Of a stretch of DNA of 64,000 bases, positions 1 to 64,000 are shown piece by piece. Origin of the DNA: an uncultured Patescibacteria group bacterium. GTDB taxonomy: Bacteria; Patescibacteriota; Patescibacteriia; Veblenbacterales; UBA10138. The position numbers and the translations under genes are program-made. Under the pieces are notes generated by a model. That model was not told the origin of the DNA. It saw only the letters and a program-made list of their open reading frames with translations, and did not search any database. Every line of letters starts with the position of its first letter. The stretch's first letter is position 1. The stretch spans positions 11,838 to 75,837 of the forward strand of contig CALFUV010000008.1 in the NCBI GenBank assembly GCA_937929825.1, in the 5' to 3' direction.

Positions 1-1345
1 ATGCTACCTTACCGGCTTCGCGTAATAGATAATGGTTGGCGTAAACTGGCAATAGATACTTTGGTTTAACTTGACGAATAAGCAATTTGATATCTTCAAT
101 TAGTGCATGTCCGCCACCGTGTACATCCATAATTTCTTTATGTACTACATGATCGCATTGGCGGTAAAGACTGTCTTTCAATCTTTGTATGGTTCGTTCG
201 TTGCCGGGAATCACAGAAGAGGAAAATATTATGGTATCGTTTTTTTTAATCTTAATATATTTATGTTCGCCGGTGGCAATTCGCATTAGCACTGCTCTGT
301 CTTCTCCTTGGGCGCCGGTACAAACAACCACCACTTTATTATCTGGATATTCATGGATTTTTTTAACATCAATAATGGTATTTTTTTGGAATTTTAAATA
401 ACCTATTTTTTTAGCTATTTCCACGTTCATTTTCATAGAGTAGCCATCAAGCGCTACTTTTTTGCCTAGTTGTTCAGAAATATTAATTAACCAACCTACC
501 CGTTCCACCATAGAGGCAAAAGTAGCAATAATCACCCGGCCGGGAGCTTTTTCCAATAAAGCTTTGATATTGCGAAAAATTTCTATCTCGGATATTTGAC
601 TACCTTCTTTGGTGGAACCTAAAGATTCCATCATAAGTACTGAAGGTGTTTGGCGTGTATTCCAACGAGCCAGATGCGAAAAATCAGTTGGCTTGCCGGT
701 TACGGGATTAAGATCATAACGCCAATCACCCGGATGAATAACATTAGCCGATGGTGTTTGAATAATAACTCCCAGCGCATCCATAATACTGTGAGTGACG
801 TCAAAGAATCCCACTTTTATTTTACCTAAAGTCAAAGTTTCATTGGTAGATTTTATTTCATAGGCTTTAAGATAGCGTTGTAGTTTTGATTCTTCTAAGC
901 GTCTTCTTACTAAAGCCAAAGTCATGCGTGAGGCGTAAACCGTAGGCCAACCTAAACGAGGTAAGAGATGAGGCGCTGCTCCAATATGGTCTAAGTGACC
1001 GTGTGATAAAATAACCCCGCGAATATTTCTTTCTTTACCTTTGAGGTAGCGAATGTCGGGAATTATATAATCCACCCCCGGCATATCTTCCTCGGGAAAT
1101 TGCAGGCCCATATCTAAAATCACAATATCATGACCATATTCAAAAATGGTCATATTACGCCCAACTTCTTCTTGGCCGCCTAAAGGAATTATCTTTAATT
1201 TGTTGTCAGTTTGCGGCCATGGCTGGTTAGAAATATTTTTTGATTTAGGTCCGGTTGTTGCCAGAGCTGGCCTTTGTCCGATAAAACGAGTTTCGTCACG
1301 TCGCTGACGTGTGAAATATTTATTATTGAATTTTGTAGCTGTCAT
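1..1345 (-). CDS. rnj: Ribonuclease J (metallo-beta-lactamase/beta-CASP RNase), partial; 3' end runs off window start
   Basis: ORF not in the track because it has no stop in the window. Minus-strand ATG at 1343-1345 gives MTATKFNNKYFTRQRRDETRFIGQRPALATT...IPLGGQEEVGRNMTIFEYGHDIVILDMG...ILSHGHLDHIGAAPHL, the HxHxDH metallo-beta-lactamase signature typical of RNase J. Confidence 0.75.
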   Translation of the reverse strand, partial: MTATKFNNKYFTRQRRDETRFIGQRPALATTGPKSKNISNQPWPQTDNKLKIIPLGGQEEVGRNMTIFEYGHDIVILDMGLQFPEEDMPGVDYIIPDIRYLKGKERNIRGVILSHGHLDHIGAAPHLLPRLGWPTVYASRMTLALVRRRLEESKLQRYLKAYEIKSTNETLTLGKIKVGFFDVTHSIMDALGVIIQTPSANVIHPGDWRYDLNPVTGKPTDFSHLARWNTRQTPSVLMMESLGSTKEGSQISEIEIFRNIKALLEKAPGRVIIATFASMVERVGWLINISEQLGKKVALDGYSMKMNVEIAKKIGYLKFQKNTIIDVKKIHEYPDNKVVVVCTGAQGEDRAVLMRIATGEHKYIKIKKNDTIIFSSSVIPGNERTIQRLKDSLYRQCDHVVHKEIMDVHGGGHALIEDIKLLIRQVKPKYLLPVYANHYLLREAGKVA

Positions 1346-1401
1346 AAATTATTTAATAATTAGTGTTTTAAATGTATATTTATATTTCAGTTATTAGCAT
1401 T

Positions 1402-1488
1402 TGGTGGGCAAGGAGGGATTTGAACCCTCACGACCTTGCGGTCACACGGCCCTGAACCGTGCGCGTATGCCAGTTCCGCCACTTGCCC
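1402..1488 (-). tRNA. tRNA-Leu (anticodon CAG), 87 nt, long variable arm, encoded CCA
   Basis: Reverse complement folds as a cloverleaf: acceptor GGGCAAG/CTTGCCC, anticodon stem CACGG/CCGTG with loop TTCAGGG (anticodon CAG), long variable arm, T-loop GGGTTCAAATCCC, 3' ACCA. Confidence 0.85.
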
Positions 1489-1527
1489 TCCAAATGCTAA
1501 TACTTAATTCTTTTTTTAAAAATATTT

Positions 1528-3285
1528 TTAATCAATTAAAGTTCTAACGGTTTTTTTATACCATTTGGGCGTATCCCAAAATCTTTCTGCTGGTTGCCCC
1601 ATTATTAATCTGGCAAAACCTTTAATGGAATTATTTTGAACATAACTGTAATTTAGACTGTAAAGAAAAGTAGCTGGACTTTCTTGTCGTAATATGTTTA
1701 AGAATTTGATATATTTTTCTTGACGCGCTTCCATTTCAGAAATTTGTCTGGCCTCAACTAATAACTGATCTGCTTCTCTATTTTGAAATTGAGCTAAATT
1801 TAATCCCGGTGAAGCAATTTGTGATGAGTGCCAGAATGGGTACGGATCTGGATCAAGTCCCATAACTTGAGTAATAAGAATCGCTTCATAATTACGAGGA
1901 TTGATGACATCATTCATTAAAAATAACGGCGCCACTGGTTTTATTTCTGTTTGTACACCTACTTCTGCCCATTGTCTTTTGATTTCATTGGCCACTTGTA
2001 TTTGTTCGTCATAATCAATTACGGTTAAAGAAATTTTTAATTCCTCGCCATCTTTCATTAGATAATTATTTTGTCCCGAGCGAGTATAACCTGCTTTTTC
2101 AAATAGTTGAAGGCTTTTTGTTTGATCGTAAGTAATAGCACCAGCACTGGTGCGATTTTTTAATTCACCAAACACAAAAGGGCCGATAGCTGGTTGGGCT
2201 TTACCAGATAAGGCTCGTTGAATAAGGGCTGGGCGATTAATTGCGTAGCTGAGCGCTTGTCTGATAGAAGGATCTCGAAGAGCGTTGTTAGTGTTAGGGT
2301 TGTAAAAAATAGCAGTGTATTGAGGAAGCGTGATATCGTAAATAATAAAACGACGTGGGTTTAGACTGGCTTTTTCGCGAATAGAAAGATCTCCTAGGGC
2401 ATCAATTGAGCCTTGTCGCAGAGCTTCAAGTGCATTGGTCATATTTGGAAAAAATTTCAAGTTTAATTTTTTGAAATACGTTTTTTCGTTGACGGAATAA
2501 GGGTTTTGTTCTAATGAATAACTTCGCAGGTTGCCTTGTCCATCGCGAGTTAGGGAACTAATACGCCAAGGACCAGCACCGATTGGTTTAAGATTTGTTT
2601 CCGTTTGTTGCCATTTTTCATAAGGTATATTTTGCCAAATATGACGAGGAATCAAACCAATTGTTAAAGCGTGCAAGAATGGGGAATAAGGTTCTTTTAA
2701 ATTAAAACTAATAGTTTCTCCATCATCTAAGAGGGAGATATTTATATTACGAAAACTGCCTGCTAAAGGACTAGCCAATTTGGTTTGTTTAGCGCTTTCA
2801 AAAGTAAAAACAGCATCGGCGGCTGTAAGTGGTTGCCCATCAGACCATAGTAATCCGGATTTAATTTTTACAAAGTACGTTTTTTTATCTTGGCTTAATG
2901 ACCACTCTTCAGCTAAATCTTTAATTATTTGACCATTTTCATCAGTACGGAAAAGCCCGCGGTGAGTTAAGAAAACTAGATCAAGATCAGCATCACTGGT
3001 AGCCAGCAGGGGGTTGGCTGTTTTTGGATTTCCTATTACCCCCTCGTTGAATTCTCCGCCTTCTTGAGGAGCTAAAATTGTTTTGTTTTCGTAAATTCTA
3101 TAACCTAAGGCTAGACTGCTGATTAAAATTAATAATGTTAAGTAGAGAGCTATTCTTTTTTCAGTCTGGGAAAGTATTTTTGGTAAAAGTCGGAATTGAT
3201 TTAGTGATGGTAAAATAGGCCCAAAAGCGGGCAGTAAAGAATTTTCAGCTCGATTATAATGGCTGCTGCTAAAACTTTGCCGCAC
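1528..3285 (-). CDS. ABC transporter substrate-binding protein, family 5 (oligopeptide/dipeptide-binding, OppA/DppA-like), N-terminal membrane anchor
   Basis: 585-aa ORF. Hydrophobic anchor LYLTLLILISSLALG, then a large soluble domain with the size and composition of family-5 solute-binding proteins. Assigned by recognition only. Confidence 0.55.
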   Translation of the reverse strand: MRQSFSSSHYNRAENSLLPAFGPILPSLNQFRLLPKILSQTEKRIALYLTLLILISSLALGYRIYENKTILAPQEGGEFNEGVIGNPKTANPLLATSDADLDLVFLTHRGLFRTDENGQIIKDLAEEWSLSQDKKTYFVKIKSGLLWSDGQPLTAADAVFTFESAKQTKLASPLAGSFRNINISLLDDGETISFNLKEPYSPFLHALTIGLIPRHIWQNIPYEKWQQTETNLKPIGAGPWRISSLTRDGQGNLRSYSLEQNPYSVNEKTYFKKLNLKFFPNMTNALEALRQGSIDALGDLSIREKASLNPRRFIIYDITLPQYTAIFYNPNTNNALRDPSIRQALSYAINRPALIQRALSGKAQPAIGPFVFGELKNRTSAGAITYDQTKSLQLFEKAGYTRSGQNNYLMKDGEELKISLTVIDYDEQIQVANEIKRQWAEVGVQTEIKPVAPLFLMNDVINPRNYEAILITQVMGLDPDPYPFWHSSQIASPGLNLAQFQNREADQLLVEARQISEMEARQEKYIKFLNILRQESPATFLYSLNYSYVQNNSIKGFARLIMGQPAERFWDTPKWYKKTVRTLID

Positions 3286-3356
3286 CCGGTTAAACGCTCG
3301 GTTTATTATAGTTGTAAGCGCGTTCCATCCTTGGCGCAGCGATTTAATAAATCGCT

Positions 3357-3581
3357 TTAGATTAGTATATTCCAGATGACAAGTCCAAAAAAGATGACAG
3401 TAAAAATAATTGTGCTTATAAAAAGACCTTTTTCCACACCGCGTTTGGTTCGGTAAACATTACCTTCGCCGCCAAAAATACCCCCCAGCCCTGCACCGCG
3501 GTTTTGCAGTAAAATAGATATAATCAAGAGGACCGAAACGGTTACTTGAGCAATTTGCAGATAACGTTCAATATCCATCAC
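3357..3581 (-). CDS. secG: Preprotein translocase subunit SecG
   Basis: 74 aa with two TM helices and the SecG-like pattern LLQNRGAGLGGIFGG...RTKRGVEKGLFISTIIFTVIFF. Confidence 0.6.
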   Translation of the reverse strand: MMDIERYLQIAQVTVSVLLIISILLQNRGAGLGGIFGGEGNVYRTKRGVEKGLFISTIIFTVIFFGLVIWNILI

Positions 3582-3686
3582 AATATGATAATCTTATCAG
3601 GTACGAGTATAAATACTTAAGTAACATAACATATCTATATTATTCTGTCAATGCTTTATAATTTAAAAAATTAAATTGGTTATTAA

Positions 3687-5705
3687 ATGGCAAAAGACTT
3701 TAATTTATTAAATGGTCTTAATAAACCACAACAACAGGCAGTTACTATGATAAATGGTCCTGTATTGGTGCTGGCCGGGGCAGGTAGTGGTAAAACAAAA
3801 ACTCTTGTTCATCGTTTGGCATATTTAATTGCCAATGCAGGAGTCTCTCCGGAGAGAATATTGGCCGTTACTTTTACTAATCAGGCAGCCAAAGAGATGC
3901 GACAGCGAGTCCAGGATCTTTTGCCGGGGGAGGTTTCCCGTCAGCCGTTATTGGGGACTTTTCATTCCCTTAGTGCCCGTTGGTTGCGCCAAGAATCTTG
4001 GCGTGTTAATTACCCCATGAATTTTTCAATTTATGATTCTGATGATCAGCTGAGTTTAATAAAGGAGGCTTTAAAAGAGCAAGGAATTGGCTTGAAAGCT
4101 GTTAGTCCCAAAGCTGTTTTGACGGTTATTTCAAGAGCTAAATCAGAATTGGTTACACCGGAAGGTTTTAAAGATTGGACAGAAGACTCCCCATTTTCTA
4201 ATTTAGTTGCTGATATTTACCCTCGTTATCAAAAATTATTAGCACGCGACCGCGCTTTTGATTTTGATGATTTACTTATGAAGATGGTAGAAGTTTGGCA
4301 AACAGATCCCCAGTTGTTAAAAGTTTATCAGGAACGGTATCATTATTTATTAATTGACGAATATCAGGATGTAAATCATGCTCAATATGTTTGGACCAAG
4401 TTGCTTGCTAGCGCTCGGCAAAATTTATGTGTAGTAGGAGATGACTGGCAATCAATTTATTCTTGGCGTGGAGCTGATTTTGGCAATATTTTAAGATTTC
4501 ATGAAGATTATCCTAAAGCCCATGTTATCAAATTGGAGCAGAATTATCGTTCCACTAAAGTGATAATTAAGGCCTCCAATGCTATTATGGCTCAAGCACA
4601 AATGAAGGTGGAAAAAAAATTATGGACCAATAATCCTTTGGGCCAACCATTAAGGATAGTGGCATTAGAGGACGAGGTGGCTGAAGCAAATTTTGTGGTT
4701 GAGGAAATTTTAAAATTTACAAATTCCCCGAAAGAACTTTCTTATGAACCGATTGATGATGTTTTATTGCCATCTATTGGTCATATGCGTCGCTATCATG
4801 GGACAGGAGAAGATTTAAAAGGTTACGCCGTGCTTTATCGTACCAATGCACAAAGCCGTGCCTTAGAAGAAGCTTGTTTGAAAGTAGGCTTGCCTTATCA
4901 GTTGATTGGCGGAATTAGATTTTATGAGCGTAAGGAAATAAAAGACGTTTTGGCTTTTTTGCGCCTGATAATTAACCCTTTTGATGGGCTTAGTTTTCGA
5001 CGAGCCTTGCTTGCCACTGCCAATGGTTTGGGTTTGGTAACCGTTGAAGCTATGCTCATACAGGCTGATAATAAAAAAATATCCCCCTTACAAGTCTGCC
5101 AAGAAAATAGCATTAAAGGAGAACGTGGACGGTTTTTGCGTGAATTTGCTGATTTAATAAATAAATTTTGTCAGGCTGCCCCAAAAGCCAGAGTTTCGGA
5201 AATGATTGATTTAGTGTTGGATAAAAGCGGGCTGGGTAAAGAACTTTTAGAGCAAAGAATTGACGGTGAGACAAGATATGAGAATATTTTGGAATTAAAA
5301 ACTGTAGCTGAAGAAAGAGCATCAGGTATAGGCATAGAATCATTAGCCAATTTTTTGGCAGAAATTGCCTTATGGCAGGATCAGGATGGTTATAAGAATA
5401 ATAAGTGCGGGATTACTTTAATGACATTTCATGCGGCCAAGGGACTGGAATTTGATACTGTATTTATGGTTGGTATGGAAGAAGGTTTGTTTCCACATGC
5501 CTCATCTTTTGCCGATCCAGCTGAACTGGACGAGGAAAGGCGTTTGGCTTATGTTGGTTTAACCCGTGCCCGCCGGCAAGTTTATTGTTTGTATGTTTTT
5601 AACCGTCGTTTATTTGGCTCTCTTAGTCCTAGTTTGCCATCACGCTTTATTACTGAATTGCCGCCAGATTGTGTGGAGTCAGTTATAGCTTCCAGATTTA
5701 TATAA
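3687..5705 (+). CDS. pcrA: ATP-dependent DNA helicase PcrA/UvrD (superfamily 1)
   Basis: Walker A AGAGSGKTKTLVHRLAYLI, helicase motif II LLIDEYQDVNHAQY, motif VGDDWQSIYSWRGA, C-terminal VGLTRARR. Confidence 0.9.
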   Translation: MAKDFNLLNGLNKPQQQAVTMINGPVLVLAGAGSGKTKTLVHRLAYLIANAGVSPERILAVTFTNQAAKEMRQRVQDLLPGEVSRQPLLGTFHSLSARWLRQESWRVNYPMNFSIYDSDDQLSLIKEALKEQGIGLKAVSPKAVLTVISRAKSELVTPEGFKDWTEDSPFSNLVADIYPRYQKLLARDRAFDFDDLLMKMVEVWQTDPQLLKVYQERYHYLLIDEYQDVNHAQYVWTKLLASARQNLCVVGDDWQSIYSWRGADFGNILRFHEDYPKAHVIKLEQNYRSTKVIIKASNAIMAQAQMKVEKKLWTNNPLGQPLRIVALEDEVAEANFVVEEILKFTNSPKELSYEPIDDVLLPSIGHMRRYHGTGEDLKGYAVLYRTNAQSRALEEACLKVGLPYQLIGGIRFYERKEIKDVLAFLRLIINPFDGLSFRRALLATANGLGLVTVEAMLIQADNKKISPLQVCQENSIKGERGRFLREFADLINKFCQAAPKARVSEMIDLVLDKSGLGKELLEQRIDGETRYENILELKTVAEERASGIGIESLANFLAEIALWQDQDGYKNNKCGITLMTFHAAKGLEFDTVFMVGMEEGLFPHASSFADPAELDEERRLAYVGLTRARRQVYCLYVFNRRLFGSLSPSLPSRFITELPPDCVESVIASRFI

Positions 5706-5710
5706 AAATT

Positions 5711-5742
5711 AAAGCCTCTGTTTATTTAGCGACAGAGGCTTT
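5711..5742. terminator. Bidirectional intrinsic terminator hairpin between convergent pcrA and a small minus-strand ORF/uvrC
   Basis: AAAGCCTCTGT-ttatttagcg-ACAGAGGCTTT, with A/T runs on both sides. Confidence 0.5.
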
Positions 5743-5751
5743 GAAAAATTT

Positions 5752-5892
5752 TTAGGCGCCCACTCCTAGAGTTTCTTCATCAGTAAATATATCATCAATG
5801 TCTATGTGTGGTTTGCGCTGTCTAGGTTTAAACCCCCAGATTAGTAGGTAACTTAATGTTACCAAGCCAAAACTGAAAAGTAACTTTTTCAT
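5752..5892 (-). CDS. Small ORF (46 aa) with signal-peptide-like N-terminus, missing from the ORF track
   Basis: Minus-strand ATG at 5890-5892 preceded by AAGGAG (TTAAAAGGAGAACTATG). Product MKKLLFSFGLVTLSYLLIWGFKPRQRKPHIDIDDIFTDEETLGVGA, stop at 5752. Confidence 0.35.
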   Translation of the reverse strand: MKKLLFSFGLVTLSYLLIWGFKPRQRKPHIDIDDIFTDEETLGVGA

Positions 5893-5979
5893 AGTTCTCC
5901 TTTTAATTTGATGGTTTTTATTTTTTAGGAAAGCTAATTAGTATAAAGTTTCTAATGTAATTTGTCAAGTATTTCCCCA

Positions 5980-7731
5980 TTAACCTAAGTGTTTTTTAAT
6001 AGCAGAGGCGCGGATAGGGCCGAGTATCTTAGCCAAATCTTGTTCACTAGCTTGGCGCAGGATTTTTACACTACCGAAAGCGGCTTTTAATTTTTTCTTA
6101 AATTTAGGTCCAATACCCGGCAGTTCGTCCCAGGCTGATTTTACTGTTTTTTTACGATGAAGTGAACGATAATAATTTATACCAAAACGATGAGCTTCAT
6201 CGCGCAAAGATTCAAGCAATAAAAGTCCGGGCGCATCAGACTCTAATTTAGTTGGCTTTTTTTTATTTGGCAGGTAAAGTAGTTCTTCCTGTTTAGCCAA
6301 GGCTACTAATGGCACATCAATTTTATAAGCTTTGAATATACGCATAACCGTGGATAATTGGCCCCTGCCGCCATCCAGCATTACCAGATCAGGCCGGGGC
6401 CAGTCTTTGTTAGTAAATCGTCTAGCTAATACCTCAGCCATCATTTTAACATCATTAGGTTTGGCTGGTGCCTGAACTTTAAATTTGCGGTATTGTTTTG
6501 TATCAGGCAGGCCATTAGTCAGCACCACCATAGAGCCAACCGCTTCTTTGCCTTGGATATTGGAAATATCATAGCCCTCAATTCTTTTTGGTATGTGAGT
6601 CAAGCCCAACACTTCTTTTAATTGTTTTAATCCTTGCTGAGCGCGCATTTTTTGCCTTTGCCAACTGGCGACGCTTTGCCGCAGATGATTTTGTGCTGTT
6701 TGATTTGCCAGGTTCAATAATTGTTTTTTAAATCCTCGCTCAGGCAGGTTGAAAGATAATTTTTTAATTGATACCCTCTTTAGTTTAATAGGTAAGTATA
6801 TTTTTTTAATCAAATCAGGGGCGGCTATGGAATATTGCTCTAAAAATTCAGTTAAGATTTCAGCTTCAGCTAATCCTTTAGTTTTATCAAGCAGGAATCT
6901 GTCAGCTTCCAACAAGACACCTTTTCTTATTGGCAATCTGGTAACCGATGCCATATCACCACTACGAGCTAGTCCGTAAATATCAAAAGATTCCCGTGAT
7001 GAACTAACCACACTTTGTTTTATCTTTAATCTTTCCAGAGCTCGAAGCTGATCGCGTAATCGGGCGGCATGTTCATAATCCTTATTTTGGGAAGCTTGTT
7101 TCATCTTTGAATTTAATAATTTGGCAACTTGTATAATCTCACCGCGGAGCAGCTGTTCAAAATATTTTAATTGTTGTAAATAATGTTGTCGGCTGTTTCT
7201 ATTAATATCATGACCTAAACAACGTCCAAGTTCAGCCTGAAAGCAGGGTTTATCAGCAGGCAGAGAGCAGGTTTTAAGGCCAAGGGTTTTTTTGAAAAAA
7301 GGAAATAGTTTACGAATTGAACTAGCTGTCACATAAGGTCCGAATAGTTTAATGTGTTTGGTGAGCGTAGGCCGGCGAACGAACTCTACTGGCGGATATT
7401 TCTCCCTATAATCAATGGTAATATACAGCCAGCTTTTATCATCTTTAAGGTCAATATTAAAGGGTGGTTGGTGTTGCTTGATTAAAGTTCTTTCCAAAAG
7501 CAAAGCTTCCGTTTCATTAGAAACTTCAGTAGTTTGCAAATGGTGAATTTGCTTTACCATCAGTTGTTTAGCAGGAGAGAGCTCGGCACCTTTGTGAAAG
7601 TAATAAAGCACCCGGGAGCGCAAAAATTTGGCCTTGCCCACATAGAGAAGCTTGTTTTTTGCGTCAAAAAACTCATAAACACCCGGCTTTTGCGGCAAGT
7701 TTTTTAGCTGTTGTTGTAAAACGGTTGACAT
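5980..7731 (-). CDS. uvrC: Excinuclease ABC subunit C (UvrC)
   Basis: N-terminal GIY-YIG motif PGVYEFFDAKNKLLYVGKAKFLRSRV, UVR motif region, C-terminal helix-hairpin-helix pair (ELPGIGPKFKKKLKAAFGSV); 583 aa. Confidence 0.9.
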   Translation of the reverse strand: MSTVLQQQLKNLPQKPGVYEFFDAKNKLLYVGKAKFLRSRVLYYFHKGAELSPAKQLMVKQIHHLQTTEVSNETEALLLERTLIKQHQPPFNIDLKDDKSWLYITIDYREKYPPVEFVRRPTLTKHIKLFGPYVTASSIRKLFPFFKKTLGLKTCSLPADKPCFQAELGRCLGHDINRNSRQHYLQQLKYFEQLLRGEIIQVAKLLNSKMKQASQNKDYEHAARLRDQLRALERLKIKQSVVSSSRESFDIYGLARSGDMASVTRLPIRKGVLLEADRFLLDKTKGLAEAEILTEFLEQYSIAAPDLIKKIYLPIKLKRVSIKKLSFNLPERGFKKQLLNLANQTAQNHLRQSVASWQRQKMRAQQGLKQLKEVLGLTHIPKRIEGYDISNIQGKEAVGSMVVLTNGLPDTKQYRKFKVQAPAKPNDVKMMAEVLARRFTNKDWPRPDLVMLDGGRGQLSTVMRIFKAYKIDVPLVALAKQEELLYLPNKKKPTKLESDAPGLLLLESLRDEAHRFGINYYRSLHRKKTVKSAWDELPGIGPKFKKKLKAAFGSVKILRQASEQDLAKILGPIRASAIKKHLG

Positions 7732-7846
7732 AGATTAATTTAAGTATAGCTTAAACTGCTTATTGACATCTTTATTTTAAAAGCGTATTCTAGTTTACTA
7801 CATAAAAATAAATAAATTAATTAAAAATAAATAAAAGGAGCTTAAC

Positions 7847-8341
7847 ATGAAGGACATAATAGAATTCAGTATGACACCAATGCCTAAATTGGTGTATTTG
7901 TGGAAGCTTGTCTCAGGCTTTATTTGGGTAATTTTGTTGATTTTATTCAATAACACCAATCAAGATTTTAGCCCTATAATCGCGACATTGGTGGTTATGG
8001 CAGTAAGTAATTTTATGATGATTTTAGTTTTACTGGCGACTACTAGTTTATTAAAAAACATTAAATATTTTATAGAAAAACTGATGGAGATAGGAAATAT
8101 GTCGCTACTATCTTTATCGGTAGGTAGCTTAGTGTTTATAGCCATTAATTCTATAGCACCGTTAAAAGTTAGTCTTATGGTAGCCTCCATGATTACCAGT
8201 ATTGTATTTTCTAGTGTAGTAGTTTACATGAGCACTAAGCTTCTCAATGGTAATTATATAAAGGTGGGTGCAGTTAATATGTGGTCAGTAATACTTCAAG
8301 CAGCCATAATGTACGGTACTATATTTCTTTTGGGATTTTAA
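7847..8341 (+). CDS. Hypothetical polytopic membrane protein
   Basis: 164 aa, about four hydrophobic helices, A/G-rich sequence 8 nt upstream. Confidence 0.4.
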   Translation: MKDIIEFSMTPMPKLVYLWKLVSGFIWVILLILFNNTNQDFSPIIATLVVMAVSNFMMILVLLATTSLLKNIKYFIEKLMEIGNMSLLSLSVGSLVFIAINSIAPLKVSLMVASMITSIVFSSVVVYMSTKLLNGNYIKVGAVNMWSVILQAAIMYGTIFLLGF

Positions 8342-8374
8342 ACAAAATTATTAACCAATTAAACAGGAGTTAAG

Positions 8375-8620
8375 ATGAGTTCAGCAAGTTTAACAGAGGA
8401 AATGATTGACCCTCAAGCCTGGAAAGGCAAGCTTCTTTATCAATTGATGGAAGATTGCCAGGCCACAGGTGTGTGGGACGGTATTATAAGGGTTGGCTCG
8501 CCGGCAACTCATGAAGAAAAAGAACGGATGGCCAAATTTTCACCCATGCCAGAAGTTCAGGAGCAATTAGTGCTTCAACAAAAAGCCGGCGTCCCTGTTG
8601 GTGTTTTAGAAGCCCTTTAA
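8375..8620 (+). CDS. Hypothetical small soluble protein (81 aa)
   Basis: ORF preceded by GGAG; no recognisable family. Confidence 0.3.
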   Translation: MSSASLTEEMIDPQAWKGKLLYQLMEDCQATGVWDGIIRVGSPATHEEKERMAKFSPMPEVQEQLVLQQKAGVPVGVLEAL

Positions 8621-8642
8621 AAAGGGGCGAATAAGTTTATTT

Positions 8643-8670
8643 AAGGGTAGCAAAAGCTGCCCTTTTATTA
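8643..8670 (+). terminator. Intrinsic terminator-like hairpin downstream of the 81-aa ORF
   Basis: AAGGGTAGC-aaaa-GCTGCCCTT followed by TTATTATTT; a second short hairpin GCCCTTTAAAAAGGGGC lies just upstream. Confidence 0.4.
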
Positions 8671-8745
8671 TTTCTTTCCTAACTTTAGCTTTAGCTCTTG
8701 ACCTCTCTTGACAGCGGGTGTAAAATTAATCAGCTTTACGTGCGT

Positions 8746-11673
8746 ATGCCAACAAAATCACTCAAAAATAATAATAACAGTCGTTCTACTAAATCTAAAA
8801 TAGGCAACGGTAGCAATGCCATTCCAACTGATAGTATAAGAATCCGCGGTGCGCGGGTGCATAATTTAAAGAACATTTCTTTGAATATTCCCCGGAATAA
8901 ACTGGTAGTTATTACCGGACTTTCCGGTTCAGGGAAATCTTCTTTAGCTTTTGACACCATATATGCTGAAGGACAAAGGCGTTATATAGAGTCACTCTCG
9001 GCTTACGCCAGGCAGTTTTTGGGTATGATGGATAAACCAGATGTGGATCAAATAGATGGACTTTCGCCGGCTATTTCTATTGATCAGAAGTCTACTTCAC
9101 ATAATCCACGTTCCACCGTAGGCACAGTTACGGAAATTTATGATTATTTAAGATTGCTCTACGCCCGCATTGGTATTCCTCATTGCCCTAATTGTGGCCG
9201 TGAAGTAAGCAAGCAGTCAATTGATCAGATAGTTAGTCGATTGTTGGAATTGCCTCAAGGTACAGAAATTTCTTTGCTTTCACCGGTAGTTAGAGATCAA
9301 AAAGGTGAGCATAAGAATACGGTAGCTGAACTTAAAAAGGCTGGTTATGTACGATTGCGTTTTGATGGTAAGCAAATTTCTATTGAAGAAGCCGAAGATT
9401 TGAAGGTGGATAAGCAAAAAAAACACACTGTGGAGGTAGTAGTAGATAGGTTAAAAATTAGTCACGAGTCTGACGATATAACACGTTTACATGATTCTTT
9501 GGAAACAGCCCTTGATTGGGGAGATGGTTTAGTAACAGTTTCTCGCCAAGATACCAGTGAAGATATGCTTTTTAGTCAGCATTTTTCTTGTCCGCACTGT
9601 CAGATTGATTTGCCAAATATTGAGCCGCGTAGCTTTTCTTTTAATTCTCCTCATGGCGCTTGCCCGACTTGTACTGGTTTGGGTACTAGGTTGGAAATTG
9701 ATCCGGATTTGGTAATTCCCAATAAAAAACTATCTTTAGCCGAAGGAGCTATTCGCCCCTGGAGTCGCACCAGTGCCAATCAAACTTGGTATTACCGTAT
9801 TTTAGAAGCAGTAGCGCGTGAATATGGTTTTGGTTTGAATCAGCCTGTATCAAAATTAACCCCGGCGCAATTAAAATTAGTGCTCTATGGTACAGGCAGT
9901 AAAAATTATAATGTAAATGCCGGTGCTGGCGAGGGAGGTAAGGTAAGAGCTTTTTATACAACTTATGAAGGAGTCATACCTAATTTGGAACGACGTTACC
10001 GAGAAACAGAATCAGATTATATGCGATCTGAAATTGAGCGCTATATGAGAGTTTGGCCTTGTTCGGCTTGCCAAGGCAAAAGATTAAAACCAGAAATTTT
10101 AGCTGTTACTGTAGTTGATAAAAGCATTGCTGAGGTGGTAAACATGTCTGTTACCGAAGCTGGTGAATTTTTTTACGAACTTGTAGCTCAGCACAAATTA
10201 AATGAGCGAGATATGAAAATCGCTCACACTATAATAAAAGAAATCAGGGAAAGACTTTCTTTTCTAAGTAATGTTGGTTTGGATTATTTAACATTAGATA
10301 GAGCCGCGGCCACTCTTTCCGGCGGTGAAGCTCAGCGTATTAGATTAGCTACACAAATTGGCTCATCTTTAGTAGGTGTTATTTATATTTTAGATGAACC
10401 TTCTATTGGTTTGCATCAACGCGATAACGATAAATTGATTACTACTCTTAAAAGTTTACGCGATCTGGGTAATACTGTAATAGTGGTGGAGCATGATAGA
10501 GAAACTATGCTGGCGGCAGATGAGCTAATTGATATTGGTCCCGGCGCCGGGAAACATGGGGGTGAAGTTATAGCACAAGGGTCGCCAAGTCAAGTAGCTC
10601 AAAATAACAAGTCGTTAACCGGAAAATATCTTAGCGGTCAGTTGGCAATTCCTGTGCCAGTAAAATCAAGAAAAGGTAATGGTAAGGTAATTACTATACA
10701 AGGTGCCCAAGAATTTAATTTAAAAAATATTACAGTGGATATTCCATTAGGTAAGTTTGTTTGTATCACCGGTGTTTCCGGCTCAGGTAAATCTACTCTA
10801 ATGACTGATATATTATCTCGTGCTCTAGCTCAGCATTTTTATAATGCCAAAGATCTGCCGGGTAAACACAAAGCCATTCGTGGGTTGGAACACATTGATA
10901 AAGTAATTACTATTGACCAATCACCAATCGGCCGTACGCCGCGGAGTAACCCCGCCACTTATACCGGAGTATTTACTCCTATTCGCGATCTTTTTTCACA
11001 ATTACCGGAAGCTAAAATTCGCGGTTATGATCCGGGCAGGTTTTCTTTCAATGTCAAAGGCGGACGCTGTGAGGCTTGTGAAGGTGATGGTTTAGTGCGG
11101 ATTGAAATGCATTTTTTACCCGATGTTTATGTGGAATGCGAAGAATGTCATGGCCGGCGCTACAATAGCCAAGCCTTGGAAATTCACTATAAAGGCAAAA
11201 ATATTGCCGATGTTTTACAAATGACCGCGGAAGAGGCTTTTGTTTTTTTTGAAAATGTGCCGGCAATTCAGCAAAAATTGAAAGTATTATGTGATGTGGG
11301 GTTGGGGTATATTCATTTGGGGCAAAGCGCTACCACACTTTCCGGCGGCGAGGCGCAAAGAATTAAGCTGGCTACGGAACTTTCTAGGCGTTCTACTGGA
11401 CGTACTCTTTATATTTTAGACGAACCAACTACCGGATTGCATTTTGAGGATATTAAAAGATTATTAGCCGTTTTGGCTGAATTGGTAGATAGAGGCAATA
11501 CTGTGTTGGTAATTGAACATAATTTGGATGTTATAAAGTGTGCTGATTGGATAATTGATTTGGGGCCGGAAGGCGGCAATAAAGGGGGTGAAGTGGTAGC
11601 ACTGGGCACGCCGCGAGATATAGCTAAATGCAAAAATAGTTACACCGGTCAGTGGCTGAAAAAGGTTTTGTAG
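8746..11673 (+). CDS. uvrA: Excinuclease ABC subunit A (UvrA)
   Basis: Two ABC ATPase modules ([12 protein letters not shown] and [11 protein letters not shown]), two LSGGEAQR signature motifs, zinc-finger cysteines ([28 protein letters not shown]). The track starts at TTG 8698; ATG 8746 (MPTKSLK...) is taken here, and either is possible. Confidence 0.9.
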
Positions 11674-11792
11674 TGCAATTATTTATATTTAAGATATTAA
11701 ATAAATTAATAATATAGCTATTAATAGGTTAATGTTGGATACTTGTTGGTTTTATTATTGTCAACAAGTGATTTACGGATGATAATAAAGCT

Positions 11793-13094
11793 ATGAAATG
11801 GCCGGTTAAAAAAATACAACTCAGCTTGTTCTATTTGTTGGTATTTTTTTTACCCTGGCAAACTCGGTATATTTTTTATGAACCTTTGTTAAATGGCGGG
11901 GTTTGGGAGTACGGCAAACTCAGCCTGTACAGTTGGGATATAATTTTATTCATACTTATAGTTTGGTTATGGCCCCACATTAGACAGGAATTAATAGTGT
12001 TGTTTAAACAAAGCCGCGCTTGGTCTTTTTTTATAATGCTTGCTAGCTTAGCTTTTTTAATAGGGGGCTGGGCATATGATCCAATTTTATCTTTATATTG
12101 GGGAATACGTTTATTATGCGGTGGAGCATTGTGGTTAATATTGAGAATACTTAAACCAAAGATATCATTAATATTTCTCAGTTTAGCTCTAGCTGGTACT
12201 TTTCAGGCTATTTGGGGATTAGGACAGTTTGTTGTTCAGGATATACCAGCTAATAAATGGCTAGGTGTGGCCGCTCATCCTATAACTCAAGCAGGGACTT
12301 CTGTTTTATTAAATGAAGGCGGGCGCTGGTTGCGTGCTTATGGCGGGCAGGCACACCCTAATATTTTAGGAGGATTATTGGTGATTACATCCTTAGCCAC
12401 TGTTTGGTTAATAGTAAATTTAAAAATAAAAAATTGGCATTTTATTATTAGTCAGAAAATATTAAAAAGAGGATTATGGTTTATTTATATTCTTCAGCTT
12501 GTTGGTTTGTTTTTGGCCTTTTCTCGAGCGGCCTGGCTGGCTTTTTTTATATCACTTAGTTTATTTGTTGGAAGATTTTGGAATAGTAAAATAAAAAATA
12601 ATTTATCTCAATTTATGCCCTTAGTAGCAGCAGTAATTATTTTTATAATTATGGGAACTGTTTTGTGGCAGCCAACTCGCGCCAGATTAATTGGTGACAG
12701 CGTCAGCCGGTTAGAAAAACAAGCTATTGAAGAAAGAATTAGGGGTATGACTGAAAGTAAAAGTTTATTGGGTGCTAATTGGTGGCGCGGTGTTGGTTTG
12801 GGAAATTATACCAAAGCTTTAGCAATATATTCGCCCGGTTATCAATCTTATGTTTATCAGCCAGTACATAATATTTTTTTATTGATTTTAACGGAACTTG
12901 GTTTAGTTGGCCTAGTTTTGTGGATTTTATTTATTTGGCATATATTTAAAATTTACAAGCCGGCATTAATAATATTTTTAGTGCCGATTGGAATTACTGT
13001 TTTTTTTGACCATTATTGGTGGACTTCAGCTTCTATGTGGTTATTATTTTGGCTAGTAATAGCCCTGCCAGAGGGTGAATTAGATAGCTCTTGA
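11793..13094 (+). CDS. O-antigen ligase (WaaL/Wzy_C)-like polytopic membrane protein
   Basis: 433 aa, about 10-12 TM helices, periplasmic-loop motif RAAWLAFFISLSL, and the H-N...E.G..G motif (QPVHNIFLLILTELGLVGL) characteristic of O-antigen ligase-type polymerases. Confidence 0.55.
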   Translation: MKWPVKKIQLSLFYLLVFFLPWQTRYIFYEPLLNGGVWEYGKLSLYSWDIILFILIVWLWPHIRQELIVLFKQSRAWSFFIMLASLAFLIGGWAYDPILSLYWGIRLLCGGALWLILRILKPKISLIFLSLALAGTFQAIWGLGQFVVQDIPANKWLGVAAHPITQAGTSVLLNEGGRWLRAYGGQAHPNILGGLLVITSLATVWLIVNLKIKNWHFIISQKILKRGLWFIYILQLVGLFLAFSRAAWLAFFISLSLFVGRFWNSKIKNNLSQFMPLVAAVIIFIIMGTVLWQPTRARLIGDSVSRLEKQAIEERIRGMTESKSLLGANWWRGVGLGNYTKALAIYSPGYQSYVYQPVHNIFLLILTELGLVGLVLWILFIWHIFKIYKPALIIFLVPIGITVFFDHYWWTSASMWLLFWLVIALPEGELDSS

Positions 13095-13162
13095 CAGCTT
13101 TTTAGACCTTATTTAAAATAAGGATTGGCTGTTAATTAGCACTCTCATATAAAGAGTGCTAA
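13091..13162 (+). promoter_or_regulatory. Sigma-70-type promoter (TTGACA...TATTTAAAAT) followed by a perfect CIRCE inverted repeat (HrcA operator) upstream of groES
   Basis: TTGACA at 13091-13096; CIRCE TTAGCACTC-tcatataaa-GAGTGCTAA at 13136-13162 matches the canonical TTAGCACTC-N9-GAGTGCTAA. Confidence 0.8.
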
Positions 13163-13199
13163 TTACCTCAAATTTCTAATAATTAATTATATTTAACCT

Positions 13200-13496
13200 A
13201 TGAATTTAAAACTTAAACCCTTAGGTGATCATATTGTGGTTAAAGTGGTAAAGGAGGATAAAACCACTAAGTCAGGTATTGTCTTGCCTGATACAGTAGA
13301 TAAGGAAAAGCAGGAAACCGGCGAAGTTATAGCTGTGGGGCCGGGTAAATTACTTGATAATGGCAACCGTGCTCCTATGGAAGTTAAACCGGGCGATAAG
13401 GTGCTATTTAAGAAATACTCTTTAGATGAATTTAAAATTGACGAGGAAGAGTTTGGTACTCTCCAACTTTCTGACGTCATTGCAATTATTGAATAA
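13200..13496 (+). CDS. groES: Co-chaperonin GroES
   Basis: 98 aa, LKPLGDHIVVKVVKEDKTTKSGIVLPD...GEVIAVGPG. Confidence 0.95.
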   Translation: MNLKLKPLGDHIVVKVVKEDKTTKSGIVLPDTVDKEKQETGEVIAVGPGKLLDNGNRAPMEVKPGDKVLFKKYSLDEFKIDEEEFGTLQLSDVIAIIE

Positions 13497-13507
13497 TTAA
13501 TTTTTAA

Positions 13508-15145
<1,638 letters not shown>

Positions 15146-15170
15146 ATCTGGCATACTAGAACTAGTATTT

Positions 15171-15212
15171 AAATCCCTGCACTAAAAATGCAGGGATTTT
15201 TGTTTATTTTTT
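15171..15212 (+). terminator. Intrinsic terminator after groEL
   Basis: AAATCCCTGCA-ctaaaaa-TGCAGGGATTT followed by TTGTTTATTTTTTT. Confidence 0.7.
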
Positions 15213-15239
15213 TATAAAAAAAAATTATAATTACAATAT

Positions 15240-15692
15240 ATGACAAATGATAGTAATATAGGTTTATTTGGCCAGCCGATGCGCTGGTATGTGGACAGGG
15301 TTGAGTGGCCTTTTGTGGGATTAAGTTTGTTTTTTATTTTTGGTTTTTTAGTAAGTTATTGGATTGAGTTTCCATATCTTGAGGTGGTAGCTCCATTAGT
15401 GTTGATAGCTCAATTAGTAGGAGCTATTTTTACAGCTTATTTTGCGGGAATTCGTTCTGGAGCTACAGTTGCCCAAATTATAGTCACTTGCTTTTTGGTA
15501 GGTTTTGTCAGCGGAGTAATTAACGCTTTTCTTTCTCTTATTCGTTTTGTTTTTATTTATCCTTGGCTTTTGCTAAACTTAATTACAGAGCCGGTATGGA
15601 GTGGTTTGCTGGCTGGGGTTATGGGTTTAATAACCATTGGTTTTTTCCGTTTACCTAAGATTATGAATTCGGTAAAAAATAATCACTTATAA
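15240..15692 (+). CDS. Hypothetical membrane protein (4 TM)
   Basis: 150 aa, strongly hydrophobic. Confidence 0.4.
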   Translation: MTNDSNIGLFGQPMRWYVDRVEWPFVGLSLFFIFGFLVSYWIEFPYLEVVAPLVLIAQLVGAIFTAYFAGIRSGATVAQIIVTCFLVGFVSGVINAFLSLIRFVFIYPWLLLNLITEPVWSGLLAGVMGLITIGFFRLPKIMNSVKNNHL

Positions 15693-15792
15693 TACAGAGT
15701 TAAAATATTAGTTTTTTGTAAATTTTTGTGATATGAGAAGAGGTGAATTATATATAAATTTATTAATTTAATTCTTAACTAATCTATAACTT

Positions 15793-16119
15793 ATGCCAAA
15801 TGAACAAGCCAATCCATCAGTCGGAAATTCCGTTTCTGACGATAAGGTTTTTGCCGTTATGAGCTATCTTTGGGTACTATGTCTTATTCCGCTGCTCATG
15901 AAGCGGGGTAATGCTTTTATTCAAAGCCATGCCAAGCAGGGTTTTTTGCTTTTCTTATTTGAAGTAGTTATTTGGGTGCTAATGTTTATTCCTCCTTTAT
16001 ATTTTATTGGCGTATTAGTAGCATTTGTTTTTTCTATTATGGGAATTTTAAACGCTCTTCAGGGTAAAGAATGGGAAATGCCGGTTTTGGGCGTTTATGC
16101 TAAAAAACTGAATTTTTAA
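15793..16119 (+). CDS. Small membrane protein, DUF4870-like
   Basis: 108 aa; YLWVLCLIPLLMKRGNAFIQSHAKQGFLLF resembles the conserved H-A-K-Q core of DUF4870-type two-TM proteins. Recognised by pattern only. Confidence 0.35.
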   Translation: MPNEQANPSVGNSVSDDKVFAVMSYLWVLCLIPLLMKRGNAFIQSHAKQGFLLFLFEVVIWVLMFIPPLYFIGVLVAFVFSIMGILNALQGKEWEMPVLGVYAKKLNF

Positions 16120-16148
16120 ATTACGATTTGTAGTTATATATGGTATAA

Positions 16149-16181
16149 TTTTGGAGCCTATTAAAGGCTCCAAAATTTTTT
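16149..16181 (+). terminator. Intrinsic terminator between the DUF4870-like gene and ppsA
   Basis: TTTTGGAGCC-tattaaa-GGCTCCAAAA followed by TTTTTT. Confidence 0.55.
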
Positions 16182-16205
16182 AATTCATAATCTATTTAAG
16201 TTTCT

Positions 16206-18626
16206 ATGCCCAATTCCCGTGCCAAGCAATTTGTTTTGCCCTTTAATCAAATAACCATTAAAGATATTCCACTAGTTGGCGGTAAAGGAGCCTCTTTGGG
16301 TGAAATGTATCAACGTCTTACTCCTAAGGGGGTAAAAATCCCTCCGGGATTTGCAGTGACAGCTTATGCTTATCGTTATTTTTTGAAAAAAGCTAAGATA
16401 GAGCAAAAAATCAAGGAAATTTTAAAAGATTTGGACACCCACAATTTAAAGGATTTAGCTGAACGCGGTCGGGCAGTACGGCAGGCGATAATGGAGGCTG
16501 AATTTCCTCCTGAAATTAAAAAGGTTATTTTAACCGAGTATCATAAACTTTCCAAAAAGTATGGTGTTAAGAATGTAGATGTGGCTGTGCGCTCTTCAGC
16601 TACAGCGGAAGATTTGCCTGATGCTTCTTTTGCCGGTCAACAGGAAAGCTATTTAAATATTGTGGGGGGGGAAGCTTTGCTTAAAGCCTGTCGTGAGTGC
16701 ATGGCCTCTCTTTTTACCGATAGGGCAATTTCTTACCGTGTGGATAAGCATTTTGATCATTTTAAAATTGGTCTTTCTATTGTTGTACAAAAGATGGTGC
16801 GATCTGATAAGGCTTGCTCTGGGGTAATGTTTACTATTGATACCGAAAGTGGTTTTCGCGATGTGATTCTTATAAACAGTTCTTGGGGGTTGGGTGAATA
16901 CATTGTTAAGGGTATGGTAACGCCTGATGAATTTTTGGTTTTCAAACCCACTCTTCGTCAAGGCTTCTCGTCTATTATTAATCAGCAATTGGGTAGTAAA
17001 GAGAAAAAATTGGTTTATGCTTCAAGTGGCGCTAAACCAACCAAAGAGTTGATTGTTAAACAACGCGATCGCAATCGTTTTTCATTAAAGCAGGCGGAAG
17101 TAATGCAGTTGGCGCGTTGGGGGATGATTATTGAAGAGCATTATAAAAGACCTATGGATACTGAATGGGCTAAGGATGGTAAAACCGGTGAGCTTTATAT
17201 AGTCCAGGCGCGGCCTGAAACAGTAGAAGCCATAAAGTCACGTAATATAATTGAGAATTATAAACTTAAGAAATCAGGCAAAGTTTTAATAGAAGGCATT
17301 GCTGTGGGTGCCAAAATAGGACAAGGACCAGTACAGCTGATTAAATCTGTCAAAGAAATAAGTAAGTTTAAAAAAGGATCGGTGTTGGTAACAGAGATGA
17401 CCGACCCGGATTGGGAGCCTGTAATGAAACAAGCTACAGCCATAGTAACAGATTCTGGTGGGCGGACCTGTCACGCCGCTATTGTCAGTCGCGAATTAGG
17501 AATTCCATGTATTGTAGGCACAGGCAAGGCTACACATATTTTAAAAACGAATCAGACTGTTACTGTTTCTTGTGCTGAGGGTGAACAAGGTAAAGTTTAT
17601 GAAGGCATATTGCCATACGAAGTAGAGCGCACCAATATAAGAAATATTGGTCGCCCTAAAACAAAAATTATGATGAATGTAGGTGAACCGCATCAGGCAT
17701 TTAGTTTTTCTTTTTTACCCAATGACGGTGTAGGGTTGGCCCGTGAGGAATTTATTATCAACAATGCTATTAAAATTCATCCCTTAGCTTTAATCAATTA
17801 TGATAAGTTAAAGGATAAAAAAGCCAAGGCGCAAATAGCTAAGCTTACGGTAGGTTATCTTGCCAAGCCTCGTTATTTTATAGATAAACTAGCTCAAGGC
17901 GTGGGGCAAATAGCTGCGGCTTTTTATCCCAAAGACGTTATTATTAGGTTGTCTGATTTTAAAACCAATGAATACGCCGGATTAATTGGCGGCCGAGAAT
18001 TTGAGCCCAAAGAGGAAAACCCCATGATTGGCTGGCGCGGTGCTTCACGTTATTATTCCCCTGCTTATGAGCCTGCTTTCCGTTTGGAGTGTAAAGCCTT
18101 AAGAAAAGTTCGTGAGGAGTTTGGCTTGAAGAACTTAAAAATAATGATACCGTTTTGCCGCACAGTGGAAGAGGGTGAGCAGGTTTTGAAAATAATGGCT
18201 GCGGAAGGCCTGAAGCAGGGCAAAGATGGTTTGCAAGTGTATGTAATGTGCGAGATTCCTTCCAATGTCATATTGGCACGAGATTTTGCTCGCATTTTTG
18301 ATGGCTTTTCCATCGGTTCCAATGATCTCACCCAATTAACCTTGGGTATTGATAGGGATTCCGGGATATTAAAAGTAGCAGGTGTATCCAACGAAAAGAA
18401 TGAAGCAGTTAAAACTCTTATTAGACAGGTTATTAAAGAAGCCAAATTACAGGGCAAAAAAATAGGTATTTGCGGACAAGGTCCTTCTGATTTCCCTGAT
18501 TTTGCTGAATTTTTGGTGCGTGAAGGAATAGATTCGCTATCTTTAAACCCTGATTCAGTTTTAAATACTACCTTAAATATTGTTAAGTTAGAAAAAAGCT
18601 TGGAACTCAAGCGTGGTAAAAAGTAA
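16206..18626 (+). CDS. ppsA: Phosphoenolpyruvate synthase (pyruvate, water dikinase)
   Basis: 806 aa; ATP-grasp N-domain, phospho-histidine domain GGRTCHAAIVSRELGIPCIVG, C-terminal PEP-utilising TIM barrel (MCEIPS, GSNDLTQ). Confidence 0.9.
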   Translation: MPNSRAKQFVLPFNQITIKDIPLVGGKGASLGEMYQRLTPKGVKIPPGFAVTAYAYRYFLKKAKIEQKIKEILKDLDTHNLKDLAERGRAVRQAIMEAEFPPEIKKVILTEYHKLSKKYGVKNVDVAVRSSATAEDLPDASFAGQQESYLNIVGGEALLKACRECMASLFTDRAISYRVDKHFDHFKIGLSIVVQKMVRSDKACSGVMFTIDTESGFRDVILINSSWGLGEYIVKGMVTPDEFLVFKPTLRQGFSSIINQQLGSKEKKLVYASSGAKPTKELIVKQRDRNRFSLKQAEVMQLARWGMIIEEHYKRPMDTEWAKDGKTGELYIVQARPETVEAIKSRNIIENYKLKKSGKVLIEGIAVGAKIGQGPVQLIKSVKEISKFKKGSVLVTEMTDPDWEPVMKQATAIVTDSGGRTCHAAIVSRELGIPCIVGTGKATHILKTNQTVTVSCAEGEQGKVYEGILPYEVERTNIRNIGRPKTKIMMNVGEPHQAFSFSFLPNDGVGLAREEFIINNAIKIHPLALINYDKLKDKKAKAQIAKLTVGYLAKPRYFIDKLAQGVGQIAAAFYPKDVIIRLSDFKTNEYAGLIGGREFEPKEENPMIGWRGASRYYSPAYEPAFRLECKALRKVREEFGLKNLKIMIPFCRTVEEGEQVLKIMAAEGLKQGKDGLQVYVMCEIPSNVILARDFARIFDGFSIGSNDLTQLTLGIDRDSGILKVAGVSNEKNEAVKTLIRQVIKEAKLQGKKIGICGQGPSDFPDFAEFLVREGIDSLSLNPDSVLNTTLNIVKLEKSLELKRGKK

Positions 18627-18641
18627 TAATTGGCATATAAC

Positions 18642-18669
18642 AAAAAAGCGTGACCTTGACGCTTTTTTG
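18642..18669 (+). terminator. Intrinsic terminator after ppsA
   Basis: AAAAAGCGT-gaccttg-ACGCTTTTTT. Confidence 0.55.
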
Positions 18670-18751
18670 TTATTTTGCTAGGTTAATTTTTGCCCTTTAA
18701 AATAGTTCTTATTAAATAAAATAAATTTCAAAAATATTAAGGAGATTTATA

Positions 18752-19054
18752 ATGGGAATTTTGCGTAATCAAGGTATTGATCTTACCTACTTAAATAAAC
18801 AAATCAGCCAAATTATTGGTGATAATAAAATTAATGGTGGAGTTGTAAAACAAGGAAAGTTTTTGATGGTATCTATTCCTAAGGGGACGTTACCTAAATT
18901 ACATAACCCGATTGAATTGTCGGGCAATGATATCAGAAGTAAATATGCAAAGCGTGTTTGTCATCGTAGGTACAATGAAAAAACAAATAAGTTTGTAATA
19001 AAATCAAAACATGCCGCCAGCCTTATTGCCTGTATAAAAGACTGTGTTAATTGA
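18752..19054 (+). CDS. Hypothetical protein (100 aa, basic)
   Basis: ORF with AAGGAG 7 nt upstream; no recognisable family. Confidence 0.35.
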   Translation: MGILRNQGIDLTYLNKQISQIIGDNKINGGVVKQGKFLMVSIPKGTLPKLHNPIELSGNDIRSKYAKRVCHRRYNEKTNKFVIKSKHAASLIACIKDCVN

Positions 19055-19059
19055 TTTTT

Positions 19060-19097
19060 GCCTTGGATTAATAATTAATCCAAGGCCTTTATTTTTA
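19060..19097 (+). terminator. Intrinsic terminator (13-bp perfect stem) after the 100-aa ORF
   Basis: GCCTTGGATTAAT-aa-ATTAATCCAAGGC followed by CTTTATTTTT. Confidence 0.6.
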
Positions 19098-19148
19098 CTT
19101 TGATTTGTGGTATTTTAAAATTCGCTCTGTTATTGTATTTATATGTAT

Positions 19149-19236
<88 letters not shown>

Positions 19237-19365
19237 ATTTACAATTTCAGCATTTTTGATGGTTGTTGCCTCGCGCTCGTTCCTCTCGGTCTTGGTTTCC
19301 GTTGTGATTTTGAAGATGATTAAAAAAGTTTATATCATGTTAGAGAAATTATTAAGCAATTATAT

Positions 19366-20061
19366 ATGCTAAAAGAATCGCAGATGATTCAAGGTTCGGA
19401 TAATTTAGATAATGATAGAGAAAAATTAGAAAAAGAAATTAGAGAAAAGTTGCATCTTTATCATCAAACCTCAAAAGAAAAGTGGCAGCAAATACAAAAA
19501 ATAGGCGCTATTCTTAGTGAAAGAGAATTATTAAATAGAGGATTAATCACAAAGGAACAACTTAATGATTTTGAAACAACCAGCACCGGAGAATTAGATA
19601 GAGAAGCGGGACGTGATAATTATGTTTTTGCTAGCCATAAACCGGCTGGTTATGGAGAAGTAACTTTAGAAATTGATTTATCAGTTCTTGATCTTCCGGA
19701 AACAAAAGTATCTACAGCAGGTGAATATTTGATGCACGCGGTTGATGAGGATGATCAGAATTATTATCAGAATTCATTAATATCCGGCACAGAGTTTATA
19801 AAGTATTTAATTAATTTTTTGCCAACTTTGCCCAATAAAGAATGGTTTTGGAATAATTGTCAAGAAGATTTAGAATTGGCAAAGTTTATAGGAGAGGCTC
19901 ATTTAGATAAATATCAAAAAGGAGATAAGATTAAATTTAGACAATATTGGAAACTCTTTCCAGAAATAATGTTTGCCCAAGAGCTACCATTAAAATATAT
20001 AAAAAGAGTAATTATTGATGGAGTAGAACAGCCGATTAAAAATTACAACGCTGATAATTAA
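19366..20061 (+). CDS. Hypothetical protein (231 aa)
   Basis: Acidic soluble protein; no family recognised by eye. Confidence 0.4.
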   Translation: MLKESQMIQGSDNLDNDREKLEKEIREKLHLYHQTSKEKWQQIQKIGAILSERELLNRGLITKEQLNDFETTSTGELDREAGRDNYVFASHKPAGYGEVTLEIDLSVLDLPETKVSTAGEYLMHAVDEDDQNYYQNSLISGTEFIKYLINFLPTLPNKEWFWNNCQEDLELAKFIGEAHLDKYQKGDKIKFRQYWKLFPEIMFAQELPLKYIKRVIIDGVEQPIKNYNADN

Positions 20062-20063
20062 TT

Positions 20064-21824
20064 ATGTCTAACGAAGTTGAACTAATAAAATCACGTCTGG
20101 ACATAGTGGATGTGATAGGCGAGTATGTGCGCCTTAAGCAGGCCGGCGCTAACTGGAAAGGTTTGTGCCCATTTCACAGTGAAAAGACTCCCAGCTTTAT
20201 GGTACACAAAGAAAAGCAGATTTGGCATTGTTTTGGTTGTGGAATAGGCGGAGATATTTTTGAATTCATACAAAAAATTGAAAATGTGGAATTTCCCGAA
20301 GCTTTGGAAATTTTAGCGCGTAAAGCCGGGGTAGAGCTTAGTCGCCAAAGTAGGGGAATGCCAGCTAATAAACGCACTAGATTATTTCATTTATTGGCAG
20401 AGGCGGCTGTTTATTATCAAGAACAACTTAAAACTAACTCTATTGCCCGACAATATCTGGCTAAAAGAGGGGTATCTGAAGATATAATTAAAGAATTTGG
20501 CTTAGGATATGCGCCAGCCGAGTGGGATAAGCTTAGCAACTATTTACGTAATAAAGGTTTTATTTTAGAGGAATTGTTTAATGCCGGAGTGTCTTTAAAA
20601 AGTGATCGTGGCCCAGGTCTATATGATCGTTTTCGTGATCGTTTGATGTTTCCTATTTGTGATATTCAGGAACGAGTAGTTGGTTTTGGCGGACGCATTT
20701 TGGATTCAGTGGCTCGAGAAGCTAAATATATTAATTCTCCTCAAGGGCCTATTTATAATAAAAGTTTGATTCTTTATAATCTAAATAAAGCCAAAGACTA
20801 TATTCGCTCTGTTGGCTATGCTTTGCTGGTCGAGGGATATATGGATGTCATTGGTGTTTGGCAAGCCGGCATTAAAAATGTGGTGTCTACCTCTGGCACA
20901 TCCTTAACTTCTGAACAAGTTAAATTATTAAAAAGATATACTAATGAAATAAGGTTATGTTTTGATGCAGATTTAGCCGGCGAAACAGCCACCGGGCGAG
21001 GTATTGATTTAGCTTTATCTGCGGAAATGGAAGTAAAAATAATAACTTTGTCTCAGGGGAAAGATCCAGATGAAGCAGTGCGTTTTAATTTATCTAGTTT
21101 TAAACAAGATATTGAGCGAGCCTTGCCCATAGGCGATTATGCTTTTGCAGCAGTTATGAAAAAAGTAGATGTAAAAACTCGCGAAGGTAAAAAGCAAGCA
21201 GCTAAATTATTATTGCAGGCCATAGCTAAATTACCCGATCCGGTGGAAAGAGATTTTTATCTCAAACGTTTAGCTAGGGAGCTGGAAGTTGATGAAAAAA
21301 GTTTACGGGAAAGCCTTCCTGTAAATAAAGGAATTGTAATTACTCAATTACCAGCACCGCTTCCGTCCGAACGTCCCAGTCGAGAGCAGATGCTTGCTGA
21401 AAGATTTATTGTTTTACTTATTAAATTTGGCCATCAGCTTTGGTCACTGGCAAAAGAGTTAGAGCCCGCTATGTTAACTTCTCCCTTAGCTGAACTTTAC
21501 AGACAAGCACTTTTGCAGTATACTGAGAACCAACGTTTCGATTTTAATGAGCTCAAAAACGAGTTTAATAACGAACCAACGTTTAATCGACTTATAGATG
21601 TGCTTTGTATAAGAGCCGAGCATGAATTTTCAGATTTTTCTTTACCGGAGGCCGAGAAAGAATTGGCCCGCGTGATTCACGAAATTAAACTCGGTTATTT
21701 AAAGCGTCAGCTTAAATTATTGAGCGAGGCTATTACTGCGGCTGAACAAGCGGGTCGCACTACAGAACTGGAGAATCTTACTTTGCGTTATCGTGAACTA
21801 ACGCAACAGATTGCCCAATTATAA
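20064..21824 (+). CDS. dnaG: DNA primase DnaG
   Basis: CHC2 zinc finger ([13 protein letters not shown]...WHCFGCG), TOPRIM region ([15 protein letters not shown]). Confidence 0.9.
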
Positions 21825-21838
21825 GTTTATTTATTGTT

Positions 21839-23077
21839 ATGCCAATCAAAATACGTAAACATAAATTAGGTAAAGTTAAAAAGCTAGTTAGAAAATCGGC
21901 GGTTAAAAAAAAGTCCAGTCTTCGGAAACTAAAACCGAAAGCACGACTTAAGGCTAAAGCCAAGTTGGTTAAAAAGACTAAAATTGTTATTAGACCCAAT
22001 GAAATTGAGGCTCAGAATCTTATTAAAAAAGGACGCCAACGCGGTTTTGTTACTGAAGATGAGGTTTTAGCTGTTTTTTCGGAAGCCGAAGAGTATTTGG
22101 GTTTATATGATGAATTCTTGGATGATTTGGAAAAAAATGGCATTCAGCTGATTGAAACTGAGGGTAGTATTTTGGATATGACTGCCAAAAAAGATGAATT
22201 ATTGCAAAAAGCTAATTTACCCACTGATCGTAAACCTTTTGATCTTACAGAAATTTCAGCCGATTCGATTCAAATGTATTTGCGGGAAATAGGCAAGGTG
22301 CCGCTCTTAAAACCTGAAGAGGAAATAGCCTTAGCTAAACGCAAAGAAAAAGGTGATGTGGAAGCTAAACGCCGTTTGATTGAAGCTAATCTTCGTTTAG
22401 TGGTTTCTATTGCTAAAAAATTTACTGGTAAATCATTATCTTTGCTTGACCTTATTCAAGAAGGTAACATCGGTATGTTCCGGGCTGTAGAAAAATTTGA
22501 TTACCGAAAAGGTTATAAATTTTCTACCTATGCTACTTGGTGGATTCGACAAGCTATTACCCGGGCTTTAGCTGACCAATCACGTACCATTCGTATTCCA
22601 GTACATATGGTGGAAACAATAAATCGATTTCAGCAAGTTGAGCGACAGCTTATTCAGGATTTAGGTCGAGAGCCATTACCCGAAGAAATTGCAGCTGAAA
22701 TGGGTGAGCCGGTGGAAAAGATTCATCATATTATAAAAATCTCCCAAGAAACCATTTCTTTGGAAACCAGTGTAGGTGAAGATGAGGAAGATAGCACTTT
22801 AGGTGATTTTATTGAAGATATTAAAACAGTTAGTCCGGATAGAGTCGCGGCCATGCAGCTGTTGCGTGATCATGTGCGTGATATTGTGAGTGAATTAACG
22901 CCACGCGAACAAAAGATTTTGGAAATGCGTTTTGGTTTACAAGATGGCGTTTCACATACTTTAGAAGAAGTGGGGCAGGAATTCGGTGTTACCCGTGAAC
23001 GTATTCGTCAAATTGAGGCTAAAGCCTTAGAAAAAATTCAAAATCATTTAAATATGCGAAAACTTAAGGATTATTAA
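21839..23077 (+). CDS. rpoD: RNA polymerase sigma factor RpoD (sigma-70), with a Lys/Arg-rich N-terminal tail
   Basis: Region 2 [40 protein letters not shown], region 3 and region 4 ([14 protein letters not shown]...[20 protein letters not shown]). Sits directly downstream of dnaG, the classic arrangement. Confidence 0.92.
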
Positions 23078-23151
23078 ACTTGATTTACTTTTATATTTTA
23101 GTTATCATGATTTAGCCATTATTTATTCTATATTATTAAAATAATTAAATA

Positions 23152-23226
23152 TTCCGGGGTAGCTCAGCGGTAGAGCAGGTGCCTGTTAAGCACTTGGCCG
23201 TGGGTTCGATCCCCACCCCCGGAGCC
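23152..23226 (+). tRNA. tRNA-Asn (anticodon GUU), 75 nt, encoded CCA
   Basis: Acceptor TCCGGGG/CCCCGGA, D-arm GCTCAGCGGTAGAGC, anticodon loop CTGTTAA (GTT), T-loop GGGTTCGATCCCC, GCCA end. Confidence 0.85.
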
Positions 23227-23230
23227 ATAA

Positions 23231-23266
23231 TAAAAATCATCAACAATCGCGTTGATGATTTTTATT
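23231..23266 (+). terminator. Intrinsic terminator directly after tRNA-Asn
   Basis: AAAAATCATCAAC-aatcgc-GTTGATGATTTTT, a 13-bp stem, followed by ATTAT. Confidence 0.6.
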
Positions 23267-23495
23267 ATCACATCATGAGATTTGATGGAGGTCGAAGGCA
23301 ACTCGACTAATTGTCTGTGGCAGTCACAGGGTGAGTACAGGTGAAGATTATTTTTATTTCCGGAGATATGAAAAAATATTTTGACCTTTTATAAAAAATT
23401 TTAAGTATAAATTTTGTATTTTTATTGTATAAGTATATTATATACTTATACTTAATAAGTAGAGTTTGACTTGTTATTTTAAATGAAGCTTTTGT

Positions 23496-24263
23496 TTGTA
23501 TATTATGTATTCTCCCAAAATTGTAGTAGTATTGCCTGCTTATAACGCAGCTAAAACCTTACAGAAAACATTAGATGATATACCACGTGATTTGGTGAAT
23601 GATATAATTTTGGTTGATGACGCCTCAACCGATGGTACAGCTGAACTAGCTCGTTCTTTAGGTTTAAAAACATTTGTTCATAAGAAAAATAAGGGTTATG
23701 GAGCAAATCAGAAAACCTGTTACCGGGAAGCATTAGCTATAGGGGCTGATATAATTATTATGGTTCATCCAGATCATCAATATGACCCTCGTTACATACC
23801 CCAGATAGTAGAACCCATCTTAAGAGGTGAAGCTGAAGCAGTTTTTGGTTCTCGTATGATGGTAGCTGGGTGGGCACTACAGGGCGGTATGCCTTATTGG
23901 AAGTATATTGCTAATAAAGTATTAACGATTTTTGAGAATATGATTTTAGGGACAAAATTAACTGAATTTCATTCTGGATTTAGAGCCTACAGTAGTCGTG
24001 CTTTAACTGCCATTCCTTTAGAATGTAATTCAGACAGTTTTGTTTTTGATACGGAAATCATAGTTCAATTAGTTTTGGGTGGTTATACTCTAAAAGAGGT
24101 GCCTATTGCCACTCGTTATTTTAAAGATGCCTCCAGTATTAGTTTTTTGGCCAGTGTGTGTTATGGTTTAGATATAATTGTTGTTATGTGTCGTTATATA
24201 ATTCATCGTTGGGGTATAAGACGATTTCCACAATTTTCTCTTTATGATAACTACAAGCGGTAA
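23496..24263 (+). CDS. Family 2 glycosyltransferase (dolichyl/polyprenyl-phosphate sugar synthase-like)
   Basis: VVLPAYNAAKTL...ILVDDASTDGT...YGANQKT, a GT-A fold with DxD-type motifs. Confidence 0.75.
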   Translation: MYIMYSPKIVVVLPAYNAAKTLQKTLDDIPRDLVNDIILVDDASTDGTAELARSLGLKTFVHKKNKGYGANQKTCYREALAIGADIIIMVHPDHQYDPRYIPQIVEPILRGEAEAVFGSRMMVAGWALQGGMPYWKYIANKVLTIFENMILGTKLTEFHSGFRAYSSRALTAIPLECNSDSFVFDTEIIVQLVLGGYTLKEVPIATRYFKDASSISFLASVCYGLDIIVVMCRYIIHRWGIRRFPQFSLYDNYKR

Positions 24264-25554
24264 AATATCATTTGATACAGTTTTATTATTTACCTTATCT
24301 TTTTATTGGCTTTTAACCCCGCCAATTAATAGTAGACAGCCGTTATTATTAATAGTGAGTTTTGTTCTTTTTTGTTTTTTATTTGCTTATTTAGCAGTTG
24401 ATTTATCTTCTAAGTTAGTTGAAAAGGATTATAATCATTTTCTGAAGATTGGTATAATTTTTGCAATTTTAACCACACTGGTACTAAATTTATTTTTTTC
24501 TACCATTTATGTGCGTTATAAAACAGGATCTGTTGATTATGTACACGATAATCCGATTCAAATAGAAGAGGCAGTTAAATTTTTATTACAAGGAAAAAAT
24601 CCTTATCGGGAAAATTATTTTTCTACACCTCTTAAGGATTGGCATTATGATATAGGTATAGAGGATTATAATATTAATCCGGCTTTGTATCATGTAATAG
24701 CTCTGCCAGCGCATCTTGTACTATCAATTCCTTTTTATGTGGCTAGTTATAGCCTGATTGGTTGGTATGATCAACGTTTTATGTATTTACTAGCTTGGTT
24801 GATTCTTTTAGTTTTGGTTTATCTAATTCCTCGTGATCTGCAAATCAAGTTAGTAGGTGTGATATTATTGGCTTTTAATCCAATTGCCACAATATTTTTT
24901 ATAAATGGCCGTAACGATGTTTTAGTTTTGGCTATGCTGACAGCTGTATTTTTTTTGGCTAATAAGGGCAGGTGGATCTGGTCGGCAATTATTATGGGTG
25001 TGGCAGTAGCTACCAAACACACATCTTGGTTTGTATTGCCTTTTCTTTTTCTCTACCATTATTACTCATTAACATCTTCTTCAGCTATTGAGAAGCTTAA
25101 ACAAACCAGCAAAATAGTTTTTATTACTGGTATGGTAGCGGCTATATTTATTTTACCTTTTTTGTTTTGGGACAGCTCAGCTTTTATTGATGATGTTTAT
25201 TATTATCCAGCCGGTAACCTTGTTACCAGTTATCCTATTTATGGTTACGGTTTTTCGCCGTTTATTTATTATTCAGGTATTGTTGATTCGCGGCTTGATT
25301 ATTTCCCTTTTTGGATACCACAAATTTTGATTAGCTTGCCCTTATTATGGTTTTTGGTGCGGCGGCAAAAAAAATATAATACTTTAGCCAATACTTTATT
25401 ACATTACGCAGTTTTTTTGTTAGTATTTTTATATTTCTCCAGATTTTTTATGGATAATTATATTGTTTATTTGACCCAAGTATTGTTACTAGCCTATTTA
25501 TTTGCTTTGAATAATAAACCAAATGAATATGGCAGAGAGGATAATAAATTATGA
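24244..25554 (+). CDS. Large polytopic membrane protein, probably a GT-C-type glycosyltransferase or polymerase (inference from context)
   Basis: 436 aa, at least 10 TM helices, overlaps the GT2 gene by 20 nt (operon). Confidence 0.35.
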   Translation: MITTSGKISFDTVLLFTLSFYWLLTPPINSRQPLLLIVSFVLFCFLFAYLAVDLSSKLVEKDYNHFLKIGIIFAILTTLVLNLFFSTIYVRYKTGSVDYVHDNPIQIEEAVKFLLQGKNPYRENYFSTPLKDWHYDIGIEDYNINPALYHVIALPAHLVLSIPFYVASYSLIGWYDQRFMYLLAWLILLVLVYLIPRDLQIKLVGVILLAFNPIATIFFINGRNDVLVLAMLTAVFFLANKGRWIWSAIIMGVAVATKHTSWFVLPFLFLYHYYSLTSSSAIEKLKQTSKIVFITGMVAAIFILPFLFWDSSAFIDDVYYYPAGNLVTSYPIYGYGFSPFIYYSGIVDSRLDYFPFWIPQILISLPLLWFLVRRQKKYNTLANTLLHYAVFLLVFLYFSRFFMDNYIVYLTQVLLLAYLFALNNKPNEYGREDNKL

Positions 25555-26444
25555 CAATGCCTTGTACTTATTGTGGCCATATTTCCCGATTACGTTATGA
25601 AGGAAATGTTACTAGTCAAGAATTTTTTCTCAAATCAGGTCAGTATGCCATTACTGATACCACTGGCTTTAAAAAATTAGATGTTTACGAATGTGATTAT
25701 TGTCAGTTAGCGTTTTCTCCTATTAGTATAAAACAAAGTGATTTAGATATTTTTTATAAAGCACAAAAGAGAGATGATTTATATTTATTAGAAAAAGTTG
25801 GTCGGTTGAAAACAGCACGTCGTTTATTAATAAAGGCGGGTAGATTAGCCATTAGATCAAATGGTAAATTGTATGATTATGGTTCTGGCCCCGGGTTTTT
25901 ATTGGCAGAAGCAAAAAAGATGGGATGGAAAGTAGCTGGAGCAGAAATTTCACCTTGGGCTAAAGATTATGCCAAGCTGGAGTTTGGTTTAGAATTAGAT
26001 GAACCAGAATCTTTAGAATTATTACCCGACGAGTCATTAGATTTTATAACTCTTTGTGATGTTTTAGAACATTTATTAGATCCGGTATCATTATTAAAAA
26101 TAGTAAAAAATAAAATTAAACAAGATGGCTTAGTAATAATAACAGTCCCTAGATATGACTCTTGGCTTCGTAAGTTGTTGGGAAAAAATTGGCATGCTAT
26201 GTTTCCAGCACATTTAACTTATTTTACTTATGAAGGATTAAAGAAAATGTTAGATCAGAAAGGATTGGAAATTATTTATAAAAGAAGCCATTTGGTTTAT
26301 TTTTCACTAAGTTATTTATGGTGTCGCATTGTTTGTATATTTGGTGGCAAACCGGTTTATAAACAAGGCTTGTTATCAAGGTTATTAATTCCTATTAATT
26401 TAGGTGATGAATTAGAAATTTATGCTCGCCGAAAGGTAAATTGA
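25551..26444 (+). CDS. Class I SAM-dependent methyltransferase
   Basis: Glycine-rich SAM motif LYDYGSGPGFLL and acidic motif ITLCDVLEHL, N-terminal Cys pairs (CTYCGH...CDYC); 4-nt overlap with the upstream gene. Confidence 0.65.
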   Translation: MTMPCTYCGHISRLRYEGNVTSQEFFLKSGQYAITDTTGFKKLDVYECDYCQLAFSPISIKQSDLDIFYKAQKRDDLYLLEKVGRLKTARRLLIKAGRLAIRSNGKLYDYGSGPGFLLAEAKKMGWKVAGAEISPWAKDYAKLEFGLELDEPESLELLPDESLDFITLCDVLEHLLDPVSLLKIVKNKIKQDGLVIITVPRYDSWLRKLLGKNWHAMFPAHLTYFTYEGLKKMLDQKGLEIIYKRSHLVYFSLSYLWCRIVCIFGGKPVYKQGLLSRLLIPINLGDELEIYARRKVN

Positions 26445-26613
26445 GTTTATATTTCTTCAAATTATTAATATTGAAATATAAATTTTAAGATTTATTATTT
26501 CATCAAGATTTGTGAATAATAAAATTACCCTAAGAAGTTGTTTATTGTATTATCAGTTATATAATTGAAATATTGTTGTAATTTTAATAAAAAGATAAAA
26601 TGATTGTATAAAG

Positions 26614-27615
26614 ATGAAAAATCATAATCCTAATCAATACCCACACGAATCTGCTGGCCGGATTTTGACAATTAAAGTACCCGCTGTAAACGAATTGGCT
26701 AAAGTAGGTGATATAGAATCAATGTTGACAAAAAATAGCAGCGATTTTGATAGTATTGATTATGTTTATGTTTTAGGCAACCACGGGGAGTTAAAAGGAG
26801 TAGTTTCGGTACGAGAAGTATTTCAGCAAGAGTCAGATGTTTTGGTTAGTAAAGTAATGTCACCGGCTTCAGTAACAGTTAGGCCATATACAGATCAAGA
26901 GCGGGTGGCCTTATTAGCTTTAAGGCATTCTTTAAAAGCTGTACCAGTAGTAGATAAAGACAATTTTTTTATAGGTATTGTGCCCCATAACGCTATTTTG
27001 AAGATATTAGATCAGGAAGCAGTGGAGGATATCTTACGTTTAGGCGGCGTCTATCAAGGTAAAGCTGAATTAACTAGTTACGATAGGGTTTTAGAGTTAC
27101 CCATAACCAAATCATTAAAACATCGCTTACCCTGGTTGATTTTAGGATTGATTGGTGGATTTGTAGCCGCGGCTATAATTGGCGTATTTGAACATACTTT
27201 ATCTCAAAACTTGACTCTAGCCGCCTTTATTCCCTTAGTGGTTTATATGGCGAATGCTGTTGGTATACAAACTGAAGCTTTTATCATACGTGAATTGGCA
27301 GTTAATCCGACTTTAGTTTTTAAAAAATATTTTCAAAGACAGTTTGTTGTAGTGGCATTAATCGGGTTTACTATGAGCTTTTTGCTTTATTTTGTAAGTT
27401 TATTTATTTATCATCAAACACAGTTAAGTTTTGTTTTGGGAACATCACTTTTTATAGCCACACTCACCTCAATTATTACTGGTTTAATAATTCCTTATAC
27501 TTTTAGTCGTTTAAAACAAGATCCGGCTAATGCCAGTGGCCCTATAGCTACAATTTTGCAGGATATTATTAGTGTAATAGTGTATTTCGGCGTAGCAAAG
27601 TTACTTTTATCTTGA
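26614..27615 (+). CDS. mgtE: Magnesium transporter MgtE (CBS pair plus MgtE membrane domain)
   Basis: N-terminal CBS-like region (VMSPASVTVRPYTDQERV...AVPVVDKDNFFIGIV), then five TM helices with the D-rich motif typical of MgtE. Confidence 0.65.
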   Translation: MKNHNPNQYPHESAGRILTIKVPAVNELAKVGDIESMLTKNSSDFDSIDYVYVLGNHGELKGVVSVREVFQQESDVLVSKVMSPASVTVRPYTDQERVALLALRHSLKAVPVVDKDNFFIGIVPHNAILKILDQEAVEDILRLGGVYQGKAELTSYDRVLELPITKSLKHRLPWLILGLIGGFVAAAIIGVFEHTLSQNLTLAAFIPLVVYMANAVGIQTEAFIIRELAVNPTLVFKKYFQRQFVVVALIGFTMSFLLYFVSLFIYHQTQLSFVLGTSLFIATLTSIITGLIIPYTFSRLKQDPANASGPIATILQDIISVIVYFGVAKLLLS

Positions 27616-27634
27616 GTACTTAATCTTTAGGCTC

Positions 27635-28003
27635 TTGACATGTTTTTGGATTTTGCTATCATATGAATATATGTTCATATATAAACGTTGCCATTGTTCG
27701 CTTAAGCCACCAAAACAACGGATTAGTCTAGCCAAACTACAGGAGCACAGTAAGCTTTTAAAGATTATTACCGTGCCTAGGCGTATGCAACTATTGTTGC
27801 TCTTGGCACAAAAAGCCCACTGCGTTTGCGATTTGATGGAGCATACTGGCATGTCGCAAACATTGGTTTCTCATCATGTAACAGATATGGCTAAAGCTGG
27901 TTTACTTGTGGGACAGCGTAATAGTAAATATGTTGATTATCATCTTACTCCTAAAGGTAAAATAATAATTAGACATTTAATTAATTGTTTAAAAAAAATA
28001 TGA
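27635..28003 (+). CDS. ArsR/SmtB-family transcriptional regulator
   Basis: HTH LLKIITVPRRMQLLLLLAQKAHCVCDLMEHTGMSQTLVSHHVTDMAKAGLL with paired Cys (CVCD) before the recognition helix, as in metal-sensing ArsR/SmtB. Confidence 0.6.
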   Translation: MTCFWILLSYEYMFIYKRCHCSLKPPKQRISLAKLQEHSKLLKIITVPRRMQLLLLLAQKAHCVCDLMEHTGMSQTLVSHHVTDMAKAGLLVGQRNSKYVDYHLTPKGKIIIRHLINCLKKI

Positions 28004-28236
28004 AAATAACTATATTTGGCACCGGATGCCCTAAATGTATAATGTTGGAAAATTTAGCTAAACAAGCTGTAGCTGAGCTTAATTTAGCCGAAGCTACGGT
28101 TGAGCATGAATATGATATTGAACGGATTATAGAGGAAGGAATTATGAGTACGCCAGCACTCAAAATTGATGGCAGTATTATGTGCGCTGGTAGGCTGCCT
28201 AGTTTAGATGAACTTAAAAGTTGGTTAAAAAATTAA
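28000..28236 (+). CDS. Small thioredoxin-fold protein with CPKC (redox-active disulfide protein 2 / glutaredoxin-like)
   Basis: MKITIFGTGCPKC... is 78 aa. Its start overlaps the ArsR stop (ATGA). The track's earlier start at 27985 is less likely. Confidence 0.6.
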   Translation: MKITIFGTGCPKCIMLENLAKQAVAELNLAEATVEHEYDIERIIEEGIMSTPALKIDGSIMCAGRLPSLDELKSWLKN

Positions 28237-28240
28237 GAAT

Positions 28241-29359
28241 ATGACCGAACGAACTAAATTCAGCCTTATTATTGGCGTTTTTCTAGTATTGTATTTTATC
28301 CCCGTAGATTTAACGGCTTTAGGTCAGGGTTTTATTTCTGGGGTGACCTTATTGCAAGAATATGCGCGTCAACACGTGCTCACTTGTTTGGTGCCGGCCT
28401 TCTTCATTGCTGGAGCGATAGCTGTTTTTGTAAAACAGGATTGGGTATTAAAATATTTGAGCGGTAAGGATAAGCCTTGGCGAGCTTATACTTTAGCCTC
28501 TGTTTCAGGCGCTCTTTTGGCTGTATGTTCTTGCACTATTCTGCCATTGTTTGCCGGTATATGGAAACGTGGGGCCGGATTAGGGCCAGCTGTCACTTTT
28601 TTATTTTCCGGGCCGGCTATTAATGTAGGAGCTATATTTTTAACTGCTTCTGTGTTGGGTTTTCCTCTTGGCTTAGCGCGTGGTCTAGCCGCCATAGCAC
28701 TTTCAATTTTAATTGGATTTATTATGCATTGGTTTTTTAAAGGAGTTAATAGTATTAATTCTCAGCAGACGTCAGTGATAACAGGAAGTGAATTGGTGGT
28801 AGTAAAAAAATCAGCACTTATTTTATTTTTTGGATCGCTAGTAGGTATATTGGTAGTTAATGGAATATCTTTTTTGCCGGTAGCAAAATACAGCCTGATT
28901 GGTTTTTTAGTAGCTGTGGTGATATGGGTAGCAATGTTTTCTTTTTCCCGAAACATTAGGCAGCAGTGGCTGCAAGAAACTTGGAGTTTAACTAAACTTT
29001 TAGCGCCAGTATTGTTTATAGGAGTATTTATTGTGGGATTTATCATGCCATTTTTGCCCGAAAGTTTAATATCTGATTTGGTAGGTAATAGTACACTAAG
29101 CGCCAATTTTATTGCCGGAGCCTTTGGTGTTTTAATGTATTTTTCTACCTTAACTGAGGTGCCAATCGTTCAGGCTCTAATGGCTAAGGGCATGGTTGCT
29201 GGCCCGGCCCTAACCTTGCTTTTGGCTGGACCAGCGTTAAGTTTACCCAGTATGTTAGTGATAAGAAAAGTTTTAGGGAATACCAAAACAGCGGTTTATG
29301 TAGGCCTAGCTCTATTCTTTTCATCTTTTGCCGGTTTTATTTATGGATTATTAGTTTAA
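28241..29359 (+). CDS. Permease, DUF318-like (often found next to ArsR and thioredoxin-like genes)
   Basis: 372 aa, about 8-10 TM helices, two internally repeated halves with Cys (CSCTILPLFAG); recognition plus context. Confidence 0.5.
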   Translation: MTERTKFSLIIGVFLVLYFIPVDLTALGQGFISGVTLLQEYARQHVLTCLVPAFFIAGAIAVFVKQDWVLKYLSGKDKPWRAYTLASVSGALLAVCSCTILPLFAGIWKRGAGLGPAVTFLFSGPAINVGAIFLTASVLGFPLGLARGLAAIALSILIGFIMHWFFKGVNSINSQQTSVITGSELVVVKKSALILFFGSLVGILVVNGISFLPVAKYSLIGFLVAVVIWVAMFSFSRNIRQQWLQETWSLTKLLAPVLFIGVFIVGFIMPFLPESLISDLVGNSTLSANFIAGAFGVLMYFSTLTEVPIVQALMAKGMVAGPALTLLLAGPALSLPSMLVIRKVLGNTKTAVYVGLALFFSSFAGFIYGLLV

Positions 29360-29364
29360 AAAAT

Positions 29365-30690
29365 ATGCTCAAAAAAATAATATCAATAATATTTATTGCC
29401 ATTATTTTTTTTTCTCCCACCATAAACTCAGCTCAAAGTAGTGTGCCGGTCTATTTTTTTTGGGGAGATGGTTGTCCGCATTGTGTGGCGGCTAAACCTT
29501 TTTTACAGGAGTTGGAACGACAAAACCCCAGTGTTAAAGTATATTCTTTTGAAGTTTGGTACAGTACTGCTAATCGGAAATTATTAACAGATACAGCTAA
29601 AGAATTGAAAATAGATGTCAAGGGTGTGCCTTTTATTGTAGTGGGACAGGAATATGTAACTGGTTTTTATAATGCTGAAACCACAGGCAGACAAATACAA
29701 ACCTATGTGGAAAGATGTATGGCGGCTGGTTGTGTAGATATTGTTGGTCCACTGGCAGGACTTACGTCAGTCAAACCATTAGCACCAGAACCACCTATTG
29801 GTTCGGCTGATACTAAACCACAACCGGTAGAGCCGGTAGACACATTTATAGAAATAAATCCGCAGCCAGAGGAATCGGAATTATCAATTAAGACAGAGGA
29901 TCAGAGTAATATCGCAATAGAAGAAGATCTAAGTCCGATTCCGGAAAGTTTACGTTTACCTTTAGTGGGTGAGATTAAAACAAAACACTTATCATTGCCA
30001 TTACTAACCATTATTATTGCCGCGCTTGATGGTTTTAATCCATGTGCCATGTGGGTTTTGGTTTTTTTAATTGGTTTATTGTTGGGTGTAACTGATGTTA
30101 AACGGCGTTGGTTATTAGGCAGTACTTTCATAGTAGCCTCAGCCGCGGTCTATTTTGTTTTCCTGGCTGCCTGGCTTAACCTGATTCTTTTTATTGGCGC
30201 TATTTTAATAATAAGAATCATAATTGGTTTGGTAGCCATTGGTGGTGGAGCTTATAGTTTGCGGGAATATTTCCTAAAGCGGGATGAAACTTGCAAAGTA
30301 ACCGCGCCAGATAAGCGCCGGCGGGTTTTTGATCGCCTAAAGGCCATCAGCCAAGAAAAAAGATTATGGTTAGCTCTAGGTGGTATTATTCTCTTAGCTT
30401 TTGCCGTTAATTTGGTAGAGCTTATTTGTTCGGCTGGATTGCCGGCGGTTTATACACAGATATTAGCTTTGTCGCCCATGCCTCATTGGCAATATTATCT
30501 TTATCTTCTTCTCTACATATTTATTTTTATGCTGGATGATATGATAGTGTTTGCTGTGGCTATGGTCACTCTACAAATTACCGGTTTGACTACTAAATAT
30601 ACCCGTTGGGCTCATCTAATTGGTGGTATACTCATGGTTATAGTTGGCCTGCTACTCATATTTAAGCCTCAATGGTTGATGTTTGGTTAG
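29365..30690 (+). CDS. Thioredoxin/DsbA-like domain (CPHC) fused to a DsbD/CcdA-like two-cysteine membrane domain (ScsB/DsbD-like)
   Basis: Signal/anchor, then FFWGDGCPHCVAAKPF (Trx fold), a linker, and TM helices carrying GFNPCAMWV and ICSAGLP, which correspond to the CcdA cysteines. Confidence 0.5.
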   Translation: MLKKIISIIFIAIIFFSPTINSAQSSVPVYFFWGDGCPHCVAAKPFLQELERQNPSVKVYSFEVWYSTANRKLLTDTAKELKIDVKGVPFIVVGQEYVTGFYNAETTGRQIQTYVERCMAAGCVDIVGPLAGLTSVKPLAPEPPIGSADTKPQPVEPVDTFIEINPQPEESELSIKTEDQSNIAIEEDLSPIPESLRLPLVGEIKTKHLSLPLLTIIIAALDGFNPCAMWVLVFLIGLLLGVTDVKRRWLLGSTFIVASAAVYFVFLAAWLNLILFIGAILIIRIIIGLVAIGGGAYSLREYFLKRDETCKVTAPDKRRRVFDRLKAISQEKRLWLALGGIILLAFAVNLVELICSAGLPAVYTQILALSPMPHWQYYLYLLLYIFIFMLDDMIVFAVAMVTLQITGLTTKYTRWAHLIGGILMVIVGLLLIFKPQWLMFG

Positions 30691-30706
30691 CTGATTACTT
30701 AATAAA

Positions 30707-31165
30707 ATGTCAATAAATTTTATAAGACACAATAAATTAATATTATTATTTTTAGCATTATTTTTATTAACAGGCTGTAGTCAAGTTCCTGTTGAAAACA
30801 GGGAAAATTTTTCAAGAGCAAACCAGCCACCTGATAAAATTGTGGTAGTACATTTTCATGGCACCCAGCAATGCTGGTCGTGTATTACCGTCGGCAAGTA
30901 CGCTCTTAAAACAATTAAAGAAAAATTTTCCGAAGAATACTCTAATGGTTTAATAGAGTTTAAGGATATAAATGGTGAATTACCAGCTAATAGGGATATA
31001 GTCATTAAATATCAAGCCCGTGGTTCTTCTTTATATGTGAACACAATAATCGCTGGCCAAGATAATATAAAAGAAGATGTTACTGTTTGGCGGCTAGTAA
31101 ATAATGAAAACCAATTTATTAGTTATTTTGAAGGTGTGCTGAAAAATTTATTAGCTAAAAAATAA
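30707..31165 (+). CDS. Lipoprotein with CxxC motif (putative extracytoplasmic thiol-disulfide oxidoreductase, TlpA/ScsD-like)
   Basis: Lipobox LLTGC, then VVHFHGTQQCWSCITVG. Confidence 0.45.
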   Translation: MSINFIRHNKLILLFLALFLLTGCSQVPVENRENFSRANQPPDKIVVVHFHGTQQCWSCITVGKYALKTIKEKFSEEYSNGLIEFKDINGELPANRDIVIKYQARGSSLYVNTIIAGQDNIKEDVTVWRLVNNENQFISYFEGVLKNLLAKK

Positions 31166-31902
31166 TGTTTGATTATATTAATTATTTTATAGACAATTAC
31201 AACATTCCGGTACTAACCGCATTTTTATTGGGAATTTTAACTTCTATTGGTCCGTGTCCACTGGCAACGAATATTACAGCGATCGCTTATATTTCTAGAG
31301 ATATTAAGTCACCCAAATACATAATTATATCTGGTCTTTTTTATATTTTAGGCAGAGGCATAAGCTATGCTTTATTAGCTGCTCTTATTTACTTCGGACT
31401 TTCGTCATTTCAAATTTCAAGAATTTTTCAAGGCTGGGGTGATAAAGTTTTGGGCCCAGTACTGATTTTAATTGGTCTTATGATGTTTGGTGTTATCAAA
31501 ATCAATTTAAAAAATAACAGCCAAACAATTGAAAAAATAAAATTGTGGCTGTCGGACAAAGGATATTTAGGTTCGTTATCTTTGGGTATGCTATTTGCTC
31601 TCGCTTTCTGCCCATACAGTGGTGTATTGTTTTTTGGTGCATTTATGCCTTTGGTTTTAATTACTGCTGGGGGTCCAGCCCTTTCGTTATTTTTTGCTTT
31701 AGGTACCGGCCTGCCAGTTATAATTTTTTCTTTTTTATTAGCTTTTTCTTTGCACAAAGTTAGTAAAATATTTAAAGCTGTTCAAAAAATAGAAAAGATT
31801 ATGCGTTATACTGTAGCGACAGTTTTTGTTGGTGTAGGTTTTTATTATTTAGGCTATTTTATTAGCTATTTATTAAACCGATTTATCGGGCAAGATTATT
31901 AA
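31165..31902 (+). CDS. CcdA/DsbD-family transmembrane disulfide-electron-transfer protein (paralog 1)
   Basis: Six TM helices with GILTSIGPCPLATN (TM1) and ALAFCPYSG (TM4). Start overlaps the upstream stop (ATGT). Confidence 0.55.
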   Translation: MFDYINYFIDNYNIPVLTAFLLGILTSIGPCPLATNITAIAYISRDIKSPKYIIISGLFYILGRGISYALLAALIYFGLSSFQISRIFQGWGDKVLGPVLILIGLMMFGVIKINLKNNSQTIEKIKLWLSDKGYLGSLSLGMLFALAFCPYSGVLFFGAFMPLVLITAGGPALSLFFALGTGLPVIIFSFLLAFSLHKVSKIFKAVQKIEKIMRYTVATVFVGVGFYYLGYFISYLLNRFIGQDY

Positions 31903-32106
31903 AATAAGCCAATCCGTGTTTAATCAGATTTTATTAATCATGAAGATAGTCTTTTTAATTGGTCGGCCGACTGGCGTTTTTATTTTTCATAATAACTTCT
32001 TATTTTTATTTATGTTATTTTAGTTTTTTTATTCTAAGACATTTACTAGTTATACCAAGATTATTTAAACATTATCAATAAATTAATTTGCTATAATAAA
32101 AAGGCT

Positions 32107-33450
32107 ATGAAAAAGCAGAGTTATTTGGCTATTTTTATTATTTTGCTGGTGATTTTGGTTTGGCAAAAATCATCATTTTTAGCTAAGGCACAAACTACCA
32201 GCGAAGAAAAAGCCTCTACCCGACAGGTTTTGGAGCAAGAATTGCGAGATATAGAAGAACAGATCAAAATCTACGAAAAGCAATTAATTACCATTAAAGG
32301 GGAAAAAAATACTTTGCAGAATAAGATAAATCAGTTGCGTAATCGGCAGGCTGCTTTGAATTTGGAAATTAAAGCCACCAATCTCAAGATCTCTGATTTG
32401 GAAAGAAAAATAAATGTTACTTTGGCTGATATTTCTCAGCATGAATTGTTAATAAATTCATTACGTCAACAGTTAGCTGATTATATTCGTCTTATGTATC
32501 AGCGTGATGGTTTTCCTGTTTATTACACTTTTTTATTAGGCGGCCGGCTTTCTGACATGATGACAGATTTAGAATCCTATGTGCAGATTAGTGAAGGTTT
32601 ACAGTTGTTGGTTAAGGAGCTTAAAGTAACTAAACAACAATTAGAAAGTCAGGCAGCAGTTTTGGCTGAACAAAAAGATGATAATAAGAATCTGCTTTCC
32701 TTAAGTATTTTACAACAGCAGTCTTTAGCTAGTTTGGTTACAGAACAAAATACTTTGTTGCGGCAAACACAGGGTCGGGAAAGTGAATATCAAAAAGAGT
32801 TGACCAATACTCGTAAGCGGGCCGCTGAAATACGTAGCCGTATTTACGAACTTTTAGGTGTTAGCAAGAATATTACTTTTGGACAAGCAGTAGAAATTGC
32901 CAGTTGGGTATCTAAATTAACCGGTGTGCGCACAGCTTTTTTGCTGGCAGTATTAACCCAAGAATCTAATTTAGGCAAGAATGTGGGGACTTGTAATCGA
33001 CCGGGAGATCCTCCAGAAAAAAGTTGGCGGGTAATTATGAAGCCGGATAGGGATCAAGAACCGTTTTTAGCTATTACTAAAGAATTGGGCATGAATCCAG
33101 ATGAAACACCGGTTTCTTGTCCTATGAGAAATAAAGACGGTTCTCAATTAGGTTGGGGCGGGGCTATGGGGCCGGCGCAGTTTATTCCTTCCACTTGGCA
33201 GGGGTATAAAGCGCGCGTCAGCGCTATTACCGGTAATAGTCCGGCAAATCCTTGGGATATTCGGGACGCTTTCGTGGCGGCGGCTATTCTACTTAAGAGT
33301 AACGGCGCTGATGGTACTCGCGATGGCGATTGGCGTGCGGCTATGCGTTATTTTTCCGGCGGTACCAATCCGGCTTATAGTTTTTATGGCAATAGCGTTT
33401 TGGAACTCACAGCTAAATATGAGGCTGATATAGCTACTTTAGGACAGTAA
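32107..33450 (+). CDS. Secreted coiled-coil protein with a C-terminal lytic-transglycosylase/lysozyme-like domain
   Basis: Signal peptide, about 250 aa of heptad-rich coiled coil, then TAFLLAVLTQESNLG (catalytic-Glu context) and GGAMGPAQFIPSTWQGY, which resemble the E-S and G-x-MQ motifs of family-1 lytic transglycosylases. Confidence 0.45.
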   Translation: MKKQSYLAIFIILLVILVWQKSSFLAKAQTTSEEKASTRQVLEQELRDIEEQIKIYEKQLITIKGEKNTLQNKINQLRNRQAALNLEIKATNLKISDLERKINVTLADISQHELLINSLRQQLADYIRLMYQRDGFPVYYTFLLGGRLSDMMTDLESYVQISEGLQLLVKELKVTKQQLESQAAVLAEQKDDNKNLLSLSILQQQSLASLVTEQNTLLRQTQGRESEYQKELTNTRKRAAEIRSRIYELLGVSKNITFGQAVEIASWVSKLTGVRTAFLLAVLTQESNLGKNVGTCNRPGDPPEKSWRVIMKPDRDQEPFLAITKELGMNPDETPVSCPMRNKDGSQLGWGGAMGPAQFIPSTWQGYKARVSAITGNSPANPWDIRDAFVAAAILLKSNGADGTRDGDWRAAMRYFSGGTNPAYSFYGNSVLELTAKYEADIATLGQ

Positions 33451-33924
33451 ATTATTTATAATAATTTTTACATTTAGCATATTTTCTAAATTACTGCCCA
33501 ATTCTGATCTAAAAAATTATTACTGCTGAATATAAAGTATTAGATATTTTAGATTTTAAATTACCCACTTTCCCCAATTCATAAAAAATAAGTGAATTAA
33601 TTGTGTGATAAATTTAATTAGGTAGGCTAGGCCAATTAATCTATTTTCATTGTTAGATCGGCCATATTATTTTAGTTCCTTCCTTTTTTATTAGCATTTT
33701 AGGTTTTTATTAGAGCATAAGTAAAGTTGATTGTTACTTAATAGTTAACCGGTCGTAATAAAAATAGCAGGCCCAAGGATCCATATGCCGCTTAATAATT
33801 AATAATTTAAGTTTATGTGTCGGCTGGTTACTGTTTCTATGAATTATTTGATTATTATTAAATAAAGATTTGCTCTTTTATAGTTGGCAGTTTTGGGCTA
33901 GAATAAGGTAACTAAGATTACTTT

Positions 33925-34485
33925 ATGGACCAAACTGAATTAAAAGCCATTGTTGCTTGTCAGGCTGGAAGGTTAGATCAGTTTACAGCCCTTTACGAGC
34001 TTTATGCAGAGCGTATTTATCGTTTTGTGTATTATAAAACTTGGCATCGTGAAGTAGCTGAAGATTTAACCTCCTTAACTTTTTTAAAAGCTCTTGAACA
34101 TATAACTGATTATGATATTGGGCGTGGCAATTTTTCCTCTTGGCTTTATCGTATAGCTCATAATAATGTGGTAGATTATTATCGCACCGCTAAATTGGCA
34201 GTTGATATTGATGATATTTTTAATCTGGCCGCCAAGCAGGATTTATTCACGAAAACAGAAGTTAATTTAGCACTTGAAGAAGTAAAAAAATACCTTGGTT
34301 CTTTATCTTCAGAAACTCGTGATCTTTTGTTTATGAGATTATGGCAAGGGTTATCATATCAGGAAATAGCCGAAATTACCGGCAAGAGTGAAGGAGCTTT
34401 AAAAATGTCTGCCTCCCGTGCTCTGAGGCAATTACGAGACGGGTTTTCAGCTGTAGTTTTCTTACTTATTGCCAACTTAATTTAA
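33925..34485 (+). CDS. ECF (sigma-70 family group 4) sigma factor
   Basis: Region 2 ERIYRFVYYKTWHREVAEDLTSLTFLKA...IAHNNVVDYYR, region 4 LSYQEIAEITGKSEGALKMSASRALRQLR. Confidence 0.8.
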   Translation: MDQTELKAIVACQAGRLDQFTALYELYAERIYRFVYYKTWHREVAEDLTSLTFLKALEHITDYDIGRGNFSSWLYRIAHNNVVDYYRTAKLAVDIDDIFNLAAKQDLFTKTEVNLALEEVKKYLGSLSSETRDLLFMRLWQGLSYQEIAEITGKSEGALKMSASRALRQLRDGFSAVVFLLIANLI

Positions 34486-34487
34486 AT

Positions 34488-36107
34488 ATGCCCCAAACCA
34501 TTCGCACAATTTTGGAAGAACTTTATCAGCTTGATCCGGAACTTCGTGCCCGGGAGGCTGAATTGGCACCGTTAATACTGCGCTTGGTTCAGGCTAAACC
34601 AAATATTAAACCATCACCTAAATTTTTCGTTGATTTAAAGGTAAAACTTATGAATAAAGAAAAAGAATTAATGTCAGTTAATAAAGAGTTAGTACAGGAG
34701 ACCAAATTAAATCCGTGGTTTAATTTAGCTTCTTTTATGCGCCAGCCTTATTTACTTACAATGGTGGCTTTAGTGGCTTTTATGCTCATTTTAATTTCCA
34801 GCTTACCCGGTACTATACGCCGGTTTAATCGGATTAATCAGTTTGAGCCGGGTATTACTCGTTTACCAAATGGCGCCTTTGGTAATTTATTAGCTGTATC
34901 TGATGGTACGCCGATTGGTTGGGGTGGAGCTGGTAAGACGACTAGGCCTTCTACAAGTGATATTCGTACAGTTACAAATCAATTTTCTCCGACGCCGGCT
35001 GGTTTGGGCGGGGAAGCTGGTATGAATCAGGCTATGATTTATCCTTATCCGGAGTACTCTTATAAATTTATAGGCGCAAAAATGGAAGATTTACCAGCAC
35101 AGGTTGATGTCTTGCGGAGAATTAAAAATGTTGGTTTATCCGTGAACAACAGCTTTCTAAGAAGTTTTGACGTGGGTAGTTTTAAATTGGATAGTTTCTC
35201 CGGTGCCAGTTTATCCCAAATTACTCTTACTGAAGATAAAGAATACGGTTATATTATAAGCATTGATTTTTTGGAAGGAATGGTGAATGTTTACGAAAAT
35301 TGGCGTCGTTGGCCACAGCCGTTTAATGATTGTCACGACGAAGATTGTTATCACCGCTTGCAAATTAGACCGGAGCAGGTGCCGGTTGATGAAAGTTTAA
35401 TTGCCATTGCCAACGCTTGGCTGCGCGAACATGGCATTAATACTTCTGCCTATGGTACGCCTTTTATACAAGATGATTGGCGCTTGTATTACGATCAAGC
35501 TGAAGATAAATCTACGGTTTATGTGCCAGATATTATCACGGTTATTTATCCAATTAAGATTAATAATTTCTCAGTATACGAATATAGCGGTAATCAAATA
35601 GGTTTGGGCGTGAATATCAATATTCGTTACAATCGCGTTTCCGGTATGTGGAATATGTCTAGTCTGCGTTTTGAAGCTTCATCTTATGAAGCGGAAACTG
35701 ATTGGGATACTTTGCTAAAATACGCTACGTCCGGCGGGCAGGGTTATCCTACGCCTTTGATTTACCCGACAAACGACTTTGATCAAAATAAAAAAGTTGA
35801 ATTTAATTTAGAAACCCCCACCATTGGTTATTTGAGATACTGGCATTATCAAAATGGCGATAATCAGGAGTTATTATTACCGGCCCTTGTTTTTCCGGTG
35901 AAACCGGCAAAGCAGAACTATGTTTTTATGCCCCAAAATGTTGTAGTCCCATTGGTCAAAGAATTTTTACAATCAAGTTATATTGATGGACCGGTTAAAA
36001 TAATGCCGGCTGTAGGTGTGCCTGATGTGCCGGTATCTTCAGATGGCAGTGGCGGTGTGACTGAACAGTCTGTTAACCCAAGTATTGAGTCAATGTTAAT
36101 TCGTTAA
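34488..36107 (+). CDS. Putative anti-sigma factor: single-pass membrane protein co-transcribed with the ECF sigma factor
   Basis: Starts 3 nt after the sigma-factor stop. Roughly 85-aa cytoplasmic N-terminus, one TM (YLLTMVALVAFMLILISSL), about 430-aa extracytoplasmic domain. The architecture is typical of ECF anti-sigma factors; this is inferred, not shown. Confidence 0.35.
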   Translation: MPQTIRTILEELYQLDPELRAREAELAPLILRLVQAKPNIKPSPKFFVDLKVKLMNKEKELMSVNKELVQETKLNPWFNLASFMRQPYLLTMVALVAFMLILISSLPGTIRRFNRINQFEPGITRLPNGAFGNLLAVSDGTPIGWGGAGKTTRPSTSDIRTVTNQFSPTPAGLGGEAGMNQAMIYPYPEYSYKFIGAKMEDLPAQVDVLRRIKNVGLSVNNSFLRSFDVGSFKLDSFSGASLSQITLTEDKEYGYIISIDFLEGMVNVYENWRRWPQPFNDCHDEDCYHRLQIRPEQVPVDESLIAIANAWLREHGINTSAYGTPFIQDDWRLYYDQAEDKSTVYVPDIITVIYPIKINNFSVYEYSGNQIGLGVNINIRYNRVSGMWNMSSLRFEASSYEAETDWDTLLKYATSGGQGYPTPLIYPTNDFDQNKKVEFNLETPTIGYLRYWHYQNGDNQELLLPALVFPVKPAKQNYVFMPQNVVVPLVKEFLQSSYIDGPVKIMPAVGVPDVPVSSDGSGGVTEQSVNPSIESMLIR

Positions 36108-36125
36108 AATTTTCAGGCCCGTGGT

Positions 36126-36698
36126 ATGTTAACAGCTAAGGCGCGTAATTTAATATTAGGTTTTATAATCCTAGTCAGTTTTGGTTTTTTCTTAAGCCGT
36201 TTAGTTATTAAACCAATGCCGGAAGAAAAAATACCACCAACCATGCGCTTAGAAGTTTTTTATTCAAATACCGAACTTGATCCACCTGATATTTATGATT
36301 GCACACTAGTTTATCCGGTGGAAAGAGTGGTGCCGCGCCAAGCAGATATTATTCGTGTTGCTTTACAGGAATTATTAAAAGGTCCAACTGATGAGGAAAA
36401 AGACCAAGGCTATACATCTCCTTTTTCTGCCGCTACGGCCGATATTTTAGTTTCCGTACGCACTAGTGGCGGCACAGCTTATGTTGATTTTAAAGATTTT
36501 CGAGAGTTGTTACCCGAAGTTTCCGCATCTTGTGGTTCCCAACAATTCAGGCATCAGGTGGAGCAGACTTTAAAGCAATTTCCCGGTGTGGGCCGTGTTA
36601 TTTACGCTATAGAAAAAATCCCCCAAACTTTTTATGATTTTGTGGGCGTAGGTTGTGATTGGCCTGGTACTACTTGTGACGCTTCCCAGTTTCCTTAA
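36126..36698 (+). CDS. GerMN-domain protein (secreted or anchored)
   Basis: N-terminal anchor, IIRVALQELLKGPTDEEKDQGYTSPF and later TAYVDFKDF, the GerMN LL.GPT motif. Confidence 0.5.
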   Translation: MLTAKARNLILGFIILVSFGFFLSRLVIKPMPEEKIPPTMRLEVFYSNTELDPPDIYDCTLVYPVERVVPRQADIIRVALQELLKGPTDEEKDQGYTSPFSAATADILVSVRTSGGTAYVDFKDFRELLPEVSASCGSQQFRHQVEQTLKQFPGVGRVIYAIEKIPQTFYDFVGVGCDWPGTTCDASQFP

Positions 36699-36754
36699 AG
36701 TTTCCTTAAAGTAAAATTTTTAAATCGCCACTTCTTTAAATAAGTGGCGCAAGA

Positions 36755-36898
36755 ATCGCCGCCTCGGTCTTCGTGTCATGCAGTGCTCGCCGCACTCACT
36801 AACGAGCCCTATGCATAAAGGTCGTAACACGAGCTCGTTGGCCATTCGCGCGTCTTCCACTCTGCTACTAACACTACGACAGGGCGGCAGAAGATAGT
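36755..36898. ncRNA. Candidate structured RNA element, copy A (GC-rich, about 144 nt; homologous to 55509..55651); strand unknown
   Basis: About 58% GC in an AT-rich intergenic region. About 70% identical to copy B over the same length; central hairpin ACGAGC/GCTCGT (36802-36807 / 36833-36838) corresponds to a covarying stem in B. Confidence 0.4.
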
Positions 36899-36955
36899 TT
36901 CTACTGGAGCCTTTATTAGACACTAGTGTGTTATGTGTTCCATGTTATGTGATAT

Positions 36956-37738
36956 GTGTATAATAAAGTCATGGATTTTGGTTTGAACGTTTCCACTTTA
37001 ATTTTACCAGCATTTTTTGCCGGTATTCTAACTTTTTTGGCACCCTGTACTCTGCCTCTTATCCCCGGTTATTTGGCTTTTATCAGCGGGGTGTCTTTGC
37101 GCGAGTTACAGCAAAAAAATTCAGTTAGTTTACGTCGAAAGGTTTTTTTTAATGGATTATGGTACGTAGTTGGATTTAGTTTAGTTTTCGTTATTTTGGG
37201 TGGAGTTTTTGGTTCTCTTGGTTTGTTATTGGCGCCGTATCGATTACTCTTGGGCAGGTTAGGAGGTATAATAGTGATTTTTTTTGGTCTTTATTTAATT
37301 GGCGTGATTCGTTTGCCTGTACTTTTAGGTGAACATAAATTGCACTTAGAGCGTTTTTTACGTCCGGGCTATAAAACTTCTTCATTTCTGTTCGGCGCCA
37401 CTTTTGCTTTTGGTTGGACGCCTTGCATTGGGCCAATTTTAGCCTCCATTTTGTTATTAGCTTCTTATTCTGCTACTGCCGCCAAAGGTGCTTTTTTGTT
37501 GTTGGTTTTTGCCGCTGGATTAGCCGTGCCGTTTTTATTGTTGGCTTGGGGCGTAGGTGCGGTGTCGCGTTATCTTGTTAAGCTTGGGCCTTATTTAAAA
37601 TTATTATCTGTTATTGGCGGCATTTTACTGGTTTTAATAGGTTTTCTTTTACTGAGTAATAAGTTTGGTTGGTGGTTGCAATGGGCTTATAAAATTTTTG
37701 GTTTTTTAAATTACCAAGTTTTGTTAAAGTATTTATAA
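36956..37738 (+). CDS. ccdA: Cytochrome c-type biogenesis protein CcdA / DsbD transmembrane domain (paralog 2)
   Basis: FFAGILTFLAPCTLPLIPGY (TM1) and GWTPCIGPIL (TM4), the canonical CcdA motifs. Confidence 0.8.
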   Translation: MYNKVMDFGLNVSTLILPAFFAGILTFLAPCTLPLIPGYLAFISGVSLRELQQKNSVSLRRKVFFNGLWYVVGFSLVFVILGGVFGSLGLLLAPYRLLLGRLGGIIVIFFGLYLIGVIRLPVLLGEHKLHLERFLRPGYKTSSFLFGATFAFGWTPCIGPILASILLLASYSATAAKGAFLLLVFAAGLAVPFLLLAWGVGAVSRYLVKLGPYLKLLSVIGGILLVLIGFLLLSNKFGWWLQWAYKIFGFLNYQVLLKYL

Positions 37739-37742
37739 AATA

Positions 37743-37769
37743 AAGCCGCTTTTAGAAAAGCGGCTTTTT
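37743..37769. terminator. Bidirectional intrinsic terminator between convergent ccdA (+) and pgpA (-)
   Basis: AAAGCCGCTTTT-ag-AAAAGCGGCTTTTT. Confidence 0.65.
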
Positions 37770-37770
37770 A

Positions 37771-38331
37771 TTAAACGTTAAAGATTTTTATGGTGCTGTA
37801 TAAAAATATAGCGCTATATATACCAGCTACCACGTCGTCCATCATTATGCCAAAGGACTCCTGCATTCGGCTAAAGATTCGTGCTGGCCAAAATTTTACG
37901 ATATCAAAGAATCGGAAGTAGATAAGAGCCAGTATAAATACCAGCCACCAGTTTTCAATCTGCAACCAAGTTAGCGGCAGACAGGTGATTAACATTCCCA
38001 CTACTTCATCAATAACAATTTGATTTTGATCATGAATCTTAGTTTGGCCATAACAATCTGTTCTAGGCCCCAAAGCTCTTTCAGCAGCTTCTATTACGGC
38101 CTGTCCTAACAAGAATATTATTGCTACCCATATCACATATATTAGCCAGTGGCCGTCAGTTTTATACATGGTCTGCTCATTAATATCACGCGCTAAGTAA
38201 ACCAGTAAGGCGCAAAGAGGTAGGGCTGATATAGATCCGTAAGTTCCAGCCATGTCTTTGAGTAATTTGGGCGAAGGAATTAATCCACTACCAAACCAGG
38301 TAGCTATAGTGAGAACAAATAGTTTTTTCAT
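37771..38331 (-). CDS. pgpA: Phosphatidylglycerophosphatase A
   Basis: LTIATWFGSGLIPSPKLLKDMAGTYGSISALPL matches the PgpA FGSG...APGT.GS core; 186 aa. Confidence 0.65.
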   Translation of the reverse strand: MKKLFVLTIATWFGSGLIPSPKLLKDMAGTYGSISALPLCALLVYLARDINEQTMYKTDGHWLIYVIWVAIIFLLGQAVIEAAERALGPRTDCYGQTKIHDQNQIVIDEVVGMLITCLPLTWLQIENWWLVFILALIYFRFFDIVKFWPARIFSRMQESFGIMMDDVVAGIYSAIFLYSTIKIFNV

Positions 38332-38437
38332 CTTTTACTCCTTTATTGTTAATGAATAATTTTTGTTTTTGTGCCGCTATCTTAGATTAGTTCATAAATT
38401 TCGTCAATTAACCGAGCATAGGTTACAATTAGTTGGT

Positions 38438-39211
38438 ATGGAATTTATTTATGCCATTATTTTAGGCACAGTGGAAGGTATTACCGAATTTTTGCCCATT
38501 TCTTCAACTGGACATTTAATACTGGTGGAAAAGTTATTGAATATTTACCCCACTGATTTTTGGAAGAGTTTTATTGTAATCATTCAGTTGGGAGCTATTT
38601 TAGCAGTCTTAATTCTTTATTGGCGTAAACTTTTACTTAATGGTGAGATTTTTAAAAAAGTTGCCTTGGCCTTTTTACCCACGGCCATTGTTGGTTTAGT
38701 TTTATACCCCATAATCAAGCAATACTTGTTAGGTTCGGTTGCCGTAGTTTTATGTGTTTTGGCTTTGGGCGGCGCGGCTATAATTTTATTTGAACGTTGG
38801 TATAAAGAATTACCTGAGGCAGTGGGTAATCTTGATCTTATTACTTACCGACAAGCTTTTATAATTGGCTTGGCTCAATCAGTGGCGGTAGTTCCGGGTG
38901 TGTCGCGGGCCGCGGCCACTATTATGGGTGGTTTATTTTTAGGTTTATCACGGCACACAATCGTGGAGTTTTCTTTTTTACTGGCTGTGCCCACTATGGC
39001 GGCCGCTACCGGTTTTGATCTTTTTAAAATAGGTTTTCAATTTAGCAGTTCAGAATGGCTCGTTTTATTTATAGGTTTTGTTTTTTCTTTTTTGTCTGCC
39101 ATGTTTGCCGTACGTTGGCTTCTGCGTTATGTGTCACATCACGATTTAACGGCTTTTGGTTGGTACAGAATTATTTTAGCTGTCCTTTTGGCAATTGTGT
39201 TTTATATATAA
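38438..39211 (+). CDS. uppP: Undecaprenyl-diphosphatase (UppP/BacA)
   Basis: MEFIYAIILGTVEGITEFLPISSTGHLIL... The start is taken at ATG 38438 rather than the track's 38363, by alignment to typical UppP N-termini. Confidence 0.85.
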   Translation: MEFIYAIILGTVEGITEFLPISSTGHLILVEKLLNIYPTDFWKSFIVIIQLGAILAVLILYWRKLLLNGEIFKKVALAFLPTAIVGLVLYPIIKQYLLGSVAVVLCVLALGGAAIILFERWYKELPEAVGNLDLITYRQAFIIGLAQSVAVVPGVSRAAATIMGGLFLGLSRHTIVEFSFLLAVPTMAAATGFDLFKIGFQFSSSEWLVLFIGFVFSFLSAMFAVRWLLRYVSHHDLTAFGWYRIILAVLLAIVFYI

Positions 39212-39301
39212 AAACAAGCTCTAGCCTAATTAAGCTAAGAGCTTGGGTTATTTATAAATTATTTGTCCAGCAAGATTCCACTTTTTTAACCAATGCGCTG
39301 G

Positions 39302-39562
39302 TTAGTGTTTTATTTCACCAATATGAATCTTCATTTTTTGAAGGGTTTGTAAAATACTTAGATCATTTTTTTCTGCACAATTAAACTCACAAGAATACAC
39401 CGGGAAATAATTATTATTCATTCCCAATTTTTTAAGTTTAGGATGAAAACCTGTAATGTTTTTTAAGATAGTGTATAATGATTCTTCATTATGAGAAAAG
39501 TAAACAGTGATAGTAACAGTCATGAGATTTCTCCTCATTTTTGTTTTTTGGTAAAGAGACAA
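39302..39562 (-). CDS. Hypothetical small protein (86 aa, possibly ~71 aa from the internal Met)
   Basis: ORF only, with an alpha/beta-like composition. A hairpin at 39215-39245 (CAAGCTCT...AGAGCTTG) lies between it and uppP. Confidence 0.3.
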   Translation of the reverse strand: MSLYQKTKMRRNLMTVTITVYFSHNEESLYTILKNITGFHPKLKKLGMNNNYFPVYSCEFNCAEKNDLSILQTLQKMKIHIGEIKH

Positions 39563-40102
39563 TTTTTCCTTCAGCTTAGATGATTGAATAGCCTAAAGTC
39601 AAATACTGGCGTGTTAGTCTTTAAAAAGCTATTATTAAAGTGATATTATAATTCTTAATTAATTAAAATTTATGTATAATCCTTCCGAACCCCTACCGCC
39701 GATTGTCCTATTATTTGGGCTTTATTTATTATTTGGCGCCAGTTTTATGTTGGGCATGATGTCGGCCACTTCTTTATATTTTTTGGCTAATTTATAATTT
39801 CCTGTTTATAAACAGCTATATAAAATGGCCAAATTTTCAATTTCTTATATATTTTAAAGATAAAGCAGATATAATTAATTTATATTTATAATCTAGAAAG
39901 TGTTTTTACTGGTAGGAGTTGTTTGACCTTAAGTTTTTACTTTCTAATGTCTTGGGTTTTAATTTATTAAAATAATCAAATTAAGTTACAATAACTTACT
40001 TTGAAACTTATTAATCTGGAGCATAATATAAGTAATATTAAGACCATTAGAATTTCAGTCTTTTGTATTGATGAATTTACCTGGCCAACTATGCCGTGGC
40101 TA

Positions 40103-40125
40103 CATTCGTACGAATAGTAGAATGA
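40103..40125 (+). promoter_or_regulatory. Operator/promoter motif copy 1: palindrome TTCGTACGAA plus TAGAAT -10-like box, 20 nt upstream of the ArsR-like gene
   Basis: CATTCGTACGAATAGTAGAATGA; nearly identical to copies at 40447 and 40856. Confidence 0.45.
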
Positions 40126-40144
40126 TAATAGTTTAAGTATTTAA

Positions 40145-40420
40145 GTGAACTTATATTTTATGTCCGGACCAGAGTACACTTTCAAGGCCTTTGCCAATAA
40201 GCGCCGCTTAGCTATTTTAAGATATTTAATGACACACCCCGAGGCATCAGTAGGCGGGCTGGCTGATGCTATCAAATTATCTTTCCGTTCAACTTCTAAA
40301 CATTTGGCGATCTTGGTTGTAGCTGGTGTGGTGGAGTATGAGCAAAGAGGCAAGCAGATTTTTTACAAACTCGTTTCTTCTCCTCCTGCCCTGATTCGTA
40401 AACTTCTTACCCTTATCTAA
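40145..40420 (+). CDS. ArsR/SmtB-family winged-helix transcriptional regulator (small, 86-91 aa)
   Basis: FKAFANKRRLAILRYLMTHPEASVGGLADAIKLSFRSTSKHLAILVVAGVVEYEQRGKQIFYKL, the ArsR HTH pattern (RL.IL..L...V..L......S...S.HL..L...G.V...R.G....Y.L). Confidence 0.6.
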   Translation: MNLYFMSGPEYTFKAFANKRRLAILRYLMTHPEASVGGLADAIKLSFRSTSKHLAILVVAGVVEYEQRGKQIFYKLVSSPPALIRKLLTLI

Positions 40421-40446
40421 TTCGTTGCATTTTTTTATTTAGGTAA

Positions 40447-40469
40447 CATTCGTACGAATGGTAGAATAA
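40447..40469 (+). promoter_or_regulatory. Operator/promoter motif copy 2 (TTCGTACGAA-TGG-TAGAAT), downstream of the ArsR-like gene and about 25 nt before a terminator
   Basis: CATTCGTACGAATGGTAGAATAA; an extended -10-like TGgTAGAAT. Confidence 0.45.
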
Positions 40470-40487
40470 TAACCTTTGGTTTGGGAA

Positions 40488-40524
40488 ATAAAAAAGGATG
40501 GCGTTACCATCCTTTAATTTTTTT
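40488..40524. terminator. Bidirectional intrinsic terminator (also ends the minus-strand gene 40533..40832)
   Basis: aataaaaaa-GGATGG-cgtta-CCATCC-tttaattttttt. Confidence 0.65.
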
Positions 40525-40532
40525 CTAAACTT

Positions 40533-40832
40533 TTAGAATTTGTATAGCTTTTTATTTTCGTGGTAAAAGCGAATACTTATGCTTGCCACAATAAAGACAA
40601 GATCAATGATAGCTAATTCTATCAAGTGATTGTTTTTAGGCAGGGTTACTTTTTGGGTTTGGTTATGCGCGTATAGATACGTCTCAGTTGTGAGACAGGC
40701 GATAAATAAGAATATTATGAATCCTATCCATAAAAACAATTTGCTTAATATCTTCAAGGTGCATCCTTTCTTTTGGTTTTGTAATGTTTGTCTTGGAACG
40801 TAAATTATAACCGCCAATTTCTTTCTAGTCAA
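40533..40832 (-). CDS. Hypothetical small membrane protein; true start probably internal (TTG at 40755-40757, about 74 aa)
   Basis: Track ORF begins with TTG at 40830-40832, which is part of a strong minus-strand sigma-70 promoter (TTGACT-17-TATAAT at 40827-40832 / 40804-40809). An in-frame TTG preceded by AAAGGA lies downstream of it. Confidence 0.35.
   Translation of the reverse strand: MTRKKLAVIIYVPRQTLQNQKKGCTLKILSKLFLWIGFIIFLFIACLTTETYLYAHNQTQKVTLPKNNHLIELAIIDLVFIVASISIRFYHENKKLYKF
40804..40832 (-). promoter_or_regulatory. Sigma-70 consensus-like promoter on the minus strand (TTGACT-N17-TATAAT)
   Basis: Reverse complement of 40804-40832 is TTGACTAGAAAGAAATTGGCGGTTATAAT. Confidence 0.5.
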
Positions 40833-40855
40833 CCCCTCACCCTCCCCCTCGGTCT

Positions 40856-40878
40856 AATTCGCGCGAATGGTAGAATAA
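40856..40878 (+). promoter_or_regulatory. Operator/promoter motif copy 3 (TTCGCGCGAA-TGG-TAGAAT), about 110 nt upstream of the Q-rich secreted protein gene
   Basis: AATTCGCGCGAATGGTAGAATAA. The palindrome core has covaried (TA to CG) while keeping dyad symmetry. Confidence 0.45.
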
Positions 40879-40986
40879 GACATGGTGTCTAAACAGAGAG
40901 TTTAAGTGAAACAAGGGGGGCTGGATGGCGCGTTATATTAAGGTGTAGACTAAATAAGGAGGGTTTATTATTAACTCGCTTAATAT

Positions 40987-41745
40987 ATGTCAGAAGTTAG
41001 GAAGGATTTGTTTATTGGTGTCGGTTTTTTAATGGCCGCCATGGTTTTAGTATCTTTTGCTATTGCCGTTCAGGTGCAGGCAAGAGAAGGTGAGGATGAT
41101 TCAATTTCATCCGATACTTCTTTTGGTTTGAAAGTAAGGGGGGATGGCACGGTTGACGATTCGCAGCCAGGAATTGGCGCTGCTGTGCAAGCACAAGCAC
41201 AAGTTCAAAACAGGGGCGAAGAAACTCAGGTTCAGGCACAAGTTCAAGCTCAGGAGCAAACCAATATGCCAGATTCTGCTCCTGGCCAAGTTAATAAAGA
41301 GAATAAAAAAATAGGTCAGGACAAGGCGGCTGAGCATCGCAGCGCAGTGGCAAATTTTGTACAAAGCTTGCTTCAAGTAGCTGATAGCAAGCCTGGGGGT
41401 ATTGGTGAGCAAGTTCGTAATATAGCCCAGCAGCAAAATCAATCAGCTGAAGTTATGATTCAAGCTATGGAAAAAGTACAAACCAGAAGCAAGATAAGAA
41501 CATTTTTATTTGGTTCAGATTATAAAAATTTAGGCACTTTGAGAAGTGAAATGGTCAAAACCAGAAATAGATTGGAGCAGTTGAATAGATTGATAGTTAA
41601 TATAGATAATGAAGCTGATAAAATTGAGTTGCAGAATCAGATCCAAAATCTTATTCAGGAGCAGGAAAGTATTGATAATTTTATAAAAGTTCAGGAAATT
41701 AAGATTAGTTTATTTGGTTGGATAAAGAAACTTTTCAGTAATTAG
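40987..41745 (+). CDS. Secreted or anchored protein with Q/A/V-rich low-complexity repeats (QAQAQVQ) and a C-terminal coiled coil
   Basis: N-terminal TM/signal (LFIGVGFLMAAMVLVSFAIAV), repeats AAVQAQAQVQNRGEETQVQAQVQAQEQ. Confidence 0.4.
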   Translation: MSEVRKDLFIGVGFLMAAMVLVSFAIAVQVQAREGEDDSISSDTSFGLKVRGDGTVDDSQPGIGAAVQAQAQVQNRGEETQVQAQVQAQEQTNMPDSAPGQVNKENKKIGQDKAAEHRSAVANFVQSLLQVADSKPGGIGEQVRNIAQQQNQSAEVMIQAMEKVQTRSKIRTFLFGSDYKNLGTLRSEMVKTRNRLEQLNRLIVNIDNEADKIELQNQIQNLIQEQESIDNFIKVQEIKISLFGWIKKLFSN

Positions 41746-41934
41746 TTGTTGTGGATATTAAGTTTCCTTTATTTTGTATTTATTAAGGAAAGTTTGATTA
41801 TTAGTAAAGTTTATTATACTAATAATTATATAAGATTATATAAGTAATTTTGCTATAAATCCGGCCTAAATTATTAAAGCCGAGTGTAGCCACTCTAAAA
41901 TTTAGGTGCGTTAATTTAACTAATATATACACAT

Positions 41935-42429
41935 ATGCAAAAAAAATATTTTATCTTTGTATTTTTGATTGTAGTGGTGATTATTGGGGTAATTTTTATT
42001 TTCAATAAACCCGCACTAGAGCCGGCGACAGTTTCAACGACAGTTATACCAACTGGCAGTAGCCAAGATGAAGTGCCAACCAGCACCATGCCCACATTAG
42101 AGGAGAATGAAACTCCAGAAATGCTAGTGGGTGAAGTGAAAGAATTCACCATGACCTCTTATTATTCACCAGAGACTAAGCGACCATATTTTAGTTTGAA
42201 TGAGATGGTGGTAAATCAGGGAGACACGGTACGCATCAGGGTTACCAATACCTTTGGTAATCATGATATTAAAATAGACGAGTATAATGTGTTTGCCGAA
42301 ACGCCCTTAAACCAGGAAGTGGTGGTGGAATTTGTGGCGGATAAGGTTGGCGATTTTGTTTATTACTGTTCTAAACCCGGGCATCGTGCGGCCGGGCAGT
42401 GGGGAACTCTACGTGTATTGAAACAATAA
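41935..42429 (+). CDS. Membrane-anchored cupredoxin-domain protein (type-1 blue-copper-like; ligands His...Cys-X4-His-X4-Gln)
   Basis: N-terminal TM anchor and Thr/Ser/Pro-rich linker, then a beta-rich domain with GNHDIKID (upstream His) and YYCSKPGHRAAGQWG (Cys, His, Gln in the axial-ligand position, stellacyanin-like). Confidence 0.5.
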   Translation: MQKKYFIFVFLIVVVIIGVIFIFNKPALEPATVSTTVIPTGSSQDEVPTSTMPTLEENETPEMLVGEVKEFTMTSYYSPETKRPYFSLNEMVVNQGDTVRIRVTNTFGNHDIKIDEYNVFAETPLNQEVVVEFVADKVGDFVYYCSKPGHRAAGQWGTLRVLKQ

Positions 42430-42705
42430 TTATTAATTATTGTTTAATTAATAATAAAAATGCCTTTTAGAGGGTAGATTTTTATTACACAATTTATACA
42501 TAATTAACTAACATACAGTTGATTGATTATGTTCCTAAATAAAATTAGGATTAAATAGTCTTTTATATTTTAAATTTAGACTTGACATAATTCTTAATTT
42601 ATTGTAAGAACAAGGCAAATAAGTTAGTTATATTTTTAAATATTAATTTGGTATCATATACCCTTTTTTTATAAAAAAGCCGTTTATATTTAATTCACCA
42701 CTTTA

Positions 42706-44451
42706 ATGTTGGGTTTATTAACATCCACTAGTTCAGTTAAACTAGCCAAATTTTTGGAACAGGAAGGTTGTTTCACACGCGAACAGTTTAAAAAAATTGA
42801 ACAGCAGGCTGAGCGTGAGGGGCGTCCGGTAGTAGCAGAACTTTTAGATCAAGCCAACGGTAATACTGAGCGTATTTTGGAAGTTTTAGCAGGTTATTAT
42901 CAGCTAGAGTCTGTAGTTTTACGTGGTCGTATGATTTCTCCTTATGTATTGGGACTTATACCTAAAGATTTAGCAGAAGCTCATAATTTGGTGACATTTA
43001 AAAAAGCTGGAGAATGTGTTCATGTAGCTACCACTAATCCGGAAGATGTTGAAATAATAAATTTTATCCGGCGTAAAACCGGTTTGCAGGCACAAGTATA
43101 TATAACCACACCAGCAGATATCGCTTATGCTTTACAGCGCTATGAAAGCAAGTTGGCTGAAGAGTTTGGCAAAATAATTGAAGAGAGTCTAAAAGAAACG
43201 CTCGCCAGTCATGAGACTGAAGAAAAATTAGCTCAGTTTGTACCGGTGGTAAAGATGGTTAACAGTATAATTGATCGGGCTTTGGCCAGTAGAGCTTCTG
43301 ATATTCATATTGAACCCGGCAGTGAACAAATTGTCATCCGCTTTCGTATTGATGGTTTACTGAAAAAAGTAGTGGAATTGCCACGTGAGGTATTACCGCC
43401 AATATTGGCCCGTATTAAGCTTATGGCTAATTTAAAAATAGATGAGCATCGTTTACCCCAAGACGGCCGTTTCCGTTATACTTTTCATGATCATGAAGTG
43501 GCTTTGAGAGTTTCTATAGTACCCAATCTTCATGGCAGTAAAATAGTGTTGCGTTTATTAGATACCAGGCAAAAAAAATTCAATTTTCGGACCTTAGGTT
43601 TAAATAAACGTGATTTAGCCATTATTAAGCGTGAATCTTTAAAACCCCATGGTATGTTGTTGGTGACAGGGCCTACCGGTTCCGGCAAAACCACTACTTT
43701 GTATGCCTTATTAAGCCTGTTAAATCGTGAACGAGTTAATATTTGTACAGTTGAAGATCCCATAGAGTATGGTTTGGAGGGGATTAATCAAATGCAAGTT
43801 AATCCTGGTGCTGGGCTTACTTTTGCTAATGGGTTACGTAGTTTATTGCGTCAGGACCCTGATATTATAATGGTGGGCGAAATTAGAGATTCGGAAACAG
43901 CAGAAATAGCTATTAATTCAGCTATGACCGGCCACTTGGTATTGTCTTCTTTACATACCAATAATGCTTTTTTGGCGCCACAACGTTTAGTGGAAATGGG
44001 TTTGAAGCCTTTTATGGTGGCTTCTGTAGTTAATTTAATAATAGGCCAAAGGCTGGTGCGTACTATTTGTAAACACTGTACTTCGCCCTTATCTAATTTA
44101 AGCAAGCACTTAGAAAGATACGGAGAATCTTTGTCTTTAGAATCAGCGGTTGTAAATTTACAAAAAAGCGGTTTACTGCCAGCGGATTTTTCATGGAGTA
44201 GGGTAGTTTTATATCATGGTCGTGGTTGTGATCGTTGCAGTGAAACTGGATATCAAGGACGTTTAGGTATTTATGAATTTATGGAAGTTGATGAAGTTGT
44301 TAGTCAGGCAATTTTAAAATCTAATACCACTGAAGGTGTTAAGCAGGCCGCTCGTCAGCAGGGCGTTTTGACTATGATTGAAGATGGGATTTTAAAGATT
44401 ATTAACGGACAAACTACATTTGAAGAAGTTACGCGAGTTACAAAGGAATAA
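42706..44451 (+). CDS. pilB: Type IV pilus assembly ATPase PilB (GspE family)
   Basis: N-terminal GSPII domain; Walker A LVTGPTGSGKTTTLYA; Asp box; Walker B IIMVGEIRD; tetracysteine motif CKHC...CDRC. Confidence 0.9.
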   Translation: MLGLLTSTSSVKLAKFLEQEGCFTREQFKKIEQQAEREGRPVVAELLDQANGNTERILEVLAGYYQLESVVLRGRMISPYVLGLIPKDLAEAHNLVTFKKAGECVHVATTNPEDVEIINFIRRKTGLQAQVYITTPADIAYALQRYESKLAEEFGKIIEESLKETLASHETEEKLAQFVPVVKMVNSIIDRALASRASDIHIEPGSEQIVIRFRIDGLLKKVVELPREVLPPILARIKLMANLKIDEHRLPQDGRFRYTFHDHEVALRVSIVPNLHGSKIVLRLLDTRQKKFNFRTLGLNKRDLAIIKRESLKPHGMLLVTGPTGSGKTTTLYALLSLLNRERVNICTVEDPIEYGLEGINQMQVNPGAGLTFANGLRSLLRQDPDIIMVGEIRDSETAEIAINSAMTGHLVLSSLHTNNAFLAPQRLVEMGLKPFMVASVVNLIIGQRLVRTICKHCTSPLSNLSKHLERYGESLSLESAVVNLQKSGLLPADFSWSRVVLYHGRGCDRCSETGYQGRLGIYEFMEVDEVVSQAILKSNTTEGVKQAARQQGVLTMIEDGILKIINGQTTFEEVTRVTKE

Positions 44452-44472
44452 ATTTACGATTTTATTTTTACT

Positions 44473-45681
44473 ATGCCTTCCTTTATTTACAGCGCCTTAA
44501 ATTCGGTGGATTCATATGTTAAGGGTAAAGTAGAAGCTTCGTCTTTAAAAAAAGCCCAAGCCAAGCTGGAGTCGGAAGGCTTGATGGTGGTTACTTTAAA
44601 ACCCGAAAAAATTGCTAAACAATTCCATATTAATCAATTACTTGGTAGGGTTAGTCGTTTGGACAGGATTTTTTTTACCAGCCATCTTTATACTTTATTG
44701 GAAGCCGGCGTGTCTATGGATCAGGCTATTAAAGTAACAGCCGAACAGGCAGATAGTCAAATATTTCGTGATGTACTTTTAAATATCCATTCTCGGGTGC
44801 GTCAAGGCGAGGCTCTGTGGAGTGTTTTGTCACAGTATCCTAAACATTTTCCTGAATTTTTTACTAATTTAATTCGTGTTGGTGAAGCTAGCGGGCGTTT
44901 GGTGGATGTTTTGCATTATTTGCTGGAACAGCAGGAAAGGGATTATGAACTTATAACCCGGTCACGGGGGGCTATGGTGTATCCGACGATTATTATTTTG
45001 GCCATGATATCCATTGTGACTTTAATGATGGTTTTTGTCATTCCCCAAATCACCTCGCTTTTAACTGAATACTCGGTAGATTTGCCCTTAGTAACCCGGT
45101 GGTTGATATTCATCAGTAATCTACTTATTAATTGGGGAGTTATTATATTTCCCATTTTATTTTTTTTAATAGTATTGCTGGTTAAATTGGCGCGTACTCC
45201 CCGAGGTCAACTTTATTGGGATAGGTTTTTGCTCTCGTTTCCTAAATTAAAATCAATAGTGCGTGAATTTAATCTGGCGCGCTTAAGCCGTTCTTTAAGC
45301 GCGCTCCTTAAAAGCGGTGTAACTATTGATAAAGCTCTAGCTTTGTCAGCCACTGTTTGTCGTAATAGCCAATATCGTTCTGTTTTGACTGGGGGAGTCG
45401 CGTTTATTCAAAAAGGCATTCCTTTAGCTGAAGTTTTACAAGGCCAGCCAAAGCTTTTTCCACCTATTACTACTCGTATGGTGGAGGTGGGGGAGCGTAC
45501 AGGTAAACTGGACCACATGCTTACGAGATTAGCCGCTTTTTATGAAAAATCAGTTATGAATACCTTGTCTAACCTTTCTTCTATTATTGAGCCGGTGCTT
45601 TTATTGCTTATTGGTTTTGGTGTTGGTTTTGTAGCCATTGCAATTTTGACACCTATATGGAAATTTGCCGAGTCAATTTAA
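44473..45681 (+). CDS. pilC: Type IV pilus platform protein PilC (GspF family)
   Basis: 402 aa with two GspF repeats and three TM segments. Confidence 0.88.
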   Translation: MPSFIYSALNSVDSYVKGKVEASSLKKAQAKLESEGLMVVTLKPEKIAKQFHINQLLGRVSRLDRIFFTSHLYTLLEAGVSMDQAIKVTAEQADSQIFRDVLLNIHSRVRQGEALWSVLSQYPKHFPEFFTNLIRVGEASGRLVDVLHYLLEQQERDYELITRSRGAMVYPTIIILAMISIVTLMMVFVIPQITSLLTEYSVDLPLVTRWLIFISNLLINWGVIIFPILFFLIVLLVKLARTPRGQLYWDRFLLSFPKLKSIVREFNLARLSRSLSALLKSGVTIDKALALSATVCRNSQYRSVLTGGVAFIQKGIPLAEVLQGQPKLFPPITTRMVEVGERTGKLDHMLTRLAAFYEKSVMNTLSNLSSIIEPVLLLLIGFGVGFVAIAILTPIWKFAESI

Positions 45682-46112
45682 AAAAATCCTTACCACATGG
45701 TGTAACTATGGTGGAGTTGGCTATAGCTTTGGGTATTTTGACTTTACTGCTTTTTTTAGCTGTACCTAGTTTTACCATTTTAAGACGCAACGTAGCTTTA
45801 TCAAACAGCAGCCGTGAACTGCAAAGTGCCTTACGCCTGGTCCAAACACGTGCTCTTGCGGCTCAGGGCGGAGTAGCCGCCTATCATGGTATTCAACTGC
45901 AAACCGACCGCTATGTAATACTGAATAACGGTTTGCAACAAGAAATATTTTTACCCAAAGGCATTACAATTTCTGGAGCGGCGGTAGGGCAAACCATCAT
46001 TTTTACCCGTTTAAGCGGTTTGCCCAGCTCGCCGCAGGAGATTGTTTTATCAGCTGGCGGGAGCCAGCTGATAGTACAAGTTGAGGCCGGCGGGTTAATT
46101 AACCTACCTTAA
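45657..46112 (+). CDS. Type IV pilin/pseudopilin (prepilin-type N-terminal cleavage/methylation domain)
   Basis: Leader ...LPHG|VTMVELAIALGILTLLLFLAV with Glu at +5; overlaps the pilC end. Confidence 0.6.
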   Translation: MEICRVNLKKSLPHGVTMVELAIALGILTLLLFLAVPSFTILRRNVALSNSSRELQSALRLVQTRALAAQGGVAAYHGIQLQTDRYVILNNGLQQEIFLPKGITISGAAVGQTIIFTRLSGLPSSPQEIVLSAGGSQLIVQVEAGGLINLP

Positions 46113-46118
46113 TTATAT

Positions 46119-46649
46119 ATGAGTAAACATCCTCAAGGATCAGCAGTTATAGAAGTGCTTATTAGTCTAAGTTTAGCGGCTTTTTTAATAGCATCGTTAG
46201 GTAATTTAATAACTTCTACACGACGCTTGGAAACAGCTAATAATTATCGGCAGCGTGCTTTAGCTTATGCCCGGGAGAGTTTGGAAATGATGGCTAGTCT
46301 GCCGAATAATCTTTTTGCCTGTGTTGGTTCTTGTTCTTGTACACCTCTCCCCGGTTATAACAGTTGTTGGGTAGATTTAGAATCTACCGGACCATATCAT
46401 TTGCAGGAAACAGCCGGTAGTTGGCAGTTAGTATTAGGCAACGAAGCGGTGCCGGGTGATTCTTTTTTTATTCGAGGCATCACTATTAATAATATGCAAC
46501 GCGATGCTAATGGTATTTTAACTTCTTCTGGCATAACTGATACTAACACTAAAAAAATCACAGTTCGTTTATCTTGGCAGGAGCGGGGTGAGCCTAAAAG
46601 TTTGGAATTAGCCACTATACTTACTGCTTGGGCTAATATCACGCCATAA
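46119..46649 (+). CDS. Type IV pilin-like protein
   Basis: MSKHPQG|SAVIEVLISLSLAAFLI (Glu +5). Confidence 0.55.
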   Translation: MSKHPQGSAVIEVLISLSLAAFLIASLGNLITSTRRLETANNYRQRALAYARESLEMMASLPNNLFACVGSCSCTPLPGYNSCWVDLESTGPYHLQETAGSWQLVLGNEAVPGDSFFIRGITINNMQRDANGILTSSGITDTNTKKITVRLSWQERGEPKSLELATILTAWANITP

Positions 46650-46650
46650 T

Positions 46651-47160
46651 ATGAGAAAAAAAAATATACAACCGTCAGGTTTTTCAATTATGGAAGTAAT
46701 TATTTATGTGGCGGTAATAACAGCGGCTATGATTATACTTTCTGATTTTGTGGTTGATATTACCAAGAATGCTGCCCGTAGTATGGTAATAAAAGAAGTG
46801 GAGTTGAATGCCCAACTTACTTTAAATAGGATTGCCATGGAAGTCAGGCATGCTCAATCAATAGCGGTAGATAGTTTAGGTACACAACTTACTTTAACCG
46901 GCGCTCAGGGTATAGTGGTGTTGCAGTACAATAATGTCGCTAAAACCGTGGAGAGGATAACCGCCGGCAACACCGAAAGTATAACCACACCCGAGGTGCA
47001 CATTTTAAGTTTAATTTTTACTCCTATTCCGCTCCTAGGAACAACCAAGGGTGTAGCGGTAGAAATAGCAGTCGCTCAAGGATCTATAAATGTGCCGGTG
47101 GTTTATAAATATCAAACAGAATTATCTACCAGAGTTTTTGCCCGGCAGTTAATGTATTAA
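46651..47160 (+). CDS. Type IV pilin-like protein
   Basis: MRKKNIQPSG|FSIMEVIIYVAVITA (Glu +5). Confidence 0.6.
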   Translation: MRKKNIQPSGFSIMEVIIYVAVITAAMIILSDFVVDITKNAARSMVIKEVELNAQLTLNRIAMEVRHAQSIAVDSLGTQLTLTGAQGIVVLQYNNVAKTVERITAGNTESITTPEVHILSLIFTPIPLLGTTKGVAVEIAVAQGSINVPVVYKYQTELSTRVFARQLMY

Positions 47161-47166
47161 TATTAT

Positions 47167-49098
47167 ATGTTTAAGATTAATAAATTAGGTAAGCCTAGCG
47201 ATCAGCATCCTCACGGAGCTATTGCTTTGTTGATGTTGATGGGTGTGGCAGTATTTAGTTTAATGGTATTGGTTAGCGTTAGCACTTTAACTAGTCATAT
47301 TTTTTCCATTACTTTGGATCAGGTAGCTACCGAGAAAACTTTTTACGCGGCTGAGGCTGGCTTAAATGAAGGTTTATACAGGCTTATACGCAATCCTTGG
47401 CCACAAACTTTTAGTTTTAATTTTAATAATGTAGCTGTGGATGTGAGCATAAGCACCAGTTTCGGTAATCCTTATCAGCGGCTAGTAACTTCCCGAGCGC
47501 AAGATTCTACCGGCAAGGTGCGCGAGTTGGAAATAGTTGCCAATACTTCTTCTTTTGCCGGTGGTTTTATTGGGGCCGTGCACGCTGGCTCGGGTGGTGT
47601 TTATATAAACAATAATGCTATGGTTATTGGCGATCTTTATTCTAACGGCAATGTGACCGGTGGCGCCAATGGTGTGGTGCAGGGCAATATTTCATCTGTA
47701 GCTTCAGCTATTCAAAATCAGGCTCATAATAATCATGATAGTGAATTTATTTTTGGACAATCAGCAACTTATAGTGATGTGGCCCAAAGTTTTACACCAA
47801 ACGTTTCAGGACAAATTAATCAGGTGCGCTTAAAAATAAGAGCTATTGGCAATCCTAATTTAAGTAATACCTGGTGGCGTATTACTGCTGATAATGGTGG
47901 CAAGCCAGCCACCTCCGCCTTGGCCACTGGTTCTTTTAACAACGCCAGCGTTGGTCAGACTAGTAGCACGCTTGATTGGTTAATTATAAATATTCCATCT
48001 CCGGTGAGCGTAACCGCTGGAACCAAGTATTGGTTATTGATTGACTCAGTAAACAACGTTAATAATCACTGGGCTTGGGCTAAGGATAGTACAGATGCTT
48101 ATGCCGGCGGCAGTGCTTTTTATACTAATAACTGGACTAGTTCAGGGGCTGTTTGGGCTCCACTTGAATCAGATGGCGCTGATTTGGCGTTTCAGGTTTG
48201 GTATGGTGATCCTTATGTAATGTTGGAAAATATTGTTGTAAGAGGCGAAGCCAGAGCTAATAGAATTACCGGCACTGGCGGTAGCAGTTATGCCAAGGTT
48301 TGCGGCAATGCTTATTATGATTCTATCCTGCAGTCTTCATATGATTTTCTTATGTCAACCTCAAATCAATACAATAATTTAAGAAATTCAAATTGTGGTT
48401 CATCTGCCACTATAAATAATTATAATTTAGCCGACAATGATCGTAGGATTTACCCAATGCCTATAACCGATCAACATATTCAAACTTGGCAGAATGAAAT
48501 TACATCAGGTGGCCAGCCAGAACTTTATCCCAATCCAAGTGATTGTCCGCAAAGTTATTCCAGCGGAACATATTGCGTAACTAGTAATACAACTCTGGGT
48601 CATCAAAAAATAAACGGAAATTTATATGTGGGTATTAAAACTACCGGTGGAGCTGAGCCAACACTAACTTTAACCGGTAATGTTTGGGTGACGGGAAACA
48701 TAATTTTGAATAATAACGGAGTTATTCGATTGGATCCCAGTCTGGAGGCGGCTAGTAGTGTATTGATTGCTGACGGTATTGTTGTTTTGGAAAATAATTA
48801 TCAGATTAATGGTTCTGGCAACCCAAAGAGTTTTTTACTTTTAGTAACACGTAATAATAGCCTTGGCAGTACGCCAGCTGTTTCTACCAGAAACAATTCT
48901 GCCTCTTTGGTTGTAGCCGCGCCTAATGGTGAGATTTTAGTAAAACAGGGAGGTATTGCTAAAGCCACTGCTGCCTATAAACTTACTTTAGAGAATGGCA
49001 GTCAGGTGATTTTTGATAATAATTTGTTGGAATTATTAGTGCCGTCGGCTAATCAGTCAGCATTGTGGGTAGAGTTTAATTCGTGGAGGGAAAAGTAA
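47167..49098 (+). CDS. Large (643 aa) N-terminally anchored pilus-associated protein (possible tip adhesin / PilY1-like role, inferred from context only)
   Basis: Hydrophobic N-terminus HPHGAIALLMLMGVAVFSLMVLV without Glu +5; G/N/S/T-rich beta-type sequence; sits inside the pilin gene run. Confidence 0.35.
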   Translation: MFKINKLGKPSDQHPHGAIALLMLMGVAVFSLMVLVSVSTLTSHIFSITLDQVATEKTFYAAEAGLNEGLYRLIRNPWPQTFSFNFNNVAVDVSISTSFGNPYQRLVTSRAQDSTGKVRELEIVANTSSFAGGFIGAVHAGSGGVYINNNAMVIGDLYSNGNVTGGANGVVQGNISSVASAIQNQAHNNHDSEFIFGQSATYSDVAQSFTPNVSGQINQVRLKIRAIGNPNLSNTWWRITADNGGKPATSALATGSFNNASVGQTSSTLDWLIINIPSPVSVTAGTKYWLLIDSVNNVNNHWAWAKDSTDAYAGGSAFYTNNWTSSGAVWAPLESDGADLAFQVWYGDPYVMLENIVVRGEARANRITGTGGSSYAKVCGNAYYDSILQSSYDFLMSTSNQYNNLRNSNCGSSATINNYNLADNDRRIYPMPITDQHIQTWQNEITSGGQPELYPNPSDCPQSYSSGTYCVTSNTTLGHQKINGNLYVGIKTTGGAEPTLTLTGNVWVTGNIILNNNGVIRLDPSLEAASSVLIADGIVVLENNYQINGSGNPKSFLLLVTRNNSLGSTPAVSTRNNSASLVVAAPNGEILVKQGGIAKATAAYKLTLENGSQVIFDNNLLELLVPSANQSALWVEFNSWREK

Positions 49099-49259
49099 AA
49101 AAATTTACTATTATTATTTTTTATAATCTTACTAATATTAGTAAATAAATATATTTTTTGTTTATTTATTAATTTGTTGAAAATTATATTTTAATCTATA
49201 ATTATAATATATTATTCTCTTTTAGGACTTTTAAGAATACAAAGTTTATTTTATAAAAA

Positions 49260-51071
49260 ATGAATTTTAAAATAAATGAAAATCGACAAAATAATTTTCC
49301 TTTTGGATCTTCTCTTATAGAATCTTTGATAGGATCAGCGGTTTTTATAATAATTGCCATCGCAGTTTATCAGGGTTTTGTTTCTATTACTGAAGCGGTA
49401 AGAATTTCACGTCTTAAAGTTATAGTAGCAGAGATAGCTAATGAGCAGTTTGAAATAATTCGTAATTTACCCTATTCCGATGTTGGTATAGTAAACGGTT
49501 TGCCGTCTGGTAAGTTGTTAAGAAATCAGATTATAAATAGGAACGGGTTGGAATTTTTGATTGTTATCACGATACGTAATATTGATGATCCATTTGATGG
49601 TACTATTGGCGGTTCTCCTAATGATCTTTCTCCTGCTGATTACAAATTAGTTGCTTTGGATATCAGCTGTAATAATTGTCGTGGTCTGACACCTCTGTCT
49701 TTTACCACTTATATTGCCCCTCTTGCATTGGAAACCTCTTCTAATAATGGCGCTTTATTTATTCAGGTTTTTGACGCAAATGGTCAGCCCATTCAGGGTG
49801 CTAATATTCATATTGAGAATAATCAACAGATTCCACCTATAGTAATTGATGACATTACTAATAATTCTGGTTATTTACAAATTGTAGATGCACCACCTGG
49901 TGTAGAGGCTTATGAGATTTATGTTACCAAAGCCGGCTATTCATCAGCAAAAACTTATACATCCGGTCTAACTGATAATCCTAATCCCTCTAGACCACAT
50001 GCCACTGTTTTAATTCAGCAGGTTACTCAAATTAGTTTTTCTATAGATAAATTAAGTCAGGTTAATTTTTCTACAATTACTAAAACTTGTTCATCTTTGG
50101 GCGGTATTAATTTTGATTTACAAGGATCAAAAATTATCGGCACTAATCCAGAAATTTTGAAGTATAAAAAATCTTTTGTTTCTAGTAGCGACGGATTAGC
50201 AATCATTTCGGACCTAGAATGGGATACTTATAATTTAGAGATAATTGACCGATTTTATGATTTGGTCGGTACTATTCCGCCTTTGCCTATTTTAATTATT
50301 CCAGATTCAATCCAAGATGTTAAATTAGTAATAGGCTCTAAAAATCCAAATAGCTTACTAGTCAGCGTGTTAGATGGCTCTACCCAATTACCATTATCTA
50401 ATGCCAGTGTAACTCTTAGTGCTGGTGCTTATAGTAAGACATTAATTACTGGTCAAGGTTTTTTACGACAAACCGATTGGTCAGGTGGTGATGGTCAGGT
50501 TGATTTTATAGATGAAAGAAGATATTTATCCTCCGATGGTAATATCTCTACAGAAGATCCTGCTGGTGAACTTCGCTTATATCATAATGGGGTTGAATAT
50601 ATGACCAGCGGTTATTTAGAATCATCCACTTTTGATACTGGCTCCCTAAGTAATTTCCATCAGCTTATTTGGCAGCCACAAAATCAACCTCTCGAAGCTG
50701 GGTTTGATAGTGTTAAATTTCAAATTGCTAGTAATAAAGATAATACAACTTGGAATTTTTTGGGTCCTGATGGTACATCTTCTACCTATTATACTCTAAC
50801 TAATTCGAATATAAACCCTTTGCATAATAGTGATAGATATTTTCGTTATAAATTATTTCTTAGCACTATTGATTCTAAAGTTACTCCTATTGTAAGTGAC
50901 ATATCATTTACTTTCACTTCATTATGTGTGCCTCCTGGACAAGTGCTTTTCTCTGGTTTATCTGCTGGCATTTATGATCTGATTGTGACTAAAATAGGAT
51001 ATCAAACAATAAATGATACTGTAGAAATAAGTAATGATTGGCAACAGAAGAATATTTTATTGTTTCCATAG
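49260..51071 (+). CDS. Giant pilin-like protein (603 aa) with prepilin-type N-terminus
   Basis: NNFPFG|SSLIESLIGSAVFIIIAIAV (Glu +5), then a large beta-rich domain. Confidence 0.5.
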   Translation: MNFKINENRQNNFPFGSSLIESLIGSAVFIIIAIAVYQGFVSITEAVRISRLKVIVAEIANEQFEIIRNLPYSDVGIVNGLPSGKLLRNQIINRNGLEFLIVITIRNIDDPFDGTIGGSPNDLSPADYKLVALDISCNNCRGLTPLSFTTYIAPLALETSSNNGALFIQVFDANGQPIQGANIHIENNQQIPPIVIDDITNNSGYLQIVDAPPGVEAYEIYVTKAGYSSAKTYTSGLTDNPNPSRPHATVLIQQVTQISFSIDKLSQVNFSTITKTCSSLGGINFDLQGSKIIGTNPEILKYKKSFVSSSDGLAIISDLEWDTYNLEIIDRFYDLVGTIPPLPILIIPDSIQDVKLVIGSKNPNSLLVSVLDGSTQLPLSNASVTLSAGAYSKTLITGQGFLRQTDWSGGDGQVDFIDERRYLSSDGNISTEDPAGELRLYHNGVEYMTSGYLESSTFDTGSLSNFHQLIWQPQNQPLEAGFDSVKFQIASNKDNTTWNFLGPDGTSSTYYTLTNSNINPLHNSDRYFRYKLFLSTIDSKVTPIVSDISFTFTSLCVPPGQVLFSGLSAGIYDLIVTKIGYQTINDTVEISNDWQQKNILLFP

Positions 51072-51074
51072 TAT

Positions 51075-51704
51075 ATGTTCAATTTTGAGAGAAATATCAT
51101 TTGGCAATTAAGATCCGGTTTTACTTTGATAGAGGTTATAGTAGCACTATGTATTTTTTTATTAATTGGTTTGACTATTTTATCTTTTCAAAAAGATATC
51201 TTTGTTATAAATATGACCTTATCCGATAGTATAGCCACACAAACAGAGATAAGAAAGTTGTTTAAGTCTATAAGCTCTGAGATACGATCAGCTTCTATTT
51301 CTAGTACTGGAGGATATCCTATAGCTTATGCTAATGCTACCAACTTCACCTTTTATAGCGACATTGATAATGACGGATTTAAAGAGCGGGTACGGTATTT
51401 TGTGGATAATGATGTTTTAAAAAAGGGCATCATTAAACCTTCAGGTAATCCCTTAAGTTATAATTCAGCTAACGAGGTGATTAGTATTGTAATAAATAAT
51501 TTAATCAACGACTCTCAGCCAGTATTTGAATATTATGATTCTTCATATGACGGAAGTAGTTTATCTTTATCTGAACCAATAGATTTATTAGCAATACGTT
51601 TAGTTAAAATTACTGTTAAGGTGGATAAAAATCCATCCCGTCCCCCGGGAGATATTACTATGATTACACATATTTCAATTAGAAATTTAAAAAATAATTT
51701 CTAG
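51075..51704 (+). CDS. Type IV pilin/pseudopilin
   Basis: Canonical QLRSG|FTLIEVIVALCIFLLIGL. Confidence 0.7.
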   Translation: MFNFERNIIWQLRSGFTLIEVIVALCIFLLIGLTILSFQKDIFVINMTLSDSIATQTEIRKLFKSISSEIRSASISSTGGYPIAYANATNFTFYSDIDNDGFKERVRYFVDNDVLKKGIIKPSGNPLSYNSANEVISIVINNLINDSQPVFEYYDSSYDGSSLSLSEPIDLLAIRLVKITVKVDKNPSRPPGDITMITHISIRNLKNNF

Positions 51705-51721
51705 ATAGTTAAGTAGTATTT

Positions 51722-53191
51722 ATGGAGCTTATAAAGAAAAACCAAATATCAAAATTTCCTCAAGGACATGTTCTTATTTTAGTGTTGGTTTTTTCTTCAA
51801 TGGCTGGTTTTATACTTATCAGTTTAGCTAATTTAGCCTTACTTAATATTAAGGCTGGGCAACAGACTATTAAAAGAGAGCAGGCTTTTCATTTAGCTGA
51901 GGCTGGTGTGGAATATTATCGTTGGCATTTGGCTCATGCACCACACGATTATCAGGATGGTACTGGAAATCCGGGGCCATATATTCATGATTTTTTTGAT
52001 AAGAATGGAAATAAGATAGGAATTTTCACTTTAGAAATAAATCCCCCTCCAATTGGCTCTACACTTGTTACTATTACATCAACAGGTAAAATAATTTCAG
52101 GTTTAGGTATCTCACAGAGAAAAATTACCACCAGTTTAGCTAAGCCATCTATTGTTAGGTTTGCGGTGGTGGCTAATGATAATATTCGTTTTGGGGAAGG
52201 CACCCAGATCTTTGGTCCCATTCATTCAAATAATGGTATTAGGTTTGATGGTTTAGCCCATAATATCGTTTCTAGTTCGGTGGCAAGTTATGATGATCCA
52301 GATCATTCAGGAGATAATGAGTTTGGTGTGCATACGCATGTTTTTCCAATAGATCCCTTACCACCATCACCCGTGCCCAATAGGCCAGATGTGTTTATTT
52401 CTGGACGTCAGTTCCCAGTTCCAGCAGTTGATTTTTATGGTATTACTGCTGATCTTTCTCAGATTAAGACCAAAGCTCAAGCTGATGGATTTTATCGTCC
52501 TTCTTCTGGTGCGTTAGGTTATCATATAGTTTTAAAAACTAATGATACTTTTGATCTTTATCGTGTAACTAATTTTATTAATCCTCCTTCAGGTTGTGAT
52601 AATATTCAAAATCAGAACGGATGGGGAACTTGGAGTATTAATAATCAACATTTAATAGGTAATTTTCGATTTCCCAATAATGGTTTGATATTTTTGGAAG
52701 ATGATATTTTTGTCAATGGGCAGATAAATAATGCTCGTCTTACTATTGTAGCCGCTTTTTTTCCAGATAATCCTCCTTTACGGAAAAATATCATAATTAA
52801 TAATGATTTGTTTTACACTAACTATGACGGCCGAGATGCTTTAGGGTTAATATCTCAGGGTAACATTCATATAGGATTAGTTAGTGATAATGATTTACGG
52901 ATTGATGCCGCCCTTATTGCTCAGAATGGGCGAGTGGGTAGGTTTTATTACCGTCCCCCAAGTGGTGGTTTAAATAGGTGTTCACCATACCATAATCGTC
53001 AAGCAGTTACTCTTTGGGGCATGATTGCTACTAATAAACGTTATGGTTTTGCTTATACAGATGGCACTGGTTATCAAAATAGATTCATAAATTATGATGC
53101 TAATTTACTTTATTCCCCCCCACCTTATTTTCCAACAACCTCAGATCAATATACCCAAGTTTCTTGGGAAGAAGTTTCTTGGGAAGAATAG
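51722..53191 (+). CDS. Large minor-pilin-like protein (489 aa; PilX-like hydrophobic N-terminus without Glu +5)
   Basis: KFPQG|HVLILVLVFSSMAGFILISLA. The C-terminus carries a 15-bp perfect tandem duplication (VSWEEVSWEE). Confidence 0.4.
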   Translation: MELIKKNQISKFPQGHVLILVLVFSSMAGFILISLANLALLNIKAGQQTIKREQAFHLAEAGVEYYRWHLAHAPHDYQDGTGNPGPYIHDFFDKNGNKIGIFTLEINPPPIGSTLVTITSTGKIISGLGISQRKITTSLAKPSIVRFAVVANDNIRFGEGTQIFGPIHSNNGIRFDGLAHNIVSSSVASYDDPDHSGDNEFGVHTHVFPIDPLPPSPVPNRPDVFISGRQFPVPAVDFYGITADLSQIKTKAQADGFYRPSSGALGYHIVLKTNDTFDLYRVTNFINPPSGCDNIQNQNGWGTWSINNQHLIGNFRFPNNGLIFLEDDIFVNGQINNARLTIVAAFFPDNPPLRKNIIINNDLFYTNYDGRDALGLISQGNIHIGLVSDNDLRIDAALIAQNGRVGRFYYRPPSGGLNRCSPYHNRQAVTLWGMIATNKRYGFAYTDGTGYQNRFINYDANLLYSPPPYFPTTSDQYTQVSWEEVSWEE

Positions 53192-53330
53192 GTATTAAGT
53201 ATATAAATATATCCTAAATCTGAGTTATATTATTAACTGATATGCTTTACCCTTTTGGTTAGCTCCATTCTTTGATCGCTTCCGCTCTCGTAAGTTATTG
53301 AATAAGTAAAAAGCAATAGTTAAAAGTTTT

Positions 53331-53364
53331 AAAAGAACCCCCTTTTTTGCGGGGTTCTTTTTTT
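53331..53364 (+). terminator. Intrinsic terminator about 140 nt after the last pilin gene
   Basis: AAAAGAACCCC-cttttttgc-GGGGTTCTTTTTTT. Confidence 0.65.
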
Positions 53365-53483
53365 AAATATTCCATAGATATATTAAATAAATTATTTAAC
53401 TAGCACCTGCTTGCCAGAAATATAATTAAGATATAAGATAGGGCCACTAATAAAATATACAAAAATAAATAAAAAGGATAAAA

Positions 53484-54083
53484 ATGAACTTAGTCATTCT
53501 TATAATTCTCACTTACCTTTTAGGTTCCTTACCTTTTGGTTATTGGATAGCCAAATTAAAAGGTATTGATATAACTACTGTGGGAAGCGGTAATATAGGC
53601 ACTACTAATGTTTGGCGTATCTTAGGTGCTAAATGGGGAGTAGTAACTTTTCTGGGTGATACCATCAAAGGATTTTTAGCCGTTACTTTGGTTAATATAT
53701 TTTTTTTAGATCCTTTGATAGGTTACTATATTTTAGCAGGCAGTTTGGCAATAATAGGACATTATAAATCCATTTTCTTGAAGTTTAAGGGGGGTAAGGC
53801 AGTGGCAACTTCTCTTGGTGTAATATTTGGTCTATTGCCTTTTTGGTTTGCTTTTATTCTTCTTGGAGTTTTTGGTTTTATTTTGTTGGTATCAAAACAA
53901 GTATCTTTAGGCTCCATTGCCGCAGCTGTAGCAGCTGTTATTGCTAAAATATTGTTTTTAGGCGGGTTTAATGAACAGCAGTACGGTACCACTTTATTTA
54001 TTATTTGTGTGGCAGCATTGATAATAATAGCCCACAAGGAAAATATCACCAGGATATTAAAAGGAACTGAGAGAAGAATATAA
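53484..54083 (+). CDS. plsY: Glycerol-3-phosphate acyltransferase PlsY
   Basis: LGSLPFGYWIAKL...GSGNIGTTNVWR...HYKSIFLKFKGGKAVATSLG, the PlsY signatures. Confidence 0.85.
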   Translation: MNLVILIILTYLLGSLPFGYWIAKLKGIDITTVGSGNIGTTNVWRILGAKWGVVTFLGDTIKGFLAVTLVNIFFLDPLIGYYILAGSLAIIGHYKSIFLKFKGGKAVATSLGVIFGLLPFWFAFILLGVFGFILLVSKQVSLGSIAAAVAAVIAKILFLGGFNEQQYGTTLFIICVAALIIIAHKENITRILKGTERRI

Positions 54084-54163
54084 TTTCAGCCCTTTGCCAT
54101 CATATGGCTAAGGGCTTATTTTAAATTTAACTATTTATTTGGGAGGGTCTATAATTTATTAGT

Positions 54164-55471
54164 ATGCAGCCATTAAAAATTTTAGCAGATAATTTTGTTA
54201 ACCCTCATAGTAATAACCATAAAACAGCTTGGTATGCTTGGAGTGGCGCGGCTTTAGCTTTGCTAGCATTAGCTAGTGGACTTTATTTTTTTTATTCTTT
54301 AACAGAACAGAAATCAGAGTCAAAAAAAATTTATTATAACCCCAATTTAAGAATTATCTTGGCCTATCCAACTACTTGGCTACCGGTGCCAATACTACAG
54401 GATAATGATGGTTTACCCCGTCGTTTTGAGGGTAAGAGCGGCTGGTTTGAGGTAAGCGCTACTTCAGGCGAGGGGGTTATTTTAACAGAAATAGCTTCCA
54501 GTCTTAATCAAGTTTATGATTTGCCTTTTGGTGCTAATCCACAAATAAATACTGTTAAAATAGCCGGTCAGCCCGGTGCAATGATTGTACCTACTGAAGA
54601 TGGCATAAACCAAGCGGCGGCCGTGATTACCTACCCTGAGCCGGTATTAGTAGGTTTAACAAGTTATCGTTTTTTTATAATAAGATTTGATAAAAATCAT
54701 GCTGTTAATATTTTGAATTCATTGAAATTTATAAGTGATGATGCGATAGAAACAGAAAATTTACCTAATATAATGGTTTATAGTCCGCCACGATTGGCTA
54801 TAATTAATAGTCCTTTTGAGGTAGCTGGCGTTGCCCGCACTACTGATAATGTGCTTAGTCTTAGGATTTTAAATAGTAAAAAACAAGTTATTTGGACAGG
54901 GTCAACAGCAGTTAGTTCTGCAAAAAATGGAAGTTGGGGAGCTTTTAATGCACTGGTTAATTTAAGCGGAGCAGAAATAATCTCCGGTGAAATTATTGAA
55001 CTTCAGGTTTATTACAATCCAGCTTCTGAAACAAGAGAAATGGATAAAGTGGTTATACCCTTGCAGTTAAGGGAAATAAAAGCTATGCAGGTAGTTGAGG
55101 TTTATTTTGGTTCTGTAAAAGCGCCATCTGGTGAAGAGTGTAATTCTGTTTATGCGATTGAGCGTTATGTATCGGAAACAGAATCTTTAGCCCAAGCGGC
55201 AATAATTGAATTACTAAAAGGGCCTAACTTACAAGAAAGGCAAAATGGTTATTTTACCAGCTTGCCACCGGGTGTGGTATTAAATAAGCTGGTAATTGAA
55301 AACGGTTTAGCTAGTATTGATTTTAATGAAAATTTGGAAAGAGGAGTGGGCGGATCATGCCGTGTGCTGTCTATACGTAAGCAAATAGAAAAAACCTTAC
55401 AACAGTTTCCTTCAGTGAAGGATGTGAAAATTTCTATTAATGGTCGAACGGAAGATATTTTGCAACCATAA
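54164..55471 (+). CDS. Anchored protein with an immunoglobulin-like (Gmad2-type) domain and a C-terminal GerMN domain
   Basis: TM anchor; IMVYSPPRLAIINSPFEVAGVARTTDNVLSLRILNSKKQVIWTG (Gmad2-like beta domain); C-terminal AIIELLKGPNLQERQNGYFTSLPPG...ASIDFNENL (GerMN). Confidence 0.5.
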   Translation: MQPLKILADNFVNPHSNNHKTAWYAWSGAALALLALASGLYFFYSLTEQKSESKKIYYNPNLRIILAYPTTWLPVPILQDNDGLPRRFEGKSGWFEVSATSGEGVILTEIASSLNQVYDLPFGANPQINTVKIAGQPGAMIVPTEDGINQAAAVITYPEPVLVGLTSYRFFIIRFDKNHAVNILNSLKFISDDAIETENLPNIMVYSPPRLAIINSPFEVAGVARTTDNVLSLRILNSKKQVIWTGSTAVSSAKNGSWGAFNALVNLSGAEIISGEIIELQVYYNPASETREMDKVVIPLQLREIKAMQVVEVYFGSVKAPSGEECNSVYAIERYVSETESLAQAAIIELLKGPNLQERQNGYFTSLPPGVVLNKLVIENGLASIDFNENLERGVGGSCRVLSIRKQIEKTLQQFPSVKDVKISINGRTEDILQP

Positions 55472-55508
55472 AACTTAATGTTACTTTTCTAGGAAAAGTA
55501 ACACAAAA

Positions 55509-55651
55509 GTCGCCGCACAGGTCTGCGGCTCTACAGTACTTGCCAGTTTCATTGTCTGGCGCTATGCACAGTCGGCCATAAACACGCGCCAGACGGCTGT
55601 TCGCCTGGTTTGCGTTCTGTAACAAGCCTCCGACATGGCGGCAAAATAATG
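55509..55651. ncRNA. Candidate structured RNA element, copy B (GC-rich, about 143 nt; homologous to 36755..36898); strand unknown
   Basis: About 55% GC. 9-bp stem GTCTGGCGC/GCGCCAGAC (55554-55562 / 55586-55594) enclosing a loop that is conserved with copy A; the 5' and 3' termini are also conserved with copy A. Confidence 0.4.
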
Positions 55652-55665
55652 CTAGAAAATATTTT

Positions 55666-56610
55666 TCACTGCCACTTATACATCTCATCAGCCCAGAGAC
55701 GGAGAGCATTCATGGCATGTTCTGATTCGGCCCGGGTAGGGGATGTAAGTACAGCGGCACAAAGACGACGACCAGAAGGTGTAATTATACCAGCTGCCAA
55801 ATGATATTTGGTTTCGTGTAAATAGCCTGTTTTGGCGCCAAAATAACGATTTGGATTATTTCTGACATCATAAACCGTGTGTAATACTGTTTTTCTTACC
55901 CCACCTTTGGTGGTGAAACTAACAGAAGGCGAGGATCCGTAAAATGAAGAAATAAAATTATGATAATACAAAGCACAGGCAGCATGAGCCATATCAGCGG
56001 CAGAGGAGGTATTGGCTAATGATAAGCCGGAAGGTTCATCTATCTTGGTTCGTGTTAAGCCCCAATCGGCTGCGGTAGTGCGCATAGCTTCAATAAATTC
56101 TGTACGCTCTAAACCAACACCTCTGCCTATACTTACAGCGGCATTATTTGCTGAACCTATGAGCATACTGGCAAAAGCTTGTTCAAGAGTTATCTGGTCT
56201 CCATTCTCAAGTTTTAATAGGGAAAAACTATCTTTGGGGCCAACGTAAGGGCGTAATAAATTTTCATTGTCATTAAGGGTAAAATTTAAGGGTGTATACC
56301 AATTTGGTTCATACTTAAGCAGAGTGCCGGCTGTTATCATTTTTATCAAACTGGCAGTAGGCATAACCGTATTTTCTTGATGGAAATAAAGTGGATAGCC
56401 AGTTGAGGCATCAAATAGGGCAGCAGCACGATAAGGTAAGGTTTTTAAATTATATTTTTTTAAATACCACCGGGTAAAATCTTCATAGTTAGCAACAGCT
56501 TGCGGATAAATTATTTCAGCTTGTGTTGCTGGAGTAATAATTACCAAAGTAAAACTTATAGTAGTGACAAATAAGACTATTATTAATATTAAATAATTAT
56601 TTTTACGCAT
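55666..56610 (-). CDS. dacA: D-alanyl-D-alanine carboxypeptidase (serine-type, peptidase S11 / PBP5-like)
   Basis: Signal/anchor, then SxxK (ASLIKM), SxN (GSANNA) and KTG (GAKTGYL) motifs in the correct order. Confidence 0.7.
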   Translation of the reverse strand: MRKNNYLILIIVLFVTTISFTLVIITPATQAEIIYPQAVANYEDFTRWYLKKYNLKTLPYRAAALFDASTGYPLYFHQENTVMPTASLIKMITAGTLLKYEPNWYTPLNFTLNDNENLLRPYVGPKDSFSLLKLENGDQITLEQAFASMLIGSANNAAVSIGRGVGLERTEFIEAMRTTAADWGLTRTKIDEPSGLSLANTSSAADMAHAACALYYHNFISSFYGSSPSVSFTTKGGVRKTVLHTVYDVRNNPNRYFGAKTGYLHETKYHLAAGIITPSGRRLCAAVLTSPTRAESEHAMNALRLWADEMYKWQ

Positions 56611-56749
56611 ACATTTTATTATAGCATAGCTTTTTTGAATTTAAGCAAAAAATTGGCAAAAACATCTAAATAAGGTATAATATATAAGTAATTTTACAAT
56701 TAGTAGAGATTATTTTAGATAAATAATCTCAAAACGTTAAAATAAGACT

Positions 56750-57151
56750 ATGAGTCTAAAAATTCCATTTTATCAGGATGCCGGTTTATTAATGATAAGA
56801 CTTGGTTTGGGAATAGTTTTTATAGCTCATGGTTGGAGTAAGTGGCAGTCTTTAGTAGAAACAAACCTATTTTTTTCTAATCTTGCTTTGCCAGTTTGGA
56901 CTGTATATTTAGTTATATTTTTTGAATTAATTGGTGGGTTGGCAGTAGTGTTTGGTTGGTTAGCCAGATTTTTTAGTTTTGGTTTGGTAATCATAATGAT
57001 AGTTGCCATAGCTAAAGTAAAATTGACAAGCGGATTTATTGGTGGTTATGAATTTGATTTTGTTTTAATGCTTATGGCTCTAAGTATTGTTTTAGCTGGC
57101 TCTGGTAGGTATAAAATGCGGCTGGCGAATTGGGGAAATAATTCTTATTAG
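56750..57151 (+). CDS. DoxX-family membrane protein
   Basis: LMIRLGLGIVFIAHGWSKW...; four TM helices, 133 aa. Confidence 0.65.
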   Translation: MSLKIPFYQDAGLLMIRLGLGIVFIAHGWSKWQSLVETNLFFSNLALPVWTVYLVIFFELIGGLAVVFGWLARFFSFGLVIIMIVAIAKVKLTSGFIGGYEFDFVLMLMALSIVLAGSGRYKMRLANWGNNSY

Positions 57152-57152
57152 A

Positions 57153-58151
57153 ATGTCTGAGCACAAAACCAATATACAGAATATTTTTGATACTATTATA
57201 ATTGGCGGCGGAGCTGCTGGTTTGTCAGCCGCCATTTATGCTGAAAGATATTTAATGAAGACTTTAGTACTGGAAGGCAGGGAGCCGGGCGGAGAAACCG
57301 CTACTGCTTGGATAATTGAAAATTACCCCGGCATCCCCAGTATTGATGGTTATGATTTAATTAAAGCTATGAAAGCTCAAGCTGAAGGTCCGTTAACTAC
57401 TTTTGTGTCTGATTATGCTAGTGAAGTATTATTGCAGGATCATTGTTTTACAGTTAAATCGGAATCCGGTCAAGATTTTTGGGGTAAAACTATAATATTT
57501 GCTCATGGTTCTCGTCGTCGGCGTCTAGGATTGCCTAATGAAAAAAGATTATTAGGTCATGGGGTTTCTTATTGCATAACCTGTGATGCGCCTCTTTATA
57601 AAGATAAGGTTGTAGCTATTGTGGGCGGAGGAGATGCTTCGGTTAAAGGAGCTTGTTTAGCCTCTCAATATTCTGCCAAAATATATTTCATTACCAGAGA
57701 AAAAAATATTAAGGCTGAGCCAGCTAATATGGAAATATTTAATAAAAAGAATAATATTGAAATTATTTATGAAACAGAAGTTAAAGAATTATTAGGCAAA
57801 GAATATTTAAGCGGCATTGTTTTAAATCGTTCTTATAAGGGTAGCGAAAAACTAGAAGTACAGGGTATTTTTATTGAAATTGGATCTGAACCTAATTCCT
57901 CTTTACCTAAAAGTTTGGGAGTAAAAGTTGATGAAAGTGGTTATATAGAAGTTGATGCCATGATGCGAACCAGTGTTCATGGTGTTTATGCCGCCGGCGA
58001 CATTACCAATGCTACAGGAAGTTTTAAGCAGGATATCGTGGCTGCAGCCCAAGGCGCTATTGCGGCCACTTCAGCTTATCGGGATTTAGGTTTACACGGC
58101 AATCAGGCTTGTTTACATCATGCCATTATACCTAAATATTTTAAGTCATGA
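57153..58151 (+). CDS. trxB: Thioredoxin-disulfide reductase-like FAD/NAD(P)-dependent oxidoreductase (TrxB family)
   Basis: FAD motif DTIIIGGGAAGLSAAIYA; redox-active CxxC in SYCITCDA; NAD(P) motif VAIVGGGDA; C-terminal GVYAAGD. Confidence 0.65.
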   Translation: MSEHKTNIQNIFDTIIIGGGAAGLSAAIYAERYLMKTLVLEGREPGGETATAWIIENYPGIPSIDGYDLIKAMKAQAEGPLTTFVSDYASEVLLQDHCFTVKSESGQDFWGKTIIFAHGSRRRRLGLPNEKRLLGHGVSYCITCDAPLYKDKVVAIVGGGDASVKGACLASQYSAKIYFITREKNIKAEPANMEIFNKKNNIEIIYETEVKELLGKEYLSGIVLNRSYKGSEKLEVQGIFIEIGSEPNSSLPKSLGVKVDESGYIEVDAMMRTSVHGVYAAGDITNATGSFKQDIVAAAQGAIAATSAYRDLGLHGNQACLHHAIIPKYFKS

Positions 58152-59617
58152 GTAATTTAAATATTATTCATATTGCCAGCGAAGTATATCCTTATAGTAA
58201 ATCGGGTGGTTTAGCTGATGTAGCCAGATCACTGCCGCGGGCATTAGCCGGTTTTGGTCATCAAGTAGCAGTTATTACTCCTTATTACAGTTCGTTGGAT
58301 AATTCCGGTAAAGATTTGGAACTTTTAGATAAAAAACTAAACATAATTTTGCCCGATAGTAGTCAAGTAGGAGCTCGTTTATGGCGCGGATGGTTGCGGC
58401 ATGATTTACCAGTTTATCTTATTGAGCAAGCCGAATATTTTGGCGCTCATCGTCCAATGTATGGTGATCCTAATGATAACCGGCGTTTTTTTGTTTTTAA
58501 TTTAGCCGCACTGGAAGCTATAAAGTTACTAGGGTACAAACCAGATATAATCCATTGTCATGATTGGCAAACAGGATTAATTCCTCATTTATTGCACATT
58601 GAGCAGAATAAGCAAACAGAAACCTTTAAAAAAGCGCATACTGTTTTTACTATCCATAATTTAACTTTTCAGTTTGGCCATAATTGGTGGGAGGTACCTG
58701 ATGATTTAAGGGATAGTGGTCGTAATAGTTTACCGGAGTGGTGGGATGAGGAGGCCTGGGAAAGAGTTAATTTTGCCAAACGCGCCATTATGCAATCTGA
58801 TTTTATAACCACCGTTTCTGAGCAATATGCCGAGGAAATAATGACTAAAGATTTTGGCCAGGATTTAAACAGAATTTTATTTAAACGTAAAAATAAGTTA
58901 GCCGGTGTGATAAATGGTCTTGATTATCGCGATTATAACCCGGCAACTGATCCGGGATTATACGTGAACTACGATTTAACATCTTTAGACCGGAAGTATG
59001 AAAATAAAAAATATTTACAAAGATCATTTGGTTTACCAGAACGCGCTCGCGTGCCGGTAATAGGAATGGTTTCCCGACTTACAGAGCAGAAAGGCTTTGA
59101 TCTTTTACTGGAAATAATAGAGCCGTTATTAAGACTGGATTTGCAGCTTATTATTATGGGCGGAGGTGATAGTTATTATGCTAAGATTTTGAATAGGATT
59201 GCTCATAAGTATAAGTCCAAAATGGCTGTTCATTTGGAATTTGATGCAGAAAGAGCTACCCAGGTTTATGCCGGCAGTGATATGTTCTTAATGCCTTCTC
59301 GTTTTGAACCTTGTGGTTTAGGGCAGATGATAAGTTTAAGATATGGATCTATTCCCATAGTTCATGCTACAGGTGGATTGGCTGATACCATTCAGGATTA
59401 TAATCCACGTTCGCATAAAGGCAATGGTTTTGTTTTTCGTACCTATGATTCACGTGATTTACTGGTAGCCATTACACGTGCAGTGGTAAGTTTTCGTTAT
59501 GAAAAAGATTGGCGCAAATTAGTGGAACAGGGTATGCACCAGTCTTTTTCTTGGCAGGTGCCGGCTAGTAAATACTTATTAATTTATCGCAAAATTATTC
59601 GTTCAACTGTATCTTAA
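58148..59617 (+). CDS. glgA: Glycogen (starch) synthase, GT5 (paralog 1)
   Basis: N-terminal IIHIASEVYPYSKSGGLADVARSLPRAL (K-x-GGL motif); C-terminal GT-B region with PSRFEPCGL. Confidence 0.8.
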   Translation: MSNLNIIHIASEVYPYSKSGGLADVARSLPRALAGFGHQVAVITPYYSSLDNSGKDLELLDKKLNIILPDSSQVGARLWRGWLRHDLPVYLIEQAEYFGAHRPMYGDPNDNRRFFVFNLAALEAIKLLGYKPDIIHCHDWQTGLIPHLLHIEQNKQTETFKKAHTVFTIHNLTFQFGHNWWEVPDDLRDSGRNSLPEWWDEEAWERVNFAKRAIMQSDFITTVSEQYAEEIMTKDFGQDLNRILFKRKNKLAGVINGLDYRDYNPATDPGLYVNYDLTSLDRKYENKKYLQRSFGLPERARVPVIGMVSRLTEQKGFDLLLEIIEPLLRLDLQLIIMGGGDSYYAKILNRIAHKYKSKMAVHLEFDAERATQVYAGSDMFLMPSRFEPCGLGQMISLRYGSIPIVHATGGLADTIQDYNPRSHKGNGFVFRTYDSRDLLVAITRAVVSFRYEKDWRKLVEQGMHQSFSWQVPASKYLLIYRKIIRSTVS

Positions 59618-59626
59618 ATAAATATT

Positions 59627-61039
59627 ATGACCAAATTAATTTGGGCTAATTTTCTGCATATTTATCAACCACCAACCCAAAAACCATATTGGATTAAGCG
59701 GGTGGCAGAAGAATCCTATCGTAAGATAACTAAAGGTTTATTAATGGCTCCTCAAGCCCAAATAACCATGAATATCAACGGGGTATTATTGGAACTTTTA
59801 GAATCTCATGGCTATGTTGATATTATTCATGATTTGCGGGAGTTACTAATACGTGGGCAACTGGAGCTTACTGGTTCTGCCAAATATCACGCACTTTTGC
59901 CCTTTTTACCACCCTCAGAAGTAGAAAGACAAATTAGGTTAAACGAAGAAACTTTGCAAAGATTTTTTGGCAACGATTGGGTTAAGAAAGGTTTTTTCCC
60001 CCCGGAAATGGCTTTTTCATCTGAATTAGCCAGTATAATTGCCGGGCTTGGTTATAAATGGGTGATAGTTGATGAATTATCTTTTCCAAAAGATCGGGGC
60101 AGGGTTGATTATTCTCAAGTGTACGATGTTGCTGGGTTGTCTGATTTTTCTATTTTCTTTCGTGAACGCCGTATGAGTTGGGTAATACTTTCCGGGCAGA
60201 TTGGCACCGGCAAGTTGCTTATTAAAAGTTTAGGTGACAGGCTTTATCATAAGGAATATTTATTAACCGCCATGGATGGTGAAACTTTTGGTCATCATCG
60301 TCCTGGTTTGGAACAATTATTATTTGAAATTTATAATGAGTCTGAGTTACCAACCGCTAAAGTATCTGAATTGTTATTGATTTTTCCACATCAGCAAGTA
60401 AACCCCCGCTCTTCAACTTGGGCTTTGATGGAAAAAGATTTAGAACAAAAGAAACCTTTTTCTCGTTGGTATGATGAGGATAACGATATTCATAAAATGC
60501 AGTGGCAATTAACTAATTTAGCTTTGTCGACTGTAGCCGGCGCACCGGCTGATGACCCCGGTTATACCCGAGCTCGTGAATCATTGGATAGGGCGCTGCA
60601 TTCTGATCAGTACTGGTGGGCATCTGCTAGGCCGTGGTGGAGTATAGAAATGATTGAACGTGGTGCCAAAGAATTATATGATACCGTGTTAGCCACGCCG
60701 GGAGTTAGTGAAAAGACAAAAGAAGATGCTAAGCATTTGTATCATACTATTGTTTTTACAGCTTTTGACTGGCAACGTTCGGGTTTGGTAGATGAGTTAT
60801 CGCGGCGTGAAGACGAGGATATCAGACAGCGGGTAGATGTTGGTTTGCCGCAGTTACCACGTTCAGAGGTTGATAAGATGGTTAAACGTTTAAGTCAGGA
60901 AATGAAAATGATGTCTGCACAGCAGGAGTATGAGCGAGCTGCACAAATTAGAGATCGTATTGCTGAACTACAAAGGTACGCGGCTGATGTTAGCGTACCA
61001 CAAGCCTCACCGGAAGGGGATTCAGAGTGGAATCAATAA
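59627..61039 (+). CDS. Glycoside hydrolase family 57 enzyme (alpha-glucan branching/amylase type) with a C-terminal UVR-like motif
   Basis: ANFLHIYQPPTQ (GH57 HxHQP-type N-terminal motif), TAMDGETFGHH, and C-terminal QEYERAAQIRDRIAELQ (a UVR motif). Confidence 0.55.
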   Translation: MTKLIWANFLHIYQPPTQKPYWIKRVAEESYRKITKGLLMAPQAQITMNINGVLLELLESHGYVDIIHDLRELLIRGQLELTGSAKYHALLPFLPPSEVERQIRLNEETLQRFFGNDWVKKGFFPPEMAFSSELASIIAGLGYKWVIVDELSFPKDRGRVDYSQVYDVAGLSDFSIFFRERRMSWVILSGQIGTGKLLIKSLGDRLYHKEYLLTAMDGETFGHHRPGLEQLLFEIYNESELPTAKVSELLLIFPHQQVNPRSSTWALMEKDLEQKKPFSRWYDEDNDIHKMQWQLTNLALSTVAGAPADDPGYTRARESLDRALHSDQYWWASARPWWSIEMIERGAKELYDTVLATPGVSEKTKEDAKHLYHTIVFTAFDWQRSGLVDELSRREDEDIRQRVDVGLPQLPRSEVDKMVKRLSQEMKMMSAQQEYERAAQIRDRIAELQRYAADVSVPQASPEGDSEWNQ

Positions 61040-61046
61040 AAATACT

Positions 61047-62456
61047 ATGCAAATATTTTTTGTAGCTTCAGAAGTAACTCCCATTGCCAAAGTAGGCGGT
61101 TTAGGTGATGTAATTGGTGCTCTACCCAAAGCTCTTTATAAATTAGGTGTTAAAGTTTCCATTATTACCGGTTATTATGGAACACACGACGAAAATAAAT
61201 ATCCTACTAAAATTTTATTTAAATCTAAGTTATTTTGGGGTGTTAATGATATTATTTATACAGTCAGGCAGGGGGTTTTGCCCGGCAGTCGGGTAAAAGT
61301 TTATTTTATCGATCAGCCGGAAATAATTGGTTCTGGAAGTGTATATGATAGCCGTACAGCTTTAGCTAACAATCAATCAGAAATAGAGAGATTTTTATTT
61401 TTATGCAAGGCAGCTGTTTTTTTGCCGGGATTTATTGGTATAAAAAATGATATTTGGCATTTACATGATTGGCACGCCGCTGCTTTAGTAGAATTTTTAT
61501 CTCCTGATTCAGCGCCAACATTACTAACAATACATAATTTAGCTAATCAAGGTTGGGCTACTCAGGATACTTTAGCTAAAGCTGGTATATTAACACAAAA
61601 ACAAGAGATAAATATATTTCGTCTTGGTTTGGAAAAAGCTACTTGGCTTTCCACGGTTAGCCCCACTTATGCGCAGGAAATTCAGAAGAGTCCGGAAGGT
61701 GAGGGTTTGGAAGAAGTTATTAAAGCTCGTAGACATGAATTAACAGGTATAGTAAATGGTGTGGATATTGATTTTTTTAATCCAGTAACAGATAAATTTT
61801 TAGCTGACAAATTAAAAAGTAATTTAGATGATTTTAAGAATAGCAATAAACAGGCTTTATTTAAATTTATAAATTTACCCCAGTCATCAGTTCCTTTGTT
61901 TGGCATTGTTTCTCGTTTAACTAGCCAAAAAGGCATAGATCTTATAGTAAACGGCTTGGAACCATATTTACAGCAAGGTAGTTTGCGGTTTGTTTTTTTG
62001 GGAATGGGTGACCCGGCTTTAGAAAAGGCCCTCAAAAATTTGGCTGTTTCTTATCCTAGGGCAGTAGCTGGCAAAATAGGTTTTGATGAAAAATTAGCAC
62101 ATTTAATATACGCAGCGTCTGATTTTTTCCTTATGCCCTCGCGTTTTGAGCCCTGCGGTTTGGGGCAATTAATAGCCATGCGTTATGGTTCAGTGCCCAT
62201 TGTACGGTCAACTGGCGGCCTGAAGGATACAGTTATTGATATTGAATTTAATAAAGGTAATGGATTGGTATTTTTTGATTATAAACCAGAAGCTTTGGGG
62301 CAGGCTATTATCAGAGCATTAGATTTGTATAATAATCGTGGTAAACTTGAAATAGTTAGACAAAGCGCCCGCCAAAGAGATTCTTCTTGGTTAACTTCAG
62401 CTAAGGAATATTATAATTTGTATAAATCATTATGCATCCTAAAAAATCAGAATTAA
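61047..62456 (+). CDS. Glycogen (starch) synthase, GT5 (paralog 2)
   Basis: MQIFFVASEVTPIAKVGGLGDVIGALPKAL and PSRFEPCGLGQL. The start is placed at ATG 61047, not the track's 60930, which would overlap GH57 by 110 nt. Confidence 0.75.
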   Translation: MQIFFVASEVTPIAKVGGLGDVIGALPKALYKLGVKVSIITGYYGTHDENKYPTKILFKSKLFWGVNDIIYTVRQGVLPGSRVKVYFIDQPEIIGSGSVYDSRTALANNQSEIERFLFLCKAAVFLPGFIGIKNDIWHLHDWHAAALVEFLSPDSAPTLLTIHNLANQGWATQDTLAKAGILTQKQEINIFRLGLEKATWLSTVSPTYAQEIQKSPEGEGLEEVIKARRHELTGIVNGVDIDFFNPVTDKFLADKLKSNLDDFKNSNKQALFKFINLPQSSVPLFGIVSRLTSQKGIDLIVNGLEPYLQQGSLRFVFLGMGDPALEKALKNLAVSYPRAVAGKIGFDEKLAHLIYAASDFFLMPSRFEPCGLGQLIAMRYGSVPIVRSTGGLKDTVIDIEFNKGNGLVFFDYKPEALGQAIIRALDLYNNRGKLEIVRQSARQRDSSWLTSAKEYYNLYKSLCILKNQN

Positions 62457-63382
62457 GAAAAGATTATATACAAGACAAATACGTTATTATTGCGCCACGT
62501 CGTTTAAGTCGACCGCACGGACGGGATGTAAATTTTGACTTAGCCTCCTTAGCAAAATCATCCGTTAAGAAGGAGAATTGCGTTTTTTGTCCTCCTAATT
62601 TGAAAATTAATGGCGCTTTATTAATTGTTGGCGGTAAAAAAGATTGGCAGATAGTAGTTTTAAAAAATAAATATCCAGCAGTATCGTTAGATAACCCCAA
62701 AGCTTATGGTTCTCAGGAAGTAGTGGTGGAAACACCAGATCATAAATTACAAATGGAGCAATTCACCACCAAACAGATAGCGCAAATATTAGATGTTTAT
62801 GCCATGAGGACTAAATCATTAATGGATAATCCAAAATTGGAATATATACTTATTTTTAAGAATAATGGTGGCCGGGCCGGTGCTTCTTTACAACATGCTC
62901 ATTCACAGATATTTGCCACCGGTTTTTTGCCACCGCATTTGCTTGATAAATCACAAAGGGTGCAGGCTTATAAATTACAAACCGGAAGGTGTGTTTATTG
63001 TGATGTGATTGCCCAGGAAAGCAAGAGCCCGCGTCTCATTTATCAGGATGATTATATGATAGCTTTTGCGCCCTATGCCTCTCTTTATAATTATGAGGTT
63101 TGGTTAATGCCTAAAAGGCATTTGGATAACGTTACAAATCTGTCGGCGCAGGAAATAGCTTCAACTGCCCGTATGTTACAAAAGATAATCCGTAAAGTTG
63201 TTTATGATCTTAAACTACCTTACAATTATTATTTTCATCAGGTAGTGCATGATGAAGATCAGCATTTATATATCAAAATAACTCCGCGTGGCAGTGCCTG
63301 GGCAGGTGTGGAAATAGGATCTGGTGTGGTAGTCAATCCGGTAGCCCCTGAAGAAGCAGCTAGATTTTACCGGGGAAAATAA
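62432..63382 (+). CDS. GalT-family (HIT-like) nucleotidyltransferase: galactose-1-phosphate uridylyltransferase or ADP-glucose phosphorylase-like
   Basis: Zinc-site CVFCPPN and active-site QHAHSQI (H-x-H-x-Q), the two hallmark GalT motifs. Confidence 0.6.
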   Translation: MHPKKSELRKDYIQDKYVIIAPRRLSRPHGRDVNFDLASLAKSSVKKENCVFCPPNLKINGALLIVGGKKDWQIVVLKNKYPAVSLDNPKAYGSQEVVVETPDHKLQMEQFTTKQIAQILDVYAMRTKSLMDNPKLEYILIFKNNGGRAGASLQHAHSQIFATGFLPPHLLDKSQRVQAYKLQTGRCVYCDVIAQESKSPRLIYQDDYMIAFAPYASLYNYEVWLMPKRHLDNVTNLSAQEIASTARMLQKIIRKVVYDLKLPYNYYFHQVVHDEDQHLYIKITPRGSAWAGVEIGSGVVVNPVAPEEAARFYRGK

Positions 63383-63390
63383 AAAGAATA

Positions 63391-63996
63391 ATGTTCGGTT
63401 TAACTTCTGCTGAACTTAAATTATTAACCAAACCTCGTACACCCGCGGCTATTCAGGATTTTTTGGAAAAAATTCCTATTAATTTTGAGAAAAAAGGCGA
63501 AACCGTACTTTCTCCCCGCCGGGTAATAAAAGAATGGCGCTGTCATTGCGCCGAAGGAGCTTTTTTAGCCGCCCTAATGTTGCGTTTGCAGGGGTATAAA
63601 CCATTGGTGGTAGATTTAAAATCTGTTTGGCATGATGATGATCATGTAATCGCAGTTTGGCGACAACACGGATATTGGGGAGCTATCAGTAAAACTAATC
63701 ACGCTGTTTTGCGTTATCGTGAACCAATTTACCGCGACATTAGGGAATTAGTTTTATCTTATTTTCATGAATATTTTACTAATAATGGCGTAAAAACCTT
63801 ACGCAGTTATTCTAAGCCGGTTAATTTAGCAAGATTTGACAAACGAAGTTGGGTAATTTCAGAGCAGGATTTATGGTATATTGTGCGTTATTTGGATAAA
63901 GTGCCACATTATCCAGTAATTAACAGAAGTCAAATTAGTAATCTGCGTTTAGCTGATAAAATAGAACGCCAAGCTGGCAAATTGACAGCTTGGTAA
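63391..63996 (+). CDS. Hypothetical protein with a Cys...His...Asp arrangement reminiscent of papain/transglutaminase-like folds
   Basis: EWRCHCAEGAFLAALMLRLQGY ... DDDHVIAVW; ORF only. Confidence 0.3.
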   Translation: MFGLTSAELKLLTKPRTPAAIQDFLEKIPINFEKKGETVLSPRRVIKEWRCHCAEGAFLAALMLRLQGYKPLVVDLKSVWHDDDHVIAVWRQHGYWGAISKTNHAVLRYREPIYRDIRELVLSYFHEYFTNNGVKTLRSYSKPVNLARFDKRSWVISEQDLWYIVRYLDKVPHYPVINRSQISNLRLADKIERQAGKLTAW

Positions 63997-64000
63997 AAAA

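Follow-up and report, generated by a model that had tools for sequence, protein, structure and literature searches.

The gene at 41935..42429 (+ strand, stop codon included) raises the question of what a membrane-anchored cupredoxin could do in a bacterium that was not expected to respire. It lies in the window, that is, the whole stretch of 64 kb of DNA analyzed in this work, and both premises of the question, as they were put forward in the earlier note, proved to be sound. The organism type, CPR/Patescibacteria, was confirmed via the RpoD encoded in the window, which displayed 90% identity to a Candidatus Veblenbacteria protein and 84% identity to a Kerfeldbacteria protein. Genes identical to those of the window are also present in a Logan assembly of run ERR9287890. 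The claim that no other electron-transport genes accompany the cupredoxin was upheld by scanning about 50 ORFs of the window with Pfam, none of which was respiratory. Oxidase subunit I and the NosZ propeller were not found in the window, no DsbB, NirK or copper ATPase was detected by Pfam scans and searches of the 64 kb, and a six-frame search of the same 64 kb revealed no second cupredoxin.

Between the upstream stop codon and the ATG at 41935 there is no other in-frame start, and the initial methionine (M1) is nearly invariant among homologues. The 164-aa product consists of three parts. Residues 1-23 (41935..42003, + strand) comprise the basic N-terminus MQKK and a hydrophobic helix, placed at residues 3-23 in the AlphaFold2 model; as read from the sequence, this helix possesses neither a lipobox Cys nor an Ala-x-Ala site and is predicted to be an uncleaved membrane anchor, while according to the positive-inside rule the cupredoxin domain would be located outside the cytoplasmic membrane. 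Residues 24-66 or thereabouts (42004..42132, + strand) form a disordered Ser/Thr/Pro/Glu-rich tether, PALEPATVSTTVIPTGSSQDEVPTSTMPTLEENETPE, which was modelled with low confidence (pLDDT 54-77) and no secondary structure, and the sequence of which varies with no conservation across an alignment of 73 homologues (A1). Residues 67-164 (42133..42426, + strand) constitute the cupredoxin domain, a Greek-key beta-sandwich with eight to nine strands at 68-162 and a pLDDT of ~98. The model bears out the initial description of the protein as a TM anchor, a Ser/Thr/Pro-rich linker and a beta-rich domain, and the structure prediction proposed there as a check gave a confidently modelled cupredoxin fold.

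The ORF is far more than a chance one, because it has 195 homologues at E <= 1e-3 (the nearest share 72-75% identity with it), 6732 representative clusters were obtained in a profile search, and residues H110, C145 and H150 are invariant across the 73 homologues of A1; identity to the window protein ranges from 39 to 78% across A1 and the genome loci. The Pfam profile search, also suggested earlier, did match cupredoxin families, but at 13.4-18.7 bits, all below the gathering cutoffs of 20.4-27, and the NCBIfam scan gave sub-threshold matches only; for most homologues, matches to PF13473 and/or PF00127 are precomputed. The family assignment therefore rests on the PDB sequence search, the structure prediction and the homologues.

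The C-terminus of the protein, YYCSKPGHRAAGQWG, contains C145-x4-H150-x4-Q155. By phmmer the protein was aligned to the cupredoxin domain (T1CuN) of the three-domain NirK of Hyphomicrobium denitrificans (6tfd/2dv6, E = 3e-15), with YYCSKPGHRAAGQ opposite YYCSLPGHRQAGM and NHD opposite QHD, so that H110, C145, H150 and Q155 correspond to His80, Cys117, His122 and Met127 of T1CuN, respectively. H110 (codon cat, 42262..42264, + strand), the His within GNHDIKID and the predicted N-terminal His ligand, aligns with His80 of Hd1NES1NiR. C145 (codon tgt, 42367..42369, + strand), the predicted thiolate ligand and the only Cys of the protein, and H150 (codon cat, 42382..42384, + strand), the predicted C-terminal His ligand, align with Cys117 and His122 of 6tfd. 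His80 and His122 of the Hyphomicrobium nitrite reductase were named as T1CuN ligands (PMC7201279). The canonical axial Met is absent, its position (the Met of YYCSLPGHRQAGM in 6tfd and 2dv6) being taken by Q155 (codon CAG, 42397..42399, + strand). This alignment supports the type-1 ligand set with Gln for Met that had been proposed for the protein, with one correction: the distance from the upstream His to the Cys, given as about 45 residues, is actually 35 (H110 to C145). Judged by these ligands, the window protein is most probably a mononuclear type-1-like ("blue" or "green") protein that would bind copper. The Hyphomicrobium T1CuN (2DV6, 6TFD, 6TFO) possesses an axial Met and is fused to the NirK core, whereas the window protein has an axial Gln, stands alone with its 164 aa, not being fused to any two-domain NirK core, and is anchored by a helix and tether of its own.

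Some homologues bear in JGI the names "heme/copper-type cytochrome/quinol oxidase subunit 2" and "nitrous oxide reductase", and the NosZ C-terminal domain was matched weakly in NCBIfam and PDB. These matches evoke a CuA fragment of cytochrome oxidase subunit II or nitrous-oxide reductase, a possibility by which the initial interpretation was to be refuted. CuA needs two bridging Cys (CxxxCxxxH), while the family has a single invariant Cys in a C-x4-H-x4-Q/H loop, with Gln at its end in the window protein; because the protein has only one Cys, a CuA-type fragment is ruled out with near certainty. The "nosZ-like" CuA proteins of DPANN (PMC10936187) constitute a two-Cys family distinct from the cupredoxin clade.

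An axial Gln, corresponding by alignment to Q155, is characteristic of stellacyanin and plant phytocyanins. The Cys-x4-His-x4-Gln spacing matches that of cucumber stellacyanin, the ligands of which we take to be His46/Cys89/His94/Gln99, and stellacyanins, like the window protein, are tethered at the cell surface. They are, however, glycoproteins of plants in which a conserved disulfide adjoins the copper site, whereas the window protein has one Cys, and since no phytocyanin match to it was obtained in Pfam, NCBIfam and PDB searches, its axial Gln appears to be convergent. Among bacterial cupredoxins, auracyanin D of Chloroflexus shares the axial Gln with the window protein. Auracyanins as a group are membrane-associated, and the window protein is weakly similar to auracyanins A and B (E = 3e-4 and 0.04). 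Auracyanin D differs in its azurin-like fold and in its host, which is phototrophic, respires and possesses quinones as well as alternative complex III; the copper site of auracyanin D is of the green, type-1.5 kind and has the lowest known potential, +90 mV (PMC10804444). By analogy with stellacyanin and auracyanin D, the reduction potential of the window protein should be low, roughly +90 to +250 mV. In nitrosocyanin (red copper, 1IBY) an equatorial His is replaced by Glu and water is bound (PMC10804444). A site of this type, with Glu for the N-terminal His and with an axial His, was ruled out, as the window clade keeps an invariant N-terminal His and the axial residue of the window protein is Gln, not His. 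The axial-His members of the clade keep both equatorial His as well, unlike nitrosocyanin, the one natural axial-His cupredoxin named in PMC10804444.

The clade of Gln/His-axial cupredoxins of CPR and DPANN was defined in the present analysis with the window protein as the query. It is recognized by the N-terminal anchor, the variable tether and the C-terminal motif [FY]YC-x4-H[RK]-x3-[QH]-W-G-x-L-x-V, all of which are present in the window protein. The axial residue was Gln in 88, His in 30 and Met in 1 of the 120 closest clusters; the 81 genomic copies (80 related loci and the window) comprised 55 with Gln, 26 with His and none with Met, and an axial Met was seen only among more distant representatives. 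Members of the clade are spread over many CPR phyla and are also present in some archaea of the DPANN group, and the clade is largely confined to these bacteria and archaea. During a spot check of depositor labels, the contig of locus L065 was found to carry aRF1 and is truly archaeal, while a sigma-70 gene was found in locus L006, labelled "archaeal" but probably of bacterial origin, which makes the archaeal share of the family uncertain. The blue-copper protein, called unexpected in the earlier note, is thus no peculiarity of one genome, since its family is widespread in CPR and DPANN. Single-domain cupredoxins of CPR were already noted as presumed electron donors of NirK, and both papers call the supplier of their electrons unknown (PMC5581439; PMC12931201). 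These "plastocyanin-like" cupredoxins originate from the same organism group and involve the same idea of an extracytoplasmic copper carrier (Danczak et al. 2017; Adv Sci 2025), and they may well belong to the same family as the window protein. Neither work mentions Gln or His as the axial ligand, an occurrence in DPANN or the NOX-like partner considered below; CPR cupredoxins as such are on record in the literature, and no publication on the Gln/His clade or on this partner came to our notice.

The partner became apparent from the genomic context of the relatives. Directly downstream of the cupredoxin gene in 19 of the 74 genome loci with enough downstream DNA to judge, there is a gene for a protein with the Pfam domains Ferric_reduct, FAD_binding_8 and NAD_binding_1; in 16 loci the two genes share a strand and are separated by -9 to +20 nt. 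The reverse test started from 33 distinct NOX-like genes of metagenomes, 24 of which had a Q/H cupredoxin directly upstream, and the pair occurs both on the archaeal aRF1 contig (L065) and on CPR contigs. The best solved relative of this NOX-like neighbour is SpNOX of Streptococcus pneumoniae (8qta/8qq7, E = 8e-30), the match covering the dehydrogenase domain together with the final TM helices. SpNOX (8QQ7, 8QTA) is thus closest to the partner gene, not to the window gene, and shares with the partner the domain order, i.e., ferric-reductase transmembrane, FAD and NAD(P)H domains. The cupredoxin-linked core NOX-like family differs from SpNOX in that Gln replaces the first haem-ligand His of TM3 (FQRKF) and in its pairing with a copper protein. 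SpNOX itself reduces oxygen, and we know of no copper-protein partner for it; considering the FQRKF substitution, the partner may not behave like SpNOX. As CPR and DPANN, so far as we are aware, generally lack haem synthesis, the partner would also need scavenged haem. The NOX-like profile gave no match in a six-frame search of the 64-kb window, and the NOX-like gene is not adjacent to the cupredoxin gene in the closest relatives, namely the Kerfeldbacteria/Magasanikbacteria group, L081 and L083, the last of which shows synteny to the window.

Together, a cupredoxin and an enzyme of the ferric-reductase type could also shuttle iron at the cell surface between Fe(III) and Fe(II), as part of an iron uptake of the EfeO or FtrB kind. 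The NOX-like partner does fall within the ferric-reductase domain family, FtrB and EfeO are structural neighbours of the window protein, and one homologue is labelled as an "EfeO-type cupredoxin-like domain" protein. Such a function seems very unlikely to us, as the closest solved relative of the partner is an oxygen-reducing NOX and, among the recurrent neighbour families identified (most neighbour families being unannotated), there is no iron permease. Moreover, the EfeO/FtrB-type domains known to us are devoid of a complete Cys/His/His site.

In our opinion, the tethered Gln-axial copper protein is, with somewhat better than even probability, an extracytoplasmic one-electron carrier, which in relatives is fed by the SpNOX-like enzyme. 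The helix and the flexible tether would hold the cupredoxin on the outer face of the CPR cytoplasmic membrane, and its copper, held by H110, C145, H150 and, in the axial position, Q155 in place of Met, would transfer single electrons outside the cytoplasm in a short chain independent of both quinone and the bc1 complex. The SpNOX-like membrane enzyme encoded immediately downstream would supply these electrons in many relatives, and we infer the direction of electron flow to be from cytoplasmic NAD(P)H through FAD and the transmembrane haem to Cu(II). NirK where present, thiol/disulfide (Dsb) proteins and oxygen species are candidate acceptors of electrons from the cupredoxin. The partner gene is absent from the window, where the cupredoxin gene instead stands after c40, a gene for a secreted protein, the putative promoter of which carries an ArsR-type operator. 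The earlier preference for copper handling or an extracellular redox relay over respiration is thereby retained in its second half: the relay fits, because the relatives share operons with the SpNOX-like NAD(P)H reductase and with Dsb/thioredoxin genes, and copper handling appears to be the weaker of the two roles.

Concerning the acceptors, the published proposals suggest a narrower function, namely that of a dedicated donor to a NirK encoded elsewhere in the genome and performing one-step nitrite reduction. The best sequence and structure match of the window protein is indeed a cupredoxin domain naturally fused to NirK, a cupredoxin was present in every NirK-bearing CPR bin (Danczak et al., PMC5581439), and a cupredoxin donor to NirK is also proposed in the 2025 survey (PMC12931201). 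Against this, the family is apparently far more widespread in CPR than NirK, which was recorded in 4 of 34 CPR genomes (PMC5581439), and no second cupredoxin-type domain was found beside the gene in the window, the 80 genome loci or the 66 metagenome loci, save for a few weak matches, with a profile that may miss NirK. We regard a function confined to NirK as improbable. NirK as one possible acceptor is compatible with the role of a carrier.

The genes found upstream of the cupredoxin in relatives offer another interpretation. Genes for DsbA-like, Trx-like and DsbB proteins precede it directly and on the same strand in five genome loci (L013, L019, L022, L023, L051) and in many metagenome loci, the recurrent order being DsbA-like, Trx-like, DsbB, cupredoxin, NOX-like, and in one relative (P0150) the cupredoxin is fused to a thioredoxin/AhpC-like domain. 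Both the operons and the fusion count in favour of the cupredoxin being the oxidant of a quinone-independent disulfide system, in which reduced DsbB or a Trx-like protein would donate electrons to the Cu(II)-cupredoxin, replacing ubiquinone/menaquinone, and the latter would be re-oxidized by oxygen species, possibly by superoxide from the NOX-like enzyme. The genomes of Patescibacteria and DPANN are devoid of a complete electron-transport chain and, to our knowledge, these organisms generally lack quinone synthesis, which would agree with such a replacement; a Gln-axial site near +100 mV would also resemble ubiquinone in its potential, judging from PMC10804444. However, Dsb/Trx genes occur within 4 kb of the cupredoxin in only 10 of the 80 genome loci, with none such in the window, and an NAD(P)H-fed reductase from the same operon would hold the copper in its reduced state, contrary to the role of an oxidant. 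The re-oxidation step is speculative, and we are aware of no direct electron transfer from DsbB to copper. Considering these facts, we find the disulfide-oxidant function unlikely.

The carrier function fed by the SpNOX-like enzyme may be part of a broader scheme, which we put forward tentatively, as a possible rather than a probable one. The Gln/His cupredoxins could be the copper hub of a new extracytoplasmic redox module, quinone- and bc1-free and probably passed between CPR and DPANN by gene transfer, in which the SpNOX-like enzyme with its altered haem site would move NAD(P)H electrons across the membrane to the copper protein, and the latter would also exchange electrons with DsbB/DsbA/thioredoxin-type proteins. 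Having Gln or His in the axial position, and never Met with its susceptibility to oxidation, would be an adaptation to a low working potential and to a cell surface rich in reactive oxygen. The window gene would be a stand-alone member, with its partner encoded elsewhere or supplied by the host. If this is true, ultra-small cells regarded as "non-respiring" could dump reducing equivalents, drive disulfide formation and feed NirK-type enzymes. Orphan copper proteins and NirK recur in the CPR papers without an electron source, and coupling to an NAD(P)H-haem reductase offers a testable answer; being a two-protein system, the cupredoxin and NOX-like pair is small enough for reconstitution. To copper biochemistry the clade also offers a natural set of variants: its site is constant except for the axial position, which may be occupied by either Gln or His. 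For the window itself the gain is modest, as it contributes a well-supported member of the clade, the partner of which is not in view.

The neighbours of the window gene were considered in the light of the same loci. Those named in the earlier note as its context fared differently: the ArsR-like regulator recurs near the cupredoxin, its family being found in 7 other loci, while the DoxX-TrxB pair (56750-58151, 14 kb from the cupredoxin gene) and the two DsbD-like genes (31165-31902 and 36956-37738, 4-10 kb from it) are not conserved neighbours. A functional link of the cupredoxin to the DoxX-TrxB or DsbD-like genes found no support in conservation, since their families do not recur near it in other loci. 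The gene following the cupredoxin encodes a PilB-type ATPase (at 42706).

The regulator (40145..40420, + strand) is a 91-aa ArsR/SmtB-type HTH protein (Pfam HTH_5; NF033788, 66.9 bits at a cutoff of 55) with no Cys, a single His and no obvious metal site. It thus gives no evidence for copper sensing, and this function was discarded as unsupported. The absence of Cys and of a metal-site motif also counts against copper homeostasis, in which the protein would serve as a surface copper buffer or chaperone, or as a Cu(I) oxidizer like CopI or CupA. CupA-type Cu(I) chaperones have two Cys and Met in the loop, whereas the loop of the window protein, CSKPGHRAAGQ, contains one Cys and no Met, and the CupA-type structures 2mry/4f2e match it only at E = 0.5. 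Its His/Cys/His/axial set is of the rigid electron-transfer type and not of the Cys/Met type that makes up the Cu(I) sites of CupA; it has no His/Met-rich tract, Pfam scans of the 64-kb window detected no copper transporter, and the much commoner partner in the relatives is a redox enzyme. A function in copper homeostasis is, in our estimation, quite improbable.

Upstream of the cupredoxin gene in the window lies c40 (40987..41745, + strand), the product of which is a coiled-coil protein of 252 aa, either secreted or anchored. Although adjacent, c40 was missing from the neighbours listed earlier, and it recurs beside the cupredoxin family elsewhere: in L032 and L038 a member of its family immediately precedes the cupredoxin gene, and in L039 and L055 one lies close to it. 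No match to the c40 protein was obtained in Pfam, NCBIfam or PDB. The 189-nt gap between c40 and the cupredoxin gene was searched for a terminator-like site and none was found; the two genes may be co-transcribed. An operator/promoter-like element, sought directly upstream of the cupredoxin gene and not found there, is present in three copies on the + strand, namely upstream of the regulator gene (ATTCGTACGAATAGTAGAAT, 40104..40123), at 40448..40467, where it is followed by a terminator-like hairpin at 40493-40515, and upstream of the c40-cupredoxin gene pair (ATTCGCGCGAATGGTAGAAT, 40857..40876). These are the only three matches to the element in the 64 kb, where 0.26 would be expected by chance.

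The cupredoxin gene at window 41935-42429 (+) is a clean open reading frame of 164 aa, and the AlphaFold2 model of its product, built from 73 homologues, agrees with the anchor helix, Ser/Thr/Pro-rich linker and beta domain that had been read from the sequence: a helix at residues 3-23 is followed by a Ser/Thr/Pro/Glu-rich low-confidence segment up to about residue 66 and by a nine-strand beta domain at residues 68-162 (pLDDT of about 98). Given the basic N-terminus and the single helix, the domain would sit outside the membrane. The C-terminus, FVYYCSKPGHRAAGQWGTLRVL, contains the Cys-X4-His-X4-Gln described in the earlier note (C145-x4-H150-x4-Q155); the upstream His that the note placed in GNHDIKID exists as H110, the spacing to C145 being 35 residues and not about 45. 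C145 is the sole Cys of the protein, and H110, C145 and H150 are invariant in the 73-sequence alignment. The Pfam and NCBIfam searches gave sub-threshold matches only (Cu-oxidase_2, Copper-bind, Cupredoxin_1, NosZ C-terminal domain, plastocyanin and nitrosocyanin). The top matches in the PDB sequence search were 6tfd and 2dv6 (E = 3e-15 and 3e-14), in which the matched region is the extra N-terminal cupredoxin domain of three-domain nitrite reductases from Hyphomicrobium denitrificans; 6tfo, 6tfd and 2dv6 were also top-ranked by Foldseek for the model. In the PDB sequence search NHDIKIDEY of the window protein was aligned to QHDAVIDQY, and YYCSKPGHRAAGQWG to YYCSLPGHRQAGMQG. The ligand histidines of the T1CuN site in 6tfd/6tfo are His80 and His122 (PMC7201279), and residue counting along the alignment to 6tfd/2dv6 equates His80 with H110, Cys117 with C145, His122 with H150 and the axial Met127 with Q155. 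The window protein has a cupredoxin fold, and its ligands are homologous to those of a documented type-1 site with Gln in the axial position, which upholds the proposed type-1 ligand set with Gln replacing Met. By homology to the solved sites the ligands would cluster in space, and the predicted site would bind one copper.

A CuA centre is excluded by the single Cys, which likewise refutes the reading of the domain as a CuA fragment and makes it practically impossible. The ‘nosZ-like’ CuA proteins of DPANN (PMC10936187), which have two Cys, belong to another family. Stellacyanins and auracyanin D also have an axial Gln, and the chemistry is therefore a variation on a known type. Stellacyanin has a potential of about +180 to +260 mV. 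For auracyanin D, with its axial Gln, the value is +90 mV (PMC10804444); by analogy with these two, the reduction potential of the window protein would be low for a cupredoxin.

The window cupredoxin is no oddity, being a member of a large family: the word-indexed search returned 195 relatives, and the profile search of 1.84 billion cluster representatives gave 6732 matches at E ≤ 1e-3 and 240 at E ≤ 1e-30. The axial residue in the 120 closest clusters is Gln in 88, His in 30 and Met in one, with the motif absent in one. In the representative clusters, Gln or His occupies this position in about the first 60 single-domain matches; Met is limited to more distant matches, namely a clade with CSVGNHRAMGM and multi-domain proteins. 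In the 81 genomic copies (80 species-representative genomes and the window) Gln occurs 55 times, His 26 times and Met not at all; the clade is Gln/His-only at the axial position. Neighbour-joining ordering of the domains implies several Gln/His switches, each direct replacement of Gln by His taking one nucleotide change, and one two-cupredoxin protein (P0121) combines a Gln-axial with a His-axial domain. The axial-His sites of the clade retain both equatorial His ligands and thereby differ from nitrosocyanin, the one natural axial-His cupredoxin named in the literature consulted (PMC10804444). Dienelactone-hydrolase and cupredoxin domains are fused in L004 (9143-10288), L021, L049, P0131 and P0173.

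According to the record titles, cupredoxin loci occur in many CPR phyla (among them Kerfeld-, Magasanik-, Moran-, Lloyd-, Nomura-, Falkow-, Nealson- and Staskawiczbacteria, WWE3, Saccharibacteria, Peribacteria, Absconditabacterales) and in DPANN (Woese-, Pace-, Nano- and Aenigmatarchaeota, Iainarchaeum), and bacterial and archaeal members interleave in the neighbour-joining ordering. Locus L065, labelled Pacearchaeota, is truly archaeal, because a gene for aRF1/eRF1 with an intein (LAGLIDADG; 11672-14077 (-)) directly follows its NOX-like gene; L006, labelled Aenigmatarchaeota, is probably a mis-binned bacterial contig, since it carries a sigma-70 gene (2899-5199 (+)). Judging from these spot-checks, the spread across bacteria and archaea is real, its extent being uncertain. 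An in-frame TGA stands at the invariant Gly96 of the family (TVKK-TGA-ELVR) in L060 (10091-10093) and L075 (3781-3783), one of these contigs being labelled Absconditabacterales and the other Peribacteria, and Trp replaces a family-invariant Gly in the library proteins P0171, P0173, P0177 and P0190. Both features fit the use of genetic code 25, in which UGA means Gly, by those lineages, and mistranslation of the database entries.

When every ORF located up to 7 kb from the cupredoxin was clustered across the 81 loci, one strongly recurrent neighbour emerged, a protein of about 435 aa encoded directly downstream on the same strand, with Ferric_reduct (transmembrane), FAD_binding_8 and NAD_binding_1 domains, whose closest solved relative is the bacterial NADPH oxidase SpNOX (8qta, 8qq7; E = 8e-30). 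Of the 74 loci whose downstream DNA extends for at least 1.3 kb, 19 have this NOX-like gene there, and 16 loci show a spacing of -9 to +20 nt between the two genes. In the reverse test, metagenome contigs were scanned with an alignment of the NOX-like proteins, and a cupredoxin (14 Gln, 10 His) was located directly upstream of 24 of the 33 (73%) distinct NOX-like genes having at least 500 nt upstream. The linkage of the two genes, verified in both directions, is tight in many relatives.

Transfer of single electrons from cytoplasmic NAD(P)H via FAD and haem to the outer face is established for enzymes of the NOX/FRE family. The obvious acceptor would be a tethered copper protein that takes one electron and whose gene is 0-20 nt away, and we infer that in these relatives the cupredoxin receives electrons from the NOX-like enzyme. 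In the proposal of Danczak et al. (PMC5581439), electrons arrive ‘by an unknown means’ at a CPR cupredoxin and move on from there to NirK; the transfer proposed here, if true, would answer this stated gap in electron supply. The compatible suggestion that the cupredoxin is a dedicated NirK donor appears unlikely, as no NirK was seen near any copy. According to a preprint, 1427 of 7645 CPR genomes encode the ferric-reductase domain, and the linkage described in it is to cytochrome b5 genes. Text searches of the literature found no paper pairing this domain with a cupredoxin in CPR or DPANN, and neither a large CPR/DPANN clade that never has Met and alternates Gln and His nor an operon partnership of a cupredoxin with an SpNOX-like enzyme and Dsb proteins was found described in the searchable literature.

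In a subset of loci (L013, L019, L022, L023 and L051; metagenome loci L086, L092, L098, L105, L110 and L111) one strand encodes a DsbA-like protein (Thioredoxin_4/DSBA), a membrane-anchored thioredoxin-like protein (CPHC), DsbB, the cupredoxin and the NOX-like enzyme, and the opposite strand often an HxlR-type regulator. Organisms with this cluster are generally held to be without quinones, and the presence of Dsb proteins in them raises the question of what re-oxidises DsbB. That the cupredoxin itself is the oxidant of a quinone-free DsbB pathway, as the Dsb gene order and a fusion of a cupredoxin with a thioredoxin/AhpC-like domain (P0150) might suggest, is doubtful, since Dsb genes are infrequent (10 of 80 loci) and a reductase is present in the same operon. 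The ligand set is of the electron-transfer type, which makes a role in copper homeostasis quite unlikely despite a CopA-type ATPase near the cupredoxin in seven loci and CupA among the structural neighbours. Iron handling of the EfeO/FtrB kind is very improbable, no iron permease having been identified among the recurrent neighbours.

As to the NOX-like partner preferred here as the electron source, its core family (16 loci including L022:10405-11718, L019:10376-11674 and L051:4742-6076; L086-L138) has FQRKF where NOX/FRE proteins have F-H-R, so that the first TM3 haem ligand is Gln, with H103, H159 and H172 (L022 numbering) invariant; for the metagenome set the frequency of FQRKF is circular, since the scan pattern included this motif. 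The distant members L008, L054 and L072 retain the His. The haem content and behaviour of the core family may differ from those of SpNOX; haem synthesis is typically absent in CPR and DPANN. About 1.3 kb upstream of the cupredoxin/NOX-like pair of L065, on the opposite strand, lies a gene (6188-8596 (-)) for an 803-aa fusion of hybrid-cluster protein (Prismane), flavin reductase and rubredoxin, which possibly points to a connection with nitrosative or oxidative stress.

The window copy is a partner-less member of the family: NOX-like, DsbB, DsbA-like and Trx-like profiles had no match in the 64-kb window, and an adjacent NOX-like gene is absent in the nearest relatives, P0005 (L083) and P0007 (L081), and in the tree neighbours L001, L003, L004, L024 and L042. 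L083 shares synteny with the window (MgtE, an ECF sigma factor, Germane, BacA). In Magasanikbacteria L003, L024 and L042, whose cupredoxins are close relatives of the window protein, sufC, sufB and sufD immediately follow the cupredoxin gene, and a cysteine desulfurase is encoded farther along; the arrangement could reflect a metal-cofactor neighbourhood or synteny by coincidence.

Immediately upstream of the window cupredoxin, a gene at 40987-41745 encodes a secreted or anchored 252-aa protein with Gln/Ala/Val-rich repeats and a C-terminal coiled coil; it had no Pfam, NCBIfam or PDB match, and members of its family directly precede the cupredoxin in L032 and L038 and are also present in L039 and L055. 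The family of the preceding ArsR/SmtB-type regulator (40145-40420) is found near the cupredoxin in seven other loci; with no Cys and one His, its sequence gives no hint of metal sensing. The 20-nt element ATTCGnnCGAATnGTAGAAT, a 12-bp palindrome followed by a -10-like TAGAAT, has three exact copies, the only matches in 64 kb (0.26 expected by chance): before the regulator gene (40104-40123), after it (40448-40467; then a terminator-like hairpin at 40493-40515 and no obvious gene) and before the secreted-protein gene (40857-40876). Because no copy lies directly upstream of the cupredoxin gene and the 189-nt gap after the secreted-protein gene contains no terminator-like site, the cupredoxin may be the second gene of an operator-controlled pair.

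For the RpoD encoded in the window (37% G+C), identity is 90% with a protein from Candidatus Veblenbacteria and 84% with one from Kerfeldbacteria. Pfam scans, run on about 50 ORFs, recognized DNA repair genes, GroEL, PEP synthase/PPDK, primase, sigma factors, glycosyltransferases, MgtE, ArsR with an ArsP permease, two DsbD-like membrane proteins, PgpA, UppP, a type IV pilus cluster, glycogen enzymes and a DoxX-TrxB-like pair. These scans and the cupredoxin search detected no respiratory complexes, second cupredoxin, copper ATPase or NirK in the 64 kb, and the earlier statement that nothing else there suggests an electron-transport chain was correct. The DoxX (133 aa) and thioredoxin-reductase-like flavoprotein (332 aa) genes overlap stop to start (56750-58151), and the pair, listed as a neighbour in the earlier note, is not conserved next to the cupredoxin family. 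At 27635-31902, genes for a second ArsR-type regulator and an ArsP-type permease are followed by those for two proteins of 441 and 152 aa with no assignment and for a DsbD_2 membrane protein, and a separate DsbD_TM/CcdA-like gene is located at 36956-37738; these genes constitute an extracytoplasmic thiol-reducing set.

Follow-up and report, generated by a model that had tools for sequence, protein, structure and literature searches.

Two copies of a GC-rich element and their neighbours

The window, that is, the whole stretch of 64,000 nucleotides that we analysed, contains two copies of a GC-rich element, A and B, each made up of a small hairpin (H0) followed by a longer GC-rich rod (Table 1). 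Copy B lies between two convergent genes, one encoding a protein of 435 aa with GerMN and Gmad2 domains (GerMN435) and the other a DacA-like peptidase; an earlier note on this DNA had placed the ends of the two ORFs, at 55471 and 55666, correctly. Their stop codons are 194 nt apart and the spacer is filled by copy B, where 2 nt separate the GerMN435 stop codon from H0 and 23 nt separate the end of the rod from the stop codon of the DacA-like gene, so there is no room for a promoter of its own on either strand. Copy A follows a gene for a shorter GerMN-domain protein, which is 31% identical to GerMN435 over 137 aa, and precedes the promoter or leader block of a CcdA gene. The two rods have the same orientation in the window, with the H0 side of copy B at the low coordinate. 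Searches of the window with nhmmer, blastn, the covariance model and regular expressions for H0 and for the loop motif found no copy beyond these two. The remaining GC-rich islands of the window lie inside ORFs.

Table 1. Coordinates in the window of the two copies of the element and of the genes beside them.
Feature	Coordinates	Strand	Evidence or remark
Short GerMN-domain gene (190 aa), upstream of copy A	36126..36698	+	Pfam Germane 3.3e-12
Copy A, module H0	36726-36749 (36726..36755 with linker)	.	CGCCACTT-ctttaaat-AAGTGGCG
Copy A, linker CAAGAA	36750-36755		
Copy A, GC-rich rod	36756..36889	.	Covariance model R1 match 36756-36888, 116 bits, E 3e-24
Conserved promoter/leader block (36924-36969) and CcdA/DsbD_TM gene (ATG 36971), downstream of copy A	36924..37738	+	
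GerMN + Gmad2 domain gene (GerMN435, 435 aa)	54164..55471	+	Pfam Germane 2.5e-18, Gmad2 2.3e-08
Copy B, module H0 (AU-rich perfect hairpin)	55473..55510	.	Fold of 55472-55650; covarying H0 beside every copy
Copy B, GC-rich rod	55510..55643	.	Covariance model R1 match 55510-55642, 104 bits, E 2e-21
Copy B, apical stem	55554-55562 / 55586-55594		Enclosed in rod
Peptidase_S11 (DacA-like) gene	55666..56610	-	Pfam 6.8e-23; convergent with GerMN435

Both copies are 56% GC in a window of 37% GC. The central stem of copy B had been described as nine perfect base pairs, and GTCTGGCGC (55554-55562) is indeed the exact reverse complement of GCGCCAGAC (55586-55594). The loop that it encloses reads TATGCACAGTCGGCCATAAACAC, and the local hairpin GCCGCA-caggtc-TGCGGC lies at 55512-55529, both as reported; ACGAGC (36802) and GCTCGT (36833) of copy A form the same helix as the stem of copy B. 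The earlier note had taken the two copies to be homologous and about 70% identical. The homology stands, but global alignment gives an identity of 64%, compared with 51 ± 2% (maximum 57%) in 1000 shuffles, and an alignment score of 34 against -15.8 ± 5.7. On either strand, joint folding with RNAalifold produced a long rod common to the two copies, in which 11-12 pairs are compensatory. The shared structure with compensatory changes is thus confirmed, and the proposal that the element itself is under constraint, as opposed to a recent segmental duplication, is supported as well.

Copy B alone folds far better than its dinucleotide shuffles on the plus strand (z = -5.2) and the minus strand (z = -5.5), and also with DNA parameters (z = -4.0). 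The two minus-strand ORFs that cover the copies (55437..55709 and 36720..36923) exist, and they had rightly been dismissed as a conserved peptide: every frame is interrupted by a stop in at least some members of the family, and the lengths of the copies differ by 1-2 nt. The earlier note had missed H0, the small perfect hairpin 5' of each copy (55479-55503 in B, 36726-36749 in A), which is part of the element. In copy B its core stem (55479-55489 / 55493-55503) closes on the loop TAG, and in an outer stem ACTT (55473-55476) pairs with AAGT (55507-55510), overlapping the CAAAAG linker.

H0, the rod and two sister families

Across the family the element is laid out as a T-rich stretch, H0, a CAARAG linker, the dinucleotide TC, a GC-rich rod of about 133 nt and a final A. 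Every copy has a perfect AU-rich H0 directly 5' of TCGCC in the orientation of our search pattern. H0 comes in covarying flavours, ACCACTTCTC-TAGA-GAAGTGGT or TGTTACTTTT-TATA-AAAGTAACA, followed by CAAGAG or CAAAAG as the linker, and in the CPR loci that we fetched all 67 of 67 such hairpins were joined to the linker and TCGC. A metagenome scan with the pattern of H0 and linker recovered mostly rods. Two other families share features with them. E3 is a hairpin of about 150 nt (TCGCGACC...GGTCGCA) that begins with the H0 and linker of the rod family, while E2 is GC-rich and structured, with an H0-like hairpin of its own and the CTATGC..ACACG loop of the rods. Neither E2 nor E3 matched Rfam. E2 stands tail-to-tail with rods at three of the loci, which we numbered with the prefix L (L065, L067 and L074); in such doublets H0 faces outward, and they involve only about 5 of 60 copies. 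As three families (rod, E2 and E3) carry H0 and the linker, these two parts can be taken as the module that unites a superfamily.

Five helical segments make up the rod, as in copy B; between them lie asymmetric internal loops that are conserved, and at the tip is a conserved apical loop, CTATGC-N-CCACA(A)CACG. Two inner helices are hypervariable in sequence with complementarity kept, and in more distant members the outer helix is also compensatory (GCCACC/GGTGGC and GCGGCC/GGCCGC). The ends of the rod pair over only 6-7 bp (helix P1), which covaries as well. We measured covariation in an alignment of 59 copies, 56 of them distinct; a seed alignment of 29 sequences gave the same picture. Standard pairs occupied 94.1% of the pair cells, and both sides changed in 33 of 38 pairs, with 408 double-change cells among the 59 copies. 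None of 500 shuffles attained the observed pairing and covariation values, and pairing fell to 32-40% when the 3' partner was slid by one to three columns. Conserved motifs along the whole rod, beyond its ends, together with compensatory change in place in orthologous copies make it look more like a functional RNA or a protein-binding site than junk DNA.

It could be argued from this exceptionally strong covariation, from the conserved blocks along the whole rod and from the retention of copies under compensatory evolution at orthologous loci that the copies are structured sRNAs, transcribed independently from many loci and acting in trans, which would bind or sponge a protein with the loops as binding sites. 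Several features would suit transcription from the reverse strand. The folding energy is better there; mismatches lean slightly towards A:C (56) over G:T (36), A:C being G:U on that strand; and the reverse strand of copy B reads rod, CUUUUG, H0 and a U-rich tail. However, wobble pairs are rare, at less than 3% of the 2119 cells on either strand, and the 56 versus 36 cells give only a weak bias for assigning a strand. An intrinsic terminator would have a U-tract directly behind a GC-rich hairpin; on the minus strand of copy B, GACTTTTGTG stands after a rod-end hairpin and TAAGTTTTAT after H0. In most genomes the reverse strand has an A-run after H0, which is not a terminator, and in type-1 copies the linker reads CTCTTGC there. 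The rod has no consistent T-run, nor is there a T-run 3' of it on the other strand; hairpin-plus-T-run terminators do occur elsewhere in the window, for example at ~15170-15215 after a chaperonin-like gene. The lack of promoter space around copy B on both strands argues against such sRNAs, as does the lack of any conserved motif resembling a promoter or a terminator in the sequences beside about 40 copies. Moreover, chimeric, truncated and insertion-bearing copies exist, and 25-30 paralogous sRNA genes in a genome of about 1 Mb would be unprecedented. A stand-alone sRNA gene, such as a 6S-like one, has a promoter and terminator of its own and is present once or a few times in a genome, in contrast to the 24 or more copies of one genome here. 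We therefore consider independent sRNA genes improbable.

Distribution, persistence and turnover

We scanned one genome per prokaryotic species with a pattern built from the blocks common to copies A and B (TCGCCGCNNNGGTCT ... CGACANGGCGGC). Matches of 133-134 nt gave about 30 copies in four CPR metagenome-assembled genomes (MAGs): three in a Veblenbacteria MAG, six in Patescibacteria H52-bin160_1, one in a Kerfeldbacteria MAG and 21 in CAYGDX01. The last is labelled 'uncultured Gammaproteobacteria', evidently wrongly, since its locus L035 is syntenic with the window at 11-18 kb with 70-78% nucleotide identity. The remaining matches to the pattern were chance hits of heterogeneous length in GC-rich genomes. 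The covariance model (R1) added copies that miss the exact pattern, among them variants of 151-153 nt and 237 nt. Overall, MAGs of Veblenbacteria, Kerfeldbacteria and related Patescibacteria yielded about 60 distinct copies, with at least 24 in CAYGDX01 alone (about 1 Mb of contigs), a density of about one copy per 30-40 kb. The closest relatives with a name that we found for the flanking proteins come from MAGs of Candidatus Veblenbacteria, Kerfeldbacteria and 'Patescibacteria group', which identifies the window as a fragment of a CPR genome. CAYGDX01 and H52 each have rod subtypes that are nearly identical between unrelated loci and are joined to different H0 flavours; by contrast, copies in the lineage of the window are only 56-77% alike and do not cluster by locus.

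A match to a known repeat or MITE had been named by the earlier note as a result that would refute its reading. The element is a dispersed multi-copy repeat, but it is not a known one by any of the comparisons that we made. At the gathering threshold of Rfam 15 the window yielded three tRNAs only, which ARAGORN identified as ordinary tRNAs with nothing else in the window, and at E ≤ 10 copies A and B gave chance-level matches only (15-18 bits). Searches with blastn of 5,426 complete E. coli genomes (at word size 11) and of phage and plasmid collections gave no match. The literature on repeats, MITEs, REP elements and structured RNAs of CPR, Patescibacteria and Parcubacteria held no description of the element that we could find. 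A phage origin was rejected, as two pattern matches on viral contigs were GC-rich chance hits (14 bits) and phages gave no blastn match.

All copies are intergenic and they occur in either orientation. Of 46 copies classified by spacer, 35 were in co-directional and 11 in convergent spacers, and none was in a divergent spacer, where about 6.5 would be expected from a background of 160/42/33 spacers (14% divergent; P ~0.001, from crude gene calls). Each copy thus has at least one gene ending on its side, and the distance to a stop codon is typically no more than a few tens of bases. Both orientations relative to neighbouring genes are about equally common, and orientation was not biased with respect to GC skew (29:21). 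The neighbours are unrelated housekeeping genes, including gyrA, topA, aminoacyl-tRNA synthetases, ftsH, ftsZ, EF-G and ribosomal protein S7.

It had been implied that the element is tied to GerMN genes, which would make it a GerMN-specific cis-regulatory RNA. Both copies in the window do follow GerMN-domain genes, and the orthologues of copy B follow the GerMN435 orthologue. The wider family did not bear this out. Of the 61 ORFs examined beside 34 copies from other genomes, not one resembled GerMN, a GerMN435 orthologue without the element is present at L002-L004, and the site upstream of CcdA is filled in relatives in either orientation. Together with the near-equal orientations relative to neighbours, this refutes GerMN-specific regulation as a general rule, and the GerMN435 gene upstream of the copy B orthologues is explained by synteny of the locus.

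The locus of copy B (PlsY, GerMN435, element, DacA and DoxX) recurs in a related lineage (L084, L094, L097, L099 and L103), where DacA is 75% and GerMN435 is 55-59% identical to the proteins of the window. H0 and the rod occupy exactly the same site in the same orientation next to the GerMN435 orthologue (also in L101). The apical stem TCTGGCGC is unchanged, the other helices differ by compensatory changes and the surrounding spacer is unalignable. In another lineage at a similar distance (L002-L004), the GerMN435-DacA spacer is 65 nt long and contains neither H0 nor a rod. At a second site, the element is present in L080 and L046 but missing from L092. At the site of copy A, upstream of CcdA, each of the four relatives examined has a rod. 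In L066 it is oriented as in the window and the CcdA promoter block is nearly identical; at the other three loci, two of which (L067 and L069) are identical in sequence, the rod is flipped. The copies at the CcdA locus show no orthology signal, in that each is not most closely related to the others. Between near-identical strains or contigs we found no empty site for a whole element; the only strain-level polymorphisms were a 20-nt palindrome, a 71-nt duplication and one rearrangement. We regard it as shown that the family is multi-copy and strictly intergenic in either orientation, that compensatory change pervades its hairpin, and that it can persist at one locus over deep divergence and yet be present or absent by lineage at a given site.

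The tip of the hairpin is either fragile or targeted, as insertions and recombination are concentrated in the apical loop. In some contigs the 20-nt perfect palindrome CCTGCCTGCC|GGCAGGCAGG is inserted exactly at CTA^TGC of this loop, with flanks 100% identical to those of contigs without it. The same spot is a rearrangement breakpoint in L101, and in the chimeric copy L047:1805 two rod subtypes meet in the apical loop. Other copies carry the palindrome in an internal loop, where in L075 and L090 it encloses ~100 nt more; it also stands alone in the empty L092 spacer.

We found no partner gene for mobilisation. There was no transposase among the top 25 recurrent Pfam families of 61 + 128 ORFs neighbouring copies, and no other recurrent gene among the 128 representative neighbouring ORFs. 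Recurrent ORF clusters were rejected as partners, being syntenic housekeeping genes or spurious ORFs across rods, and so was a reverse transcriptase, as two nearby RVT_1 genes are DGR enzymes with adenine-mutated TR/VR pairs. No terminal inverted repeats (TIRs) were seen beyond the 6-7 bp of P1, short of the ~10 bp or more of a classical MITE, and the ends are asymmetric with H0 at one only. Target-site duplications (TSDs) were absent too: the longest word shared by a copy's own flanks averaged 4.67 nt, compared with 4.70 ± 0.20 for re-paired flanks.

The events at the tip raise the alternative of a site that works at the level of DNA, where a recombinase, nuclease, nucleoid protein or single-stranded DNA enzyme would recognise either the H0 palindrome or the hairpin (or cruciform). 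Pairing would then be maintained by a DNA process such as gene conversion or intrastrand templated repair, with no selection on RNA. Stem changes are almost all double, with G:T and A:C cells very rare; both strands fold equally well, with significance under DNA parameters too; and the breakpoints, chimeras and palindromic insertion at the hairpin tip, the shuffling of modules between copies and the outward-facing H0 of the tail-to-tail doublets would all fit. However, enzymes acting on the lagging-strand template would tend to give an orientation bias with GC skew, which is lacking, and no candidate enzyme gene was found among the neighbours. The asymmetric internal loops and bulges are conserved, not 'repaired' to a perfect palindrome, and the avoidance of divergent promoter spacers points to an interaction with transcription. 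On balance we regard a purely DNA-level site as rather unlikely, less so than independent sRNA genes.

Comparison with known elements and a proposed reading

ERIC elements are imperfect intergenic hairpins in either orientation, with tens of copies per genome and compensatory pairing, and have no known mobilising enzyme. The ERIC/IRU sequences of Enterobacteria, imperfect palindromes of ~127 bp in transcribed intergenic regions, resemble our element in all these respects and in size. Unlike them, it belongs to another phylum, has no blastn match in E. coli and is bipartite, with an obligatory H0 common to unrelated rods. REP/BIME/REPIN sequences, which are mobilised by RAYT (a Y1 HUH transposase), are likewise extragenic palindromes 3' of or between co-transcribed genes, lack TIRs and target duplications, and form inverted doublets. 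The role as stabiliser of mRNA 3' ends that we propose below is modelled on REP. REP units are 20-40 nt long with a conserved 5' GTAG and mostly form inverted pairs, whereas H0, 22-25 nt long, follows a T-run in place of GTAG and is invariably joined to a rod of 133 nt, and most copies are singletons. No RAYT gene was seen in the 8-kb loci around copies.

Classical MITEs (such as Correia/NEMIS, RUP and Nezha) are also short, non-coding and dispersed, with near-identical copies at unrelated loci and sites that are filled in some lineages and empty in others, but the element has neither long TIRs nor a TSD, its ends are asymmetric and we identified no parent IS. The GC clusters of yeast mitochondria and the Rickettsia palindromic elements (RPE) are GC-rich palindromes in small AT-rich genomes with nested insertions, comparable to the 20-nt palindrome inside rods. 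RPE insert into coding regions, whereas our element is strictly intergenic, and its hosts and sequences are unrelated; yeast GC clusters are shorter and have no module like H0. With PATE derived from IS200/IS605, including TnpB omega-RNA scaffolds, the element shares asymmetric ends, a subterminal hairpin, the lack of TIR and TSD and a structured GC-rich domain. PATE carry a hairpin at each end and a fixed target word of four or five nucleotides 5' of the left end, and their orientation is biased relative to replication, in contrast to one H0 per unit, a T-rich 5' flank that pairs with the linker without a fixed word, and no skew bias. No TnpA or TnpB was seen near copies, and the Rfam models IS605-orfB and HEARO gave no match. 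Integron attC sites have R''/R' core sites (RYYYAAC / GTTRRRY) and lie in promoterless cassette arrays. We rejected this identity because the ends differ (TCGCCGCC / GGCGGCA) and the copies are tens of kilobases apart between housekeeping genes.

The reading that we favour, with somewhat better than even confidence, is that the copies belong to a previously undescribed superfamily of palindromic intergenic repeats of Patescibacteria/CPR, similar in kind to REP, ERIC and MITE sequences, and that the following steps hold. The elements would be, or would once have been, palindromic DNA that spreads non-autonomously; their proliferation would be recent in some lineages and ancient in that of the window, with copies recombining with each other. 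H0 and the linker may be the recognised module, since they are present in three otherwise unrelated rod families. The elements are probably transcribed within 3' UTRs, and copies may survive only where transcription of a neighbouring gene continues through them. In such spacers this very stable hairpin would serve as, or be tolerated as, a structure at the 3' end of an mRNA or between cistrons, as in REP/BIME and ERIC. From survival in read-through spacers only and a hairpin acting as an mRNA 3' end, it would follow that copy B is a 3'-end structure shared by the convergent GerMN435 and DacA-like transcripts. Counting against this reading are the results above on partner genes, TIRs, TSDs and whole-element polymorphism, all negative, the pattern of conservation along the rod, and the canonical terminators elsewhere in the window in contrast to a rod with no consistent T-run.

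A more speculative idea, which we hold only tentatively and think unlikely, is that H0 with the rod, E2 and E3 form a new class of CPR-specific element. This would be either a protein-bound RNA module of 3' UTRs that controls transcript ends or a mobile element without TIR and TSD, and the covarying rod with its conserved internal loops would be a specific ligand of a conserved CPR protein. The first option would mean control of transcript ends in genomes with few regulators, and the second a mode of movement for which an AU-rich hairpin, a CAARAG linker and a long hairpin of any kind suffice.

Compared with known palindromic repeats, the family is new in matching no sequence or model in the collections searched, in its bipartite architecture across three hairpin families and in its CPR hosts. 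Its covariation equals or exceeds that of many curated RNA families, and copies are retained at orthologous sites across deep divergence. For annotation it calls for caution, as spurious ORFs are called across rods, such as 55437..55709 in the window and a 55-aa 'gene' at L066 1-168. The family alignment is a resource for testing what reads the hairpins, be it a transposase, an RNA-binding protein or a nuclease, and the breakpoints at the hairpin tip make the family a marker for genome rearrangement in these lineages. To our knowledge, almost nothing has been established about the non-coding RNA biology of CPR/Patescibacteria. Their genomes are tiny, streamlined and thought to carry few repeats, which makes a repeat superfamily at about 0.5% of the genome notable.

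Other structured families and modules

Beyond the rod itself, the multi-copy GC-rich hairpin of about 133 nt, we distinguished two further structured families among the fetched loci of about 8 kb from other genomes and contigs (L numbers), neither of which matched any family in Rfam. E2 is a second GC-rich element of about 190-250 nt that begins with its own H0-like hairpin, followed by TTTTG and then TCGC. It contains a hairpin bearing the CTATGC..ACACG loop of the rods, and is found arranged tail-to-tail with them. E3 is about 150 nt long, lower in GC content, and follows the pattern TCGCGACC...GGTCGCA. Its start, consisting of the AU-rich hairpin H0, CAAAAG and TC, is exactly that of the rods, and its interior is unrelated.

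Two smaller modules flank the rods. An AT-rich "tail" repeat of 50-60 nt, built from iterated GGATTT units (GAATTGGGATTTGGnAATTATTTCGGATTTCGATATTCG), lies 3' of about half of the rods in the CAYGDX01 and JBBTZY01 genomes, with examples in the table. It is not confined to the neighbourhood of rods, and the window lacks it. Upstream of some rod copies there is a recurrent hairpin, GTCATTCCCGCGnAGGCGGGAATC, followed by AGAAATTAAAATTA..TTTT, and the repeats in the genome that holds its tabulated loci are mosaics of several modules.

Features in the fetched loci, with positions in each locus
Feature	Locus	Position
E2	L067	691-878
E2	L065	1270-1520
E2	L074	~960-1265 (reverse)
E2	L061	902-1018
E3	L070	3112-3290
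E3	L072, L086, L089, L093, L104, L105	
Tail repeat	L038	4428-4481 and 726-779
Tail repeat	L052, L047, L061	
GTCATTCCCGCGnAGGCGGGAATC hairpin	L015, L032, L055, L056, L062	about 30-60 nt 5' of H0
Palindrome, apical loop	L084	~5390
Palindrome, apical loop	L097, L099, L073, L074	
Palindrome, internal loop	L056	2968-3119
Palindrome, internal loop	L037	396-548
Palindrome, internal loop	L080	
Palindrome, stand-alone	L092	~2600
Retroelement repeats	L075	5450-5542 / 5880-5972
Retroelement RT	L075	6358-7416
Retroelement repeats	L038	2291-2421 / 2819-2949 (candidate)
Retroelement RT	L038	873-1925

Insertions and rearrangements of the rod

A perfect 20-nt palindrome, CCTGCCTGCC|GGCAGGCAGG, is inserted in rod loops and is polymorphic: strains that otherwise match exactly differ in whether they carry it. 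The palindrome surrounds about 100 AT-rich nucleotides in L075 and L090, and may thus form the termini of a further very small element. Other rods are altered or paired: L087 (4257-4357) carries a 71-nt tandem duplication that runs from the 5' flank through H0 and the linker across the rod's first 22 nt, the rod in L081 is cut off after about 25 nt, and in L091/L096 two different rods stand tail-to-tail (1799-1932, plus strand; 1965-2099, minus strand) with their H0s outward.

Genomic surroundings

Within a few kb of rod copies, L075 holds a diversity-generating retroelement and L038 a probable one. The variable and template repeats of L075 mismatch at adenines of the template copy and adjoin an RVT_1 gene of ~350 aa, while the candidate in L038 is a 131-nt repeat pair of 87% identity adjoining another RVT_1 gene. 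We see no link between these retroelements and the rod.

The CAYGDX01 contigs (CAYGDX010000001-4; loci L010...L062) are publicly recorded as an "uncultured Gammaproteobacteria" MAG. This label looks wrong, because locus L035 is syntenic with 11-18 kb of the window (70-78% identical in nucleotides) and the CPR repeat family is present in this MAG as well.

Within the window, an AT-rich stretch of 474 nt between two plus-strand genes (33451-33924) contained no ORF of at least 60 aa, no Rfam match at the gathering threshold and no tRNA. Directly upstream of the CcdA start codon, positions 36924-36969 form a block that contains iterated TGTTATGTG units and finishes with TGTGTATAAT. This block is almost identical to L066 ~205-250, the orthologous locus; the CcdA proteins of the two genomes are only 69% identical. 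The block probably serves as a promoter or operator under strong constraint.

Follow-up and report, generated by a model that had tools for sequence, protein, structure and literature searches.

A conserved Patescibacteria gene module joins GT5 glycogen synthases to an ADP-glucose phosphorylase-like GalT-family protein

The window analysed here, a 64,000-nucleotide (64-kb) stretch of a contig from an uncultured Patescibacteria group bacterium, carries four intact, co-oriented open reading frames on the plus strand between positions 58148 and 63382. They encode two GT5 synthases, a GH57 glycoside hydrolase and a GalT-like nucleotidyltransferase (Table 1). Domain and motif searches confirmed that these four consecutive genes constitute a genuine α-glucan gene module, as the original prediction, made from the sequence alone, had proposed.

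Table 1. Position of the α-glucan module and of the adjoining features in the window.
Feature	Position	Strand	Remarks
Candidate operon promoter	56653..56681	+	best sigma-70-like match, TTGGCA-17-TATAAT (11/12), 5′ of DoxX
DoxX-family membrane protein	56750..57151	+	PF07681, 69.5 bits; heads the tightly packed run
Thioredoxin-reductase-like flavoprotein (TrxB-like)	57153..58151	+	CITC redox motif; PF07992, 150 bits
GlgA1, GT5 glycogen/starch synthase	58148..59617	+	TIGR02095; SSIV/SSI-like paralogue
GH57 glycoside hydrolase ("type B")	59627..61039	+	PF03065, 92.4 bits (exceeds the family cut-off); C-terminal PF02151 UVR motif
GlgA2, GT5 glycogen synthase	61047..62456	+	TIGR02095; canonical bacterial GlgA-like paralogue
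GalT-like class-I GalT-family HIT enzyme	62432..63382	+	PF01087; At5g18200 (ADP-glucose phosphorylase) type
CPR-C4-family cysteine protease homologue	63391..63996	+	8 nt 3′ of the GalT-like gene

The transcription unit is probably longer than the four genes, taking in DoxX and the TrxB-like gene at the 5′ side and the CPR-C4 homologue at the 3′ side. Intergenic distances from DoxX through to the CPR-C4 gene range from −25 to +9 nt: a single nucleotide separates DoxX from the TrxB-like gene, the latter overlaps the start of GlgA1 by 4 nt, and the GalT-like gene overlaps the end of GlgA2, including its stop codon, by 25 nt. The candidate promoter is no more than a match to the consensus; across the region, such matches did not exceed the shuffled expectation in total number. 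DoxX is restricted to the lineage of the window and lies outside the conserved module. Likewise, a TrxB-like gene (its product scoring 306.5 bits with TIGR01292, below the cut-off of 343) was not conserved beside the module in the other genomes when related loci were compared. The CPR-C4 homologue is probably co-transcribed without belonging functionally to the glucan module.

Both synthases matched the full-length TIGR02095 model well above its cut-off of 328.45 bits (GlgA1, 506.6 bits; GlgA2, 457.3 bits). The start of GlgA2 was set at 61047 rather than at 60930, as in the open reading frame list, since the former matches the homologues and avoids an overlap with the GH57 gene. Regular expressions recovered the K-x-GGL and PSRFEPCGL motifs expected of both proteins, together with the other catalytic motifs: KSGGL18, HDW138, RLTEQKG310 and PSRFEPCGL383 in GlgA1, and KVGGL15, HDW, RLTxQKG and PSRFEPCGL in GlgA2. 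The corresponding E. coli residues are K15, H161, R300/K305 and E377. The description of the synthases as "tandem" does not hold: the GH57 gene separates them, and at only 34% identity they are ancient paralogues. The nearest solved structures to GlgA1 are plant SSIV (6gne, 292 bits) and then SSI, and those nearest to GlgA2 are Agrobacterium GlgA (1rzu, 249.5 bits) and E. coli GlgA. Starch synthases of plants and GlgAs of proteobacteria are ADP-glucose enzymes, and both window proteins are predicted to belong to the ADP-glucose-type GT5 subfamily.

The five conserved sequence regions of GH57 were all identified by regular expression (HIYQP, GQLE, FPPE127MA, AMD217GETFGHH and ALHSDQYWW), providing a catalytic pair of Glu127 as nucleophile (CSR-3) and Asp217 as proton donor (CSR-4). 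Both residues are invariant across 30 GH57 homologues, and in an alignment with the T. litoralis enzyme E127 falls in the nucleophile region. The AF2 model (pLDDT 87) displays the (β/α)7-barrel of a GH57 catalytic fold, and the C-terminal UVR motif corresponds to a helical hairpin at residues ~412–451. A role as α-glucan branching enzyme is not supported by the fingerprint. The branching-enzyme fingerprint (Martinovicova & Janecek 2018) has Leu at position 23 and Phe followed by a non-aromatic residue at positions 35–36, alongside a C-terminal GBE domain; the window protein has T at 23 and WW at 35–36. Hence, of the "branching or amylase-type" activity first suggested, the amylopullulanase/amylase-like fingerprint stands and the branching-enzyme pattern is absent. 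AmyC itself has since been reclassified as a branching enzyme that is also highly hydrolytic (PMC6616209), so structure by itself does not settle the activity of the GH57 protein.

Class-I GalT enzymes, a branch of the HIT superfamily, are recognised by an HxHxQ motif, zinc ligands (CxxC, a His and the motif's first His) and Pfam's N-terminal GalT domain, all of which are present in the GalT-like protein. PF01087 was matched at 60.9 bits against 22.1, and a regular expression search found the predicted CxFCP zinc and HxHxQ active-site motifs intact (H155-A-H157-S-Q159; C50xxC53, as CVFC50; H104; C187xxC190, as CVYC187). The protein fell below the cut-offs of both NCBIfam galT equivalogs (TIGR00209, 98.6 against 102.1 bits; PRK11720, 125.4 against 448 bits). 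Its best solved relative, in single-sequence (E 8e-42) as well as profile searches, is Arabidopsis At5g18200. A profile of 20 orthologues scored At5g18200 at 195 bits, Pyrobaculum aerophilum GalT at 136, E. coli GalT at 95 and human GALT at 83. The P. aerophilum protein (PDB 6k5z) was deposited as a galactose-1-phosphate uridylyltransferase. In 57 of 60 neighbour-joining bootstraps At5g18200 fell within the clade of the window protein and the P. aerophilum protein did not, the raw distances to the two being nearly equal (1.48 and 1.50). Furthermore, the GalT-like protein and At5g18200 have in common several residues that true GalTs do not share, namely A149, a non-proline within H-x-H, S/T-G at 297–298 and N-P at 302–303. 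As judged by sequence, the GalT-like protein is closer to At5g18200 than to annotated or assayed GalTs, and the comparison with characterised enzymes thus bears out the suggestion that it sides with ADP-glucose phosphorylase and not with galactose-metabolising GalT. Within this clade we know of assays on the plant enzyme only, and the nucleotide and acceptor specificities given here for the GalT-like protein are predicted ones. At5g18200 acts as an ADP-glucose phosphorylase, its Km for ADP-glucose being ~7 μM (PMC6329318, PMC4136846), and has been described as catalysing the phosphorolytic breakdown of ADP-glucose (PMC4136846).

Coupling of the GalT-like gene to glgA is conserved across many species, with a GT5 GlgA gene directly upstream of the GalT-like orthologue in 41 of 67 Patescibacteria species genomes. 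In 33 of these 41 cases the gap is −4 to +12 nt, a stop-to-start distance indicating co-translation of the two proteins. Where at least 6 kb of upstream sequence was available, GlgA was present in 35 and GH57 in 31 of 51 genomes. The four-gene order occurs in two flanking contexts, one of the YebC-RuvC..PBP1a type and one typified by the window and the loci L004 and L009, and it persists after relocation (the window, L004, L009 and L010). The link is not obligatory, as in 10 of the 67 genomes the GalT-like gene comes directly after RuvC and the entire glg block is lacking, and one locus (L092) holds GlgA1-GH57-GlgA2 without an adjoining GalT-like gene. In other genomes GT4 genes, a 650-aa unknown gene or a pyruvyl transferase lie upstream of the GalT-like gene instead. 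Synteny of the flanking YebC, RuvC, PBP1a and TyrRS-like genes is also conserved, suggesting that part of the GlgA/GalT-like adjacency may be inherited gene order. A ROK sugar kinase gene lies downstream in 17 loci, and PGI is nearby in locus L091. Clusters of relatives contain additional genes, for an APH kinase, a PHP phosphatase, GH15-like and GDE-like proteins and the ROK kinase; these, with a GH57 fingerprint that is not of the branching-enzyme type, speak against calling the four genes a "complete" α-glucan unit.

More distant homologues of the GalT-like protein (39–42% identity) have GT4, Wzy, flippase or GT28 surroundings, and in one the fusion partner is a GT4 enzyme, not a GT5 one. 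These homologues adjoin, or are fused with, retaining GT-B glycosyltransferases, which fits a function of the homologues in NDP-sugar handling on behalf of such enzymes.

Neither GlgC, GlgB, GlgP, GlgX, Pgm and GalU nor GalK, GalM and GalE gave a tblastn match in 1.34 Mb, comprising the window and 83 related loci (±10 kb each); the same search picked up GlgA at 32–34% identity and GalT at 21%. Likewise, glgC, glgB and glgP were not found in the 0.66 kb of contig past the window. The reported lack of these three genes therefore extends over the window, the contig beyond it and the surroundings of the 83 loci, and glgC and glgP may also be absent from the rest of the genome; a copy of glgC, galU or glgP lying there would reduce the GalT-like enzyme to an accessory. 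A missing glgC alone does not demand a novel source of ADP-glucose.

From the genes observed, their intact motifs, their family placement and the conserved synteny, we tentatively propose, at a little under even confidence, that the window holds a compact form of an α-glucan (glycogen-like) storage operon that occurs widely among Patescibacteria, in which GlgA and the GalT-like enzyme act as a reversible shunt. GlgA1 (SSIV-like) and GlgA2 (canonical GlgA-like) would elongate α-1,4 chains, and GH57 would trim, remodel or mobilise the polymer, with no branching role. The GalT-like protein would be an NDP-glucose:phosphate nucleotidyltransferase of the ADP-glucose phosphorylase type, interconverting ADP-glucose + Pi and ADP + glucose-1-phosphate (G1P) via a covalent His157-NMP intermediate. 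Its translational coupling to GlgA2 would tie the donor pool of the synthases directly to the G1P pool, with ADP as a recycled carrier and zero ATP spent. McCoy et al. are said to have obtained, in 2006, an equilibrium constant of ~5–40 towards ADP + G1P. The equilibrium of glucan phosphorylase lies at a Pi/G1P ratio of ~3.6. Since ADP-glucose phosphorylase and GlgA together sum to the glucan phosphorylase reaction, the Pi/G1P ratio would decide the direction, and GlgP could just as well be the enzyme that the pair replaces; with no ATP input when coupled to GlgA, net synthesis would require a high G1P/Pi ratio. Besides G1P and Pi, the solubility of the product may also set the direction. Plentiful G1P would lead to loading of the glucan, a GlgC-like role, and high Pi to release of G1P, a GlgP-like role. 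The flux direction is a predicted one, and reversibility is predicted on thermodynamic grounds only.

A role for the GalT-like enzyme as a stand-in for GlgC is plausible; its strict form, in which the enzyme is biosynthetic only and the sole donor source in genomes without glgC, seems somewhat unlikely. ADP-glucose would then arise from G1P and ADP or, by HIT chemistry, from ATP and G1P, PPi being set free. That the window and the 83 loci gave neither GlgC nor GalU and that the coupling to GlgA2 is tight is consistent with this, as are the ROK kinase and PGI genes, which fit a feed from glucose to hexose phosphate. The GT4 and GT28 partners of the distant homologues, builders of glycolipids or exopolysaccharides, need donor supply, which argues for a supply role and not for mobilisation of a polymer. 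Against the strict form, the characterised homologue has been described as degrading ADP-glucose by phosphorolysis (PMC4136846), and the GlgA-coupled equilibrium is that of glucan phosphorylase, with the usual cellular Pi/G1P ratio opposing net synthesis. The same partners, with the Wzy and flippase contexts and the GT4 fusion, are in keeping with a general function in NDP-sugar metabolism, for the cell envelope or other glycans, the adjacency to glgA then being mainly inherited order. The genomes with RuvC and the GalT-like gene but no glg block, the alternative upstream genes and the conserved flanking synteny also point this way. We nevertheless consider it unlikely that the GalT-like protein is not a glycogen enzyme, given the co-translational spacing in most GlgA-linked loci, the survival of the four-gene order after relocation and a nearest characterised relative that uses the synthases' own substrate.

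Some Saccharimonadia genomes possess a UTP-G1P uridylyltransferase together with a glycogen synthase, and a conventional pyrophosphorylase elsewhere in the genome might supply UDP- or ADP-glucose, leaving the GalT-like enzyme only to scavenge or limit excess NDP-glucose in housekeeping or repair. The very low Km of the plant enzyme for ADP-glucose and the view of it as degradative (PMC4136846) would suit such a function, but no such pyrophosphorylase lies within 10 kb at the 83 loci, and translational coupling of a synthase to a destroyer of its own substrate would be odd; we regard this as very unlikely. It is highly improbable that the protein is a classical Leloir GalT (UDP-glucose:galactose-1-phosphate uridylyltransferase), channelling galactose through G1P to glycogen. 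The Pfam GalT domains match, some sources call the orthologues galactose-1-phosphate uridylyltransferase, and the archaeal 6k5z, deposited as a GalT, is fairly close (107–136 bits). However, the scores fall below both galT equivalog cut-offs, the E. coli and human GalTs scored far lower as relatives, galK, galE and galM were absent from the window and the 83 loci, and the residues of true GalTs, including the proline of H-P-H, are exchanged in the same way as in At5g18200.

What ADP-glucose phosphorylase does physiologically has been unclear ever since it was described in plants. The conserved, coupled glgA–GalT-like pair of dozens of species would link this family to α-glucan metabolism by genomic evidence for the first time, and the reversible shunt, a two-step "glucan phosphorylase", would if true be the first physiological role of the At5g18200 enzyme family. 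If the pair replaces GlgC and/or GlgP, energy-limited ultra-small bacteria could store and recover glucose at zero ATP cost, a distinct solution to the textbook pathway that would bear on how episymbionts buffer host-derived carbon. The wider conjecture, that many Patescibacteria keep glycogen-like storage without GlgC or GlgP by using GlgA and ADP-glucose phosphorylase as an ADP-catalysed, ATP-independent reversible "glucan phosphorylase", is one we consider rather doubtful at present. Current annotation conceals both families, the GalT-like one being named "DUF4931" or "galactose-1-phosphate uridylyltransferase" and the GH57+UVR one only "UvrB/UvrC motif-containing protein".

The module shares with the classical glgBXCAP (GlgC-GlgA-GlgB) pathway GT5 synthases of the ADP-glucose type with their catalytic motifs. 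It differs in having two divergent synthases instead of one, in an operon that holds a GH57 and a HIT-family enzyme, with no GlgC, GH13 GlgB, GlgX or GlgP either in the window or around the 83 loci. In the amyA(GH57)-glgA operon of Sulfolobus a GH57 gene likewise lies beside glycogen synthase; the "α-amylase" is co-transcribed with the synthase and has been proposed to trim or rearrange intermediates (PMC8158581). The Sulfolobus cluster, in contrast, includes glgC, glucoamylase and glgX, with glgP elsewhere and no GalT-like gene. A divergent GT5 pair with one SSIII/IV-like member is also known from the cyanobacterial GlgA1/GlgA2 system, and in Synechocystis the two isoenzymes have functionally diverged (PMC13456619); cyanobacteria additionally have GlgC and a GH13 GlgB, whereas the genes in the window form one operon with GH57. 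The GH57 amylopullulanases and AmyC-type enzymes (PDB 9jlr, 2b5d) have in common with the window protein the five regions, the Glu/Asp pair and WW at fingerprint positions 35–36, at only ~20% identity, and the window protein adds the C-terminal UVR (UvrB/UvrC) motif. Arabidopsis At5g18200 (EC 2.7.7.36; PDB 1z84, 2h39) belongs to the same class-I GalT/HIT fold family as the GalT-like protein and aligns over its full length with moderate sequence similarity only, sharing an HxHxQ motif whose second residue is not proline, the two CxxC zinc sites and the C-terminal EIG(S/T)G..NP motif. No link to a starch synthase gene is known for the plant protein, whereas the GalT-like gene is translationally coupled to glgA.

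Seven co-oriented ORFs occupy the + strand from 56750 to 63996, with successive gaps of 1, -4, 9, 7, -25 and 8 nt, and four of them, in the order GlgA1, GH57, GlgA2 and GalT-like protein, constitute the module. The family assignments made for these four in the original prediction were upheld by Pfam and NCBIfam, and the motifs named there were all found, together with additional catalytic motifs. The window has a G+C content of ~37%, its other genes encode type IV pilus, UvrABC, GroEL and similar proteins, and the close homologues with taxon-specific names are all from Patescibacteria (CPR). Three large + strand ORFs gave no Pfam match at E ≤ 1e-5 (29365-30690, 441 aa; 34488-36107, 539 aa; 47167-49098, 643 aa), the last of which sits inside the type IV pilus gene run.

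Genes of the co-oriented run, with positions in the window
Gene	Position	Strand	Remark
DoxX	56750-57151	+	
TrxB-like flavoprotein	57153-58151	+	
GlgA1	58148-59617	+	
GH57	59627-61039	+	
GlgA2	61047-62456	+	mechanical ORF start 60930; 61047 fits homologues and gene calls
GalT-like protein	62432-63382	+	
201-aa ORF	63391-63996	+	CPR-C4 protease homologue

The genes for DoxX and a thioredoxin-reductase-like protein with a CITC motif (56750-58151, + strand) abut GlgA1 with a 4-nt overlap; the latter scores 306 bits, under the TIGR01292 cut-off of 343. This packing may mean that the redox genes are transcribed together with the glucan genes, in the window genome only. Screening of the module region against Rfam gave no RNA element upstream of or inside the operon at E ≤ 0.1. 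Promoter and terminator scans returned match counts no higher than the shuffled expectation, the top promoter-like site, a consensus match only, lying upstream of DoxX.

At the other end of the run, the 201-aa ORF, which has neither a Pfam nor an NCBIfam match, is 48% identical to PDB 7pjo, a characterised CPR-C4 cysteine protease. It was ruled out as a member of the module, being a CPR-C4 protease homologue of variable gene context. It has more than 7,800 homologues, the best 120 of which (59-78% identity) span Patescibacteria and DPANN archaea (Woesearchaeota, Nanoarchaeia), and this level of identity across the two groups suggests transfer of the gene between domains.

Both synthases score above the TIGR02095 cut-off of 328 (GlgA1 506.6 bits, GlgA2 457.3 bits). 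They had been described as tandem; the GH57 gene lies between them, however, and they share 34% identity, so that this is no tandem duplication. The highest scores of GlgA1 are with plant starch synthases IV and I, those of GlgA2 with Agrobacterium and E. coli GlgA, and by these comparisons they are separate types.

The GH57 protein matches PF03065 and has all five conserved regions of the family. The nucleophile Glu127 and the proton donor Asp217 do not vary among 30 homologues. Its fingerprint has the amylase-type Thr at logo position 23 and the amylopullulanase-type Trp-Trp at positions 35-36. Branching enzymes differ at both sites, position 23 being Leu in them and 35-36 pairing Phe with a non-aromatic residue (PMC6037648). 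From this fingerprint we assign the protein to hydrolysis or trimming, not to branching, and no branching function was identified within the module. At the C-terminus, residues ~412-451 (window 60860-61039, + strand) form a predicted two-helix hairpin matching the UvrB/UvrC (UVR) motif. The hairpin is conserved in a family of more than 2,400 GH57+UVR homologues, which appear in their sources as 'UvrB/UvrC motif-containing protein' (for several, the only name), 'alpha-amylase/alpha-mannosidase (GH57 family)', '4-alpha-glucanotransferase' or 'hypothetical protein', and it may serve as a protein-protein docking element.

The GalT-like protein (316 aa) matches PF01087, the GalT N-terminal domain, and carries the motif H155-A-H157-S-Q159, with C50, C53 and H104 as zinc ligands and a further site, C187xxC190. 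Among solved relatives, the single sequence was closest to At5g18200, the Arabidopsis ADP-glucose phosphorylase (E 8e-42), followed by Pyrobaculum GalT (8e-30), human GALT (7e-18) and E. coli GalT (1.5e-16). The ranking was unchanged, and the margins wider, for a profile built from 20 orthologues (At5g18200 195, Pyrobaculum GalT 136, E. coli GalT 95 and human GALT 83 bits). When 81 family members were placed in a neighbour-joining tree with E. coli GalT as root, At5g18200 was nested in the clade of the window protein and Pyrobaculum GalT fell outside it in 57/60 bootstraps; since the raw distances from the window protein to these two are almost equal, the placement is taken as moderate evidence for grouping with the plant enzyme. 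Furthermore, the window protein, At5g18200 and most of the clade agree at four positions at which the three enzymes named GalT differ from them (A149, a residue other than proline in H-x-H, S/T-G at 297-298, N-P at 302-303). Its scores stay below both NCBIfam galT equivalog cut-offs, and tblastn found galK, galM and galE neither in the window nor in any of 83 related loci. The firm grouping with galactose-metabolising GalT that would count against the original prediction was not seen. The plant enzyme has a Km of ~7 µM for ADP-glucose (PMC4136846).

Canonical enzymes were sought by tblastn with E. coli GlgC, GlgB, GlgP, GlgX, Pgm, GalU, GalK, GalM and GalE. These nine queries gave nothing below E = 0.37 in the window and nothing below 1e-4 in 1.34 Mb comprising the window and related loci; as a sensitivity control, the identical search recovered GlgA (32-34% identity) and GalT (21%). 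A Pfam scan covering 38 ORFs of the window, among them every one of at least 372 aa, detected no such enzyme. The stated lack of glgC, glgB and glgP thus holds for the 64-kb window and, by tblastn, for the 83 related loci. The readable contig ends 0.66 kb past the window and has there one 153-aa gene, on the opposite strand, so that no glgC lies just outside on this stretch.

The conservation of the module was examined, by tblastn and ORF clustering, in the 80 loci that a one-genome-per-species scan returned, with GalT-like orthologues 58-83% identical. In 41 of the 67 genomes with enough upstream sequence, the GalT-like gene directly follows a GT5 GlgA, and in 33 of these 41 the distance from GlgA stop to GalT-like start is -4 to +12 nt. 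Where 6 kb or more of upstream sequence was available (51 loci), GlgA was found in 35, GH57 in 31 and an APH-family kinase in 29. The commonest layout is YebC-RuvC, [GH15-like], GlgA1, GH57(A), [GH57(B)+UVR], APH kinase, [192-aa P-loop-like], [PHP phosphoesterase], [GDE-like], GlgA2, GalT-like, [ROK kinase], PBP1a, where GH57(B) is the window type, and the closed genome CP060223.1 (Ca. Nomurabacteria), read ±10 kb around the cluster at ~942-951 kb, has an extended form. JACKFO010000002.1 and MHKS01000005.1 also carry the cluster. The window form is pared down to GlgA1, GH57(B), GlgA2 and GalT-like, with flanks that differ from this layout; three related loci (L004, L009, L010) have window-type flanking context. 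That the four-gene order survived relocation to other flanks argues for selection on the module as a unit.

In related clusters (L027 5908-8425, L032 6755-8989 and L042 6496-8490), three extra genes lie between GH57 and GlgA2, for an APH-family kinase, a 190-aa P-loop-like protein without a Pfam match and a PHP phosphoesterase, all of which the window lacks. Fusions of the kinase also occur, with GH57 in four genomes (744 aa) and with PHP in one (664 aa). The arrangement suggests a phosphorylation/dephosphorylation step on sugar or glucan.

There is also evidence against an obligatory link between the GalT-like and glg genes: ten genomes have RuvC followed directly by the GalT-like gene, the glg block being missing, and locus L092 (8008-13325) has GlgA1, a 122-aa gene of the '23S rRNA intervening sequence protein' family, GH57+UVR and GlgA2 with no adjoining GalT-like gene. 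An IS1595-family transposase lies ~7 kb downstream in L092. More distant homologues (39-42% identity) adjoin GT4 or GT28 glycosyltransferases in surface-glycan contexts, as judged from seven contigs, three of which were too short to inform. The protein P0250 (L086 124-2019) is a complete 631-aa gene product with a GT4-like domain and a GalT-like domain 42% identical to the window protein; it was ruled out as a GlgA-GalT fusion, its N-terminal part being GT4-like and not GT5 GlgA. In the contexts examined, the recurrent partner of the wider family is a retaining GT-B glycosyltransferase, not glycogen synthase specifically.

Two further observations concern the related loci. A leucyl-tRNA synthetase gene lies directly downstream of the GalT-like gene in L012 (10936-13899) and also in L005-L008, and this synthetase has a NUDIX domain inserted behind its editing domain, at residues 422-545. 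Public records for L003, L004, L007, L008, L011 and others are titled 'uncultured Gammaproteobacteria bacterium'; the GalT-like, GlgA and flanking genes on these contigs agree with those of named Patescibacteria genomes, and such labels are probably wrong.

By analogy with At5g18200, the GalT-like enzyme would interconvert ADP-glucose + Pi and ADP + glucose-1-phosphate (G1P) via a His157-AMP intermediate. The equilibrium constant of this reaction is reportedly ~5 to 40 in the direction of ADP + G1P. Together with the GlgA reaction this would sum to glucan(n) + G1P <-> glucan(n+1) + Pi, the glucan phosphorylase equilibrium, for which Pi/G1P is ~3.6. Taken together, these values would leave GlgA's own equilibrium constant at only ~20 to 140, and hence ADP-glucose at a few micromolar at equilibrium with sub-millimolar ADP, near the Km of the plant enzyme. 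By the summed equilibrium, the GlgA/GalT-like pair would be a thermodynamically reversible, ATP-free shunt, which would make glucan at high ratios of G1P to Pi, or where unbranched product drops out of solution, and otherwise could release G1P.

The proposal that the GalT-like protein replaces GlgC is thereby refined, in that it can presumably do so only under favourable mass action, and it could equally replace the missing GlgP. As to the direction of flux, a role in donor supply is favoured by the GT4/GT28 contexts of distant homologues, and breakdown by the biochemistry of the plant enzyme.

The module is real, conserved and beyond chance. The analysis shows its gene content, the integrity of its active sites, the families to which its proteins belong and the conservation of its coupling. 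The function originally proposed for it is plausible and is only partly supported. A full-text literature search, with subscription literature outside its coverage, found neither an account of the cluster nor a bacterial ADP-glucose phosphorylase described. The component families are known, and it is their arrangement and the implied pathway logic that are new for glycogen metabolism.
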